This document shows positions 1 to 64,000 of a DNA stretch of 64,000 nt, one piece after another. Below the pieces are notes generated by a model. That model searched no databases. It worked only from the letters and a program-made list of their open reading frames with translations, and was not told the origin of the DNA. Source of the DNA: Euglena gracilis (lineage: Eukaryota); contig CP154954.1 of the NCBI GenBank assembly GCA_039621445.1, positions 38,177,703-38,241,702 on the forward strand, read 5' to 3'. The translations under genes were made by a program, and so were the position numbers. The number at the start of each line of letters is the position of its first letter. Positions within the stretch are counted from its first letter, which is position 1.

Positions 1-994
1 GGCGAGGCTCTCAGAATCACTGACAAGTCAGCGAGTGAAAAGCCCATCTGAAAATCCCAGAACAGAACAAGTCAGCGGAACCGCCGGAAGGCTGAAGGAA
101 AGACTGAGGGGGGGGGGGGGGGGCAATCAACTGGAATCCTGGACTGTGATTGTGGCACTGAAAAAGCCCAAAAAGGCAGCACCTCGAAATGACACTGCAC
201 AGCCTGCCCCTTAGCACTTGGTGGACCCCTCGACACCACGCCAATGATTGTTTGGCCCGAGATAAATCTTTGTGAATCGTAGAACACATGCACCAACACC
301 ATTTTAAAATGCACCCACTCCCTCCAAGGGGGAAAACCTTCACATTATTGACAAAAATGCGATGGGGTGGTTGGAATTGTCCTCCTGAAGCCCAGCAGTG
401 CTCCCTCCCAGATCCACCATGCTGAAGTTCGGCCGGTCGTCTCTGCTTTGGCCACTGGTGCACTTCACACGGCGCACACTTCACACAGTGGCAAGCGACG
501 GAGGAAGGCGAAGTCAGTGATGGCATTGCCCGAAATACACGTCCAGGCAACAGGAGAGGGGAAGTGTTTCCATGGTTCCCAAAGTGGGGGACAAACATGG
601 AAATGCAACGGTGTTTTGGTCCCACGTCTGCTGCGAAAAGATAATGGGCAACAGGGGTGGGGGGATGATTGTCCATTCAAATTGTGACTGCCTGGAAAAG
701 ACGGACAAATTAAAAGACAAACAAAAAAATCAGAGATTAAAAAAGCGATGAAATTAATGAGATCACAAAAAGTGATGAAGTGTATTTGTGCTTCAGGATT
801 TGCTGACCACCTGGGGAGGGCTGGACTAAAGTTTTTTGTGCAAAAATGGGCCGGCTTTTTCGGGGTTCAACAGGTCCACAGCAAAGCCTCCTGAAAAAGA
901 AAGTTTTTGTTCGGGCTTTTCTCGTCTTGCTGAGTTTCCTGCCTAAAAATTGCGACCATTCCAGGTTTTTCTTCCCTCCCGGAAGACACCCCAC

Positions 995-3482
995 CAGGGG
1001 AGATTCCAGCTGGTGGGTGTGCGGCCGCATCCAGTGGAACCGCAGTCTGACTGACCCAGCCAGGGAGGGGGTGGGCTGGATGGTGTGTCCGCTGGGAATG
1101 CAACCGCCTGGCTGGCTGGCGGCGGCATCCGGCTGGGGGGAAGGGCGCCAGTGGCCGGGCAGCGGCCGGGCGGCGCCGAGCAGGGCCTCCTGGCCGGGCG
1201 CCAGCCGGTGGGCGGGGCGGTCGGGGCGGTCGGGGCGGGAGGGTGGTCCCGCCCCGGCGCCGTCGTCGGCGCTGACGGGCACCGTGGCGGCCGTCGCCCG
1301 GGAGGACGTGCCGCCAGGGCGGGGGGCCGTACCCCCTCCTCGCCCTCCCCCCGGCCACCGACGGAAGCCCCAGGACGGGGGGGACCACGGCGCCGGGGCT
1401 GCCCGGGACCCGCCGCCCTGGGTGCTCTCCTGGCGCTCTCGGTCGCCCCCGGCGGCTGTCCCCCGGGGGGAAAGCATTCCCCGCCCAGCGTGCCGGCGGG
1501 CCGCGCTGTGGCTGCCGGCCTGGCGTGGGCCCGGCGTGGGCTGGCGCTGGCCGCAGGCGGGGCCAGCGCCGAGGGCTGATGGCCCCCATTCCCTCAATCT
1601 CTCGTATCAGTGGCAGGGCTTGGGGGGGGGGGGACGAGGGAGAAACAAACAAAGACAAACGGGTGCAGCGGGAAAAAAAACCAAAGCACGGAAAGGAATG
1701 GGGTCCCCATCAAAGTGCAGCCACCTTCCACCACGGCTGACACCCAAGGTCCCGAAGTGCCTGTTCTCGGTGTTAATGTTAATTATGACTGTCTCTGATG
1801 TCAAAGGCCCTATTATATGTTTTCCTCTGAGCAGTTTTGTATTTTCAAAGGTATGTATTCCCCTCATATTGTGCACAGCTTTGCATTTTTATTCAAACAC
1901 ATCAATGCGGTTTCAGGAATTTTTCATTTATTTTTCATATTTAACTTCGTCTGTGATTGTCATGAAAGAATTGTGAATAAATGCCAAATTTGAAAATTAT
2001 AGGCAGATGTACAAAAAAATGGGATAACGCCGAAATACTGTCTCCCTAAAATGAATACCTGCTGGCTCGGGTCTTCTGTTCCACCGCCACCGTCCCACTC
2101 TTGAAAGAAAATCAAGGAAAATAAATTAAGGACGTCCGATGAGAATGTCCGATTATGAGGTCCGATGTCTAAATGATGCACACCCCAGATAAAAATATTG
2201 GGGTACACTTTTTGCGAAATGCTCCGGAAAACCGGTAAGAAAATTCGAAATCTGGACGAAAAATGCGCACAAATGCACATCCTGGAAAAAATCAAAGAAA
2301 ATTGCTCAACAAATCGCCCGTTTGGGGGCACGCCTGTTCGCTTCCGCGATGGGGTCGGTTTCGAGCCGGTGCGGTGGGCCCGGGTGGGGACCCCCACCGT
2401 CCCCGGCGCGACCCTCGCCGCCGCCGCCGCCGCCGCCGCCGTGTGGGTGCCGGCCGCCACCGCCCGCAGCCCAGGGCGGCTGCCTCTGCCAAACCCTCCT
2501 GTCCTTCCCCAGAGCGGTGGCTTTCCCCAGGCTCAACAGGTGGCCAACGGGTCTGGCCGCCCAGCGCCCCGCAACAGCCCGGCCCCACAATTGGGCCTTC
2601 GGGGCGGTGAGGGGAGACGCAGCCGCCCTGCCGGAGCCCGCGGCCCGTCTCGCCCCTTCTTGGTCCCTCGCTTGATCTTCGGCGGTCGCCCCCCAGCCCC
2701 GTCGCGGCGGCGCACACCCCCGGCTCAGGCCTCAAGGGGAAAACATGCAACAAGGCCCCTCAAAATATGCAATGCAACAAATGCAAAAGAAATGCGTTGC
2801 ATGCAGTCGCTCCTTAGGAGCTGCTGTACACTTTCCTGGAGAGGACTTAGAATTTTCATCTCCTCCCGGGAATGTTTTCCAACATTATTTGCTGCGCAAC
2901 GCGGTGCACAGCATATGCATCTATAATTTGCATTTGCTACATCAGAGCTCGGTAGGGGATTGCCGCAGCAGCAAGGGGAGGATGGGAAGGCTGGGGGGTC
3001 TGCCAGTGACTAAGTCATTGTGTGGGCAGGGCAGGGCACAGCCCGAGACCCCCACCCTCAGCAGGGGTGGACGCCGGCGGCGATTGGTGGGTGCCGCACG
3101 GCCCGGGTCGCATCCGCAGAGCCACCGGCCTCGCCGCCAACAGCACGCCTGGGCTGGGGAAGGGCCACGACAGCATTCCCCAACCCATCTCCTGAAGCTG
3201 TGCATCCGTCCGCCGGGAGCATCTCTCCCGTGGAAAAGAGCAACGACACCTCGCACGGCACCAAATGCATGGGGCTCAAATGGGGTGGGCAGCTTGACTG
3301 TGGGGGTGGGCACGTCGTTGGCCGGGCACACTGGGCACCGGAGGCCGACTGGTGGAGGGCGGGGGGGGGGGGGGGGCAGCCCAGGCGTGGGAGGTTCCCG
3401 GGAAGAGGGCGGGCCGCAGAGGGATGAGCAGTGCCACCGGCACCGGGGCGGAGCTGCCGAGCGGGCTGGCGGGGACCGACTC
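995..3482 (-). CDS. Probable further GC-rich exons of the same gene (~3482-3070, ~2730-2335, 1575-995); frames uncertain
   Basis: Very GC-rich blocks preceded by minus-strand AG acceptors (3482, 2730, 1575); several frames open. Confidence 0.4.
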
Positions 3483-6400
3483 TGCAGCGCAAGGCGAAGC
3501 GCGTTGGATTCTGGTTTCAAAAACAGGCACTTCACAGCATCCGACTTGTCGCCTGACAAACGCCGAGGACATTTCCGGCCACTGGCACTGAGCGGGATGT
3601 CCTGCACGATAAAAAGGTCGGAAGTCATTAATTTGACCAAAGAGATGCAGTGCAAACAATTCAAAAGGGGGGACAAGAGCAGTCAGGGAATACCTGGAGA
3701 CCCTTCCTGGAGGCTGGGAAACGTTGCTCCAACGTCAGCCCCGAGATGCACTGTCAGCGGTGAAAACCGGTGCCTCGGCGCCATGTGCAGCAATGGGTCA
3801 TCCAACACTTCACCAAAAATTGGGCGCTTGAGTCGATCGTTTTCAGTGTCAAATTTTAGTGTCAAATACTATTGATTCATTTTTGATGGAACACCACTTT
3901 TGTCTCGTTGCTCAACAGGCACATTGTCAATAACCCTCGGGGAAAGTCCTTTGTGCTTCGACCGGCAAGCACGCACGCACGGACGCGTACGCACACCCAC
4001 GTACGCGCACACACACACTTGAACACGCACACACAGACACATGAGGGTTGTTTGGGTCCCACCTTGGTCCAAACCAGTTGAAAAAATGGTCGGGGGGAGC
4101 GGGGTGGTGCGTTGTACATGTCAACACAGCAACGCCTCCCCTCCAACGCTCTCACAGCAACGCCCTCGGTTGCTTATTCAGGGCATCCCAGCTTCCGTCC
4201 AGCGTCACGCCAGGGCTGGAGTGGGTGCGGCGCCCCCTCTGTGGCACCGTCACCCCCGGCTGTGAAGGGGGTGGGGGGAAGGGCAGGACCACAGCCTGGC
4301 AGGGTTGCCCTCCCCCTGAGCTGCCATGGCGTGAAGGCGACCGTGTCGAAAGGCTCACCTTGGTGGGTCCCATGGGGGCGTCCCAGGAACCGCTGTTGGT
4401 CGGGAGGAGCAGCTACACAGGGGTGGGGGTCAATGGCATGGCTGCAAAAATGGACCCCGGCTGCAAGGGGAAAAGAACCAGAAATGAATTAGGAACACCT
4501 GGTGGGTGGAAATGTGTAGAGCTCCCGTTCGACGAATGGTGAAGAAGGTGCGTGGCATCCGGGTCAGCCGTTCTGGCACCGTCGGACCCCGCTGGAAGCG
4601 TTTGGCACGGCTGCTGGCGGGGAAATCAGCCAGATTGCCCTCTTGGAGGGGACGTGGAAGAGGACAGGGGAAGGGTGTGAAAACCCAAAGAAAACATGTG
4701 TTGTGTTTCTGAGTTGGTTCGAGATTGTGTTTTGTGTGTTTTTTCAAGTACCAAAAGAATAAAGAAGAAACAAGATCGTTCCGTTGAGCTTTGACTGTCA
4801 CTTGCTGCATTTGGCCATCGCTCCACTGGAAATGACAGAAGAACAACACCATTGCTGTTCAAGGAACCCGAAACGTCGCGCGACGGCAGACCCCATGGGA
4901 CTCGAAACGGCAACGCTTCTGCAGCCTTGGCCTTGCGAAAAACCGGTTGGAGTGACCGACCACTGCCGTGCCACCCCCAGGCCCTCCCCGGGCCATGGTC
5001 AGGGGGCTTCCCACTGCGCTGACTGCCCCGGTCCAGTGTGGGCGGCGGTGGGGCCGGGAGGCCCCCGCCGGTTGGCCGCACTCCCGCCTGCCGGAGGGCG
5101 CGAGTGCACGAGAAAAACGCAGAGACGTTCGGGCACCGCACCGAAGGGTGCAATGGGGGGCATGCATGTGCAAAATCTTGTTCCGGCGCAGGAAAAGACT
5201 GCGGGACTTCTGTGTCTCAGAGTTGAGAGGGAGAAGGGGCCTCATGGGACGCCTTCTGAAAAGGGAAATTATTTCAACTTGTCATTCTGTTGCCTGGGAG
5301 CCGCTTAGCAAACCTCCCTCCCAAAATGAGACCCCCCCAAGAAACATCCCCTGCCGATTTTCAGAAGAAATCCAAAAACCAGGCTCCATGGGGCGATGGG
5401 CCTTCAGGACTTTGGGGGGATCAATGTCAAAAAGGATAGACCCCCCACCCTAGAACTGTGAAAATGTCCCAAAAAAGGCTGATATTCTGTTTTATTGTCA
5501 CGCATTTTGAAATCGAAATTGGCATCCTTGAGACAACTTTGGATTATTGACAAACAGATTGTTGCTGACCCCATTGTGGGCTCCCCTTCCTGGCTTTTTT
5601 GGCAAAAATGTTGGCCATCCTGGGCTAGTTTGAGCCAATAAGTGCAAGCACATATGGCAATGAAGCATTTCGGGTCATTTGTGTAATTTAGGACACTTTT
5701 TCCGCCACCTCTGGTCAGTCATTCTGGGCCAATTAAGGCTGGTTTCAGGGCTTTTGAAACTTAATGTTCAGGGTTCTGTTATTCCGCCTCGGAGTTGAAT
5801 GATCCCCCCACCCCACTTGGAATCTCTCTATCCTTGACAACCCCCCCCCCACAAAACCTCCCTCTTCCCCAAGACGAACCATCAAACCTCGACTGGTGAC
5901 CCCCCAGAGCGAAACAGAAGCATGAAGAACTTAATGAGAAATGAAAAATGATCCACCAAAAAACCACTTCTCCATAGCAACAACAGGGAGGTTCAGGCTT
6001 TTGCTTAAGGTCCTGGTAGCCAGTCCTGGGTAGCTATTCTATTAGCCACTAGGAAAGGCCATCCGTTCTCATTATTTGACCCTCCCTGGTCCAGAGGGGG
6101 GGGGTCCCCAGACTGGAAAATTTTTCCTCTGGCGCTGCGCGCCGAGGTGGTAATGGGGTTCTAAAAATGTCTTTTAGGGCGATTCTGTTCCCAAAAAAAC
6201 CCCAAAAAATGTCAAAAAATGGGCGTGCGTGCGTGCGCGCGCGTGTGTGTGTGCGTGCACGCGCAAACTGTGTTGTTACAGAATGCTAACCCCCCCCCAA
6301 ATAATACCCCCCCGGGGTATTATTTTTTTGCCCGAAGTCCCGGCCCGAGGGGGGTATTATTTGGGGGGGTATTATTTTCCAAAAATTTTCGAAATTTTTT

Positions 6401-9400
6401 GAAGTTCCGTAGGAGCCAAAATAAACCCCCCCCAAATAATACCCCCCCCCAAATAATACCCCCCCCAAATAATCCCCCCCCCCCCTTGGGGTCCGACTTC
6501 GGCCGCCGAAATAATACCCCCCCCCCCCTGGTTTCGGGCCGAAGGCCCGGATTTTTGACCTGAAAATGTAGGTAAAAATCACAATTTCTGACAACAAATT
6601 ATGGAAAAAATGGATTTTTCTGGCTCATCTGACCTCCAAAAATGGTAAATTTCACAAGAAAGCGCAAAAAATGACCCCAAAGGGCGGTTTTGGGTGCTAT
6701 TTTGGGTTTTACGGGACTTCGGAAAATTTCGAAAATTTTGGAAAAATAATACCCCCCCCCAAATAATACCCCCCCCCCTCGGGCCGGGACTTCGGGCGAA
6801 AAAATAATACCCCGGGGGGGGGGGGTATTATTTGGGGGGGGTTAGCACCAAAACCCCGCTTTGGGGTCATTTTTTTGTACTCTCTTATGAAATTTAGCCT
6901 TTTTTGGAGGTCAGATGATCCAGAAAAATCGAATTTGTTGTCAGAGATTGTAATTTTTACCTACATTTTCAGGTCAAAATCCGGGCCTTCGGCCCCAAAC
7001 CGGGGGGGGGGGTATTATTTTTTCGCCCGAAGTCCCGGTCCGAGGGGGGGGGGTATTATTTGGGGGGGGGGGTATTATTTGGGGGGGGTATATTTTGGGT
7101 TTAACTTGATCATGTGTATCTTTTTGCATGTTTCATGCTGGACCTTTTTTGCATTTTATTCATTTTTGTCAATTGAGCTATAAGTGAATGTCACTTTTTT
7201 TTGTGCTTTATTTCTTCCCTCTTGCTTTCCCCCCAGAAATGATTCTCAAATTATCTTTTCTTGTCCTTTCAAATTTTGTCTGTTCTGTCCAGCATCTTCC
7301 CTTCTTTTTGCTGGAGGGGGGTTCAAGGATTCGGGGTGGACATACATGGGTGGGGGATGACCAGTCAAGGTTACATGGCTTCTGCTCACAACCCCCTGGT
7401 CCAAATTCGGGGGCGCGAATGTTTTTTTTCTGGCCCCCAAAACATTCCAAAAATGCACACACGTACGAACACACACACACACATATGCACGCACGCACAT
7501 GCGCATGCACACACATGCAAACATGTGTCAGCACACATGCACACACGCACACACGAAACACATGCACGAACATGTATGCACATGCACATGCACACACACA
7601 TATGTGCACACACACCACTGCCCGCCTCTCTGCCGTCGCCCGGCTGCAGCACTCCACCATGGTTATCACTCCATTGAGGAACTCCCCCGTTGTCGACCGC
7701 ACCGCCATTGCTGTCGCTGCCGCTGCCCCCCACCCCTGGCCAGGGCACCGGCGGCCGCCCAGGCCCGCCCGCTGGCACTGCCGCCACCGGCACGCCTCCC
7801 GCTGCCGGCCGCAGGGAGGGCCGGAGGGGGCGGGGTGGCCGCTGGGGGAAACGTTGGACCCCTCGCACCCAGGGACCACCACTGCCTCCTGCGAAAACTG
7901 CCCGCCCCTCCCTGGGCGCGGGTGCAGGCTGCGTCCCCAACGCCATGCCTGGCACACCTGTGGTGTCAGCAGCGGAAGAGAGGGGACGTGGCGATGCACG
8001 GTGAGGACCCAGAGGATGATTTCTCTCGTTTCTGGAGTTTGGCAAAATCAAAAACAAAAGGGGGAACAGTTTGGATAATTGCTTCAAAATAAGACCTCTA
8101 TGTCCCTCCCCATTATTTGTTTGTTTCGCATCATTTTGGTCTGGGGTGCCTCCCTCAGCTGCAATGGCCCACACAGCCACACCTGCCGCCCCGGGCCACA
8201 GGCCACCGACCATCACCGCCTCAACCTCCCCCTCCAGTACCGCCGCCTCCCCCTCCTCCCCGTCGTCCTCCTCCTCCTCGGCCTCGGCCTCCTCCCTCTC
8301 CGCCTCGCCGGGGCCGGGCCTTACCCGGCCCCCCTGCCGCACCCCCGCGCTGTGCGCCGGCAGGGGCGGCCCGTGGCGGCACGCCGTGAGGTTGGCCAGG
8401 CTGGGCCGGCTCCATGCATCTCTTTAAGCACCCGGGGGGGCAGGGTTGTTGGGCTGGGGCTGGGAATTTGGACTGGTGGCCTTGGGGGGGGGGGGGGCTG
8501 GACCCCAGATTTCCGATGCAAAGTGCCGGAAATTGGGGGGAGAGGATTTGAAAAAAGCCCAAAAATTGCGCTGTTTTGAAGGAAAAAAAATCGGCCAAAA
8601 TATACGCCAAAAAATCCTCTTCTATTGTGGTTGGCGTCGGAAAAAAAATTTGATCTGCTGGGGTCCCGAGCCACAGGGGCGGTGCCCCGTTACTGGCACC
8701 ATTTTTTTGACCTTCCCCCAAGCCCCGTTATTTGGGCACTACTTGCCATCATCAAACGTTGGATCCCGCCCCGATTTTTACTACTAAGGGACCCCCCCCG
8801 GGGGATAACTGGTATGCCATACACACAGATATGCATGCATTTGTATGCATGTGTTTGTATACATATGTTCATGTATGTACTCGCGGCAGGCAAGAATTGT
8901 GGAATATTTTCGTCCTCACTAACCTCTTGGACCAAAAAAAACTGAGGGTGCCCCGTTATTGGAACCATCTTTTTCGCCCCCCCCCCCCCGCCCCGTTATT
9001 CGGGCACTGCCCACTCAAAGGGCACTGCCCCGTTATTTGGCCGTTATTTGGGGGGGGGGTTACCGCAAAAATGGAATCCTGCCAAGGAGGTCACCTGGAG
9101 GAGGCTCCGCAGAGGCTCTGGGCTCCACCAAACCAGACTCCAGGGAGGCTCCCAGAGACTCAGGCAACCAATTTTGTTGACAGATTCAGCAGCACACAGG
9201 AGCTTGAGAAATTGGCCCCTACAGGGGGCACCAGCCACCCCAAAGAGCCGCCCAACTAAGGTTAATGCGCACGGAGGGACCCTGCTCGGCGCCTTCAGCG
9301 CCTCGCTCGGGTCCCCCCATGTTTTTAACCCTAGGTGGGTGGCTCTTTGGGTTCGCTGAGCACCCTGTAGTGGCCAGTCTTACAAAGCTGAGCGGGACAA

Positions 9401-11354
9401 GCTCAAATGTTTGCAGGAGAATCCTAACCCTAAACCTACTCCTTCAAATGGCCTCAAAATTCCTTTTATGTGATCGTTGTTTACAGTTTGGTGAGGTGAT
9501 GACTGAGTTGGTTACCTACTTGGAGGAGGCTCCGGGGAGGCTCCCAACCAAAAGTGAGGATTCCAAATTTTTGGGGCCCCCGGAAGGGGGTGGTCTGGAT
9601 CTGCCCCCCGGGGTCTGACCCTCTGCTCAAAACCAACGATCACTCAATTATCCGGCTGGACAATTACCCAAAAATGGAATAAGCATCTGACAACCCTGAA
9701 AAGTGCCCCCCTCCCCAAAAAGCCATTTTTGGTCCGTTTCAAAACGTCGAAAATTTTTGGTTCTTTGCAACACCATTTTTGGCCATTTTTTGAACACTTT
9801 TTCGAGAGAAAAAAACTGGTTCTTTGCAACGAAAATTTTCGGTGGACCCACCAAAGAGGGGCCAGCTGGGTTAGCAACAACCCCCCTCCCCTCCGGGAAC
9901 AGCTGGGCTGGGCCGAAATCGGGGCTGGCTGCAGCAGCCCCCCCCCCCCCGGGGGGCCTGCAAACCCCTAAAGTGATGCATGGCCGGCTCCGCACCACGA
10001 TGACGTCGTCGTCCGGGGGGACCTCCTCCGGCAGTCGCCCGGACGGCGTGGGGGTCCACTCCGCCGGCCCCGGCGCCCGCTCCCCCGCCGCCCTCCGGGG
10101 CCCTGGGGCAGAGACCAGGCGGTTCATTAAGACGGAAGGTCTTTGGACTGCCTTTGTTTGCTCACCACTTGCCCAGGGTCGGTGGAACTGAAGTCACTGG
10201 AAAAGCCTGATGGGTCTAAACAGTAAATCCAAAAAATACGGTCAATGACATGAGTTACAAGGCGGGTGTTGAAGAATGAAATTCAACTGTGACAACAAGC
10301 TGCAAAACAAACAGAGAAGAATGTCAGGCTTCTTATTTACCAACCCTGGGGGGGAGGAGGGTGCCTTGTGCTTCGGGGTGCCTGTCCCACAGCAGGCACC
10401 CTCCCCCAAGGGGGGGGGGGTCAGTTTCTGCCACCAGTGCCTGCGGGCCCAGGCAAATTTCCCTTGAAAATGGACATGCCTTTGGTGCCTGGGATGTGCT
10501 GTAGCACTGCCCCACCAAAACCCGACCCCCTGGGGGTCGGAAATGTCCTACCCACCTGCCTGCCATAGCACCCAGCCCCCCCCCCCCGGGGGGGGAGGGT
10601 GCGCACTTGCTGAAAACGAAGCCTGGAAGATAAAGAAAAACACAAAACAGAAAACAGAAACAATAGAATCAGAACGTTGAAGAAAACACTCAGGGAGGGG
10701 AAATTGATACCAAAGGCCTTCGAGAAAAAAAAATGCGGGAAAATTGCGGAAAAATTGATATCAGGAATGTACACATTTCTTCTGGAGGAGGCAAAGAAAA
10801 AAATTTACAATTTCTTCCATTTTGCAACATTAGCGTATATTTTGAGCCGTGGTTCACACGTTTTAAAACAAAAAAGCCCAAAAAAATTACTTTTGGAACA
10901 TAATTCCAAAAAAAACAGGATTTTGGGAACATACCAATTCCAAAAATATGGATTTTGCTGGGCAAAAAAAAAACGAAAATGGCGAAAAAAGATAAAAAAT
11001 TTGGTCTCAGGGAAAATCTGCTCTAGAATGAAAAATTTTTTCTAAGCCAAAATCCAAATAAACCCAAAAAAACCACACAAAGCGTGCAAATTCTGCCAAA
11101 ATTATCAAAATTCAGCAAATTTTTTTGCAAAAAAAAAAACTGCAAGAGAATAGAAAAAATTGCATTCCCTTGCAAACCATTCACAGAATGGCCAAAACTC
11201 ACTTCAGCTTCCATTCAGACTCACGCAGAAAAATTGTGGAAAGGGGGGGGAAACTGCGGGAAAATTGCGGAATATTGCAGAAAATTAAGGAAAACTGCGG
11301 AAATTGTGGAAAAATTGCGGATATCAATTCCCCCGTGACATATTACAGCACACA

Positions 11355-11398
<44 letters not shown>

Positions 11399-14300
11399 AC
11401 ACACAAGCACACACACCACTGCCAGCCGACCCCACAAGCACACTGCTGTCAGCTGCCGCCCCCATGCTGCCCTCCGTGTCCCTCTGGTGAGCAGCTCCGC
11501 CGCCTTCTGCTCCGCCACCACCGTTATCGGCGCTGCCACCGCTGCCGACCCCCGGCACCACACCAGCCCCCGGCCGCTGCGTCAGCGGTTGCCCGGCCCC
11601 ACCGCCTGGCGGCGCTGCAGCCGGTCCCAGCCCGCCTCCTCCTGCCGCTGACCGCAGGGGGGGCTGGGGGAGGGGGCTGGAGTGCAGTGGTGGCAGAGGC
11701 CTCGCCGTGTGGCCAGGCGTTTGCTGTGGCAACAACAATGGGGCACTAGATGGCGTGGTGGGCTGTGTCCTTCCCATTGCACACACCCCAGTGAAGGTGG
11801 CCAAACCCAGGGGCAGCCATGCAAATTTGCCCCTCCCTTCTGTTACAGCAGTCTTATAGCTCGATGTATTTCAGGAAAAGTTCATGAAAAAGAACTGTTT
11901 CATTCACAGCTTCTCGTCACTGCAGGAATTAGGAATGGAAGCTCTTGCACGAACGGCGGCATCATTCATCGCACCACAACCAGGGGTTTTTTTTAAGACC
12001 GGGGGGAGGGGGGGTCCCCCCGGGGGGGTCCCGGGGGACCCACAAAAAATGGACAAAAGTTGCGAAAAATGCTAAAAAAACACTTTTTCGGCGCCGAAAA
12101 GTATATCCCACCCCCCTCCGGGGGGACCCCCCCCGGGGGGGGCTCTGCCGGACCCGGGGTCCACGACTAAAAAAAAACCCCTGACCACAACACCATGGCG
12201 TTGTTTAACCCTGCTGGGGGGGGCACAGCTGGGAGGCTAAATTTCTGAGCTTCCTGGAAAAAGCTGTTGGCTGACCCCCCCCAATCAGGGCACAAGGCGG
12301 AAACTGCTCGCACCGGGTCAACAAAGGATTTTTGTGACAATTACAATGCATGACTTCCAGAACCCAAATAATGCAGTCAGGATATGCAAACTTCCTTGAA
12401 AAGCAGCCTGACAAAAAACCTCTTGAAAACATAAGAACACCCCTCTCAGAGCAAAACAGAGCTAAATGATTGTGTGTGCCTGATGCCGGCTGCAATTTTT
12501 GCTGCGGGAGAGTGGGAGTTTTGCCTTCCCTCTGCTGGGAGTTCTCTTCACTCTTGATATGTCAAAAGCCTTAATTTCAGATTGAGTAATTGCTGTTAGC
12601 TGAGGACCCAAAAACGGCCAGAATTATCAACTAAAATATAAAACCTTCCTGTTTGCCACTCATAATGTGTTCGAACCAAAATTGACGCTGTTTGCCAAAA
12701 GAAAAAGGGTGTAGACAATCAAATAAAAAAAATACACCACCCTTTGAAAAAACCCACCACCCGTTGTCATTTAAATGAAAATTTTCATACTTTCCACTGT
12801 GCTTTTTATTCCAGATATTCCAGAATATTCTGGATATTCCAGAAATTTCTATTCTGGTTTATTCCGGTTTAATCAGGACTGGAATATTGCCCATGTTCAG
12901 GGGTCAAAAATGGTTTCAAATGCGCACGATGACATCATTCTTTCTGTTGCGGGGTGTCACAGAGTCTTTAGAATGGGGAGTAATGATGGACAACTTGCCA
13001 CCGAACTCAACTGGTAATTTGTGGCAATCCTCCTGTGTTCTTTACTGCCCTCATCAACCACCAGCAGCAGAGTTCTCTAACAGCCCATTTCTACCTGGTT
13101 TATTTGTTTGCATGTAAAATTTCCACTGCATTTTGCGACCAACTTCAAGAACCTCCACAACATACCACAAGGATTCAGAAAGCAAGCAAAGGGGTGGACC
13201 TGTTACCCCATCTCCAGAACACCACCTGCCACTGGCAGGTGTCGCACAGGAAAAAGGAGGTGCAGGGACCGGGGCTTTCGTGCATTTTTGGCAAATTTCT
13301 CAATTTGGGGAGGTCAGTCCCGGGGGTTTCACAACTCAGCAACGTGCTCTGGAGGGTCAAAACATCAAACTTGCACAATGCCCCCCAGGGTGGTGTGCCA
13401 CCACTGAAAAGTTGCAAGCATCAACAAATGGAGGGATATGGCATATCACAACCAGCTCAAAAACCTGGACCCCAACCATCAAAAACAAAAGGTTCAAAAT
13501 CTGCAGATCTATGTTGCTGCACCGCCGAAGTTGATGCCCTCCAGAGCGCTGCCCACCCCAAAGGCCTCCTCCGGGCCCTCCCTGGGCGTCGGTGCAAGCT
13601 GTGATTCCCACGCCGTGACCGGTGTGCCTGTGACGGTGGGCACGCCGGCGGAAGACAACCATTAAACCCCAAATAAACCCCAAGGGAGAAAGATAAAGAA
13701 GGGGGAGGTTGAGGTGTTTTGCAAATTTCTGTCACCGCATTCTTTTGGGTTGATTTGTGGCGGATCTCTTCCTTTTGTCTTTTGGTGCATCACACGCATG
13801 AAACGACGTGCTGAATGTCAACTTCTAATCCACCCCACTTTTTCACCCCCTTCTCAAAGCTAACGCCAGCAAAGCTAACACCAGACCTACATCCCTGCGT
13901 TGTCCCTCCATTTAAGTGCACGGGGTGCGTACATTACTGGACCGAAGTTTTGGACCCTCACGGGCGTGACACTTATTTGGACACTGCACACCATTTGGGC
14001 ACAGTGCACTTTAATGGAGGGTGTAAACTCCCCCCCAAATATAAAGCTCGCCCAAATATAAAACCCCCCAGGGATGAGCTTTGCCACCCGAAACAAAGCA
14101 CCCCCCACCAATGCAAATCCCGCCGATGGTGAAATTCAGGAAAAGGAAGAAAAATCTTGGGTGAATGCAACAATTTTTCACCAGAAATTCTCCAGTTTGG
14201 ACAAAAGCTGCACATTTTGGGGGAAAATGGGGATACACAACGAAAATTCGTTAAAAATTGGCATTTGATTACAGTTGAAGCCCGCCACAGTATGTATTGG

Positions 14301-17300
14301 CCACCGGGAAAAGTTTGATTCCCCCCCCCCAATATAAATCTCCTTCCTGGGGGTGTTGAAAGCCCACCCAAATACAGGTCGAATTCACTAAAAAAGTACC
14401 CTCACCCAGTTCACAAAAAAATACCCCCCCCCTGGATGAAATACCTGCAACAGCAGAATAGACACCCCTGATCAACCTGCAACATTTCATTTACCCTCTC
14501 AGCTTTTCTTATGCCCCACAAACTGACCCCGGAGGCCCGTGAGGCTTTGAGGGTGCGGGTTGAGGGATATCTGTGCCAGAATCCACCACTTTCATATGGT
14601 GCCATCATGAAGCTGGAAAATATTTCAAAGAGTACCGTGCAAGGTATGCTCGCATGCAGCCTGTTCATTCCCTTTAATTGGTGACCCTTTCAGGAATGGC
14701 CACGAGGTTCAAATTGAGAGGTACATTGAAGCGAAAAGCAGGAACTGGACTAAAACAAAAGAAATCAGAAGTTTACACATCCAGGTGTGTTTGCAACGCG
14801 AGTAAAATTAGCTACATCTGTCCCTCTGTTCTTAGGTTTCGTCGGCAAATGATCCAACTTGCCCTCAAAAACCCATTTTGGGGGTCCCAGAAAATTGCAA
14901 ATGAGTGGTACACCAGCACAAGAAATGCATTGTTCAACCGCCCACCTGGTGCCGTTGTTCAGGTTTGATGTTATGAAAAAGCAATCCCTTGGGCTTTTAT
15001 CCGCACAGGTGCCACCAAAACCCTCAGCTTCTTTTGTGCGAAGTCTTCTGAAGAAAGGTAGCATGTGCTCTGTTCCGGCTCACCGAAAACCCCTGCTATC
15101 CGGAGGAACAAAAGGATCCGCTTGGACTTCGCCAGACGGCACCTCAGTTTCAATTGGAAGAAAGTCATTTGGTCTGATGAAAAACTTTTCAAAGTTTGAC
15201 CTATGGGGAAAATCAGGTATAGCAACAGGTGACGCCATCTCCCTTTCAATCCACTAACCTTTTGCAGATGTTGGGTCAAAGAAGGCACCAATCGTTACCT
15301 CCCCCAATACATCATTCCGACAGTCAGCCACCCTGAAGGAGTCATGGTGTGGGCAGCCATGTCTTATTCGGGAGCAATCTGCATCAGACGTTGCCCAACA
15401 AATATTGACCAGGTTGAGTACCAACGCATCCTTGGGACTGCCTTAGGATTCATCCGTAGAAGGTGTGAGGGGTTTCTGAATTAGCTTCCTTGTGCACTTG
15501 GCACACCCGCAGGTGCCAAGTGCAAGAGCGCCACCACACAGGGCCTTGTCAACTACAACCTGGCTCCGGCGGAGGAGGATCGAGCGGCTCAACGGAGGGA
15601 CGTGGCCTCCACAATCTCCGGACATGAATCCCATTGAGCACCTGTGGCCAATGGTTCTAACCAAGCTCCGTGGGAGCGTCTTTGCAGGCAAAGACCAACT
15701 GTGGTCAGCTCTGCAGTGCGCTTTTGCTGAGATCACCCCTGAACAAGTACGAACGTTGTATCATAGCATGCCTAATCGCATGAAGGCAGTCATTGCATCG
15801 CGTGGAGGACACACCCGTTATTAGCGTGTGCCAGAGAGGCACAGTGCACCCTCGTCACTGTTCTGTTGCATTGGCATCGCATTGGTAAAGAAAGGTCCGG
15901 ACATTCTGCTCCTCTGCAATTGCAGGTATTTCATCCGGGGGGGGGGGGTATTTTTTTTGTGAACTGGGTGGGGGTACTTTTTTAGTGAATCCGACCTGTA
16001 CAAAGCTGGGGTGCTTTCTTTTTTAAAAGGGGGTTAAACTGCGGGAGCACTTGGAGTTCTGACATATCACCTCAGGCTGACAGAAGCACAGGATCCACAC
16101 CTGCCACCCCGGGCCATGGGCCACCGACCATCACCGCCTCAACCTCCCCCTCCAGCACCGCCACCTCCCCCTCCTCCCCATCGTCCTCCTCCTCCTCGGC
16201 CTCGGCCTCCTCCCTCTCCGCCTCGCCGGGGCCGGGCCTCACCCGGCCCCCCTGCCGCACCCCCGCGCTGTGCACCGGCAGGGGCGGCCCGTGGCGGCAC
16301 GCCGTGAGGTTGGCCAGGCTGGGCCGGCTCCATGCATTTCTTTAAGCACCCGGGGGTCCCAGTCGTGAAAGCCGAGCCCCACAAGTTGCATTTTGTCACG
16401 TTAACGGAAAGCCCACGCTTGTCAGCATCACGGATGAGAGTTCCGATGATATGTATGCAGTTGCGATGCAGATTCCATCAAATGGAGGTTCGGTACATCT
16501 GACGAAGGCCCTCAGCCACCATTGGGGGGGGTACCCATCATACAATTGCTTACCGACCCCCGGGGGGGGGGGGGGTCACTCCACTTTTTTAAAAACCAGT
16601 CAGTCACTCATTTTCAAAAAATCAGCCAGTCACTCCCCCCCCCCCGGGGGGGGGGGGGGGTCGGCCACTCAGAAAAACGGCCACTTTCCAGTCACTTTAG
16701 GCCATTTTAGGCCAAAAAAAATTTTTCCGGCGCCTTCGGCGCCGGGGTCACTCAAGCCACTTTTGCCCACTCCTGGCCGACCCCCCCCCCGGGGGGGGAG
16801 GGGGTCCGGGCCCAAAACCAGTCAGTCACTCTGAAAAAACCAGTCACCCACCCCCGGGGGGGGGGGGACAGTGCTTAAGCAATTGTCTGGTACCCATTTT
16901 GCTGTGTCAGCGGGCTAGGGCTAGAAATTTGCCCTGAGCCTGGGGGGAGGGCTGCAAATGTGCAGCCCTGGCTGTATCTTTGCAGGGCCGGGATGGGCAG
17001 GGTGTTAAGGGAGCAGGTAGGGGTGGTGGGACGGGACCCCCTTCTCCCTGAACAAAAATACTTTCGGCACAAAATGCGGAAAATTTTGGGGGGAGCTTTT
17101 AAAAAAAAAAAAGCCCAAAAAAGCGAGGATTTGCACGTTTTTAGAAAAAGCAGCCAAAATGCCAACAAAAAAAATTATCTTCTCAAGCGAAAAAGGTTGG
17201 AGATTATTATCATTGGTTCTGGGGCAGGGCGGTCCTTAAGCAAAAAAAAAAAAAATCCCGTCCCGGCACAGCCGAGAAATTTTTTTGAAAATCCATGACC

Positions 17301-20300
17301 GAAAAGTGGTCGTATATTGCCCGAAACGGGTCGACTTCGGGAAAAAAAGTGATTCCTGGCACTTTTGGAACATCGCCCATCCGCCCATAGCGTCAAAAAA
17401 TGCGTTTTTCGACTTTTTGGTTTTCGACCCCCGTTCAAGTCCCGGTCGATCCTTGGTCGGGGGGGCGGTCCTTAAGGGGCGGTCCTTAACGAAAAAAAAA
17501 AAACTTCCCGTCCCTTATGGACCGCCCTGTTCTGGGGTCCCCGTCTGGACCCTCCTCCGGGGTGTCTTACCTCCCCCCCCCCGCACAAAACCAATTCGCT
17601 CAATTCGCTTAATACTGCGGCTGGGTCAAATGGGATAATTACTCAAAAAATGAACAGCAAAACACAGCTTTTGAAAAATAAGAGCATCTGACAGCCCCAA
17701 AAGACCCCCAAAAAGTGCCACCCACCCCCAAAAAACCATTTTTGGCCATTTTTGAACACTTTTTCGAGAGAAAAAAACTGGTTCTTTGCAACGAAAATTT
17801 TCGGTGGACCCAGCAAAGGGGGGCCAGCTGGGTTAGCAACAACCTCCCTCCCCTCTGGGAGCAGCTGGGCTGGGCCGAAATCGGGGCTGGCTGCAGCAGC
17901 CCCCCCCCCCGGGGTCTGCAAACCCCTAAAGTGATGCATGGCCGGCTCCGCACCACGATGACGTCGTCGTCCGGGGGGACCTCCTCTGGCAGTCGCCCGG
18001 ACGGCGTGGGCGTCCACTCCGCCGGCCCCGGCGCCCGCTCCCCCGCCGCCCTCCGGGGCCCTGGGGCAGAGACCAGGCGGTTTATTAAGACGGAAGGTCT
18101 GGACTGCCTTTGTTTGCTCACCACTTGCCCAGGGTCAGTGGAACTGAAGTCACTGGAAAAGCCTGATGGGTCTAAACAGTAAACCCAAAAAATACGGTCA
18201 ATGACATGAGTTACGAGGCGGGTGTTGAATCTCACTTGCAAAAAAATAATGCAACATGCTACAGAACAAAAAAGATGAAAAAAAACAGAAACAGCAACAG
18301 CAAGAGAATCAGAACGACAACGCAAAAAAAACCTCCACGCATGCACACACACACACACACACATCCATACACAAGCACACACACCACTCCCAGCCGTCCC
18401 TACCAACGCACTGCTGTCAGCTGCCACCCCCACGCTGCCCTCCGTGTCCCTCTGGTGAGCAGCTCTGCCGCCCTCCGCGTCTATGGGCGCGTCCTCTGGC
18501 CGCCGCCCCGGTTTGGGCGTCCACTCCGCCGGCCCCGGCGGGCGTTCCCCCGCCAGCTGGTGGGGCTCTGGGGCGGGAAAAGCCAGCGTGGCAACGATGC
18601 GAACCGAGAGAAGGGAACTCCCGCAGACGCCTGTCAAAATAACTACCTTTGACAGCGTTCAACGTTCCAAGGTTTGTGTGCGAATGAGAATCCCCCACTC
18701 CCAACCCCCATTCCGGAAGCGGCGTTTGAGACGGACCTGTAAAGCTGTGGGGAAGGGACATACAACCCTGCGGGCTTCGGGTTGTGGCGGGCCCCCAGCA
18801 CCAAACAGGGGGACTTAACAGTGGCCATTGTCATGGGAAATTTACCTGTTTGATCCTGTCCAGAACCCAAAACCGACCTCGGGGAGTTTGCATCCCCCTC
18901 CCCAGGGTGTTGAATGCAGCCCCCTCCCCCCCCCCCGGAGGTCTGGATCTAGGCACATTGGGTGCCAGCCCAGGCAGGTGGGATACAGTTGGCGTTGGCA
19001 ACCCGTTAAAATATAAAATTTATTCAGCCATATAACACATCCAAAATGCAAATATTTTTCAGCGCAAATCTCAGAAAATAGCCCACAAAGAGATCCCCCA
19101 AAAGCAAACTTCACCAAAATTGGAAAAAAGGAGGAAAAGCTGCAAAAAAGGGCGGCTGGATGGTAATAGATTTCGCTTTCGGGGGTACAAAGGTGGGCCA
19201 AAAATGGGCCAAAATGGGTCAAAAAATGGACGAAAATGGGTCGGAAAAAAGCTGTCCAGGACATTTTGGGGGGTAAAAAAAATGTATTTTTTGAATAGTT
19301 GGCAATTTTTTGGACACTTTTTTGCGATTTCGTTGTTTTTTTTTGGTTCTCAGTTTGACCCCAGGTCGGGCCCAGCTCCAGCCTGGGACCCTTATGGGGG
19401 GAGGGTGGGGGGGCGGGGCCATCAGCCTTTTTCCAGCCAGCACAATTTTTCCAGCCTCTGAGCTGGACCGGGGGGGGGGTCCTTGAGCAGTGCCCTGGTC
19501 CGCCCCTTTCTTACCCATTTTTTTTGAAAATTCCAGAGAATTTTTGCAATTACACTTGTTTTCTGCTTTTGTGCTTTTCAAGGCTGGGGCTTCTTGAAAA
19601 GATTGTTTTATTTTTTCCATGGGGGTTACAACAGGGATGGCACCCAGACATCCCAGGATGGAAAAAGGCTGCTGGCTGGAAAAAAGTTGCTGGCTGACTG
19701 GACCCCCCTGGGGCAGGGCAGAATGGGAAGGCCTGGTGGGGGGGCCCCCCCCCCCCCCGCCCACCACAGCATTTTCACTGATTTCGGGAAAACGGGGATT
19801 TTGGCCGGAAAATTTTTGAAAATTTTCTTTGAAAAAGAAACCCAAAATACATGGTTTTTTGATGGAAAACCACATTTTTTCACAAAAAAATATCAAAAAT
19901 TTCAGGGTTAAAAATTGGTAGTTTTTAGGAGGTCCAAAAATTGGTCCAAAAAATTCGGTCCCGGAAATACGGGAAGAGGTGGTGGGGGGGGGGTCGACCC
20001 CCCTCCACCCACCACCCTGGCTGTTTGGCCAATTCCCGTTCTGCCCTGCCCTGGGGGGTGGGGTCGAAATTTCTTAAACAACGCTGTGTGGAAAAAAGTG
20101 CAAAAAGCTGCGTGGGAAAAAAAAATCGACAAACCACCAGAAAAGGATTTTCGCAGTTTGGAACAGTGCAACGAACTAAGAACCCTCAAATTGGAAAGTT
20201 TGGGTCCTGTTCAATAAAAAGTGCCATGTCTGTTCGTAACGGTGAAGCAAGGAGAGGCACATGTTAGCAGGTGCTGATGGATGACTACACTGCTGCAGGG

Positions 20301-23300
20301 CTTCCCCTGACCCCGTCGTCGAGGCCCCTCAACACAGGTGCGCAAGCACGCACACCGCTCCCAGCCAACGCCGCCACCTCTCCGCCCTCGCCCGGCTGCC
20401 GCGCTTCCCCCTGGCCGCCGATCCTGCGAGCAACTCCGCCCCCCTCCGCTCCGCCGCTGCCACCACTGCCACCGCTGCCGTCACTGCCGCCGCCGCCACT
20501 GCCAACACCACCACCACTTCCACCACTGCCGCCACTGCCGCTACTGCTGCCGCCGACGCTGCCACCACTGCCACCACCACTGCCCCCCACCCCAGCGCTG
20601 CCCCCCAGCTGGTAAACCGGCGGCCGCCCTGCCCCACCGGCTGCCAACCCCGGCACGTCCTGCGCCGCCGGCTGCAAGGAGGGCTGAGGGACGATGACTG
20701 AGGCGGGGGTGGGCCAAAAAAAATGCGTTCAAATGACTTTGCCCACTCCCTTCACACTGTGAAAAACATGCACACCGTGAAAAATGATGCGAATTTCTGG
20801 GAAATCGGGAGCGTGCAAGCACAAAAAACACCATTGTTTTGTTGTCCGATAGAAGATTTCAATTTAATAGAACAATTCGTAAAAATTAGCATTTGCACCA
20901 AATTATTTTGGGAAATTGATCCATCAACAGTTTTGTCTGCTGCCTAAATGACTTTTCTGGGGAAGCAAAAAGATCGGTCAACTAACGTTGCAGAGGGCAA
21001 AAGGAGGAGTGTTTGCGAATTGGTGGCTGATGACCCATCCTGCCGGTCCGACGTTTCCCTTGGCAGACAGGCGGAGGGGTTTGTTGAGGGAGCATAGGAG
21101 TGCCTGCGTGCTCCAACCACTGCATTCAGATGGCACCGCAGCAACCTCCACGCCAGTCAACCCCCCCCCTGCAGCAGAAGAGTTCCAGCTCCTCCCTGGG
21201 CGTGGCGGGACGCTCAGCCCACGCTGTGCCTGGCACACCTGCGATGGCGGGCCAAACGACAGGTATTGCACTTGGGTTGCTTGGGCCACCGCTATGCCAA
21301 GGAAGGATGGAAGGGTGCTTGCACCTCTCCTACAATGATATGTGGCAGGTGAGCGCCGCAGAGTGACGCATGGCCATATTTACTGATAGCTTGGGACGGG
21401 CCTCTCGATGCCCCTGTTTGACACCTCCAAAGGAGAGAATCGATTGAAATTACAATCAACAAGAGGTACGATGGCAAGGTCAGCCAACCACATTTTCAAC
21501 CCCCTTGTGGTTATGCGATCTTGTTTGGGGGTTGAATGTGGCAAGGTAGGACTTGTGTGGGGTGTTTACCCACTAAATTATATCCAGGATTTCCCATAAA
21601 CTGGCAAAATTTCTCCACTGTTATTTTCTTGCACAACCATTGCAGATGCATTTTTTGTACTGAGAGGATTATTTTTGACACACTGGTGCTGAATGCCAGG
21701 ATGTTCTTTTGTTGAAAACTCGCCCTGTGGGCACCTTTGCTGGGAAAGTTCTGCAGCGTTTAGCTTGCAAATAAAAAGAAAAGCATCTTGACAGCATCAA
21801 CATATTCAAAAATTAAAGAAAGAATGCTTTCTGCCCCCTCCCCCCCCCGGGTCCCACTCCATCCTAGCACTCAATCAAACAACGAGATGACCCTGGCATT
21901 CATGATATTTGCGATGTATTGGAATGCTGCTGTCCGCGATGTGAGGTGGAAATTTCATAACGTTGTTTGTTCGCTTGTTTACACAAAATGTCAATTCTAT
22001 ACTTAATAGATCTAAAAAAAAATACAGAAAACGTGTTTCCGCAAAATTTCAGGAAAAAGCATTGGCATTGTATTTATCCCAGCCATCGCCAAAACCCAAC
22101 TTTTGCACACCTCCTCCTTGCTCACCCATGGGTGCCATGCCGCCCTCCGTGCCCCTCCACTGAGCAACGTCTTCCTGCTCCGCCCCGTCGCTCCCGTAGA
22201 GGCTGCCACCGCCGCCACTCCCCGGCCCCCCGCCGCCACTGCCGCCACTGCCGCCACTGCCGCGGCCGCTGCCCCCCACCCCCGGCCGGTGTACCGGCGG
22301 CCGCCCCGCCCCGCCCACCGGTGGGGCCGCCGCCGCCACTCCCGGCACACCCCCCGCCGACGACCGCAGGGAGGGCTGGGAAAGGCGGGGGGGGGGCGCT
22401 GGCGGCCGACCCCTCCTTGTGTGATGCGGTGGGACACTTCCCGCAGCACCCACCCCGGGAGACACCTGAGGGGTTGCTTGGGGGTCGCTCCCCCACCCAC
22501 CCCCACCCCCATCCCACCTTCGAAGGTTGTCAGCCCCTCCCTGGGCGGCTGTGTCGGCTGCAGCTCCCATGGTGTGCCTGGCGTGCCTGCAGTGATGGAC
22601 GAGCAGCTCAAAATGGGGGCGTGGTGGCGCACGGGGATGCCCAAACGGACATGGCATACAGCTCAAACAAACTGATCGGAGCAAACAATTTTCAACTGGT
22701 CACCAGCGGTCACTTGGTGGAGGGGACTTAAGCCAGAAACCAGTCAGTTGCACCTCCTGGAGGGGGGGTTGGCCAGCGACCAAATGATTGTATGGATAGC
22801 AGACAGAAATGATCGGAAACCGGCTAATTGTTCTCATTTTTTTGTGAATTGTTCATTGTTTTTTGTGAATTGTTCTCATTTTTTGTGAATTGTCATTTTT
22901 GTGAATTGTTCTGGGCTGTGGACAGGACGGCAATTTCAATGACCAGTTGAAAGGTTGGGGACAAGCCGTCTGCCCCGCCCCCTGGCTCTATGAGAGTCCT
23001 GAGGCGGGAACTGCGTTTTACCTGGGGTCGAACCGGTCCGGAAAATTCGAAATTTGACTCAAAATTTGAGGAGGTTTCCTCATTTCCGGCACAAATTAAA
23101 ATATGACAAGGGAGGGGTCCTGAAGCTGCAAAATCTGCTGGCTGGTTGGACTCCGCTCCAGGGCTCCAGGGCTGGCACTGGACACAGCCCACAACGGCAC
23201 AGCCACACCTGCCGCCCTGGACCACGGGCCACCGCCCATCACCGCCTCAACCTCCCCCTCCAGCACCGCCGCCTCCCCCTCCTCCCCGTCGTCCTCCTCC

Positions 23301-26300
23301 TCCTCGGCCTCGGCCTCCTCCCTCTCCGCCTCGCCGGGGCCGGGCCTTACCCGGCCCCCCTGCCGCACCCCCGCGCTGTGCGCCGGCAGGGGCGGCCCGT
23401 GGCGGCTCGCCGTGAGGTTGGCCAGGCTGGGCCGGCTCCGCACCACGATGACGTCGTCGTCCGGGGGCACCTCCTCCGGCAGCCGTCCGGGCGGCGTGGG
23501 CGTCCACTCTGCCGGCCCCGGCGCCCGCTCCCCCGCCGCCCTCCGGGGCCCTGGGGCGGCAACGATGCGAACTGAGAGAAAGGCGCCAAGCTTTGTCAGA
23601 GCGGTGCCACACCTGCAAGAGGGGTAGCTATTTGCCTGCTCTCTGGGGGTTCCCTCTCCCCTCCCCCACCGCGGCCAGGCGACAGCTTTTAAACCCTTCG
23701 CCGTGACCATTGCACCAATTTTGCGTGTTTTGCGTGTTTTGGTTTCCTTGTTTTGGTCAAATTGCGTCTTGTAAAAATCACTTTGTGCGCAGGTCATTTT
23801 TTGTCCCTATTTTCACATTTTCTGGGTTGTGCACGACCTGTCCAGCGTTGGACAAGGTCGTATGTCATCGAATCAGACAAAAGAGGCAGGAGAGAGCGGT
23901 GCCCTCGATAAAATGGTAACGGGTGATTGGATCCAAGCAATGTTGTTCGAAAAATGGGAAATGAACTCTTTTATTTTGTGTTTGAGAAATTACAAAAAAA
24001 ATATGTCAGAACAGGTCAGAGAATTTTTTATACAAAAAAGCAGAAACAGGAGAACACAAAAAAAAGGGGGAAAAGATGCCAAAAGAACAAATAAAAATCC
24101 ATCAAGGAAGCAATGGACTGGCCGGTGCAGGCGAGGCAAACCGGTTGCGGCCGGAACGGCGGCGGTGCCAGAGCCGGCCAGCGGCCCAGCAGCCCCAGGG
24201 GCGGGCCAAGCGGCGGCCCCTGCTTCGCCGGGATGGGCCGGGCCCTCAGGGTGGGGCACTCCTGTGAGGCGGGGGGGGGGGGGGCACGCCACACGTTGCA
24301 CGGCAGCCCCAAGTCCCTCAGTGCAGTTGACACTTCCAAGCGCTGCGGATCACCTTATCCCCTTGGGCAGGCGAACTGTCCCAAACAGCAGGGGTCCGAA
24401 GAGGCACAATGCCTGAGGACATTGGCCGGAAATGCAAATGTTTCTTCTCGCTTCCTGCGATGACTACGCCTGGCATTGGTTACTGAGTTTTACGAGTACC
24501 ATTTAATCTTATTCCGTTGCATACTAAATAAATTATATGTTTGTATATGTATACATATGGCAGGTGTACCTTTGGATACCCCCCTGGGGGGTATTAAAGT
24601 GGGTTGGCCACCACAAATACCCTGGGGCTGGTGAAGATGAAGGGTCAGGCCATTCTGCGTGATTCCCAAAGGCGGCAGATCAGCAGGGAAAGCAAGATAA
24701 AGACCTCGAACCATACAATTTTTTACCGACCCCCAGGGGGGGGGGGAGGGGGGTCACTCCACTTTTCAAAAAACCAATCAGTCACTTTTTTCGGGAAACC
24801 AGTCACTCACTACCCCCTCCCCGGGGGGGTCGGCCACTCTGGAATCCAAAGGAAATTTTTCCAAAAAATGTAAAAAAGGCCAAAAAAATTTCCGGTGCCT
24901 CCGCGCCAGGTCACTTTAGTGGTTTTTTGCTGACCCCCCCCCCCGGGGGGAGGGGGTCCGGGCCAAAAACCAGTCAGTCGCTCCGAAAAAAGCCAGCCAC
25001 CCACCCGGGGGGGGGGGGGGGTCGGCCAGTGCTTAAGCAATTGCCTGCCTCCAACAGTCGGCCCCACAAAGGGGGGCCCCCACTCGGCCCTCCCTTCATT
25101 TGGGAGACAAAAGGGTGAGTGCCAGGATTTGCGGCAGCGGGCAGCTGGGCCGGCATTTTCGGCCGCAGGCAGGCAGGCGGCTAGGGAGTGGGGCCGAACC
25201 CAGCAGGCCGGCCAGTCCTGACCCTCACCCTGCATCGTCACTAACCCCAGGGTACCCGTGGCCAACCAAGTGTCCACTTCGATACCCCCCAGGGGGGAGG
25301 GAGTATCCAAAACTAATCTGCGGTTTGAAAAATAAAGGGACCTGAATAACAAGGTGTTGGAGGTTTGGCACGCATATGAAATTTCAGGGAATTACCACGC
25401 TTTGCTGACAAAAAGTGGCTTAATTAAAGACTCAAGCCGCTCCTCTCCCCACACACCGCTTCCGGCCAGCGCAGTCCACACTCCGCCCTCACCTGCCTGC
25501 GGCACGCCACCCTCCGCTTCACCCTGAGCAGCTTCGCCCCCGTCCGTCCCGTCGCTGTCGTGGATGCGGCCCCCGCCCCCGCCGCTGCCCCCCACCCCTG
25601 GCCGGTGTACCGGTGGCCGCCCTGCCAGGCCGCCCACTGGCGGCACTCCGACCGCCCCCGGCACGCCCCCGGCCGCCGTCGCCCACAGAGAGGGCTGGAG
25701 GGCAGTGTTGAAACCCGACGGTGGCGGTCCTCAATGCCTCGCCTCTGGCCACGTCAACCCCCGACTGGTGGAAGGCAGTCGTTGGGTGTTTGGGGGCACC
25801 GTGCCGCTGTGCTGGTGCAGTGGCAACGGTTGTGCTGTAAGCCCTTTCCCTCCCCTTCTTGCCCCTTGCCTCCCCACCTCAGCCACTGACCGTTCAGACT
25901 GGTAAAGGTGGCCAGCGGCAATGCACAGGCCGACCAACTCACCACGCAACACCCTACCACGCCCCCTCTGCCGCCGGCAGATCCCCAGCCTCTCCCTGGG
26001 CGTTGGTGCACCCGTCGCTCTCGATGCCCCACCCAGTGCACCTGCGAATGGAGCGGAAGTGAAACCGGTTCAAGTAGACTTGGAATCGCCAACGGAAAGC
26101 GTGAAGCGGGTGACACAGCGGGGCTGAGTTTGTGCTTCTGATTCCAAAGTCTAATGAATGAAATGTCAGAAGTGGGCCGGAGGGAACCGGCAGCCCAGGG
26201 CCGGCGTGGGCGGCGAACACACCTTCGCCCTCCCACGGCTGCGGCACTCCGCCGCGGAGGTCGCCCCACTGCCCAGCTCCACCTCCCTCCGCTCCGGCGC

Positions 26301-29300
26301 CGCCGTTGTCGGCGCTGCCGCTGCCGCCGCTGCCACCGCCCGGCGCCAAGCCACCCCCGCCGCCGGGGCCGCCCCCGGGGCCGCCCCCCGCTGGCCGAGG
26401 CACCGGTGGTCGCCCTGCTCCGCCAGCCACTGGTGCTGCGGCCGCTCTTGGAACCCCCACCGCTGACGGCAGAGAGGGCTGTGGCGGGGGGGGGGCTGGC
26501 ATCTTCCCAAGGCAAATCTGCTTCCCCACAGCTGGCGCCACCAGCTTCTCCCTGGCCGCCGACACATCTGGCATCCTCCCGGCTGTGCCTGGCGCACCTG
26601 TGATGGGGGGCAAGAACTCCTGGCAAAAGTACCACCGATTACGCAATCGCCCCCCCCTCCAACGGGAGCATGGGCTAATTTTCCTGGGGGGATCACAGGG
26701 GAGGGTCCCACCCGCCCACCCGCCCACCATCCACTCCCCTCTGGGTCATCAACCCATACCAAACCTGACGTGGAAAACAAACGATTTGAGATGTTCACCT
26801 GTCATGCCAAATGCCTGATGTTTGTAGAGGACTTGCACTAAAGGACAGACTGTTTGGGGACGTGCGATTTTGGGCTAACCACAAAAATACCCTTCAGTGC
26901 GCTATTGTCTCAATGACCTCAGGAGTCGACGATTCCTTAATGGACTCCAGGACATACAATTGCTTACCGACCCCCAGGGGGGGGAGGGGGGGTCACTCCA
27001 CTTTTTTAAAAACCAGTCAGTCACCCATTTTTAAAAAACCAGCCAGTCACTACCCCCCCGGGGGGGGGGGGTCGGCCACTCAGAAAAACGGCCACTTTCC
27101 AGTCACTTTAGGTCATTTTAGGCCCAAAAATTTTTTCCGGCGCCGGGGTCACTCAAGCCACTTTTGCCCACTCCTGGCCGACCCCCCCCGGGGGGGAGGG
27201 GTCCGGGCCAAAAACCAGTCAGTCACTCTGAAAAAACCATGGTTCCAGTAACTTGGCACCCCCCTTTTAAGACAAAATACAAAATACCTTTGCGACGCTG
27301 AAAAAAAAAGCCCAAATAACCTGGCGGGGGGGGGGGGGCAGGGCCAAAAGTTGGTTCCAACAACCTGGCACCCCGCCAGGTTATTTGGGGGAGGGGTTTA
27401 CACTAATAACAAAATCCAAAATCCAAAACCTTGCAAAATGTCAAAATCACCATAATCTGAGACGAAATGGCCCACACAGCCACACCTGCCGCCCCGGGCC
27501 ATGGGCCACCGCCCATCACCGCCTCCACCTCCCCCTCCAGCACCGCCACCTCCCCCTCCTCCCCATCGTCCTCCTCCTCCTCGGCCTCGGCCTCCTCCCT
27601 CTCCGCCTCGCCGGGGCCGGGCCTGGCCCGGCCCCCCTGTCGCACCCCCGCGCTGTGCGCCGGCAGGGGCGGCCCGTGGCGGCTCGCCGTGAGGTTGGCC
27701 AGGCTGGGCCGGCTCCGCACCACGATGACGTCGTCGTCCGGGGGCACCTCCTCCGGCAGTCGCCCGGGCGGCGTGGGCGTCCACTCTGCCGGCCCCGGCG
27801 CCCGCTCCCCCGCCGCCCTCCGGGGCCCTGGAATATGAGCATTCGGCCGCCGGCAAAGCCGTAGGAATACACACATTGCCTCCTTCACCTCGGGTGTCAT
27901 GGATTTGAGCGGAACGACATCTCTCAAGCGGCTCAAACGCCATTTGTGTTCACATGGGTCCTTCCATGTGTATCCTTTTTTGTCATATGCGAAAAAAAAT
28001 TAAAGGGTTCACTTGAAAAAAGGCAATGACTTTGTGGCAATGAAATTAAAGAGAAGGAGAATAAGCTGTTCTGAACTCGCCAGGAATCCGTGGCAGAATT
28101 TATTGATTGCCCGACCCCGCAGGATGTGGACAACAGTTGAACAGACACCTGGATCAAACTCCTCTACATGAAGCGACCATATGCAAAGCCAAAACCAAAA
28201 AAAAATCTGACCATGGCGTGGGAACAATGAAGAAAAAAGGCGAAAATGGTACCAAATAGCAATCGCTCCAATTGTTCCCGCAACAGGCAGCCATATGCAG
28301 AGCAAACCGGTTGTTGATGGAACTGCGAGACTTGCCGGTGGCCCATCGTCCTCAGGTCTGCCGGGAACGTTGCTGTTGCTGTTGCTGCCTATTGTCCCTG
28401 TGCACAGGAGTGGTCGGTAGGATACCACACGAAAGAAAGAAAACAAATCCATCTGTTTGGGGTGGTGTGCATGGGCAGGATGGGGAATTTGGACAGGTAT
28501 GAAACATTTGTTCTGACAAATTGGTGACGAAAGAAAGTGGCAAAGTTATTTAACTTAGGAGTTAAATTGAAGTTGAACTTTCCCAAAATATTCAGGTCCA
28601 AAGTTCAGCACACCCAAAAATCCAAGTTTGAGCAAAGTTGATGAATTGCATTGAATTCCTGCTCTGATTAGGTCAACCATCCAATTTTTGCCAACCCCCT
28701 GGGGGGAAGGGGGATCACTTCCACCCTTCCAAAGCGCAGGCGGTCACTTTTCTCGGAAAAACAGTCATTCACTACTTCCAGGAGTGGGGGGGTCGGCCAC
28801 TCTAGAATTCAAGGGAAAATTGAACACAAACGTGAAGAAAATGCCGTTAAAAAAATCTTCATCGCCGGATCACTTTGGTGGTTTTTCCCGACCCCCGGGG
28901 GAGGGGGTTTGGGCCAAAAGCCAGTCAGTCAAACTGAGAAAAAAAATCAGTCACCCACCAGGGGTGGCAAATAATGGATGCCTCTGGGTCTAACACCTGG
29001 GTGAGGTTGGTCGAAAATAAATGCAGATCAGACAGAGGACATAAATGTGGATCAGACAAATAGGGTAGGCAAAAAATCACCCATTTTTTCAGGACCATTC
29101 TTCAAAAAACCACGTATTTTTATAAGAAAAATTATTTTCTCTTCCTGTGGATAGGCAAATTATTCCATTTCCTCTGTGCTCTTCTGGGGAAACCATCCAA
29201 ATTTCCTGGCGTTTTGCCTTCAATATTTGGTGTTCGACTTTTGGTTACCTCAATGATTTTATAACAAAGAAAGAAGGATGAAAACGGGCTGGGGAGGTGG

Positions 29301-32300
29301 CAGTTTACTTTTTTTGGAACCCTTGGTGCGAAAAACTACACTTTGACCCCCCTCTGAATAGAAGCCCCCCCCCCCGAATAGTGTCCCCCCCCCCCCCGAA
29401 TAGAACCCCCCGGGATTCTGACCATTGGTCCGAATAGAAGCCCTCCCCCTTTACACACAGTGTACAAAAACGAAGGGGGGAAAACATACCCCAAATAGAG
29501 CCCCCCTCGCTTTTCGACATGGGGGTTTACTTTGGGTAAACGTGTGAAAGGATGACAAGATTTGGGGTGAAAAAAGGGGTTGATGTTATGGCACAATTCA
29601 GAGAGTGTGGGCACACGTGTGCGGCACTGACACGCACGGATGCCTTCACCAGGGGATTTTTAAACGAAACCCCCCCCCCTGGGTGGTCCAGCCCAGAGGC
29701 TGGAAAAGTTGGGCTGGCTGGAAAAGGGCCACTGGTTGACCCCCCTCCCCCCCCCCCCAGCCCTCAGAAGTCCCGGGCTGAAACTGGGCCCCACCCGGGG
29801 TCGAACCGGTGCCAAAAATAATCGAAACTGCAAAAAAATGTTCAAAAAAAGCTGACAATTATGCAAAAAAAACGAATTTTTGACCCCAAATTTGCCCTGG
29901 CGAGTCCCTTTCCAACCCATTTTCGTCCGTTTTTGACCCATTTTGGCCCATTTTTGCACCCACCCAAAGGGCGGCTGGAAATAAATAAAACTCATTGATG
30001 GAGGGGAGGGGGCTCCGGGGCTGGGAAAAAGGCCTCTGGCTGGAAAACCACTGCTGGCTAGCTGAACCTCCCCAGGTGTGGGGTCGAATTTTCTTAAGCT
30101 ACGCCCTGCCATGCACACATACAACGGCTGGCAAACATTGCATGCACACAGCATGGGCACATACAGCACACGTGCAAACATGCATACGTACACACAGGAA
30201 TGTAAGCACTCACGCACACACAGCAGCTCCGCATAGCACAGCACACTACAGCAGCACAACACACAACAACCAATGCACAGCACACAACACACACCTCCAG
30301 CCAGTGCAGCGGATGCTCTGCCATCACCTCCACACGCAACGCCACCCTCCACGTCACTCCAGAAGGCGCTGCCACCCCTGCCCGGGGCCAAGCCTCCATC
30401 ACCACTGCTGCCCTCCCCCCCTGGCCGGGGCCCAGGCTGCCACCCCACCCCGCCTGCTGACAGCGCTGTGGCCGCCCATGGCACGCCCCCCGCCGCTGCC
30501 CACAGGGAAAGGGCTGATGTGGGGGGGGCAGACATTCTCTATGGCGGCGTGGCACCCGGGAGTAGTTAGGGGCTGTTCAAAACTCCCTCACCCCCGAAGG
30601 GCTCCAGCCCTTCCCTGGGCGGAGGCGCAGGCTGGGTCCCCCACGCCGGCGGACCTGCAACGGAGGGCAAGTATTTGGGCCTAAACGAAAATGACCCCGA
30701 ATGAAAAAAAAGCTTTGCCCTCCCCTTGCCGACGACAACTGCAGACTGGCCGGTAACTCTCCCGCGTTCACCGCTTGCACAACGTCTGAGCCAGAACTGA
30801 GTTGCTGGAATGTGTTTTCACTTTTGAACCCCACCCCCGAATAACAAAATTTGCAACCGCCCCCCCTCCCCCCCAAACGGCAGGGTCAAAACGGCAGGGT
30901 TTTTGGTTCGTAAAGGAACAGGGTCAGGGTTAATGTCAGGGACCCAGTCCGGGGGCTGGTGGCACGTTTTGGCACCCCGCATTACTTGGCATTCAATCTG
31001 GCTTTGAAAAGCACGCCCCCCGCCACCCTTCAACAGCTGAAAATTGTCAAAATTTTGCAATTCGGGGTGGGAATACAGCTGCTCCACCCCCCCCCCCCCG
31101 AATTGCAAAATTTTGACAATCGGGCCGTGGGGGCGTGATTTTCAAGGCCAGATTGAATGCAGGAAATGTGGGGTGCCAAAAAGCGCCACCAGCCCCCGGG
31201 ACCTGTTCCTTCACGAACCAAAATTTTTGACCCTGCCGTTTGGGGGGGGGGCGGTCGTGCAGCGAACAATTGCCCTCGATTTACACCGAAAAATTGCCAA
31301 AATTTTGCAATTGTGGGATGCTGACCAGCAGCGGTTCAGGTGATTCTGGGGTTTTTGGGGGGTGGGGAAACCCAGCTGACGTGGTCCCGGGGGCAGGTGG
31401 CAAGTTTTAGCACACACCACGCCCCGACTGACGCACAAAAAATTCAAATTTTTGCCATTTGGGGAGGGGGGAATACAGCTGGGTGGGGAACCCAGCTGAC
31501 CTGGTCCCGGGGGGGGGGGGGGGGACAGCTGCTCAACCCCCCAAATTGCAAATTTTTGACAATTTCCAGCTGTTGCAGGGGGGCGGGGGGCGTGCTTTTC
31601 AAAGCCAGATTGAATGCCAAGAAATGCGGGGTGCCAAAATGTGCCACCAGCCCCCGGACTGGGTCCCTGACACGAACCCTGACCCTGTTCCTTCACGAAC
31701 CAAAAACCCTGCCGTTTTGGCCCTGCCGTTTGGGGGGGAGGGGTGGCGGTCACACAGATGGTCCCAAATTACACAAAAAAAAAAGGCAAACTTTTGCGAT
31801 TGTGGGGTGGTGACCAGCAGGGGCTCAGGTGATTCTGGGGTTTTTGGGGGTGGGGAACCCAGCTGACCTGATCCCGGGGGCTGGTGGGGCGTTTTGGCAC
31901 ACCCCATTTCCTGGCATTGAGGCAATCTGGCCCCGAAAATCACGCCCCCACGCCACCCCCCCCCCCCCGATTAAGACCCAAAAATTGTGAAAATTTTGCT
32001 ATTTGGGGGGGTTGAGCGAGCAGCAGTGGTTCTGAAATTCATGGGGTTTTGGGGGGGGTGGGGAACCCAGCTGACCTGGTCCCAGGGGCAGGTGACACGT
32101 TTTGGCACACACCATGCCCCGATTGATTCAAAAAATTGTCAAATTTTGGGGGGGATACAGCTGCGGCGGAAATTGGAGAAAGTCGAGATCCAAATTAAAT
32201 AGCAAAATGGTTGATGAGATTAAACCTTTGAAAATTGTACCACCAGATTTAGCAAATTGTGGAAATTAGTGTGGCAAGTGTCGGGGACGCTTGGCAGAGA

Positions 32301-35300
32301 AGAGCCTCCCTATGCAAAAAGCCAGTGCAGGGCAGACGTGCAGGACACACACCTCCGGCCTCACCCACCTCCACCACCACGCCCTCCTTGCCACTCGAGC
32401 GAGCACCTCCGCCTCCCTCCGCTCCGCCACCACCGTTGCTGGCGCTCCCATCACTGCTGTCCCCCGGGGCCAAGCCACTGTCACTGGCGCTGCCGCTGCC
32501 CCGCACCGCTGGCCGGTACACCGGAGGCCGCTCGGCCCCGCTGGCCGCCGGCGCTGAAGCTGAAGCCCCCGGTGTGCCTCCCAATGCTAACCGCAGGGAG
32601 GGCTGGGGTAGGCGGGTATGCCGGTAGCTGACACCTCGTCACATCACACATCGCCGGGCCAGGGCGTTGCTGAACAACCCCCGAGGGGGGTGGGTCTAGC
32701 TCAAAGGCCGCAAAATGTGGGCCGGCTGCAAGCACGCCCCAGGCTGGAACTGGGCCCGCTGGGGTCAAACGTCATCCAAAAAAACTGAAACTGCAAAAAA
32801 CCAAAAGGCTGGAATTTCCACAAAAAATCAATTTTGTCCTTGATGTCCTTGATGTCAGCTGCACTGGCACATTTTGCCATCCTCCAAGGCAGAAATCTGT
32901 CGCTTTGGGTGCATGAAAACGAATCAACGGAGTCTGGGGTCCGGGTTTGGAAAAGGCAGCTGGCTGGAAGATGGTTGCTGGCCGGCTGCCCCCCCCCCCC
33001 GGAAGTGGGTCCCTGGCTGGACCTTTCCCTTGCCAACAATGCACCAAACCAAGGCTGGCGGCAACCCCTCCCTGGGCATGGGTCCATGCTGCGTCCCCCA
33101 CGCTGTGCCCGGCAGACCTGCAGTGGCGGGAAGGCGGTGGCAATTGACATTCCTGCCTACCAGCCAACCTCCCTACGTCGGGAGTTTTTTGGGCCGGGTG
33201 GACTTCTGTTCAAGTCTTCCGGAGGGCCATCCACCGGAAATAGGGTTTTGAAGTTTCATTTAATGCAAACCAGAAAAACTGCACAACAATCCTGCAATTT
33301 TCACAGAAAGATCAGAAATGATGGAAAGGGAGGCTGAAGGCCTTTTGATCGGTTTTTTGTCACCCCGACCCGAGAGGTCCCGTACCAACATCATTTCTGG
33401 CTGGCGCTTCCCAATCCTGGTGTAGGAACCCCAAGGGGGGGGGGGGCTAGATCAACGTTCCCACAGAGTGATCAAAAGGAGCATGGAGCCGATGGAAGCA
33501 GAAGAATATGGAACGAAACAGGAAACAAACAAAATGGCAATTCTGTCTTTATTTTTGATGACTTCCTCAAAAGTTCTTGATTTCACATTGAAATGGCTCA
33601 GCTGAATTTTCAGCTGAGTTCGAAGAGTGAAGCCGGTCTTCCCCAGCTTTCTACCCTCCTTCTTGCAAAGGGAACTGAAAATAATTTTACGATGCCCTGG
33701 TAGGGTGGAAAGGAACGTTCCTGGATCCCTTCGGATTATACTCCCCCAAGGGCTGAAAAGGGGGGTTTTTTTGTTTCTAGCTTAGAAGAAAGCTCCTTGA
33801 AGTTGGCACTGCAAACCAGATGTGCCAGGTCCAGGGCCCACGCCCAGAGCCGTGTCCTCCTTCGGCAACCAGCCGGGGGGCGGCAGGCGCTTGGCCCCTG
33901 GGAAGGGGAAGGCAATGGGACGGGTTGGAAGCCTGGAACTTGGAAGGTGGCCACTTCCAATTCTGCAGCCAGTCCCTGGTCTGGTGGTGAGGGAAGGAGA
34001 CAACAACCAGTGGGAGCGAAACGGTATGCCTTGATTTCACACCAACGTACAGCATTTTTGTAGCACATCCGCCACCATCAAACTTCAGCATCCATCAATG
34101 CCTCCAGATCAACAGTAGCAGAGGTCTATTCATTTCAACCCTGTTGCACACCTAACTCCCCCCAAAAATAACATCTCCCCCCCCCCAAAATACCCCCCCA
34201 AAAATAAGACCTGCTGCCAATTTTCAACAAAAATCCAAAAAACAAGACCCTTCCAATATAAGACAGATCCCCCCATCAGGTTTTTTTTTGAGAAAAATCC
34301 AAACTATAAACCCCTGTTAAATTGAATGTGTTAATTTGGTAGTTTCGGAACAATTTTCGCTCATTGCTGAATATCGCCTTTTTGGACTGACTTTTGGACC
34401 CTGCCGCGGGATTTCTTTGGCCGAATTTTTCAGCAAAAATTCAAAAGGTAGACCCCCCAAATAACAACCCTTGGGGATTTTCAGCAACAGACCCAAAAAG
34501 TAGACCCGGGGTCTTATTTGGGAGAGATACTCACCAGCAGGGTTGGATGGGAAGCCTTGGGGGGGGGGGGGTCGGACCCCCCCCTCCCTCCTACCTCGAA
34601 ACTGAGGACCGAAAAATCTTCGATTTCATGGACGGGCAAAGGACCGGAAATCGGGTCGAAATCGGTCAAAGATCCCTGATTTTTCTTTGAAAATCGATCC
34701 AAAAATGCTCATTTTTTGAAATTTTTGAACATTTTTTGGGGGAAAACACCAACGCATCAAAAAATGGGCAATATGGCCAAAAGTCAGCAAAAGGGGTGTT
34801 TTTGCTCATTTTCCGGCGCGCAGTGCCGGAAGAAAATTTTCTGCCGTTTTTGGCACTGTCAAGGGGGGGGGTGGGGGGTCCGGACCCCCCTCCCAACATC
34901 TAGGGGGGGGGGGGTGGTCGGGACCAGGTTTTGAATAGTGCTGAGCTCTTAATAAGCGCGCACCCACCCCTTCATTCACCCCTCCATACATTCCGGCCCA
35001 CTCCATGGAGCTCTTTTGCCTGAAATCCATGGGTTTTGTGCTAGAAACGGGGCGCTGGCGGGGTCGAAAAACGCTCATTTTCGGCTCAAAAACAGTTTTT
35101 CCGGGTCCGGGAGGCCCAAAAACATCGTTTCGGGGAAAATTTTTTTTCGATTTTTTTCGACTTTTTTTACCCGGTTTTGACCCAAAGTCAATGGGTTGGC
35201 GCCGGCGGGTCGAAAAACGCTCGTTTTCGGCTCAAAAACAGTTTTTCCGGGTCCGGGAGGCCCAAAAACATCGTTTCGGGCAAAAAAAATTTTTTGATTT

Positions 35301-38211
35301 TTTTCGACTTTTTTGACCCGGTTTTGACCCAAAGTCAATGGGTTGGCGCCGGCGGGTCGAAAAACGCTCGTTTTCGGCTCAAAAACAGTTTTTCCGGGTC
35401 CGGGAGGCCCAAAAACGTCGTTTTGGGCAAAATTTTTTTGATTTTTTTCGACTTTTTTGACCCGGTTTTGACCCAAAGTCAATGGGTCGGCGGCCCAAAA
35501 CGGGGCGCTGGGGGGGTCGAAAAAACGCTCGTTTTCGGCTCAAAAACAGTTTTTCCGGGCCCGGGAGGCCAAAAAACATCGTTTCGGGCAAAAAAAATTT
35601 TTTTGATTTTTTTCGACTTTTTTGGCCGAAAACGGCCAAAGTCGAACAGTGGAAAAAGTGTACAAAATGGCCTAAAATGGCCTAAATTGGCCGGAAAACG
35701 CCCGTATCTCGGGCTACGCGGGGAGTTGTGGAGAAACCATAATCCCAGTACGTAGAGCGTCCCAGGGGCTTCAATTTAGGTCTCTGGACATTTCCTTTGA
35801 TTTTGCATCATTTTCGAGAAATTTTGAAAACATTGGTTTTTTGACCCCCCACCCCCCGAAAACGGCTATGTCGAACAGTGGGAAAAGTGTACAAAACGGC
35901 CATCTGGGCCAAAAACGGCCGTATCTCGGGCTAGGCGGGAAGTTGCGGGGAAATCAAAATACCAGTAGATGGGGCGTTCCAAGGGCTTCAAATTAGGTCT
36001 CCGGACATTTCCTTTGATTTTGCTTCATTTTGGAGATATTTTGAAAATTGACATTTTTTGGCCGAAATGGCACAGTCCAAAGGGGGGGGGGGCTTATCCA
36101 GGCGGGGCGGGTAAATCCTACCCAGTTTGGACCCCTTGGGAACCGACGGATTATCACCATGATCCCGGCCCGGTTCCCGGATTTTTTTTTCTTCAGTCGC
36201 GAGCGACTGGATTCCTAGTTTCCGAATCACCCGGAGTTGACCCCCAACTCCCCGCCAGGCCCGAGTTATTCACGCGCGAAAATGCACATTTTTGCCCTTT
36301 TTTTTGAAATTTTCCAAAATATGCACTTTTGCGCTTTTCTGTATATTTTTGCTTTTTTTCCAGCAGTTTTTTTTTGGGAGGTTTCGCACCCTCATTCTTG
36401 TTGCGCAATTTTGTGGCTTTCCCAATATTTCCCAATTTTGTCCATTTGGCATTTTTCCATTTTTTTCGGAATTTTTTTGAGAGTTTTAATTTTTTTCAAA
36501 ATGAGATTTCTCATATTTTCACATGATTTCTTTCAGTAATATTTGTGCCATTTTTTTTGCATGGTTTTGATAAATTTTGCAATTTCGTGTTTTTTTTTGC
36601 ACTTTTTCTGTCAAATTTTTGCACATTTTGGGCAAAGGGCTCATTTTTTTCCATTTTTGTGTTTTTTTTTGAAGGTTGGGACATTTCCCCGGATTCCTTT
36701 TTTTGGCAAACAGGGGGCTATTTTTGGACAAACCAAAAAAAATAAACTCGTAGCACCAAGAGGTGTGAGGTGATCAAACCAAAGCCAGTGAGATCTGTGA
36801 CATTCGCGGACACTGGTCAATCAAGAATCAATGCAAGGGAGGAAATTTAAGAGTAATTTTTTTCCACAGGCCTGGATCACTGGCCTGATGTGTTGTGGCA
36901 TGGACTCAAACAAAATGTGCTTAACAGTGGCGAAGGCAGATTGCAACAAACACCTTCCCAACAGGGATAGCCCCAAACCAGGGGTAATTTAGTGGAGGGG
37001 GGGGGTAGGGTGGGTCCCTTGGACCCCCTCCCCCCCCCCGGGGGGTGGGGGTAGGGGCTGGTGGGCAGGGATGGATGGGAAGCCCTTTGGTATTGAGGTA
37101 GGTGGTAGGGGGGGGGTCGCTGAGCTCTTATCCATTTATGGGTAAGAGCGAAGTTTACCACCGGCGAAACCCCCCCTCATGCGCAGAAAGTGTTCTGCGC
37201 ATTGACTACTGTCCGGTGCTACACCAGCCGTCGGGCAGAGTCCCCTGCTCCCCAGGGGGGAGGGGGCTGAAATAATGTTGTGCAAACCCATGCCCAGCTT
37301 TGAATTGAATTTTTTTGAAAATATGCAGGAAGCACTTGTTTCCCCTGTTTTTGTTCAAGACGTCTGCACACACGCACGCACGCACGCACACCGCTCCCAT
37401 GAGTGAACCCTCCTCTCTCACCCGTCCGCACCACTGCACTCCGCTGCCCATCTCCGCCCCCGTCTCCGTCGCCACCCTCGCCGGTGATGGGGTCAGTGCT
37501 GCGTCCTGGCCACTGCACCGGCGGCTGCCCCGCCCCACCGGCTGGCGGGGCTGCCGCCGCCCCCGGCACGCTCCCCACCGCCCGCAGGGAGCGTTGTGGG
37601 GGTTGGGGTGCCATGGGGGGAATGACCCCGCCAGGCAGTGTGGTCGAAAAAGTCTCGTCCCTCCCTCCCGTCCCCCCGCTGCGCAGCCTCTCCCTGGGTG
37701 CGAATGCCTCGTCCATCCTCCTGGGGGTGCCCGGCGCAGCTGCGAGGAGGTGCAGAAAGAGAGGGCGGAATGGCGGTGAATGAAGGGTCCGCCAAATACA
37801 GCACAAACCCTGCGACTGATTGCACACGTGAGGTTCATTGGGCCGGCAAGGCCAAAGAAGACAAAAGTTTTGGCAGGTGCAGTTGTTGCAGTGACAGTGA
37901 AGCCGCTGCCCCCCCCCTCTCCGCCCGACCAAATGCAGCCAAGTTCCTTAACCCAGATTTCCCCAAAATTCGGGGTGGAGCTTCCGGGGCCCACTCAATT
38001 AGGACCCCTTGCCCCATTGCTGCTCGGTGGCTTGGCTTGAGCTCAGAGCCAAAACAAGACTTGTTAGAAACCAGAAAATTTTCGCGGAAGCACGCCAAGA
38101 TCGTAACGACAACTTATATCCCAGGGTTCCCCAGAGACTTGTGCTGACGACTTTCACCAGCCAACGAATAAAAAAAACAAAACAAACAGGTGAGAAAATG
38201 GGATGAAAACC

Positions 38212-38294
<83 letters not shown>

Positions 38295-41200
38295 CAGAGA
38301 AGCTGCACAGGAGATGGCGGAGAGGATGTGATGGAAAGACTGGGGAGGGTTGATCCCACCCACCACCCATGGGTTTTGGGGATGCCATACAGCTTGCAGA
38401 GAGGGCAAAAAGGAGAGTAAGTGTCACCCCCTTTCTTTTGGTTTTTTTGTTTTTCCCTTTGAAGCAGGCATTTGCTTAAGGACCCCGGGACTCACTTAAT
38501 CGTGCTGGTTCGCGATTATTCGTGTCACTGGGAAACCCTGGGCGCAGTAAATGACACTGCACATATGCGTACCGCCGCCCTTGCTCAGCTGCGATGTGCC
38601 GCCCTCTGCGCTGTTCCGCTGAGCAGTGCCGGCTCCGCCCGCTGCCGTACCAGAGCTCTCGCCGTCAGCACTGACCCCACCACCACCAGGCACCTATAGT
38701 CAAGCCCCGAAATTTTTCCATTTTAAGCCATTTTGACCTGTAGGTGGGGGACCATAACTTCGAAAAAGAATTATTTAGACCATAACTTTGGATCTCCATT
38801 CAAGAAAGCACACTGCACATCCTCGTTCAGAGCCCTTCAATTACCTTCACACTTTCTTCATCTGAATAACTGCAATGGGAAATGGCTGGACCAACCTGAT
38901 GGCCGATTTTTTTTGCAAATATTGCAACAAGAACAGCAAAGCAAACAATATAAAACAACAGCGACCTGTGTGCTTATCCAGAAGAGAGGCCCAACAGTCC
39001 TTTGTTGCGGTAAGCAAATGCAAGGGTTCGAGGATAGCCTTCTTTGCTTTTGATTATTATTTTGATAAAGCTGCTCGATTGTTTTGGAAAAATACACAAC
39101 AGCACGAACCTAAATGCAATAAATCTGAAACAAATTCGCACATCCAAAAGCATTGGACACATCGTTTGGGTTTAATAAAAATTTTCACAGAAAACAGGAA
39201 CTGTGGGAGGAAAACAATCCATACCGACAGACAACGGTGGCCTTGCTGTGCTCCTCCACCATCGTCCAACGGTCACAAAAAAATTACTTCTTGCGGAAAA
39301 AAATTCTCATTTCAGGCCACGTTAGGCCAGTTTGGGCCATTTCAGCTCTAGGTGCCTGCCCACCGCCGCTCCCCAGGGCGGAGCTGCCGCCGCTGCTCGA
39401 CCCAGGGCGGTACACCGGCAGCCGCCCAGTCCCGCTCGCCTGCGACGCTGCAACCGCCGGCGGCGCGCCCCCCGGCCCTGCTGGCCACAGGGAGCAGCGG
39501 CCGGGGGGGGAGGGGAGGCACCACAATGCCCGGGCACCCGTTCTCTGGAGAATTCCTGGCAGGAAAGCAGCCCCGTCACCCGGCCACAGCCTGCGTTGCG
39601 GCTGCCGAGCATGGCAGGGTGACGACTGGTAGCCGGGAGAACCGACCAACCCGGCCCCACCGGCCCCCTCCCTTTTGCAGGGCTCCGGTTCCTCCCTGGG
39701 TGTGGGCATATGCTCCACGCTCCACGCAGTGCCAAGCGTTCCTGCGATGGCAACCAGCGCATGAGGGGGGGGGTAGCAGCACACAAGACACCCACCCGAG
39801 AACAGCAAATGTGCTACATGAAGATGGGGAGAGTGTTGGGGGATTGGCAGGGAAATCAACAAAGTGGGAGGGGAGGGTGCCCGCCCCTCCCCTCCTACGG
39901 AGAAAAAAAATGGGACAAAGCACAGGAAAACTCTTGCCCAAAATGCTTTAAAAATACAAAATAATTATACCAAAAAATACGTGCCGAAAAAAATTCGCCA
40001 GAACCCTCCCCCTGAGGAAAAACAAAGCCAACGCACGCTTTACACCCAGGTGGAAAAGCTTTCAGCTCCGCAAAATGTGGGGGACCCGGCTATTGGTTGA
40101 TGGATCATGTCAATGGCCCAGTAATCTGACTATTTCTTTGCCACACTGGCACACAGGCAGCCACCAGCCAGCGCCACACACCTGCCGCACCGTACCGGAG
40201 GCTGGAGCCCTCTCCCTCCCCCTCCCCCTCCAGCACCGCCTCGTCCTCCTCCCCCTCCTCCTCACCGTCGTCCTCTTTCTCCGTGTGGCTGGAGACGCCC
40301 ACTGCGCCAGAGCCGCCGGGGCCGGGCTGCACCCGGCCCCCCTGCCGCACGCTGCCGTGCGCCGGCAGCCCGTGGCGGTTCGCCGTGAGGTTCGCCACGC
40401 TGGGCCGGCTGCGCACCACGATGACGTCGTCGTCCATCGGGAGCTCCGCCGGCAGCCGGCCAAACGGGGTCGGCGCCGGGATCCAAAGCCCTCGTTTGCC
40501 TCCGGCGTCCCCTGGGTGTGGCGGCAAAGGACCCAAGGACGAGCCACACGACGGCGGGGGAGCACTCACACGGTTCTGCTTCCCCAGTCACATACCGGTG
40601 CTCTGCCATCGCATGGACGTTGCCTCCACCGCGGCATATCCAGGGAAGGCTTCTTTTTACCAACCCCAAAGGGAGGGCAGTGCAATGGGGTGCCTGTGCA
40701 AAGCAGGCATTTACCCCAAAACCCAACCCCTCGGGAGGGGTCAAAAGTACCGTCCCCACTGGCTGCCCGCAGCACCCCCCTGATGGGGGGCAACTTTCCT
40801 TAAAGAGAAGCCTGGTCCGGGGTACTCAGCCCCGTCCGCTGCGCCGCGCAGGCCCCGGAACGCCACCGGCCGGCCGGGGCGCCTCTTGGGGTGGGTGGGG
40901 AAGAAGTCGTCCATGGCGACGAGGGCCTCCTTCGGCAGCGGGGCGGGCGGGGTGGCCGCCAGCTTCCAGGAGGCGAAGGGGCTCATCCCTGGGGGAGACG
41001 GGGGGCTGCCGGCAACACAGCAGAAGGGTGTTCCGGTGTTCCGGCAAAGTGCTCGGAACTCTACCATACCCGAGGAGGAGCAAATGCTCGAGTGCGGGCA
41101 CAGCACTCCAGCGTCCAGGCCACGGCACACCAGGGGTTGATGGGGCAGCGCTCCCCGGGAGACCGGTGTGCCCGGCGGTGCCTCGAGGGGTGAGGGACGA

Positions 41201-44200
41201 CGGCTTAGGGGAGACGGCGAGGCCTTGGTAGGCAGATTGTTTGGCTGGGGCCCAAGGGAAGTGAAGTTGCAAGCAGCGCCATGCAGCACTCCTGTCGGCT
41301 CCCCTGCTGGATCCACGTACACGGGTCGGTTGAGGTCAAGCATCATCGTCAACGTACCTGAAGGCCAGAGCAATATGTGGCACAAATGGAAAAATCGCAT
41401 CCATGGTTTTGTGCATAATTTTGTGGCGAAAAAAACTTTGGTGGATTCAATAAAACAGCAGAAACAGGGGCACTCATTAAGCCTTTACAGACAGTCAGGC
41501 AGCAGCCACAAATGAACTCCGGGGAAGACGTGGCTGCCATCCCCCTTGCTTCCTCTCAAGGGCCCAACAGAACATAACCCTTACATTCGCCAGAATTTTC
41601 CCCGTGTCTTTGACTCCAGTCGGTGAGTTGTATTCCTCTGAAGAAAACTGGTGGTTGCCCTGTAATTGGTGATCCCAAGTGGAATCCCAGCCACCAGACA
41701 CCCCAAACCCCCCAAAATAAGGCCCTGGGTCTATGTTTTCCGTTGCTGAAAATCCCAATGGTCTCCTCTTTGGACTTTTGCTGAAAAAGCGGGGAAAAAA
41801 AAGCCTTCCCGCGGGAGGTGGTCAAATTTTGGCAATGATTGAAAAATTGTCTCAAAAAGGCCAAATTTGACACATTCAAAATGGGCAAAAATCAAATAAA
41901 AATCCCACAAATCATTTTGGGGGCATTTTCACGGTTTCAGGGGGTGCAGCCTTTGGATTTTCCCCCCAATAAAAAATCCCGGGGGGGGGGGTCTTATTTT
42001 TGGAGGATGTTTAGTGTTTTTTTTTTGGATGTTTGCTGAAAAGTGGCAGGGGGGGTCCTATTTGGGGGGGGGGGGGGGGTTAGAGAGCGTAAAAAAATGC
42101 TGGCCAAATTGGTTTGCTCCTTTCGGGCTGGAAACTCATTCCAATGGCTTGCTTTATTGTTATTAAACAGTTCTCATTACTCATCAGCCTTGGAAAGCAC
42201 TTTTTCGGGACCCATTTTCGCATTTTTCGGTCCTATTTTGGGACTTGGCTTCACTAAACTGGGAATAACTCGAGGTGGGAGTTTGGATTAATATCATGGT
42301 TCTTGAGATAACCAGGACCAAATGGAAAGTGCCCCCCCCCCAAAAAACCGTCCTGGGGTTGGGATTTGGTCCATATCAGGGATTCCAGCAAAACGACTGC
42401 AAAAACATACAAGAAACATATGTGATCTTCATCCCCGGACTTTGATTTTTCGACCCAACAGGGCTTCGGTTGCCCCCCCCCCCCCGAGGGCCTAGCTTAG
42501 CGGTTGGAAAGTTTTGGTTGGTTGTTGGCTGGAAAAAGGCTGCTGGCTGACCCCCTCCCCCCCCCTTAGGGTCAGGGTCAAACCGGGAACCAGGTACCAA
42601 AAAATCAAAACTGAAAAAAAATGCCCCAAAAACTACCAGGTGTGAGGGAAAATAAAATTTTGGTCCAAATGGCTGGCTTCTCAAGAGCTATTTTTGGGCT
42701 GCTGGCAGTGGATGGGTCCCCATTTCACCAGTTTTCACGTTTGAAATCACGCAGCCATTGAAATGCACCCAAAGGGAATCCATTTCATTGCCCCCCTTTG
42801 CATTGTGCAAACCTTGAATCTGATCATTATCTTTCCATGCCAAATTGTATTTCTGCCATTCTGCAATCCCGCGGTGGTGCCACGCAGTACAAGCTGCCAC
42901 ATTTCACTGTGAAACACCTGTGCTCGCAACTCGGGGAGATGATTTGGGACGGCTCTGAGTAACGTCGGGTGCTACCATTTTTTCACTTTGTTTCTGCGTC
43001 TGAAAATTCACTTGCACTTGGGTGTGAAAATTTACTTGGCACACTGTGTTAGTTCAAAGCTGGTCAGGGTCGTCCAGGTTTGGTTCAGCCCAGCTGGGCA
43101 CACCCATTGGCTGATTTTGGGCCGTCTGCATCGCCACCTCCACCTCCTGGGCAGCCAGCACGTGGTGGGCCGTGGGGAGCTGCACCACCGCAGAGGACAG
43201 CGGAGCGTCCGCATCGTCCAGGAGGGCGATGTGGAGAGAGCGATCCGGGTCTGGAGGGGCAAGAGGCACCATGAGACGGGGGCCGGGAAAGCCCAGGCAG
43301 AACAGGGGCAAGGGGGGATTTGCTCCCCGATTGGGCCTGCTGCAAGCCAAAGTTGTGCTGGCTGGTGGCAAGGCTTTGGCCAAACAGCAAGAAGGAAATA
43401 CACGTAAAATTATGTGTTGGTTAAAAAAAAAAATAATGTCTGGCATTTACAATGCTTGCGCATCACATGTGGATGTTGCAGAAAGGAGTCCCTCAGTCTC
43501 AGGTCCAAAAGTGGCTCCTTCACCGCCTGAATGAACACAAAACATTCCAGCCAATAACTCGAAGAGTCTGCTTTCAAAAAAGGGAGGCAGAGAAGGCAAT
43601 CAAAGATTAACAGCTGTAGAATTCACCAACAATGGGCGTATGCGGGGACACACCGTCGGCGCGTAACCGCATATCGATGAGCCCCATCCAGTGGGCCTGT
43701 GCCTTGCCTTGGGCCGACTGCTGCAGCACCTGCCCATGACAGAAGAGACGGAGGGAGGGCCAAACCAAGCCAAGCCGTCCCGCGGCAACCTCGGCAGCGC
43801 GAGCTGGCACACCACCGACGGGGGGGTCGTTCGGGTCTCGGCGTTGGTCTTCATTTGCAGCCGCAGGGGACCGTTGGAGGGGATGGGTCCATCCAACTCA
43901 ATGGTCAGGGTCTCCACCAAAACCTTGAGTCGTTGAATGGGTTCTGAGAAAAAGAGCACATGGGAGACATGCCTGGGGGAGGGGGAGCGCAACAAGGAAC
44001 CTCAAAATATGCAACGCAAAAATGGAAAAAATGCCAAAAAATGTGGGCTCATTGTTGAATCCTGTCAGACCCAGGGTATGTGTAGCCATACATTTAATGA
44101 GTTTATGCTGAAAACCTACCAAAGCACTTTGAATGTTTAACCACTCTCACTTTTTCCAATCATATGCAATGCATGCATCGCCAAAAGAAAACACAAACCG

Positions 44201-47200
44201 CAAACTTGCTGTGGCCAGATTGATCTGACTTCCAGAACGGGGAAAAACTGACCAAGAACAATTGCCGTTGGGAAAAATTCTGCCAGGCTTAAATTGCGGG
44301 GAAATTCCTGGATACCGGCTTAAAATGGCCGTGAAAGACCCACGTTTTCAGGGAAACGTAAGAGAATTCACACCAAATCCTGAGGTTTTTCCCAAAATCC
44401 TAGACAGAAAATTGGTAAAAAATTTTACTCCAATTTTTTGTGATTTTGAACAAAAATACATTGCAAGGTGCAGTGCCGAAGAAAATTTTGGGCATTCACT
44501 GGAGAACTTTTTTTTAAATTTGCCGGGAAAAATCCTGGATCGACCTTAAAATGGCAGGGAAAATCCCGGACAAAATTTCGACCACAATTTTTCCCACAAC
44601 ATTTTTTCCCGTTCAAGTTTTTCCCCTCCCCAGCAGTGCATGCACAATAATTTCATTCCGAAAACAACTGACATGCGAAATTATTCCCAAAACAGCCAAC
44701 CTGGCACAAAAATGGTTATTTTTTATTAATTATTTAGATTATTAGTTATTTTCATCCCAAGAGCCCCAAAAAATCCTTCGGCACTTCGTGCTTCGTGGCC
44801 ATGCTTAAACTGGTTCGTATGCCATCACACACAGGGTTCGATATAAGGGTGGGGGTCCTACAGTCATCCGTAGGCGTCCAAAATTCTCCTCATCATTTTA
44901 CAGCTAACAGCCACTTTTAATGGCTGAATTAGTCAAAACAACGGCTCGAGAGTGGCATAAATGATGACTCAAGGCGGGCGCAATTAATGACTGTGGTAGG
45001 ACAGATTCACTGGCTTCTGTGTGACATGAATAGTGTCCCCAAGAGGATAAAAATAATGGTACTGAGATCACACAAATGATGTCCGGACAAAAATAACGTG
45101 AAAAAATGACGGGGAAAATGATGGGAAAAAAAGACCTCATTTTGTAACCCCCATTCCCTACTTGAGAGGGGGTTACTCGGGACCCCCCCCCAAAAAATCA
45201 TTTTTTTTCCCGTGCCACTCACACCCCTGCTGGAGGGAAACATGTTGAACAATCAGTCAGGGAAATTGACAAGATCACACAACAAATCACAAGCACCCAA
45301 ATTGCAAAGGAAATAAAAAAAAGCTGAAAGCCGGATTTTCGATCTCAGATCTCAGAAAAAGCAATGAATCAACGATGGAAGGAGGATTGGAACCTGAAAA
45401 TCCATACCGAAAAACGGTGGGGTGAAATTGTTGGCTTTCACTGGCAGCAATTGGATTCATTTAAAAACTGGCTGGGAAAAATCCTGGACGGATCCTTTGA
45501 AAGCCGCAGAGAATCCTGGGCTGCACATTCGGCCGGCACGAAACACAAAGACATGAACCTTCAGACAGAATGAGCTGGAGCACCTAACAAAAGCTGGCAC
45601 CTGATGGGGGCCGAAAATCAACGTTTGGATCTCGACTGCTTGGTTGAGATGGAGAAGACAATCGCACCTGTTGAAAGAAAGTGGGTGCAATTGTGGAGCC
45701 ACTCCACAAAATATTCAATGCACAAAAAGCCCCTCCAAATATACACCATAATTCCACAAAGAATACCCCCCCCCGAGGACCGGTTGGATGCACAAATAGC
45801 AAGCCCCCATCATGCTGAAATGCAATCAAAGGGGAAAGAGAGATGGCATGTAATGAACCTCACAGAACCCCCCCACACACTGCACCCCCCACACACACAT
45901 TGTTGCTCCACTCACCCTTCCCGCATGCCCCCACACTTGGAAATGAAGTTGTTCTTTAGGCATTTTTTTTTGGAGGGAACCCTTACTTGTGCAACATACC
46001 ACGCCTGCCCCCCCACAGTTGCCCACATGTTCCCCCCCCCCGCCCAACACACCCAATAGGATTTCAGTTTGGAGAGGTCAGGTTTAAAAAGGAAAAAATG
46101 GAGATGAGGACCTGGCTGCTTCCACTTGGTAAAGAACTAATTGCTGGGAGGTCGACAGCTGCTTTCCGAACGAACCTACAACGGCGCAAAAGAGTCAACC
46201 CGGTTGACTGGCAGAGAGCAACAATCATCCGAATGACTGAGAATGATTGATATTGAAAACAGTGGCATCCCCCTTCGCTTCAGGAAAATTTGGCACAAAA
46301 CATGGCAACGTGAAGATTTTGCGGTTTAGTTCGCAAGCTGAGTCTCGAAACATGTGCAGGAAGAAACAGGAAGAGGAAGAAACACACAACGAAATGTGGC
46401 GATAACAATTCCAGAGAACCCCCACAAAGAACCAGCACCTCAGGTGGAAAGCGTTAGAAACACTGAGGGGTTGAGTGTGCCGCCTTGGACACCTTTTTGA
46501 TGGACCAGAAGGCAAATGGGTCCCAACCAAAGCCCAGATGTCCACACCACCAGACCACAAAAACCTCTGGTTTAAAAATAAACCTTCAGAAACTTCTTTG
46601 ACAAGCAGAACTGGACCATGGCCAGCAGCATGTTTTCGAAAAATGGCCAGTTTCCTTGGACCTTATCACATTTGGTCGATGGGAACATTATGCATCTATC
46701 CCTTTTTTTTTTGCGCCGTCTGCATGGCAGGTGCTCGCACAGCGGACCCGTTTGCCACAGGCAACAATCACGGTGCGAATCACAAAAAAACCCTATTTTG
46801 CCTGGAACCCATCTTGATCATTGATTCAACCACCAAAAGCCTTTTTTAAAAAAGATACCAGATGTTATGGTCGTTTTTCGAATAAATATGTTAAAAAAAA
46901 TGGGTGAAAAACAAGCAAACTTTTGCAATAATGGGCAAAGAATCCCAGCCTGCCTCCACGAAGGTTGAGGGCATACCGATGTGTTGTTTCTAGGAGTATG
47001 CGATTGAGCTGGTGGGCAACGATTGGCCTTTCTGACAGTGCACGTTGGTGCGAAGGTGTTGAACAGGTTGTGGGCTGCATCAACTGCACGTGCAAATTTG
47101 AATTTGTCGGGGGGGGTTGATAAATGATTCGGGGGGTTGATAAATGATACATTTGCAATCTGAGTTCCATCAGTCCAAACCAAACAACCTGGAAGACAAA

Positions 47201-49255
47201 TTGCAAAACAAGGGCATCATGCAAGCACCCTGGAAATGCATGGGTTTGCATTTTTTTGAGTGGTTGCACAAAAATGACAAAGAAAATCTAGGGAAAAATT
47301 CAAATTAAATCAAAAGCAATGTTGAAAACATAACCGTCCAATGAATGCCCCTGTTGATGAAAAAGGCTCTTTTTGCTTTTCAAATTTATAGAGCAACAAG
47401 GTAAGGATGAGGGGCAGACGCTTTTTTTTTTAGAATTTCGGGGGGTCAGGATCACAGATTCACTTAGCGACCACCGGGGGGGACACTTTCCCCCCGACCC
47501 AAGCCCACCCACCCACGTCTTTTGAATACCTGCCCACCCACCCACGACCCCCCCCCCCCGGGTCAACCCCCCCCACCCCCCCACACAAAATCCAGCAAAA
47601 ATTGGCTGAAAATGCTGAAAAAAATTTCCTTGCCTGGCTTTGGCTGGGCAAAAACTTGACCCCCAACCCATCCTTTGGGGGGGGGGTCACATAAATGTTA
47701 AATAAGTCAATGGTCCAGACCCACCCAGCCACCAATTCCCCCTGGGGGGGACTCAATATTGTGGTTTTATATTGAGAACTGTGTCCCAGACGCCGGTTCG
47801 GGCGGTGGCCCAAACCGGCGTCCGAGGCACTGGCGTCGAAACTGTGGCTAGGGAGATCCCGGTTCACGCCCGAACTGGCGGCTGAGGAATCACGGCCAAT
47901 TTCGTCCCAAATCCCCATGTTTGGGGCAGTTTTGGGCGACTTCAGTCCAAATTGGCTGCCGGTTGAAATTGGAAGATTCCTCACTTCTGAAGGCAAGTTT
48001 CCCATCAATCGAAAGGTCTTCTCAAGGGCTTTCAGCAGATGGCCGTAGAATTCGGCCATAATGCACATAGCTCTTATTTTCAGCCATCGTACATTCCAAA
48101 ATTTGAGATCTTAATTTGTCAAATCCCACAGCTCAGGTTGCATGGTGCAAACGAAAGCTCTCCCCAAGACCTGTCGTTGGTACCCACAGAACTCAGCCAC
48201 ATTTCACGGCGTTCTGAGAATCAGCGATTGCACTTTCCGACCCTGTTTGCAAATTTGAAATTCCACTTTTCAGCTGCCATGTTGCCCATCGATTGAAAGC
48301 TCTTCTCAAAGGCTTTCAGCAGGTGGCTCTTGGATTTCTGCCATCCTGCATGGTATTCTATTTCAGAAATTCTCTAAAATTGGCCGAAAGGAAAAAAACC
48401 GGGGTCTGGCCAAAGACCCCCAAAAACTGCTGTGATTACCACATGTGATTACCACAAAAAATGTGATTACCACATGCCTACAAACCCTTTTGGACACTTT
48501 TTTGGCTATATTCATTTTGGGTCCCCCAGACGCCGGTTTCATGCCCGAACCGGCGTCTGGGATGCCGGTTCGGGCGTGAACCGGGAGCCCCCAGACACGG
48601 TTTCAGAGCTTTTTTGGTGCTTTGCAGGATCACCCACAAACCCCGTCCTAGGTCACCAAAGTTTTTTTTTAAAAAAGGCCTTTTGGTGGGAACGTGGGAG
48701 GGGGGACAATGGTGAGGGTTCCCCCTGGCCGAGCATGTCCCTCACAGAATTGCCAATAAAAGACGTTTACCCCCAAGTACCTTGCTCAAGTCCATTTGTT
48801 ATTTGGTTCACCGGCTTGGGTCTGACAGGCAGGTGGGCCAAAGGCCAGGAAAGCCCTCCAACAATGACAACTTTGAGCAGCAAATCACACACACCTTTCC
48901 AATATGGATGTTGCATTGTGGTTCAAGGGACATCGATGCACTTTCGCAGCTCTGTTCAGTTGCCCTGCAATGAAACAAATTGACATAAGATGGAAAACAA
49001 CATAAAGCAAATGAAACAAACAAAGAGGGCAGCCATGGGCTGCGCAAACCCCCATGTATTCTGTAAAACAATTCACGGCAGCCATGCGGTCGCGACGGTA
49101 ATCTTTTGCCGAGACCAGATTTGGGGGGGAAGTTCACCAAGTAAGGCATCAATTTCCTCAGATGGAGATTTCACCTTCTGGAGGGATTCCACAAACTGCT
49201 TAACAGTGGGAGGGGCAGGCATGCGGGCCTCAGCGAGGTTAGCCAGGCGCATCAT
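995..49255 (-). CDS. Large multi-exon gene (envelope): N-terminal C2-like domain followed by a long Gly/Pro/Ala-rich repeat region; the 3' end is unresolved and may continue below 995
   Basis: Phase-consistent splice chain from 49255 to ~37.4 kb (one 1-nt ambiguity at ~41.0 kb), then repeated phase-1/1 exons down to 7.6 kb; exons are GC3-rich against MITE-filled introns. Confidence 0.7.
6284..7100. mobile_element. Foldback-like element (6284-6847) plus an adjacent inverted partial copy
   Basis: ~120-bp arms tgctaacccc...aaataatacccc / ...ggggttagca; 6850-7100 is inverted relative to ~6420-6700. Confidence 0.75.
7616..7957 (-). CDS. WX-type exon, intact
   Basis: 342 nt, phase 1/1, open frame. 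Confidence 0.75.
8183..10102 (-). CDS. Y-type exon split by a MITE intron (10102-9986 + 8407-8183)
   Basis: 117+225 = 342 nt. Confidence 0.8.
8413..9982. mobile_element. hAT-like non-autonomous element inside a Y exon (predicted intron 8408-9985), with nested insertions
   Basis: TIR catgcatctcttta / taaagtgatgcatg; perfect 8-bp TSD gccggctc (8405-8412, 9983-9990). Confidence 0.9.
10691..11337. mobile_element. MITE with aaattgcgg subrepeats
   Basis: Ends cagggaggggaaattgatac / atatcaattcccccgtg; absent from the paralogous intron at ~18320. Confidence 0.7.
11417..13627 (-). CDS. WX-type exon split by a ~1.8-kb intron (13627-13523 + ~11723-11417)
   Basis: GTPVTAWESQLAPTPREG... and ...QPPLRSAAGG...GSAGSG|gtgtgt; 1-nt frame ambiguity near C runs. 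Confidence 0.6.
11981..12183. mobile_element. 203-bp hAT-like MITE
   Basis: TIR caggggttttt / aaaaacccctg; perfect TSD accacaac. Confidence 0.9.
14375..15998 (+). mobile_element. Full-length Tc1/mariner-superfamily (Tc1-like) transposon, intronic and antisense to the host gene
   Basis: ~76-bp TIRs (caggtcgaattcact.../...agtgaatccgacctg), TA on both sides (14373-74, 15999-16000), internal transposase. Confidence 0.95.
14511..15824 (+). pseudogene. Tc1-like DDE transposase, 6 exons, inactivated
   Basis: Motifs KPLLS, WSDEK, VMVW, APPH, WPPQSPDMNPIE; introns 14644-14693, 14785-14835, 14963-15008, 15217-15267, 15463-15512; frameshift ~15100, TGA ~15197, small deletion ~15527. Confidence 0.9.
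16101..18060 (-). CDS. Y-type exon split by a MITE intron (18060-17944 + 16325-16101)
   Basis: 117+225 = 342 nt, the same length as the intact paralogs. Confidence 0.8.
16331..17940. mobile_element. Same insertion in the duplicated Y exon (predicted intron 16326-17943), different nested content
   Basis: Same TIRs; TSD gccggctc at 16323-16330 and 17941-17948; shares ~30 bp left and ~280 bp right with the 8413 copy. Confidence 0.9.
16539..16889. mobile_element. 351-bp hAT-like MITE nested in the 16331 element; family members at 24712-25047, 26953-~27240 (truncated) and ~28678-28980 (old)
   Basis: TIR catacaattgctta / taagcaattgtctg; perfect TSD gtacccat; cagtcagtcac subrepeats. Confidence 0.9.
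18385..18567 (-). CDS. Chimeric exon: 5' part of a Y exon fused in frame to the 3' part of a WX exon
   Basis: 183 nt, phase 1/1; EPHQLAGERPPGPAEWTPKPGRRPEDAPID + AEGGRAAHQRDTEGSVGVAADSSALVGTAGS. Confidence 0.7.
20356..21238 (-). CDS. WX-type exon with GGS-repeat expansion, interrupted at ~20715-20990
   Basis: Paralogous ends (GVPGTAWAERP...; GRPPVYQLGG...AALAGSG|gtgtgc); internal junctions uncertain. Confidence 0.5.
22111..22586 (-). CDS. WX-type exon (needs +1 nt in the G10 run at 22387-22396)
   Basis: 476 nt; one extra base in the homopolymer gives a continuous paralog-like frame. Confidence 0.65.
23209..23550 (-). CDS. Y-type exon, intact (empty site for the MITE)
   Basis: 342 nt, near-identical to 27486-27827. 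Confidence 0.85.
24142..24261 (-). CDS. Z-type small exon GVPHPEGPAHPGEAGAAAW...AVPAAT
   Basis: tcacag|...ACC G|gtttgc; 120 nt, phase 1/1. Confidence 0.6.
24712..25047. mobile_element. MITE of the 16539 family, nested within an older long-TIR element (~24570-25311)
   Basis: TSD cctcgaac/cctccaac (7/8); host arms ttggataccc...gggtcagg / cctgaccc...gtatccaa. Confidence 0.85.
25457..26041 (-). CDS. WX-type exon containing an 84-bp hairpin insertion
   Basis: Paralogous ends; internal frame not fully resolved. Confidence 0.5.
26223..26597 (-). CDS. WX-type exon, intact
   Basis: 375 nt, phase 1/1, open frame. Confidence 0.75.
27486..27827 (-). CDS. Y-type exon, intact (empty site for the MITE)
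   Basis: 342 nt, phase 1/1; GPRRAAGERAPGPAEW...DDDVIVVRSRPSLANLTASRHG...EEEEDDGEE. Confidence 0.85.
28308..28397 (-). CDS. Z-type small exon GTIGSNSNSNVPGRPEDDGPPASLAVPSTT
   Basis: gcacag|...ACC G|gtttgc; 90 nt, phase 1/1. Confidence 0.55.
30295..30654 (-). pseudogene. WX-type exon, degenerate in its 5' half
   Basis: Paralogous splice sites retained but TAA/TAG stops and an indel in the 5' half; 3' half open. Confidence 0.5.
30820..32170. mobile_element. Foldback-like modular repeat
   Basis: ~220-bp inverted arms ~30857-31075 / ~31540-31750 plus repeated aattgcaaaattttgac and gaacccagctgac modules. Confidence 0.7.
32353..33117 (-). CDS. WX-type exon interrupted by a ~0.38-kb insertion; possibly degenerate
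   Basis: Paralogous ends (GLPGTAWG...; ...RPPVYRP...GEAG|gtgtgt); the best join leaves a stop and a frameshift. Confidence 0.45.
35055..35625. repeat. Tandem array, ~146-bp unit x4, followed by two ~230-bp direct repeats to ~36060
   Basis: gggtcgaaaaa recurs at 35061, 35207, 35354, 35514. Confidence 0.9.
37392..37739 (-). CDS. WX-type exon, intact
   Basis: 348 nt, phase 1/1, open frame (AAPGTPRR...GQPPVQWPG...HGSG). Confidence 0.75.
38212..38292. repeat. (ATG)27 microsatellite, intronic
   Basis: Perfect run. Confidence 0.95.
38573..39741 (-). CDS. WX-type exon split by a MITE intron (39741-39362 + 38681-38573)
   Basis: tcgcag| ... G|gtacgc; 380+109 nt joins in frame and aligns with intact WX paralogs. 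Confidence 0.75.
38687..39358. mobile_element. hAT-like MITE forming a predicted non-conventional intron (38682-39361)
   Basis: TIR caggcacctatag / ctctaggtgcctg; TSD accaccac vs cccaccgc (6/8). Confidence 0.85.
40182..40511 (-). CDS. Y-type exon, divergent copy (DDDVIVVRSRPSVANLTANRHG... plus acidic tract)
   Basis: cccag|...G|gtgtgt; 330 nt, phase 1/1. Confidence 0.8.
40596..40640 (-). CDS. 45-nt exon GYAAVEATSMRWQST
   Basis: In frame after MITE removal; donor G|gtatgt, phase 1, matches the next exon. Confidence 0.7.
40646..40814. mobile_element. 169-bp hAT-like MITE forming a predicted non-conventional intron (40641-40817)
   Basis: TIR aaggcttcttttta / taaagagaagcctg; TSD atccaggg vs gtccgggg (6/8). 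Confidence 0.8.
40818..41005 (-). CDS. Exon: ...SPFASWKLAATPPAPLPKEALVAMDDFFPTHPKRRPGRPVAFRGLRGAADGAEYP
   Basis: cggcag acceptor; frame chosen by near-uniform GC3; ends at a MITE-derived intron. Confidence 0.7.
41131..41357 (-). CDS. Exon: GTLTMMLDLNRPVYVDPAGEP... (last C2-like strand plus Pro-rich linker)
   Basis: cttcag| ... |gtgtgc; junction to the next exon is off by 1 nt at a C6 run (41000-41005). Confidence 0.6.
43104..43250 (-). CDS. Exon, C2-like part 3: DPDRSLHIALLDDADAPLSSAVVQLPTAHHVLAAQEVEVAMQTAQNQPM
   Basis: ctccag| ... G|gtgtgc; 147 nt, phase 1/1; high GC3. Confidence 0.75.
43627..43729 (-). CDS. Exon, C2-like part 2: VLQQSAQGKAQAHWMGLIDMRLRADGVSPHTPIV
   Basis: gggcag| ... G|gtgaat; 103 nt, phase 0 to 1. 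Confidence 0.7.
43813..43943 (-). CDS. Exon, C2-like domain part 1: EPIQRLKVLVETLTIELDGPIPSNGPLRLQMKTNAETRTTPPSV
   Basis: ttctcag| ... |gtgtgc; alternating hydrophobic beta pattern resembling C2-domain strands (judged by eye). Confidence 0.7.
48781..48821 (-). CDS. Exon 3: PKPVNQITNGLEQ
   Basis: tgtcag| ... G|gtactt; 41 nt, phase 2 to 1. Confidence 0.65.
48895..48964 (-). CDS. Exon 2: GQLNRAAKVHRCPLNHNATSILE(R)
   Basis: ttgcag| ... AG|gtgtgt; 70 nt, phase 1 to 2, fits both neighbours. Confidence 0.7.
49138..49255 (-). CDS. Exon 1: MMRLANLAEARMPAPPTVKQFVESLQKVKSPSEEIDALL
   Basis: ttcacag|CCATG (cis or trans-splice acceptor); donor G|gtgaac, phase 1; 118 nt. Confidence 0.7.
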
Positions 49256-49318
49256 GGCTGTGAAGGGCGTTTTAGAAACACGTTTTAGCATAATGCAAAC
49301 GTGTCACAAAAAAGTGTT

Positions 49319-49516
49319 AACACGCTTTCCGTAAATGTACACGTGTTACCAAAAAAGTAAACACGCTTTCCTGCAGTGTACACGTGTTACCAAAAGGAGT
49401 AAACACGCTTTCCGTACAATGTACACGTGTTACCAAAAAAGTAAACACGCTTTCCTGCAGTGTACACGTGTTACCAAAAGGAGTAAACACGCTTTCCGTA
49501 CAACGTACACGTGTTC
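49319..49516. repeat. 42-bp tandem repeat (~4.7 units, alternating A/B variants)
   Basis: aacacgctttcc at 49319, 49360, 49402, 49444, 49486; each unit contains acacgtgt. Confidence 0.9.
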
Positions 49517-49694
49517 CAAACACGGTACATTTGCATTGTACCGTGTTTGTAACACGGTACAATTGCATTTACCAAGGTACCCCATTTTTGTACACGTGTT
49601 TACTATAATCGGCATTTTTTGCGCGAATCACGTGGACGTGAACACGGTTTTCACTACCGGTGTACATCGTGGACTCTTAACACGGTTTCAACAT

Positions 49695-49793
49695 TGTTTC
49701 GTGTTCTGATCCCGCTTTTTTACCAGGAAAACCGGGGGCGCCTTTGGCGCCCCCGGTTTTCCTGGTAAAAAAGCGGGATCAGAACACGAAACA
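49695..49793. repeat. Perfect palindrome, 48-bp arms with TTT loop
   Basis: 49695-49742 is the exact reverse complement of 49746-49793. Confidence 0.95.
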
Positions 49794-50903
49794 TCTTATA
49801 GAATGCTTGTCTTGGGTTAGCTTCGCTCTTGCTCCAAATAGAGCGTGAACCCCCCCAGGCCCACCAAACCATGATTTTTTAACCCCCTTCTAGTGAAAAA
49901 AATATTTAAAATCCCTTGCAGCAGCTTCATTTTTCTGGTGAACAAAAATGAGGTCAAAATGTGCCAAAGTCAGGCGGTGTGCAAAAAAAAAAAATACCCT
50001 AAAATTGCCCAAAATGCCTTGTATGGATCCGCTTTGGATCACACTACCTCCTCGGCTTGTCACCCCCCATTCCCCCCTTGTGGTCACCCACCAAACCAGA
50101 TTCCATGACCCCCGTGGGGTTGGAAACAAGGTTTGGTTGGTTGGCTGAAAAGATCAAAAAGGTTGCCCTTGAAATGTCCAATCCAACATTGCTTTTTTCG
50201 AATATTGCAAGATCGCAACCCTGGTGAATGGGCTGCGGGGGCAATGACTTTGACAGGGTGGATGGGACAGGGGGTGCGGGGGGGGGGACGAGGGGGAAAC
50301 ACCCAAAGGTCGAAATCATTGCCTCGAACCTCACGCAAGACAATGACACCGGAAAACCCATCAGACAATTGGGTGCTGTCTCTTTGGGGGTGGGTCGGGT
50401 CACGGGAGGGGGGGGTCAGGGGGGGGGTCACGGGGAGGGTCACGGGGGGAACACCACATTTTCTGTGGCCAAATTTGGAACAACCAAACCCAAAATTTTG
50501 GAAAAAATTCTACAAATTAGGAATTCCCACACCAAAATTAGGAATTTGACACCAAATTAAGAATCACCAACCCCAAATTTGAAAAATTTGTGTGTCAAAT
50601 TAGGTTAATCAAATTAGGCACCACCAGCCAAATTTCTTCCTGGAAAAATTTGGCCGAAATGGGTCGTAGGTCGGGCCACAGGGGGGTCACGGGGGGGGGG
50701 TCACGAGGAGAACACCCCCATTGGTGAGAAGACCAGAGACGTTGGAACTCTTAAGGAGAAATGCCTATAACCTTGGCATGTTGGTTAACTTGGTTGTCAG
50801 GGGTGCTAAAACGAGAATGATGTCCAAAAAAATGCTTTAAACACGTTTCACAAAAAGTCAGATCTGCATCGCAACTCAAATTTTTTCATCATCAATTTTC
50901 GCA

Positions 50904-51086
50904 GGGGGTGTTATGCGGGGGGAGGCTGTGGCCCAACTACCTCTACGCATTTTCTTTGACGTCACTCAAAATTGTGTGTGTTTTTTCTCTGGTTGATGAA
51001 AAAATGTGCCCCGCCAATATTTGGGACGCGGGGGGGGGGACGCGGGGGGGGGGACGCGGGGGGGGGGACGCAGGGCAAACACCCCC
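50904..51086. mobile_element. PIF/Harbinger-like MITE; relatives at 50386-50719, 52442-52809, 55258-55518
   Basis: TIR gggggtgtt / aacaccccc, 3-bp TSD gca; others have TSD ggc (52442) and tta (55258). Confidence 0.8.
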
Positions 51087-52441
51087 GCAGTTCTCGAATC
51101 TGCTTTTCCATCCATCCACCCTGGCCAGGCCTGCTGCCACGTCAAGCCTAGCATATGTGACACACAACTTTTTTTTGTGATACATGATGGACATTTTTTT
51201 TGGGTGATACACACTTAATGAATCAACCTTGACCCCATGCCCCCCTCCCACGATACGAGACACCGAACCTTGTCCATGGCCCTCCGGAGTCCCCCCCTAA
51301 ACCCAGGTAGGGGGGAGCGACATAACAATGCTATATATGTGTGTACATTTTGACATATTTCATATGTAGTCCAGTGTAGTTCATTTTTGGACCCCCAACC
51401 CCCTTGTCCAGTTCAGTTCCTGGCTCTTCCAGGGGGGTTCATAGGACCCACCCAGCGCCTGACCGGACAGGTGTATTTGCCAAAAATTGACCCCAAATGG
51501 CCGAATGGCCAAAGTTGCCCTTATTTGCAAAATTTTTAACCCTCCCCCCCTATCAGTTGAGTTCGCCCAAATCTACACGGGTCCAGTCCCCCCCCCAAAT
51601 ACCTAGCCTCCCTTGGTGATGAAGACAGCAAAAAAAAAACAGCAAAAGCACACCTGCAAGGAGCTTTGACGCATCCTCATTCCTGCATGGTAAAAAAAAA
51701 AACCCTACAAGAACGATGGGGGGTGTCCGGACCCCCCCCTCCCGCGCCCCAACCTCCCTCTCCCCACACTGTGCCCAGCTTCCCCAAGAAAAAAAAAACT
51801 CGAAAAAATCGCGACTTTTTTTAGGCTAAAAAATAGCCCAAAATGACCGTTTCAGGGAAAAAATGGCAATTTTGGGGGCCGCGCGCTTGGCGTGCGGCCC
51901 AAAAAGCATTTTCTTTTCATCAAAAATGGTCCAAAAATGGCCGAAAAATGACCACTTTGGACCCCAAAACCACCGATTTCAGGACGCGTGCTGCCCGCGC
52001 GGCCGCCCTCGGACGCCGCCGCTCGCCCCCCCCCCCACCATGCCAAGCCTCCTGAAGGGCAATGCCTCGTTATTTGGGGGGGTTTACATTTTTTGTCAAC
52101 ACCTTTGATGATAACTTTTGGAACCGCCTCCCTGTATAATTTTTCTTATTTTTTTTGAACAAAGCAAATAATGAGTGGGCAGTGCCCAAATAACGGGGCG
52201 GGGGGGGGGGGAAGGCCGAAAAAGATGGTTCCAACAACGGGGAACCCTCAGTTTTTTTGGTCCAAGAGGTTAGTGAGGACGAAAATATTCCACAATTCTT
52301 GCCTGCCGCGAGCACATACATGTACATGTGTATACAAACATGCATGCATATCTGTGTGTATGGCAGGGATTTACCAGTTATCCCCCTAGGGGGGTCCATT
52401 GGTAGTAAAAATCGGGGCGGGATCCAACGTTTGATGATGGC

Positions 52442-52809
52442 GGGGGTGGGGCGGGACACGGGGGGGACACGGGGGGGGGGACACGGGGGGGGGGGACACG
52501 GGGGAAAAATCCCTCTTTTCGGGACCTTTAGGGACGAAATTTGCGACTTTTTGAGGGACCAAAAATTCATTTCACATTGACCCCGAGCCAAGCTCCAGGC
52601 CATACTAGGTGAAAAAAAAAGGGATTGTGGGTGGGGGAAAGTCAAATGGCCTTGAGAATCCATGAAAAACCGTGGAAAATGATGCCAAACAGCTAAAAAT
52701 TCATGCTGCATGTTGCCTTGGCCGCCTTCTAGGGACCCCCCCCTGAAGTACGGGACACGGAGGGGACACGGGGGGGGACACGGGGGGGGGACACGGGGAT
52801 CACACCCCC
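52442..52809. mobile_element. Harbinger-like MITE nested in an element (~52175-52850) whose uninterrupted inverted sibling lies at ~8700-9015
   Basis: TSD ggc; the empty site is visible in the sibling at ~8745. Confidence 0.8.
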
Positions 52810-52914
52810 GGCAGGTAGTGCCCAAATAACGGGGCAGGGGGGGAGGTCAAAAAGGTTCATTTGTCTGTAGTGAGTCAAAAGGATTCGTTAATGTGCAATG
52901 AGTACCTTGCCATC

Positions 52915-52963
52915 GGTCAGATGGTCAAGTGGTCAAAGACGCCAGCTTCAAACGCTGGTCTCC
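52915..52963 (+). pseudogene. Truncated 5' half of the same tRNA-Leu(CAA), inverted
   Basis: Two mismatches to the minus-strand copy; lacks the T arm and 3' acceptor strand. Confidence 0.75.
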
Positions 52964-53015
52964 TCCAGATCATTCTTTATTCACCAAAAATGGATTCCTC
53001 ATCAGTTGGGGAAAA

Positions 53016-53095
53016 TGATCAGAGTGGAATTTGAACCCACGCCCCCGGAGACCAGCATTTGAAGCTGGCGTCTTTGACCACCTGACCATCTGACC
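53016..53095 (-). tRNA. tRNA-Leu(CAA)-like gene (functional, pseudo-tRNA or SINE head)
   Basis: Acceptor GGTCAGA/TCTGATC+A; D arm GTC/GAC; anticodon arm CCAGC-TTCAAAT-GCTGG; short variable arm; T arm GTGGG-TTCAAAT-TCCAC; followed by TTTT. Confidence 0.7.
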
Positions 53096-55709
53096 GATGA
53101 CTATCAACAAAGCACATATCATAACTTAATGTGACCCTCACCCCAGGGTCACTCATTTCAATTGTCATATTTGTATCATGGTTCGGCGTGCCGTGCCGAG
53201 GGGGTCGGCCGACCAGGGGGGGGGGGGGCACCCATTTTGCCGTGCCGAGGGCACCATGAACTTCGGCTCGGAGTGTTCCTCCTAGGCCGCTTTCCAAAAC
53301 ACACACGCAGCAAGAAGTGATCTACATCATCCTTCTCACCAAAAAAGTCGAGGACGTGGAACAAGGACTGATGGGCAAAGCACCCGTCTACACATTGTCT
53401 CCTCTCCAGTGACACAAAAGATTTCAAACTATGTCTGTGATGAAGAACCAGAAGGGTCACTGGATTGAACGTATACATCCGGAACGGGTCCGACCCCCAG
53501 GGGGGGGGTGGTATACCTTTATGCCAGTAACGGGTTCAGCCCCCCCCCCCCCCATTCCCCATTGACCAATTATTTGACCCCCCTAATTGGCCAATTGCCT
53601 CCAGGACCAGTGGTGCAGAAGTAATTTTTTCTCGGGGGGGGGGGGGGGCTTGACTTGACAAGGTTGAATAATCATTGTTTTTTTCCCGCCGCCCTTCGGG
53701 CAGAGAGACCGTAGTTGAATGTGACAAAAAAATGTGCAATGGAGGCCAGGTAGTCAGTCCACTTCGGGACCCCGGGACCCGGCTCCCCCGCTGTTCAGTT
53801 CACTTCGGAAGTGAACAGGTGGGACCCGAGACCCCCCCCCCCCCGTGTGTAGATGTACCTGCGAAATCCGGAACGACAGGCGAACACCGAAAAGGGCTTT
53901 TTCAAAAAATTTTCGGCGGACCCCCCCCCCTCCAGGAAGTCAACATGTCCAGTTCAGTTCGGAAATGAACAGGGGGTTCCCAGCCCCCCCCGGACACTTG
54001 GCCCCAATGGAGTGCAATGGCAGTCGAGTTCGGGCCCCAAAACCCCCCTCCCCCCCCTTGTCTGATTGAGTTCGGAATTCGACAGGGGGTCCCACGAGCC
54101 CCCCCCGTCTAACCAATCTAGACCCCGGAGAACAGGCGGTAAGGTGAAGTTCAGGACCTGCACCCCTTTGTTGGCCAAAAATGGCCAACAAATGACAAGT
54201 TTTCGAAAAAATTCCATGAACCATTAACCTCAAAATGGCCATTTTGGGAGAAAAGGGAGCAAAATTTCACCCATCAAAATTTCACCCCCATCAAATCGGT
54301 GAAGTTCACTTGTGAACTTCACCGGTAAACTTCACCGTTGAGCATCCCCCCCCCTGGTGAACGTTCACCGGTGAACTTCACCGAGGCTAAGCGCGCCCCT
54401 CGGGGTGGGGGGGTCCGGGACGCTTCCCCCCCACGCGGCCCCTGCGCGGCCGCTTGCGCAGCTGCTCGCCCCCCCCCTCCCCCCATTGGGGGGTTGGTAC
54501 GCCGTGGCGAGGGGGTCCGAATGGGGGGTAAATGGCGTGGCGAGGGGGTCGGCGACCGGGGGGGGGGGGGCTGTACCTTCAAAAAATCGCGAAAATCCCC
54601 GGTGGTGTGGCGAGGGGGTCCGGCTGGGGGGGTAAATGGCGTGGCGAGGCCCTCAGAGAGGGGGGGAGGGGTGTACCAATCCCCCATTGTGCCTAGCATC
54701 CCACGAAAAAAAGTTGTCGCAAAAATTCGCGACTTTTTTGAGGCCCAAAAATGGTGAAAAATGACCATTTTTGGAGAAATGGTCAAAAATGGATATTTTT
54801 GGACTTTTTGGACATAAAATGGACATGTTAGGGGCCGCGCGCAGAGCGCGCGGCCCAAAGGAGGCTAGGTAGTCAAGTTCGGGTCGCCAAACCCCCCCCT
54901 GTCCGGTTAAGTTCAGACCTCGACAGGAGGGTCCCACGGCCCCCGGTACTTCGGCCCCCAAAAGCATTTTTTTTTTATCAAAAATGGCACTTTTTGGACC
55001 CAAAAATCACCGATTTTGGGACGCGTGCCGCCAGCGCGGCCGCCCTCGGACCCCCCTCCCCCCCTCCCCCCCGCGCGGCCGCTCGCCCCCCTCAGTCCTC
55101 TCGTGAAAGGACTACTCATTCATCCAAAAAAAAAGGGTCCTAAACAAATCCACCGTGAAGTTGTTCCTTTCAGCGAAAGGGTCCTGCGTTTTAGGGTTTT
55201 GGCAACTCGCTGCCTTTCGATGTGGATAGGGGTAATATTGGCATCTTCCCGGTTTTAGGGGGTGTTCCCACTCTGAAGCCGATTCCAAAAAGTACAAAAA
55301 ACTCCCATCAATTAGGAATCTGCCAATCAATTAGGAATCAAAAGTGTGTCACAAATTCCTAATTAGACCTATTTTTGGACCCAAATGGCACGCAAAATTC
55401 CTAATAAGGATCTAAAATGGAAAGAATGACATCACACAAGTCACACATGACCTGTGAAAAAACCCATTTCCCCCCGCGACACCCCCCGCGCCCCCCCCCC
55501 CCCCGCGACCCCCCCCCCTTAGGTGCCTTGTTGGTACCTTGTGGGTCATCTTTGCTGGGTTGCGGGGGAAGTTGTTGGGATGATCCGTGTTGATTTAGCT
55601 TGAATAGGGAGAGTGAGTGCCTGTTGGGGGGGTGTCGCCATTTGCAAACGGCTCGGTTTAGAAGCACCACACAAATTGTTCAGATATCTCCTTGGCCAAT
55701 GTCAAGGAA

Positions 55710-55978
55710 CAGGGTTGTTTGGTTAACCAATCTTCGGTTAATCGACCACGACCCCCCTGGTTAATCGATCGACCAAGGCCCAATCGGTTAATGCCAATCG
55801 GCTCAATCTTTGTTCGGATGAACCTGGGGCCTCTTGGCATTATTGGGAAATAAACAAATCCCATGGAATTTTCAGCTTCCCGCTTGTGCACGCCATTAAT
55901 CGGTTAATCGATCGAGGACCCCGGTTGACCACGGTTAATCGACTAGTTGAAAAAGGTCCGGTTAACTCATCAACCCTG
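55710..55978. mobile_element. hAT-like MITE with ggttaatcga subrepeats
   Basis: TIR cagggttg / caaccctg; flanks caaggaa / caaggaaa. Confidence 0.8.
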
Positions 55979-56922
55979 CAAGGAAAGGGCCTGCAAGACA
56001 TCTGCTCGGTTTGGCGTTGCTGCCACCAAAAGCAATACCTTGAGGAGGGGGGCATCAGGGTTGGCCCTCTTGGCCCTGTCCCAAAACCAAATATTTCTGA
56101 AATGAAATATTTTCCCAATCTTTCGAAAGATACCCAATGGAGACTAGGCACGGTGGGGAGCGGGTAGCGCAGCTTCACCCAAAGCGTGCCCCGGGCCCAG
56201 GGAATCGTTTCTTTTGGCAAGGAGAACCTTCATGACTCCCCGTGCGTCCACGGGTCGACGGCGTGTATTCGATGGGATATCTACAAAGAGCGTCCTGAGT
56301 GCTGAAGTGGTCAGAGGAAAACGGGCAAAGCCGAGGCGGAGATTGGGCCTGGCCCACAATATATGGGGGGGGGGCGCTGTGTGGCTGCGGCTGAATGCCC
56401 GTTGAGGACCCTTTCTTTGCAGAAGAAAGGACGGGGGTGGGGCGAACCGAATCCACTGACCAGTGGCTCAGCTTCAGTTCAGGGGAGTCAGGCTATGTAC
56501 AAAAGGTATAGGGATGGGGCAGTGATGAGAGGTGTTCAAAAACACGTCCCGGGGAGGTTGGGTTCTGCTGTGGCTTTGGAACGGTTCATGAAGGGGCACA
56601 AGGTGCCAGCCTTAATATATGTGGAGGGAGGGAGGGGGGGAGGGGGAGGTTGTGTGGCGCGGGTCCAGCCTTGTGGCATGGTTGCGTGCCACGCACTGTT
56701 TGCATTGGGTTGGATTGTATTCTATTGGGACAATGGTGTTGAGGTTTGGTGACTTTGCTGCCTAGCCTTGCGACGTCCTTGCCGTCGTTTGCAGGGTTGC
56801 GGTGAAATGCGGCGTGTATTTAGTTTGAGTAGGGAGAGTGAGAGCCTGTGGAGGAGGTGTCGGCATTTGCAGATAGTTCAGTTTAGAAGCACCACACAAG
56901 TTGTTTCGATATCTCTTTGGCT

Positions 56923-57150
56923 AACCGCCCCCCCCCCCTAATAGAAGCACGGGTGCGCTAATAGGGGACCGCCGGGGGGTGCGCTTCTATTTGGACCCTA
57001 CCTGCGCGGTTTTTGTTGATTTCCTTTAGAAATCCCATCAAAATGGGGGGGTGTGATTGTAGCGGACCGCCGCCTTCGGCGGCGGGGGGTGCGCTTTTAT
57101 TTGGACCCTGAGCTTGTAGCGGCCCCGTGCTTCTATTAGGGGGGGGTTCA
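56923..57150. mobile_element. MITE with cccctaatagaagcacggg TIRs
   Basis: Inverted ends; absent from the paralogous sequence at ~55697. Confidence 0.7.
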
Positions 57151-58121
57151 GTGTCAAGGAGAGGCCTAAGAAAAGGAACATGGTGGTGGGCGAACCGAAT
57201 CCACCGACCAGTGGCACAGCCTACTGGGTTTGCAGGAGAGGGGGCTATGTACAGATGGGATCATGCTATGGTAGTAGTGAGTGGGGATAAGAGATAAGGA
57301 GAGGTCGGCTCGCGCCGCTGGTTCGTGATCCGCAGTAGAGGTCAGCTCAAAGGAAGGACGGGACGCGGTGGGTGCTTGCCAGGACTTTTTTTTTTGGCAC
57401 GGCTCGGCACAGCTCGGCACGGCTCGGCTCGGCACGGCTCGTGCGTGTCTCGCACGTGTTGTGCCCGCGCACGTGTTGTGCCCGTGCGAGCGCGTCGCCT
57501 GTGTCGGCGTGCTGTTCTTTGCCGTCGGGACGGGTCACAAGGCCCCAAAATAACAAAATCCCTTGTGTTACCCACCCGTTTTGGGGGGCAAATCTCTTTT
57601 GTTGCCCGACTATCCGAGGGGGCCCTAAAACAACAAAACACCTTGTGTAACCCACCCGTTTTGGGGGACAAATCCCCAGTGTAACCCAACTGTTTTCGGG
57701 GGCAAATCGCCTTTGCTACCAAAACAAGAAACCTCCTTGTGTTTGCCCCCCCAAAATAGGTGGGTAACACAAGGGATGTTGCTATTTTGGGGCTCTCGAA
57801 CAGTTGGGCAACATAGGGGATTTGCCCTGTAAAACGGGTGGGCAACACAAGGGGCAACACAAAAACGTAAAACGGGTGGGAAAAACCTTTAAACCTTCCT
57901 AACATTCGCGGGCTGTTCCTAACGAGTTTGGCTGACAAGCCACACCGCCAATTTTGAATGCCAGCATGGTATAGCATGACTCTCCGAGTTCCTGCTTGTT
58001 TCAATTACAATCTTTACCCATTCCACCGCCCAATTCACCGGCTATCCACTGCCCCTCCCTTTACCCCCCACCACGCCCCTCAGTCTCTCTGTAAACCCAG
58101 CAATGGCAACACCTTGCGCAC

Positions 58122-59004
58122 CCCCACTGCCGGCCATTCCACCACCCCGACTCCCCCAAGCACCAACAGGCTGGCCCACACCTTATCGGGGTTTACGATG
58201 GGCTGTGATCCAAGGGAGACGCCACCAAGGATCTCTCCCTGGGTGAGCCCGGGCGGGCCTGTCCCTCCCCTGGGTGCTGCCGCAGTCCCCACTGCCGGCC
58301 ATTCCCCCACCCCGACTCCCCCGAGCACCAACAGGCTGGCCCACACCTTATCGGGGTTTACGATGGGCTGTGATCCCAGGGAGACGCCACCAAGGATCTC
58401 TCCCTTGGTGAGCCCGGGCGGGCCCGTCCCTCCCCTGGGTGCTGCCGCAGTCCCCACTGCCGGCCATTCCCCCACCCCGACTCCCCCGAGCACCAACAGG
58501 CTGGCCCACACCTTATCGGGGTTTACGATGGGCTGTGATCCCAGGGAGACGCCACCAAGGATCTCTCCCTGGGTGAGCCCGGGCGGGCCTGTCCCTCCCC
58601 TGGGTGCTGCCGCAGTCCCCACTGCCGGCCATTCCCCCACCCCGACTCCCCCGAGCACCAACAGGCTGGCCCACACCTTATCGGGGTTTACGATGGGCTG
58701 TGATCCCAGGGAGACGCCACCAAGGATCTCTCCCTGGGTGAGCCCGGGCGGGCCTGTCCCTCCCCTGGGTGCTGCCGCAGTCCCCACTGCCGGCCATTCC
58801 CCCAACCCGACTCCCCCGAGCACCAACAGGCTGGCCCACACCTTATCGGGGTTTACGATGGGCTGTGATCCCAGGGAGACGCCACCAAGGATCTCTCCCT
58901 GGGTGAGCCCGGGCGGGCCTGTCCCTCCCCTGGGTGCTGCCGCAGTCCCCACTGCCGGCCATTCCCCCACCCCGACTCCCCCGAGCACCAACAGGCTGGC
59001 CCAC
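58122..59004. repeat. 165-bp tandem array, ~5.3 near-identical units
   Basis: Unit starts 58122, 58287, 58452, 58617, 58782, 58947. Confidence 0.95.
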
Positions 59005-59392
59005 TGTCGGCTGCCGCTGGCGTCGGCAGCCAAAAATTTCTCAGAAAATTCCCAAAAACCCCCGGTAGGAACCACCAGAGGAAGTCAACCGCCACGCGAG
59101 TTGAATTGGAACCCCAGCAAATTTCAAGAAGAATTTGAGAATTCGATTTGAGAATCACAGAAGCAGAAAAGTCACCTGAGAATTGAACAATCAAAAGGAT
59201 CAATTCAATTCTTTCAAGAAATCAAGGCATTGCTTTCCAACTAGTCCCTACCCACCAACAGCAGGTGAACACAAGGTACCTGCCCATCCTCTCAACAAGG
59301 TTTGTCTTGTGCTGCTGGTTTGCTCACCTAAGTAGGTGGGTTGGTTTGTCTTTGTTGCTTCAGCCTTTCAGTTGAAAAGTTCAAGTTGGAAA

Positions 59393-60703
59393 ATGGGGAA
59401 AAACCAACAATGGTGGCAAAAAAAGATCCTACGCGGGGCAACTGGGGACCCCGGGTCGGGGGGGCACACCTCACCCCCATTACCGCCTGTTGATTTATTT
59501 GAAAAAGGGGCCCAACTTGCCAAAGGCCCTGGCCTGAGCCCACCAGGGCCAGAAAAAGTAATTTGTGGCCCCAGCCAAAGCAGCCCCCCCGGGCGGCGAG
59601 CGGGGTCCTCATCCCCCAACATGGTACGCAGAGGTGGCTTCACTGACTCTGTCAGTGAAGAATTTTTAGATTCCGTTGATGACAAAGAAATCAAAGAATA
59701 CTGTGACCAATTCAAATTGTTGGGAATTGAATTCAGTGATACCCAAACAGAGGAACAAAGAAAAAGGGAGGCTGAAATTCTAGCGTCTCAGAGGGAGTTT
59801 TGGAGGCTCAGATGTGAAGCAGCCATTGGACATTCTCATGGCCCTGATTCATGTTCTCCATGTCAATCTTGTAAAGCGTCAGGGGTAAGCCCAACAAGTT
59901 CACTGCCAGGAGAACCTGAAATTAAACCAGAAAGTGTTGACCCTTGTCCAAATGTTTTGCACATAAGAGGTGTGCGGTGTGAATCTGAATCCGGACAGCT
60001 GAGTGTCAAATCAGACAGTGTGGAAACTTCAGAGGTCACAAAACCTGAAACTTTTTATGACCCTTGGGATGAGTGGTGGCAAAAAGTTGAGGCAGGTATC
60101 ACAGAATTATTTTCAAACACTTTTTCTCTGAACCAGAGACTGACGAAACTGGAGGAAGTGCCCAGCCAAAGTGAGTCCAGCCACTTGGAGGGACGGATGG
60201 CTGAAATTGAAACCCGTCTGAGAAATTTGGCAGATGGTTTTCATGACCTTTTCACACGAACTTGCAGTGAAATTGAAAATCGTTTTTCTGAAAGGATCCA
60301 GTCCCTGTGTGAGAAGGGCGAGGCTCTGTCAAAACGGCTGGAGAGTGAAGAAAAGATTCTGGAGGAACGGCTGAAAATGCTTGAACTACAAATCGCTGAA
60401 AAGTTACAGCCCAGTGAACTGAAATTGCAAAGTCCAGAAAATTTTGTGCCTGTGAATCTGAATTCTGGACATGCCACGAATTTGCAAACATCATCAGTGT
60501 CTTCTGAGAAATCTTCCTCAGATTTTGCTGCACAGCCAAGAAAATTCAGACAGACGAAAAAATTCTGGAGGCCTGCCAAAAACAGCTGGAACGACTTTCA
60601 ATTTTTGAGACCAAGTTGGTTTCAAGATTGGTGGGTTTGGGACTGGCATTTAAATCCATGGAACAGCTGGGGGTGGTTTCCACCGTATCAGTGGTGGTGG
60701 TGA
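59393..60703 (+). CDS. Intronless 436-aa hypothetical protein with a long predicted coiled coil and Trp-rich C-terminus (possibly TE-encoded)
   Basis: Long ORF in moderate-GC, CpG-poor DNA; heptad-like L/I/E/K region; first ATG at 59393 after a pyrimidine tract with ttcag. Confidence 0.65.
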   Translation: MGKNQQWWQKKILRGATGDPGSGGHTSPPLPPVDLFEKGAQLAKGPGLSPPGPEKVICGPSQSSPPGRRAGSSSPNMVRRGGFTDSVSEEFLDSVDDKEIKEYCDQFKLLGIEFSDTQTEEQRKREAEILASQREFWRLRCEAAIGHSHGPDSCSPCQSCKASGVSPTSSLPGEPEIKPESVDPCPNVLHIRGVRCESESGQLSVKSDSVETSEVTKPETFYDPWDEWWQKVEAGITELFSNTFSLNQRLTKLEEVPSQSESSHLEGRMAEIETRLRNLADGFHDLFTRTCSEIENRFSERIQSLCEKGEALSKRLESEEKILEERLKMLELQIAEKLQPSELKLQSPENFVPVNLNSGHATNLQTSSVSSEKSSSDFAAQPRKFRQTKKFWRPAKNSWNDFQFLRPSWFQDWWVWDWHLNPWNSWGWFPPYQWWW

Positions 60704-63700
60704 ATTTTCTTTCAGCACAGGTCTGACTGGCACCGCACAGCATTTTACAGTGATCAGTATGTTTTTGTGGTTTGTTTGTGGCTTTGTGTTTTTTGTTTCA
60801 TACTTCTCTTGGTGAGCTGGTGTTGGAGGCAGATGCGCAATCAGCCAGAATTTAAATCTGGATTTTCAGTTCACAGAGTTTGGCTTATGGAAAAACAATC
60901 AAGTCAAACATTTTGAATCTGGTTTCTGGGGTGCATGTTTTTTCCCCAATTGCTTTCCACTTAAATGGAGACGCCCAGCCACGATGCTTGGGAATTTCTC
61001 CTAGTGTTCAGGCAGCCAGATCAATGATTTTCAGTTTCAGAGTTTTCAGTTTTCGGTTGTCCCAAATGTCATTTGGGGTGGGGCACGGTGTTGACATGTG
61101 TCACCATCCCAGACGGGGACAAATCAGTCATTTCAGGTGGAATTTTGGTTTGTGTTTTTGTTGGTCCTTTTTGTCACGGGACAGTTTTTCCAGAGAGAAA
61201 CTTTACCCCGGACAAGGACATATGTTGGAGAACCGGCACAGTTTTTGGGATTTTTCAGTCCAGTTTCATTTGTGGTTTTCGAGTGTGGCAGCCCAGCAGT
61301 CCTGTGGCAGGTTTTATCTGGGTTTTTGCCAATCCTGAGGTAGGGGAGACCTCTGATGGACCTCGTTACCAAAAAAAGTTTTTGGGAAAGCGCGCAAAGA
61401 GGGGTTCCAAGGGTGGGGCTAGACCCAGGCAAGGAATAAACACCCCTGTGGCCACCCATCTAAGGGCTCAGGAAAAGTTTCAATTTTCAGTCCAAGTGGG
61501 AACCAAGGTGGATTAACCCAGGAGGAAAAGGCACCCCTGAGGAAAATTCATTTTTGGGCCCATCAGTGGCAGCATCATCATTTGGTTCAGGTTTTCAGTG
61601 AAAAATCTGTTGATCTGTGGGTTGCACTTTCTGCGGCAATTTTTCGGCTGTGGAGTTTGCTTGAGGGAGAAAAACTCAGAAGTGGGGGACGCCTCACAAT
61701 GCAAAACTCCCAATGGTAATTTTTACAGTTTGAGGCTTGTTTGAGCAGTTTTCGTGTGACCCATTTGATGGATCAAGATCAGATTTTTAAGTGCCGTTTT
61801 GGTTCAGAGTTCAGTGGCATTTTCAGGTCGGTTCAGTGAGAAAATTCAGAAATCTGCCTTCTGTGTTGCCAGGGGTGAATTTGTGCGTGTGTGTTGCCTT
61901 GTCATGCAGGTTCAAGCAATCAATCACCGAGCAAGGAGAATCAAAAGAAGGAGCAAAGCAGTCAAATTATCAAGGATTTAGATTGAATTCAAAGATTTCA
62001 ACAGTTTGCAAAGAATCGATTGCAATGAACATTTCAAGTCGAGTTGGAGAACAGACTTCAATGATATCAATCATCAATGGGACCCAAGCAATTGAATTAC
62101 GATTGCCATGATCACAATTCAGAATGGTGGGTACATTTATTTTACTGAAGTGCTGGGGGAGAGAAGCTTAATGACCTCAAAGAGCCTGCAGTGGGCAGTG
62201 GCCCGATGCACGGCCACAGCCCAGGCCCAGGCCCAGGTTGGCTGCCCCCACAGCATTGAATCAGATTTTATCATGGTTTTGGGTCTCAGGACTTTGCTTG
62301 TGGTTTGGAGCCATTTTTTCTCCCCTCCTCGTGCAGCTGGGGGGGGGGGCTGTGTTTAGCCCTGTTTTTTTTGTTGGTGTGACGGATCAAAATCAGCTTT
62401 GGATTCACGGTTGGAATTTTTTGACTCAGAATTAGATACCCCTGTGAGACGTTTGGGTGGGGACAGGAATGCATCATACTGTGACCGTGATTGTTTTGGT
62501 CATACCCCAGATATGGCGGGGTTTGATGAAATTTCCATTTTTCTCATTTTTTTCGTCAAATGGGGATTCCAGTTTTGCAGCCAGGAATTTTTAACCCGTG
62601 GCCCTCCCCTGGTTGATGGGGGGGGCGGCATTGTGAAGGCCCGTCCTTTGACATGTGTTGAGATTTCAGCCGGTTGGGACATTACGGCCCAGGTTTGTGA
62701 ATTTCTTTTTTGTTTGGAGGCGGAAGCCAGGTTGTGCCCTCCTACCCTCAGGGGGGGGCAGCGAAAAATCGCCTTGGCCATTGGAATTGAATTTTCAGTG
62801 TTTTTAAGTTTGCCATGTCATTCGGCCCCCATGGCCCCATGTGACTGGGGGGGGCAGTGAATTTTAATTCGCAAGCCAGATTTTGTTGGTTTTGGCTCAA
62901 ATGAATCGGTTGGGCTGGATTTGCCTGGCCCATATACCCGATATGCTGCAGGATGTTGTTTCTGTTGGGTTGGTTGTTTTCGGTTGGGTTTGTTTGTTGG
63001 ATATTTGTTGGTTGGAATTCTCGATTTTGGGTTTTGTTGAGGGCTTTTGTAGGCCCTGGACTTGTAGGTTGGACTCAGATTTTTGATTTTTTTTAAGGAT
63101 TTTTTGTTTCTGGAGGATTTTTACACAGAGTTAGAAAAAAACCTGGGATTTTGATGATTTTTCTGAAGGTTAAAAAAAAACGAGTTGCGAGTTTTGGAAC
63201 TCAGTTTTTTGGTTCGGTTTGGATTATGGACATTCGTCAAAGGCATTTTTTTCATGGAACACAGCTTGGAGGCATCCGAACTCGGGGGGGGGGGACCCTG
63301 GACCGGAGATGACCCCTCCTCCGTCCAAAGGCCCTGGTGTGGGCCAATGTAAAAAAAAACCCAGCCACGTGGGCACTAAAGCCCTGTGATATGGTGGCTG
63401 AGGGCCAATGTGAAGCCCTGTTCTCTTTGCGTTCAAAAAAAAAAAATCGGCCCAGTCATTTTTGGGTGGAATGCATGACAAGGAAGTGAGCGTGCATACA
63501 CACAAAACACACAACCGCACACGCACACACCCATTGTACACTATCCCCGCCTTATAACCGTCTCACCTTTGCCTCACCGTTTGCTTTTTCTCACCCTCAC
63601 CGCTTTACCTTTTCTGTCCCGAATTGGAAAGGAATGCCTGGGTTTCTCTTTTTCTGTTCCCCACACAATTCATTTTCTGAGGCACTGTTGGCCAAAGTCC

Positions 63701-64000
63701 CTGATTTTTTTTAAAAAAAATCGACATCGAATGAAGTCTCGCATAATGAAAGCTGCCAAAAAGGATTTTGACCAAGGGGGTAGCGTGGGACTTAGGCCTT
63801 GCGGTGGAGTGCCCAGAGTTTGTTTCGTTTGGAATCGTTTTTCAGATTTTGTGTTCAAAGACCCGTTCCCCATGCTTGTCGGAGGAAAGGGGTGGGGGGG
63901 CTTCCCCCGAAGACCTGATTTTTCAGAGTCCCCCAAGGTGCCCGGTATCATGGCTGGGGGGGGGGTTGATTCGTAACACAGATTTTCAAAAAAAAAAAAA

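Follow-up and report, generated by a model that had tools for sequence, protein, structure and literature searches.

A transposon-type insertion in a repeated exon of Euglena gracilis is a candidate nonconventional intron

A repeated exon, here called Y, belongs to a minus-strand gene in the 64,000-nt stretch of Euglena gracilis DNA that we analysed (the window), and two of its copies are split at one common position by an insert of about 1.6 kb. The insertion, its polarity, the euglenid host, the nonconventional introns of the gene and the end geometry of the insert are established. Going by that geometry, the insert could well be a MITE-derived nonconventional intron of the known kind, a reading to which we assign roughly even chances.

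Results

Intact and split copies of exon Y

Copies A (27486-27827; empty site 27708-27715) and B (23209-23550; empty site 23431-23438) are intact on the minus strand at 342 nt, with coordinates and sequence as the initial annotation of this DNA gave them. The other two copies, on the same strand, are split. In gene orientation, copy C (16101-18060) consists of a 5' part of 112 nt (17949-18060) and a 3' part of 230 nt (16101-16330, one repeat copy counted in), and copy D (8183-10102) of parts of the same two lengths (9991-10102 and 8183-8412). In each case the halves sum to 342 nt (230 + 112), as had been claimed. Once the split copies are rebuilt, A-D differ pairwise at 10-16 positions per 342 nt (95-97% alike). 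The four near-identical exons first described are therefore real, but the count was short by one, as an older paralogue, copy E, lies at 40182-40511 (minus strand, 330 nt, about 77% identical). Its site, at 40404-40411, is empty too and reads CAGCCGGC on the gene strand. On the minus strand, CCAG^ precedes copy A and ^GTGTGG follows it (^ marks an exon border), and the AG^ and ^GTGTG borders of C and D are the same as those of A and B, with their splice sites intact.

Target duplication, inverted ends and interior of the insert

The insert occupies 16331-17940 in C (1610 bp; 8-bp repeats at 16323-16330 and 17941-17948) and 8413-9982 in D (1570 bp; 8-bp repeats at 8405-8412 and 9983-9990), on the minus strand in both, and these are its two copies in the window. 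GCCGGCTC stands on both sides of both inserts and occurs once at the matching place in A and B. The perfect 8-bp target duplication of the initial annotation is thus present on both inserts, but one further base matches on either side, so that the full direct repeat is 10 nt (GGCCGGCTCC) and the duplication length is compatible with 8, 9 or 10 bp. We favour 8 bp because the repeat of one other MITE in the set, M2, is exactly 8 bp; the remaining MITE repeats gain one matching flanking base and fit 8 or 9 bp. The inverted ends described as CATGCAT...ATGCATG also exist, at a length of 14 nt rather than 7 and with one or two mismatches (13/14 in D, 12/14 in C). Both end motifs occur in the window at the two inserts only (0 expected in 100 shuffles), and four window elements combine a perfect 8-bp repeat with inverted repeats that match at 11/12 positions or better, versus 0 in each of 5 shuffles. 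Shuffles were used for this count in place of a reversed-sequence control, which was discarded because reversal preserves both kinds of repeat and is not independent. The insertion is of transposon type, as shown by its target duplication, its inverted ends and the empty site of the three paralogous copies A, B and E; since the site is empty in the older copy E as well, the insert is a gain.

The interiors of the two inserts do differ, as first noted, but they are mostly unrelated. C and D align well over just two stretches, the first 26 bp (96%) and, at the other end, the last 214 bp (94%); between these, identity is 62-67% in short blocks and the rest is unalignable. Two nested elements, to which no strand applies, lie inside the insert of C: M3 at 16539-16889 (8-bp repeat GTACCCAT at 16531-16538/16890-16897), with a second full copy at 24712-25047 whose repeat matches at 7/8 positions, and M4 at 17225-17529 (ends CAGGGCGGTCC...CTG, 8-bp repeat TTCTGGGG). 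Nested MITEs and unalignable interiors indicate that the insert is old, although its 8-bp repeats are unchanged in C and D (0 changes in 32 positions), which we count in favour of the intron reading.

hAT elements make an 8-bp target duplication and have short inverted ends; 8-bp duplications are also made by several other superfamilies. The earlier label of the insert as hAT-like is unproven, as duplication length is its sole support and the insert ends begin with CATGC, which we take not to fit the hAT terminal motif. The insert resembles hAT-superfamily MITEs in its short inverted ends and, if the favoured 8 bp is right, in its duplication, and the CAGGGC... MITEs of the window look closer to that superfamily than the insert does. 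These are present in three copies (2472-2630, 17225-17529 and 19714-20048) with intact 8-bp duplications and, lying outside exons, fit N3-CAG...CTG-N5^R exactly. CAG...CTG ends are thus found on nested MITEs with 8-bp duplications in the insert interior. A Pfam search of 132 ORFs returned no hAT transposase relative in the window, only a DDE_3 (Tc1/mariner-type) fragment.

The host gene contains nonconventional introns

An exhaustive protein search gave a single match, the EukProt Euglena gracilis protein EG_transcript_15627, which is transcript-derived and maps onto the gene, confirming a euglenid host. Exact matches to the window cover 243/247 of its residues, and it reads the 5' part of the gene (43854-40372, minus strand) in 8 exon pieces separated by 7 introns. 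The first 140 nt of copy E are read in frame -2, the frame that had been deduced beforehand. The protein ends inside copy E, and transcript support therefore reaches this copy only and not modules A-D.

Five of the seven introns are GT-AG, and the GTGTG donors and C-rich acceptors of the gene match those described for E. gracilis in PMC11170887. The other two are nonconventional, with no GT-AG register, on the minus strand. In register 41308-41202, intron 4 (41202-41310, 107 nt) forms a stem that starts at +4:-6, and its triplets are AGG/CCU. Intron 6 (40639-40822, 177 nt) reads N3-CAG...CTT-N5^G in register 40817-40641 and likewise pairs from +4:-6, with triplets CAG/CUU. Both triplet pairs depart from the strict splicing code.

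Searches for relatives of the A-D form of Y found no protein in the collections covered. The blanks of the word-based searches with the Y(A) peptide (at near, longer and shorter lengths) are weak evidence, because these searches also missed EG_transcript_15627. Pfam had no match for the Y and X ORFs and the ESM Atlas no usable match for the 455-aa ORF used as query. Neither the insert end nor the Y peptide was matched in metagenome scans, and Rfam found one tRNA-Leu in the window and nothing else. Our literature search found no paper on EG_transcript_15627.

Splice registers and end geometry of the insert

Because the direct repeat is 10 nt long, 11 removal registers yield one and the same mRNA. 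Not one of the 11 has GT-AG, GC-AG or AT-AC borders, in C and D alike, and exact removal by conventional splice sites is ruled out. The junctions proposed in the initial annotation, 9986/8407 in D and 17944/16325 in C, correspond to the sole register with the published geometry of nonconventional introns. It reads GAGCC^GGC CAT...ATG GAGCC^GGC, with a 5' spacer of 3 nt and a 3' spacer of 5 nt, and makes the candidate intron in D 8408-9985 (1578 nt). The stem starts at +4:-6, with CA at +4,+5 and TG at -7,-6, the positions at which PMC3935182 describes these dinucleotides in euglenid nonconventional introns. Both junctions are Y^R and the downstream exon starts with G; the code set out in PMC12501133 has spacers of 3 and 5-6 nt and a purine-start downstream exon. 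Pairing of the ends (10 + 10 nt) is predicted at -10.6 kcal/mol, and nonconventional introns lie mostly at -10 to -2 kcal/mol according to PMC11170887. When the whole 1578/1618-nt RNA is folded, the predicted minimum-energy structure pairs +3..+19 with -5..-21 in both copies.

The triplets beside the spacers are CAU/AUG, with U:A and not G:C as third pair, and so fall outside the CDG/CH'G rule. The proposed code needs C-D-G/C-H'-G, and any single substitution in CAG or CTG abolished splicing (PMC12501133). The same source gives 61.2% as the share of annotated E. agilis nonconventional introns that fit the code; since the figure is no higher, a CAU/AUG insert could still be spliced. An alternative nonconventional register, at the internal CAG/CTG near +23/-31 of the element, was rejected, as it leaves 49-50 extra nt and is out of frame.

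Discussion

We propose that a non-autonomous DNA transposon (a MITE) with CATGCAT... inverted ends entered one Y-type exon, where 8 bp of target would have been duplicated, and that exon and insert were afterwards duplicated to give C and D. In the pre-mRNA the inverted ends would pair, with the segment GGC-(element)-GAGCC keeping 3 nt (5') and 5 nt (3') unpaired. This paired-end architecture is the one that the Euglena nonconventional splicing system cuts; the element would leave together with one duplication copy, and the 342-nt exon would be restored exactly at the two junctions given above. As the insert ends are shaped like Euglena nonconventional introns, the candidate intron is probably spliced out. 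Copies C and D would then form part of a mature mRNA, and the CAU/AUG variant would be a spliced one.

A different account, which we consider somewhat unlikely, is that C and D are dead copies. With the insert unremoved, they may be skipped or the transcript degraded, or modules A-D may not be transcribed at all, while gene conversion among Y copies overwrites the halves and keeps them looking intact. Copies A-D of Y are 95-97% alike versus 60-76% for the neighbouring X exons, module introns are unalignable, and the variable sites of Y form a mosaic in which five group A with B and C with D and three group A with C and B with D. By these patterns the Y exon copies are being homogenised, unlike the neighbouring X exons. 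The C/D identity of the inserts, which ends abruptly 26 bp in, exactly at the nested insertion of C, and returns for the last 214 bp, fits the same process, and gene conversion can explain the conserved halves and insert ends together. The open halves noted in the initial annotation are indeed free of stops, but they argue little for splicing, because three of the six frames (+1, +2, -2) are stop-free in all four copies A-D and the likeness of the Y copies is maintained by gene conversion. The substitutions that only the split copies carry (3 synonymous, 3 not) give a comparison without power. Skipping of C or D would also preserve the frame, as 342 is a multiple of 3, although canonical exon skipping was rare in E. 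gracilis (one of 11 skipped-exon events was canonical, in 18,643 mRNAs; PMC11170887) and both C and D retain intact splice sites. The failure of CAU/AUG under the tested code (PMC12501133) and the lack of a match to the A-D form among the searched proteins agree with dead copies; against them stand the insert geometry, which matches a nonconventional intron exactly, and two natural nonconventional introns of the same gene, which break the strict triplet rule as well.

The A-D 'exons' might also be noncoding, a GC-rich dispersed repeat in which the insert is a mere transposon. This would agree with the empty Pfam and homologue searches for the A-D form, with the three open frames and with transcript support confined to copy E, but we think it improbable. 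Likeness among all five copies stops about 10-20 bp from the AG^ and ^GTGTG borders, the indel clusters between E and A all have net lengths divisible by 3 with the phase unchanged (330 versus 342 nt), the transcript-derived protein reads copy E in the Y frame, and third codon positions hold 12 of the 22 variable sites among the Y copies. Very improbable, in our judgement, is use of weak nearby sites by the ordinary spliceosome to give an in-frame but altered product. In-frame, stop-free GC-AG pairs common to C and D do exist near both junctions; a GC donor that precedes the element by 2 nt can be joined, for example, to a CCCAG^ acceptor that follows it by 12 nt (net -6 nt) and has a C-rich tract like the E. 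gracilis acceptors described in PMC11170887, or to a GGAG^ acceptor (net +3). These GC donors, however, have none of the remainder of the GTGTG-type consensus, no GT donor near the 5' junction leads to an in-frame product, and in-frame GT pairs retain at least 82 nt of the insert and differ between C and D. An altered product would moreover break DDDVIVVRSRPS, the most conserved peptide core of the Y copies.

Read as a MITE-derived nonconventional intron, the insert shares with the euglenid introns described by Milanowski et al. (2014; PMC3935182) and Nomura et al. (2025; PMC12501133) noncanonical borders, +4:-6 pairing, CA/TG, spacers of 3 and 5 nt and a purine-start exon, as well as junction direct repeats that make the borders slidable. 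At 1.6 kb it is within their size range, for which PMC11170887 gives maxima of 4.7-5.9 kb. It differs in having CAU/AUG and not CDG/CH'G, in being a candidate intron, and in its complete direct repeat of 8-10 nt, whereas most repeats described for nonconventional introns are short. Intron 4 of gapC in Euglena agilis ACOI 323 is strain-specific, its control being other strains (Milanowski et al. 2016; PMC4770533), while the control for the insert is paralogous exons of one gene. The gapC authors favoured double-strand-break repair as origin; the clear inverted ends and nested MITEs of our insert point to transposition. Introner elements of Micromonas, dinoflagellates and others (PMC11282704) are, like the insert, MITE-like, with inverted ends, target duplication and exon insertion. 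As described there, they become introns through their own or co-opted GT/GC...AG and the spliceosome, whereas no exact register of the insert contains such a pair.

PMC12501133 still calls it unclear how euglenid nonconventional introns arose, and PMC6221363 poses a transposon origin as an open question. The locus offers a clean natural test, as the same exon is present both with and without an element that has inverted ends and a complete target duplication, in a gene whose 5' part demonstrably uses nonconventional splicing. Copy-specific bases on both sides of the junction permit an unambiguous RNA read-out: on the plus strand, C and D have G at 10020/17978 and A at 8381/16299, where A and B have C and T, respectively. 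Because the element carries a compensated CAU/AUG variant, its splicing, if true, would widen the known code. A more tentative possibility, to which we give less than even chances, is that the nonconventional splicing code of Euglena mirrors, at the RNA level, the ends of one class of transposons. The spacers of 3 and 5 nt would then correspond together to the 8-bp target duplication, and the CAG/CUG triplets to the bases with which the inverted ends begin. If that were true, any element of this class that entered an exon, whichever way round, would be exactly removable as an intron from the outset, the Y insert would be one such event caught with its empty site, and the MITE-origin hypothesis would become a concrete, testable claim at the family level.

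Repeated Y exons and their host gene

The Y exon is repeated on the minus strand as two intact copies of 342 nt, A (27486-27827) and B (23209-23550), and two copies, C and D, in which an insert, placed identically in both, separates halves of 230 + 112 nt. Reading the sequence and locating the repeat confirmed the layout and coordinates of these four copies as initially annotated. Copies A-D, rebuilt by coordinates, show 10-16 differences per pair over 342 positions. Each of the four is bordered on the minus strand by a C-rich tract and CAG| directly 5' and |GTGTGG directly 3', and the likeness of A and B stops ~10 bp or less from these boundaries. An older fifth copy, E (exon 40182-40511, minus strand, 330 nt, ~77% identical), keeps both exon boundaries and the phase, and its indel clusters relative to the others each total a multiple of three. 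Third codon positions account for 12 of the 22 variable sites in Y, and 10 of the 22 are synonymous, which hints at constraint on Y as a family. At 18485-18576, the exon upstream of C carries a fused partial Y-like segment that covers the first ~90 nt of Y at 78-81% identity; the counterpart exon upstream of D is without it.

Word-based protein searches with Y gave no match, and an exhaustive HMMER search gave a single one, the transcript-derived protein P0001 (EukProt Euglena gracilis EG_transcript_15627). P0001 matches the minus strand exactly at 243 of 247 residues from 43854 to 40372, the 5' part of the gene, and its C-terminal 46 residues come from the beginning of copy E, read in the frame deduced beforehand. 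The match establishes Euglena gracilis as the host, and the reading of copy E shows that a Y-type exon codes in frame -2. P0001 stops within the best-conserved stretch of Y, possibly owing to a break in the transcript assembly at the repeat, and its evidence does not extend to modules A-D, the units containing the other Y copies. Related Gly/Pro/Ala-rich exon-like units of the X type, which neighbours Y in these modules, form a chain on the minus strand from about 900 to 39800 (near 1.0-1.6, 7.7, 11.4, 20.4, 22.3, 25.6, 26.3, 30.3, 32.4, 37.6 and 39.5 kb), several with GTGTG directly after; they may belong to one giant gene or be partial duplicates.

Fitting P0001 to the DNA without assuming any intron borders yielded five introns with a GT-AG register (one possible placement of the junctions within a direct repeat) and two without any. 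Four of the five start with GTGTG, the E. gracilis consensus given in PMC11170887. Intron 4 (register 41308-41202, minus strand, 107 nt) has a stem beginning at +4:-6, its triplets are AGG/CCU and the exon after it starts with G, and intron 6 (register 40817-40641, minus strand, 177 nt) reads N3-CAG...CTT-N5|G. Since two introns lack a GT-AG register, nonconventional splicing acts on this same pre-mRNA, and in this gene it is tolerant of deviation from strict triplets.

The insert in copies C and D

The insert spans 16331-17940 in C (1610 bp) and 8413-9982 in D (1570 bp), both on the minus strand. GCCGGCTC lies on both flanks of each insert, and A and B each have a single copy of it at the corresponding site; the site is also empty in E. 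The initial annotation described a perfect 8-bp target duplication and 7-nt inverted ends. Both are present, but one further base matches per side, giving a direct repeat of 10 nt, and the inverted ends are 14 nt long, with 13/14 matches in D and 12/14 in C. Elsewhere in the window the end motifs are absent (expected 0; 100 shuffles). The transposon nature of the insert is established. The proposed label "hAT-like" is unproven, since an 8-bp duplication is compatible with hAT and with other superfamilies, the CATGC ends do not fit the hAT terminal motif, and no hAT transposase lies in the window; the one transposase found there with Pfam is a Tc1/mariner-type DDE_3 fragment (15480-15824, plus strand, E 1.9e-4, under the curated cut-off). 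Within the literature searched, no Euglena paper was found tying nonconventional introns to a named transposon superfamily.

Likeness between the C and D inserts is confined to the initial 26 bp (96%) and the final 214 bp (94%); the interior holds short blocks at 62-67% and is otherwise unalignable. In C, two nested elements, M3 and M4, each have their own perfect 8-bp duplication. The unalignable interior and nested elements indicate an old insertion, earlier than the C/D duplication, which also takes in the upstream intron and next exon (85-88%).

MITEs and other repeats in the window

In a scan of the window, 4 elements combined a perfect 8-bp flanking repeat with inverted ends of 11/12 or better, whereas none did so in any of 5 shuffles; a looser scan found 13 against 1-5 in 10 Markov controls. 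A CAGGGC...GCCCTG family lies at 2472-2630, 17225-17529 (M4) and 19714-20048, with 8-bp duplications of 7/8, 8/8 and 8/8. In a 3/5 register, its three copies, none within a recognised exon, read exactly N3-CAG...CTG-N5|R, which is the published Euglena nonconventional splicing code; the spacers of that code, 3 + 5, equal the length of an 8-bp duplication. A second family, with ends CATACAATTGC...GCAATTGYCTG and many C-run/G-run palindromes, lies at 16539-16889 (M3), 24712-25047, 26953-27239 and 28675-28964 (two full copies with 8-bp duplications of 8/8 and 7/8, one truncated, one diverged). As the initial annotation stated, a transposon (MITE) origin of such introns has been proposed before, in PMC3935182, the review PMC11282704 and the Discussion of PMC12501133; PMC4770533 describes an 8-nt direct repeat at a new intron that is specific to one E. 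agilis strain.

Palindromes of a C-run then a G-run (at least 5+5) number 15 in the window, against 2 in reverse order. The dinucleotides AA, CC, GG and TT are enriched to 1.4-1.6 of expectation, whereas CpG (0.63) and TpA (0.42) fall short of it. Tandem arrays lie at 58122-59004 (165-bp unit x5.4, 98% matches, long ORFs open on both strands), 35051-35492 (147-bp unit x3) and 38212-38292, (ATG)27. The sole RNA gene found in the window is a tRNA-Leu (CAA) at 53016-53095 (minus strand, 80 nt).

The insert as a candidate nonconventional intron

Because the direct repeat is 10 nt, 11 registers yield the same product, and GT-AG, GC-AG or AT-AC ends occur in none of them (0/11); conventional in-frame removal comes near to exact only via weak GC donors. 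In the register of the initial annotation, 9986|8407 and 17944|16325, the RNA reads exon...GAGCC|GGC CAU GCAU...AUGC AUG GAGCC|GGC...exon, with a 3-nt spacer, a stem from +4:-6 and a 5-nt spacer at the other end. Both junctions are pyrimidine|purine, and the downstream exon begins with a purine. The end-pairing energy (10+10 nt) is -10.6 kcal/mol, and in minimum-energy folds of the whole 1578/1618-nt RNA the ends pair with each other in C and D. All of this is shared with Euglena nonconventional introns as described in PMC3935182, PMC11170887 and PMC12501133. In contrast, the insert has CAU/AUG where the defining triplets of the splicing code are C-D-G/C-H'-G (PMC12501133). Knock-in tests in the Results of PMC12501133 found splicing abolished by any single change within CAG or CTG; those Results report no compensated change of the third pair, and 38.8% of annotated E. 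agilis nonconventional introns lie outside the code.

In our best reading, the insert would be removed exactly as a nonconventional intron, a prediction from sequence to which we give an even chance. The main rival, in which C and D are dead or skipped and conversion preserves their likeness to the other copies, is rather unlikely, and it draws on the pattern of divergence: Y copies are 95-97% alike, against 60-76% for X exons of the same modules, and the 22 variable Y sites form a mosaic (5 grouping AB|CD, 3 grouping AC|BD), so that Y is, judging by these patterns, being homogenised by gene conversion. The argument that intact halves imply function is weakened by this homogenisation, and likewise by the three of six frames that are open in every one of copies A-D. 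The substitutions found solely in C and D, of which 3 are synonymous and 3 are not, decide nothing. As a transposon with its empty sites in the same gene, the C/D insert is a clean, testable case for a transposon origin of nonconventional introns.

Follow-up and report, generated by a model that had tools for sequence, protein, structure and literature searches.

A transposon-like insert in a probable Euglena gracilis exon is a probable nonconventional intron whose predicted excision would equal the element plus one 8-bp duplication

A probable exon of a minus-strand gene family in Euglena gracilis is interrupted by a 672-bp insert, which is probably an old, hAT-like, non-autonomous DNA transposon that would be cut from the pre-mRNA as a 680-nt nonconventional intron. 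The insert carries all of the cis features of the published Euglena code for such introns, N3-CDG...CH'G-N5-6/R (slashes denote splice or insertion junctions throughout). We propose that a cut-and-paste transposon of a class making 8-bp duplications landed in one paralog, E, in the glycine/serine-rich linker of an exon of the "block 2" type. Its ends and flanks would have supplied a 3-nt spacer before CAG, about 12 bp of terminal pairing, and CTG with a 5-nt spacer and a purine after it. As these ends and flanks reproduce the full published code, positions 38682 to 39361 are predicted to be excised from the pre-mRNA. The excised piece would consist of the element plus exactly one copy of the 8-bp duplication, so that the pre-insertion frame would be restored. 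The features discussed here, all within the 64-kb window (the whole stretch of DNA that was analyzed), are listed in Table 1.

Table 1. Coordinates of the host exons, the predicted intron and the comparison elements in the window
Feature	Coordinates	Strand	Details
Upstream part of host exon, block-2 type, paralog E	39362..39800	-	5' limit uncertain
Downstream part of host exon	38573..38681	-	Ends at GT (38572-38571), like paralogous exon ends GSG/GT(G/A)...
Block-1 exon of paralog E (...DDDVIVVRSRPSVANLT...)	40165..40475	-	Empty target GCCGGCTG at 40404-40411
Predicted nonconventional intron, 680 nt	38682..39361	-	Sense GGG-CAG...CTG-GTGGT, then exon base G
Non-autonomous TIR element, 672 bp	38687..39358	.	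CAG...CTG ends, GC 0.42
Left TIR arm CAGGCACCTATAG	38687..38699	.	13 nt
Right TIR arm CTCTAGGTGCCTG	39346..39358	.	12/13 paired with left arm
Left flanking 8-mer ACCACCAC, putative degraded target-site duplication (TSD)	38679..38686	.	6/8 versus right flank
Right flanking 8-mer CCCACCGC, putative degraded TSD	39359..39366	.	6/8 versus left flank
Comparison element, paralog A, 1570 bp, CATGCATC...GATGCATG	8413..9982	-	Inside codons VVRSRP/SLANL
Perfect 8-bp TSD GCCGGCTC of the A element	8405-8412 and 9983-9990		
Same insertion event, duplicated paralog B, 1610 bp	16331..17940	-	TSD GCCGGCTC at 16323-16330 and 17941-17948
Empty sites of the A/B target	C 23431-23438; D 27708-27715; E 40404-40411		Single target copy
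Comparison element, 159 bp, CAGGGCGGCTGC...GCAGCCGCCCTG	2472..2630	.	TIR 12/12, TSD 7/8 (CCGCAGCC / CCGGAGCC)
Comparison element, 203 bp, CAGGGG...CCCCTG	11981..12183	.	TIR 12/12, perfect 8-bp TSD ACCACAAC
Comparison element, 305 bp, CAGGGCGG...CCGCCCTG	17225..17529	.	Perfect 8-bp TSD TTCTGGGG; nested in B element
Comparison element, 335 bp, CAGGGCAG...CTGCCCTG	19714..20048	.	Perfect 8-bp TSD CCCTGGGG
Comparison element, family R1, CATACAATTGCTTA...TAAGCAATTGTCTG	16539..16889	.	Perfect 8-bp TSD GTACCCAT
R1, second copy	24712-25047		TSD 7/8
R1, truncated copy	starts 26953		

The first-pass annotation of this DNA had described a 672-bp element with TIRs and a TSD matching at 6/8 positions, and the element was located again with these same properties. 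Its TIR arms are 92% complementary over 13 nt, with the first 10 nt (CAGGCACCTA) being perfect. An identity of at least 6/8, as seen for its flanking 8-mers, occurs in 2.0% of local pairs, taken as all 14,400 8-mer pairs drawn from both flanks. The GC content is 0.42 within the element versus 0.62 and 0.78 in the 200-nt flanks, and short subterminal repeats of the GGCC(A/T) type are present. No open reading frame of transposase size was seen in the element, its internal 161-aa ORF had no Pfam match, blastn revealed no second copy in the 64-kb window, and a 20-nt end of the element had 0 matches in metagenome contigs. The putative 6/8 duplication sits in a GGN-repeat context.

The code for euglenid nonconventional introns, 5'-N3CDG...CH'GN5-6/R, was reported by Nomura et al. 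(2025; excerpt of PMC12501133), and introns of this type were also treated by Milanowski et al. (2014 and 2016). According to the same excerpt, knock-in experiments in E. gracilis established the 3-nt and 5-nt spacers genetically, with a strict length on the 5' side and 5-6 nt tolerated on the 3' side; synthetic 50-bp introns that follow the code are spliced, and the CDG/CH'G code covers 61.2% of nonconventional introns. The placement of CAG at +4..+6 and of CTG at -8..-6, which had been taken earlier as established for these introns, agrees with the published papers. At the insert, exactly 3 nt separate the upstream exon from the CDG triplet (...GGCGGT/GGG CAG), the complementary CH'G is followed by a 5-nt spacer (CTG GTGGT/G), within the 5-6 nt of the code, and the first base of the downstream exon is a purine (38681, C on the plus strand and G in sense). 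The pairing of about 12 nt after CAG and before CTG is provided by the TIR (12/13). The terminal RNA duplex has a predicted energy of -23.7 kcal/mol compared to -14.2 +/- 2.9 for shuffled sequences; an MFE fold of the whole intron leaves both ends unpaired (z = -0.79), a result that is uninformative at 700 nt.

With cuts placed 3 nt ahead of CAG and 5 nt past CTG, 680 nt are lost and two minus-strand frames come together. As had been claimed in the first-pass annotation, joining 39362 to 38681 on the minus strand gives ...SALGSGG/GGVSADGESS... in one open frame, and the joined product is colinear with the paralogs in the window at the protein level; both results were reproduced. The linker that holds the junction is rich in G/S and varies in length, so that comparison with the paralogs settles the phase and not the exact number of bases removed. 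The frame is kept with the 5-nt spacer only; a 6-nt spacer would remove 681 nt. Judging from the DNA sequence, positions 38682-39361 thus represent a probable nonconventional intron of transposon origin.

The host appears to be a real gene family that is tandem, lineage-specific and encoded on the minus strand, with E as one of its members. The exon status of E block 2 is assigned from similarity to its paralogs: both halves of the split exon align to the matching halves of eight paralogous exons, and the family motif (...GTAW..PREE...) runs beyond position 39741, the acceptor proposed earlier for this exon. Paralogs A-D share 96-97% identity in the block-1 exon, and between C and D this identity stops at the exon limits. 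Across the family, synonymous and nonsynonymous codon changes occur at about 1:1 with an excess at third positions. The block-1 exon has a C-rich acceptor (...CCCCAG/) and a CAG/GTGTGG donor. No Pfam domain was detected in any exon of the family, and a Pfam scan of 18 ORFs of the window revealed no transposase domain; the sole matches in these ORFs, EzrA (15.1 bits) and GOLD_2 (15.3 bits), were far below the cut-off and were discarded. Protein searches of a 5.8-billion-cluster index gave 0 matches for the upstream exon at near length, and 0 and 0 for block 1 at near and longer lengths. The block-1 alignment gave 590 pattern matches in metagenomes, none of which was confirmed. The sole match to the upstream exon among 1.84 billion representatives, P0001, was judged to be spurious, being a tandem-repeat ORF with 16 matched stretches.

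One insertion event splits a conserved run of exon codons in paralogs A and B, while C, D and E keep the empty site, and the 8-bp duplication made by this insertion is confirmed by comparison with these empty sites. Colinearity and frame both return once the element and 8 nt are deleted in silico. Codon differences number 5 synonymous and 4 nonsynonymous between A and B, which both have the insert, and 6 and 5, respectively, between C and D, which lack it. The ends of this exonic element, CAT...ATG, lie outside the CDG/CH'G code.

At the DNA level, there is good support for the view that 8-bp duplications are made by the elements of this window that have CA(G/T)...(C/A)TG ends. Besides the element at 38687, six CA...TG elements, representing five insertion events, have a perfect TSD of 8 bp flush with their ends. 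Repeat arrays (7470-7610, 30856-32150, 35045-35830, 49276-49520, 57541-57853 and 58122-59004) were masked, and low-complexity or dinucleotide-repeat 8-mers or TIRs were dropped. Flush perfect flank repeats then numbered 2 for k=7, 7 for k=8 (filtered for a TIR of at least 10/12 in non-repetitive sequence) and 0 for k=9. Six of the seven repeats at k=8 belong to real elements, all with CA..TG ends and a TIR of at least 10/12; the seventh (6390-6731) was rejected as a palindrome artefact. Before filtering, the raw counts at k=8 were 14 for AA..TT, 8 for GG..CC and 11 for CA..TG ends. The displaced-repeat controls are not independent, since elements with long TIRs recur upon inward shift and the palindromes at 6284-6847 add self-complementary 8-mers; a reversed-sequence control was discarded because reversal preserves inverted and direct repeats alike. 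Among 60 CAG..CTG TIR pairs that are not of low complexity, flanks agree at 6/8 or better in 5 (0.7 expected) and perfectly in 3 (0 expected). The elements are also nested, with those at 17225-17529 and 16539-16889 lying inside 16331-17940.

It could be argued that the transposon landed in a decaying or silent paralog and is not removed from RNA, the open frame being a pre-insertion leftover together with chance openness of GC-rich sequence. E is indeed the most diverged paralog, its block-1 copy sharing 76-79% identity with the other four; the protein searches with the upstream exon and block 1 yielded no transcript-derived protein, codon-position GC periodicity (GC3) is absent from the host exon, and the TSD has already drifted to 6/8. 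In Markov simulations, the 486-nt exon as first proposed remains open by chance in 12% of cases, against 0.6% for the maximal joined ORF (786 nt). It also speaks against a silent paralog that the five gap blocks in the block-1 alignment of E with A-D comprise 3 or 6 columns each (counted from the alignment), that the TIR is intact over its first 10 positions despite two changes among the eight TSD positions, and that the ends still conform in every respect to a code sufficient for the splicing of synthetic introns. On balance, we consider a silent paralog unlikely. Another reading is that the ordinary spliceosome removes the interval through a more distant GT...AG pair, along with some exon codons, in which case the TIR and TSD would be irrelevant. 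The nearest such pair (donor 39363, acceptor ending 38694, 670 nt) gives GSGGAWWWWGQC*, and the earlier statement that it leads to a stop within 10 codons is correct. As an argument against GT-AG splicing in general, it does not stand: of the 78 GT..AG pairs lying no more than about 100 nt away, 27 preserve both the phase and an open frame, so the stop codon excludes the nearest pair only, and the block-1 exons of the same family have conventional-looking sites. However, most candidate acceptors among these 27 pairs are preceded by purine-rich sequence and do not have the C-rich tract of the block-1 acceptor, a tract that has been described for E. gracilis (excerpt of PMC11170887), and each distant alternative deletes 14-65 codons, including motifs common to the paralogs. 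Removal by the ordinary spliceosome is therefore improbable in our estimation.

A further question concerns the origin of the 8-nt repeats themselves. A newly gained nonconventional intron, in gapC, has eight-nucleotide direct repeats at its junctions, which its authors read as the result of double-strand-break repair (excerpt of PMC4770533); if such repeats in young introns have this origin rather than that of a transposase stagger, the sum 3+5=8 would be no transposon signature. In the window, however, 8-bp repeats flank sequences with TIRs of 10-19 nt, at least one family is repeated (R1, whose three copies occupy different sites and have flanks of their own), and insertions are nested, all of which points to transposon behavior. 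We consider break repair highly improbable as the source of the junction repeats of young nonconventional introns. The rule that 3+5 equals the duplication length had been put forward in the first-pass annotation together with the ideas that any such element could be erased seamlessly from the mRNA and that exonic insertions would thereby be near-neutral. Its arithmetic and both of its premises hold, and the rule is plausible; its generality and the near-neutrality are conjectural. For two elements of the window, one (55710-55978) with a 7-bp duplication and the other (5766-5927) with its CAG 3 nt inside the terminus, a 3+5 cut would not be seamless.

If the excision proposed here for the insert in E is typical, the 3+5 splicing geometry might correspond to the 8-bp stagger of the transposons that seeded nonconventional introns, and euglenid nonconventional splicing might be an RNA-level "precise excision" machine matched to CAG...CTG transposons that make 8-bp duplications, a view on which we are evenly divided. 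The machinery would read the TIR helix and cut 3 nt upstream and 5 nt downstream, inside both copies of the duplication; the element and one duplication would leave as a circle, whose junction would re-create the 8-bp target. If true, this would account for most such introns being "slidable" (69.1% of the nonconventional introns of E. agilis are so through junction repeats; excerpt of PMC12501133) and for the persistence of exon insertions such as those at 38687 and at 8413/16331 in otherwise conserved paralogs, and it would help to explain how nonconventional introns reach 71.8% of E. agilis introns. As some families have perfect duplications, the supply of new introns would then be recent or ongoing.

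These findings bear on where euglenid nonconventional introns come from and on why their cut geometry is 3/5. The window supplies concrete MITE candidates, namely several families whose ends are CAG/CAT...CTG/ATG and whose 8-bp duplications are exact, including one element lodged in a conserved exon whose sister paralogs keep the site empty, and one older copy that agrees at every base with a splicing code defined by experiment. If 3+5 is the duplication length, the geometry of an RNA-processing enzyme would be explained by the stagger of a transposase, the sliding range would be at most 8 nt, the circle junction would be the target 8-mer, and duplications of 7 bp or 9 bp would lead to frameshifts.

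Much of this has precedents: a MITE origin, TSD-like repeats and the 3/5 spacers are already in print, as is a newly gained intron with an 8-nt repeat. With a MITE origin and TSD-like junction repeats published, the idea is less new than the first-pass annotation implied. The explicit equation of 3+5 with the TSD length was not found in the literature searched, the PNAS and BMC supplements aside, which may contain an 8-nt signal. The 2013/2014 paper presenting the MITE hypothesis stated that transposable elements had not yet been identified in euglenid genomes (PMC3935182). The length of the predicted intron, 680 nt, is among those published for euglenid nonconventional introns. Its sequence allows a direct reading as a TIR element plus one 8-bp duplication, a relation that the euglenid intron papers suggest only loosely, through TSD-like repeats and a MITE-like origin.

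The elements of the window resemble hAT non-autonomous elements and MITEs in their 8-bp duplications, short TIRs starting with CAG, subterminal repeats, sizes of 150-1600 bp, nesting and lack of coding capacity; they differ in that no transposase or autonomous partner was seen among the 18 ORFs scanned. The end consensus of hAT elements is YARNG. The CAGGG elements at 2472, 11981, 17225 and 19714 fit this consensus; the element at 38687, with ends CAGGC...GCCTG, departs from it by having C at position 5, and it is a single copy in 64 kb, whereas hAT-like MITEs are expected in multiple dispersed copies. P-like elements have an 8-bp TSD and CATG ends, and the CATGCAT element may be P-like. Maize Ds was reportedly shown in 1994 by Giroux and colleagues to be splicable as a de novo intron; removal in the present case would be carried out by a dedicated non-spliceosomal system and not through cryptic GT/AG sites. 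Merlin transposons, which have been reported in E. gracilis (PMC8101967), likewise make 8-bp duplications in a euglenid genome, but their TIRs end in 5'-GG, whereas the window elements end in CAG/CAT flush with the duplication, and a Merlin affiliation was rejected on this ground. Finally, introners of Micromonas, dinoflagellates and others co-opt spliceosomal GT/AG signals and make 3-5-nt duplications (reviewed in PMC11282704). Common to both systems would be that a transposon insertion makes an intron and the duplication helps exact removal; in Euglena, however, the signal would be the TIR helix, with the cuts falling inside the two duplication copies, 3 nt from the element on one side and 5 nt from it on the other.

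The 672-bp insert with inverted ends and partly duplicated flanks, reported in the first-pass annotation, is real. Its terminal inverted repeat (TIR) is complementary at 12 of 13 positions, bases 1-10 (CAGGCACCTA) being perfect, and the flanking 8-mers, ACCACCAC and CCCACCGC, are identical at 6/8 positions, a level of at least 6/8 being reached by only 2.0% of all 14,400 8-mer pairs from both local flanks. The GC content drops exactly at the repeat ends, from 0.62 and 0.78 in the 200 nt on either side to 0.42 within the element, and short subterminal repeats are present. No ORF of the element has a Pfam match, and no second copy was found within the 64-kb window. The element very probably arose by insertion of a transposon of the 8-bp class.

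The premise of an 8-bp target-site duplication (TSD) holds at the DNA level. CAG...CTG pairs with terminal complementarity of at least 11/12 were collected (86 listed, 85 on re-count), 60 of which are not of low complexity. Among these 60, the flush flanking 8-mers matched at 6/8 or better in five pairs (0.7 expected from 40 shifted registers) and perfectly in three (0 expected from the same registers). When the ends were left free and perfect flush direct repeats were scored next to TIRs of at least 10/12, with six repeat arrays masked, the counts for lengths of 6, 7, 8, 9, 10 and 11 nt were 9, 2, 7, 0, 2 and 0, respectively. Five of the nine 6-mers are inner parts of 8-mers, and both 10-mers are an ambiguous extension of one 8-mer. 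Of the seven 8-mers, one is an artefact of a palindrome, and the remaining six belong to elements that without exception start with CA and finish with TG. Because these elements fall in different families and are nested in one another, and because the three copies of the repeat family R1 lie at different sites with their own flanks at each, the CA...TG elements show transposon behaviour.

Coordinates of elements with inverted ends in the window
Element	Position	Length	Remarks
Transposon-like element	38687-39358	672 bp	13-nt inverted repeat at ends
CA...TG, perfect 8-mer	8413-9982 and 16331-17940		one event, duplicated later
CA...TG, perfect 8-mer	11981-12183
CA...TG, perfect 8-mer	16539-16889
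CA...TG, perfect 8-mer	17225-17529
CA...TG, perfect 8-mer	19714-20048
Copy with 7/8 duplication	2472-2630
Second R1 copy, 7/8 duplication	24712-25047
CAGGGTTG...CAACCCTG ends	55710-55978	269 bp	flush 7-bp repeat CAAGGAA, not 8-bp
CAG inside terminus	5766-5927	162 bp	perfect 8-bp duplication AACTTAAT at 5758-5765 and 5928-5935
Possible further element	45448-46206		CAATTGG...CCGGTTG ends, TIR only 8/12, perfect 8-bp repeat ACTGGCAG

Several other repeats were seen. Large imperfect palindromes or foldbacks at 6284-7099 and 30856-32150 (arms of 150-270 nt, 83-92% identical) give rise to self-complementary pseudo-duplications in repeat scans. A tRNA-Leu(CAA) gene at 53016-53095 (minus strand) lies within a local palindrome, and the flanks of the CAG..CTG inverted pairs at 52918/53092 and 52943/67 are inverted rather than direct. 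A tandem array at 58122-59004 (165-bp unit, 5.4 copies, 98% identical) lies within a long proline/threonine-rich ORF (57958-59148, plus strand) without a Pfam match.

Cutting the minus strand 3 nt before the CAG and 5 nt after the CTG of the 672-bp element takes out 680 nt and fuses the frames of the ORFs at 39287-39964 and 38496-38693, giving ...SALGSGG|GGVSADGESS.... The nearest GT...AG pair (39363/38694) leads to a stop within ten codons, as had been noted before. However, among the 78 GT..AG pairs present within about 100 nt, 27 preserve the phase and leave the frame open, and therefore open-frame logic alone cannot exclude conventional splicing. According to PMC12501133, knock-ins in E. 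gracilis showed that the donor spacer of 3 nt is strict and that the spacer at the acceptor measures 5 nt but can be 6 nt; that splicing requires CAG, CTG, pairing of the termini and a purine as the first base of the downstream exon; and that fully synthetic 50-bp introns designed to this code are spliced. The 672-bp element satisfies, base for base, each cis requirement in that account, and we lean slightly towards its removal as the predicted 680-nt nonconventional intron.

Taken by itself, the evidence that the host is an exon is weak: codon-position GC periodicity is absent, no Pfam domain was found for it, and simulations left the 486-nt exon open by chance 12% of the time, the maximal joined ORF only 0.6%. 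No transcript-derived product turned up when proteins and metagenomes were searched. The two parts into which the element divides the exon do each align to the corresponding half, first or second, of eight paralogous exons of one type (block 2). The claimed colinearity with paralogs was thus reproducible and fixes the phase, but not the exact 8 nt, as the junction lies within a length-variable G/S-rich linker. A family motif continues upstream of the acceptor proposed at 39741, so the host exon probably begins further 5'. Beyond the host exon, approximately 280 nt downstream in the sense direction, lies a perfect (ATG)27 microsatellite (38212-38292); its minus-strand frames give runs of poly-His, poly-Ser or poly-Ile, its plus-strand frames poly-Met or poly-Asp.

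The host belongs to a tandem gene family on the minus strand, in which a block-1 exon (...PTPPGRLPEEVPPDDDVIVVRSRPSLANLTASRHGPP...) bounded by a C-rich acceptor (...CCCCAG|) and the donor CAG|GTGTGG occurs in five copies, A to E. Identity is 96-97% among A-D; the gaps that set the diverged copy E apart form five blocks of 3 or 6 alignment columns each (our count), and codon differences are about 1:1 synonymous to nonsynonymous, with a third-position excess. Copies C (23198-23557) and D (27475-27834) share 97% identity across the block-1 exon, and their similarity ends where the exon ends, a pattern suggesting that the exon is under strong constraint or undergoes gene conversion and that the introns turn over rapidly. 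Downstream of block 1, each gene carries one or more block-2 exons of a common pattern, PSL(R)xAAGGVP...GG(A)GRPPVxRPG, a G/S-rich linker, then SADNGG.GAEGGG...GGV.QPG...GSG|GT. Block-2 exon ends (7470-7610, 11349-11450 and others) pass from GSG|GT into a (GT/CA)n-type microsatellite, read-through of which yields the 'VCVCVC' tails of ORFs.

An exonic filled/empty site was found in this family. The block-1 exons of A and B are split between ...VVRSRP and SLANL... by an element with ends CATGCATC...GATGCATG (1.57 kb in A, 1.61 kb in B) flanked by a perfect GCCGGCTC duplication, whereas C, D and E carry a single copy of the GCCGGCTC target and no element. After in silico deletion of the element together with 8 nt, A and B become colinear with the three uninterrupted copies and share their frame. 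Synonymous to nonsynonymous differences are 5:4 for A versus B, with the insert, and 6:5 for C versus D, without it; this like divergence is consistent with continued function, although the counts are low and gene conversion could also explain them. The element's CAT/ATG ends fit the older CA...TG consensus of PMC3935182 but fall outside the CDG/CH'G code, to which 61.2% of nonconventional introns conform (PMC12501133). What the insertion copies in A (8439-9768) and B (16357-17731) have in common is limited to 26 nt at one end and 214 nt at the opposite end; their interiors are unrelated, with different nested repeats, that of A (8745-9017) recurring at 52172-52441 and that of B (16539-16889) at 24712-25047 and 26953-27239.

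Two elements are DNA-level exceptions to the idea that the 3 + 5 nt geometry takes out an element together with one 8-bp TSD. The 269-bp element has a 7-bp repeat, and the TIR of the 162-bp element begins with GTTCAGGG..., placing CAG at +4..+6, 3 nt in from the terminus, so that this element contradicts the view that CAG is always the transposon end. Seamless erasure by the 3 + 5 cut would fail for both. As a general logic, the equation of 3 + 5 with the TSD has an even chance of being correct, or slightly better.

Much of this logic has counterparts in the literature. In E. agilis, nonconventional introns make up 71.8% of all introns, and junction repeats render 69.1% of them 'slidable' (PMC12501133); a nonconventional intron newly gained in one strain has eight-nucleotide direct repeats at its junctions, interpreted by the authors as double-strand-break repair (PMC4770533). 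Neither an explicit '3 + 5 = 8-bp duplication' statement nor an assignment to hAT was found in the accessible portions of the cited texts and the full-text literature searched, supplements and subscription papers aside. A MITE (miniature inverted-repeat transposon) origin of nonconventional introns was put forward in PMC3935182, and PMC11282704 depicts CAG/CTG in the role of TIRs, with TSD-like repeats at the junctions. The first-pass interpretation is a tidy synthesis of facts mostly in print already, and the window adds new DNA-level support for its transposon half.
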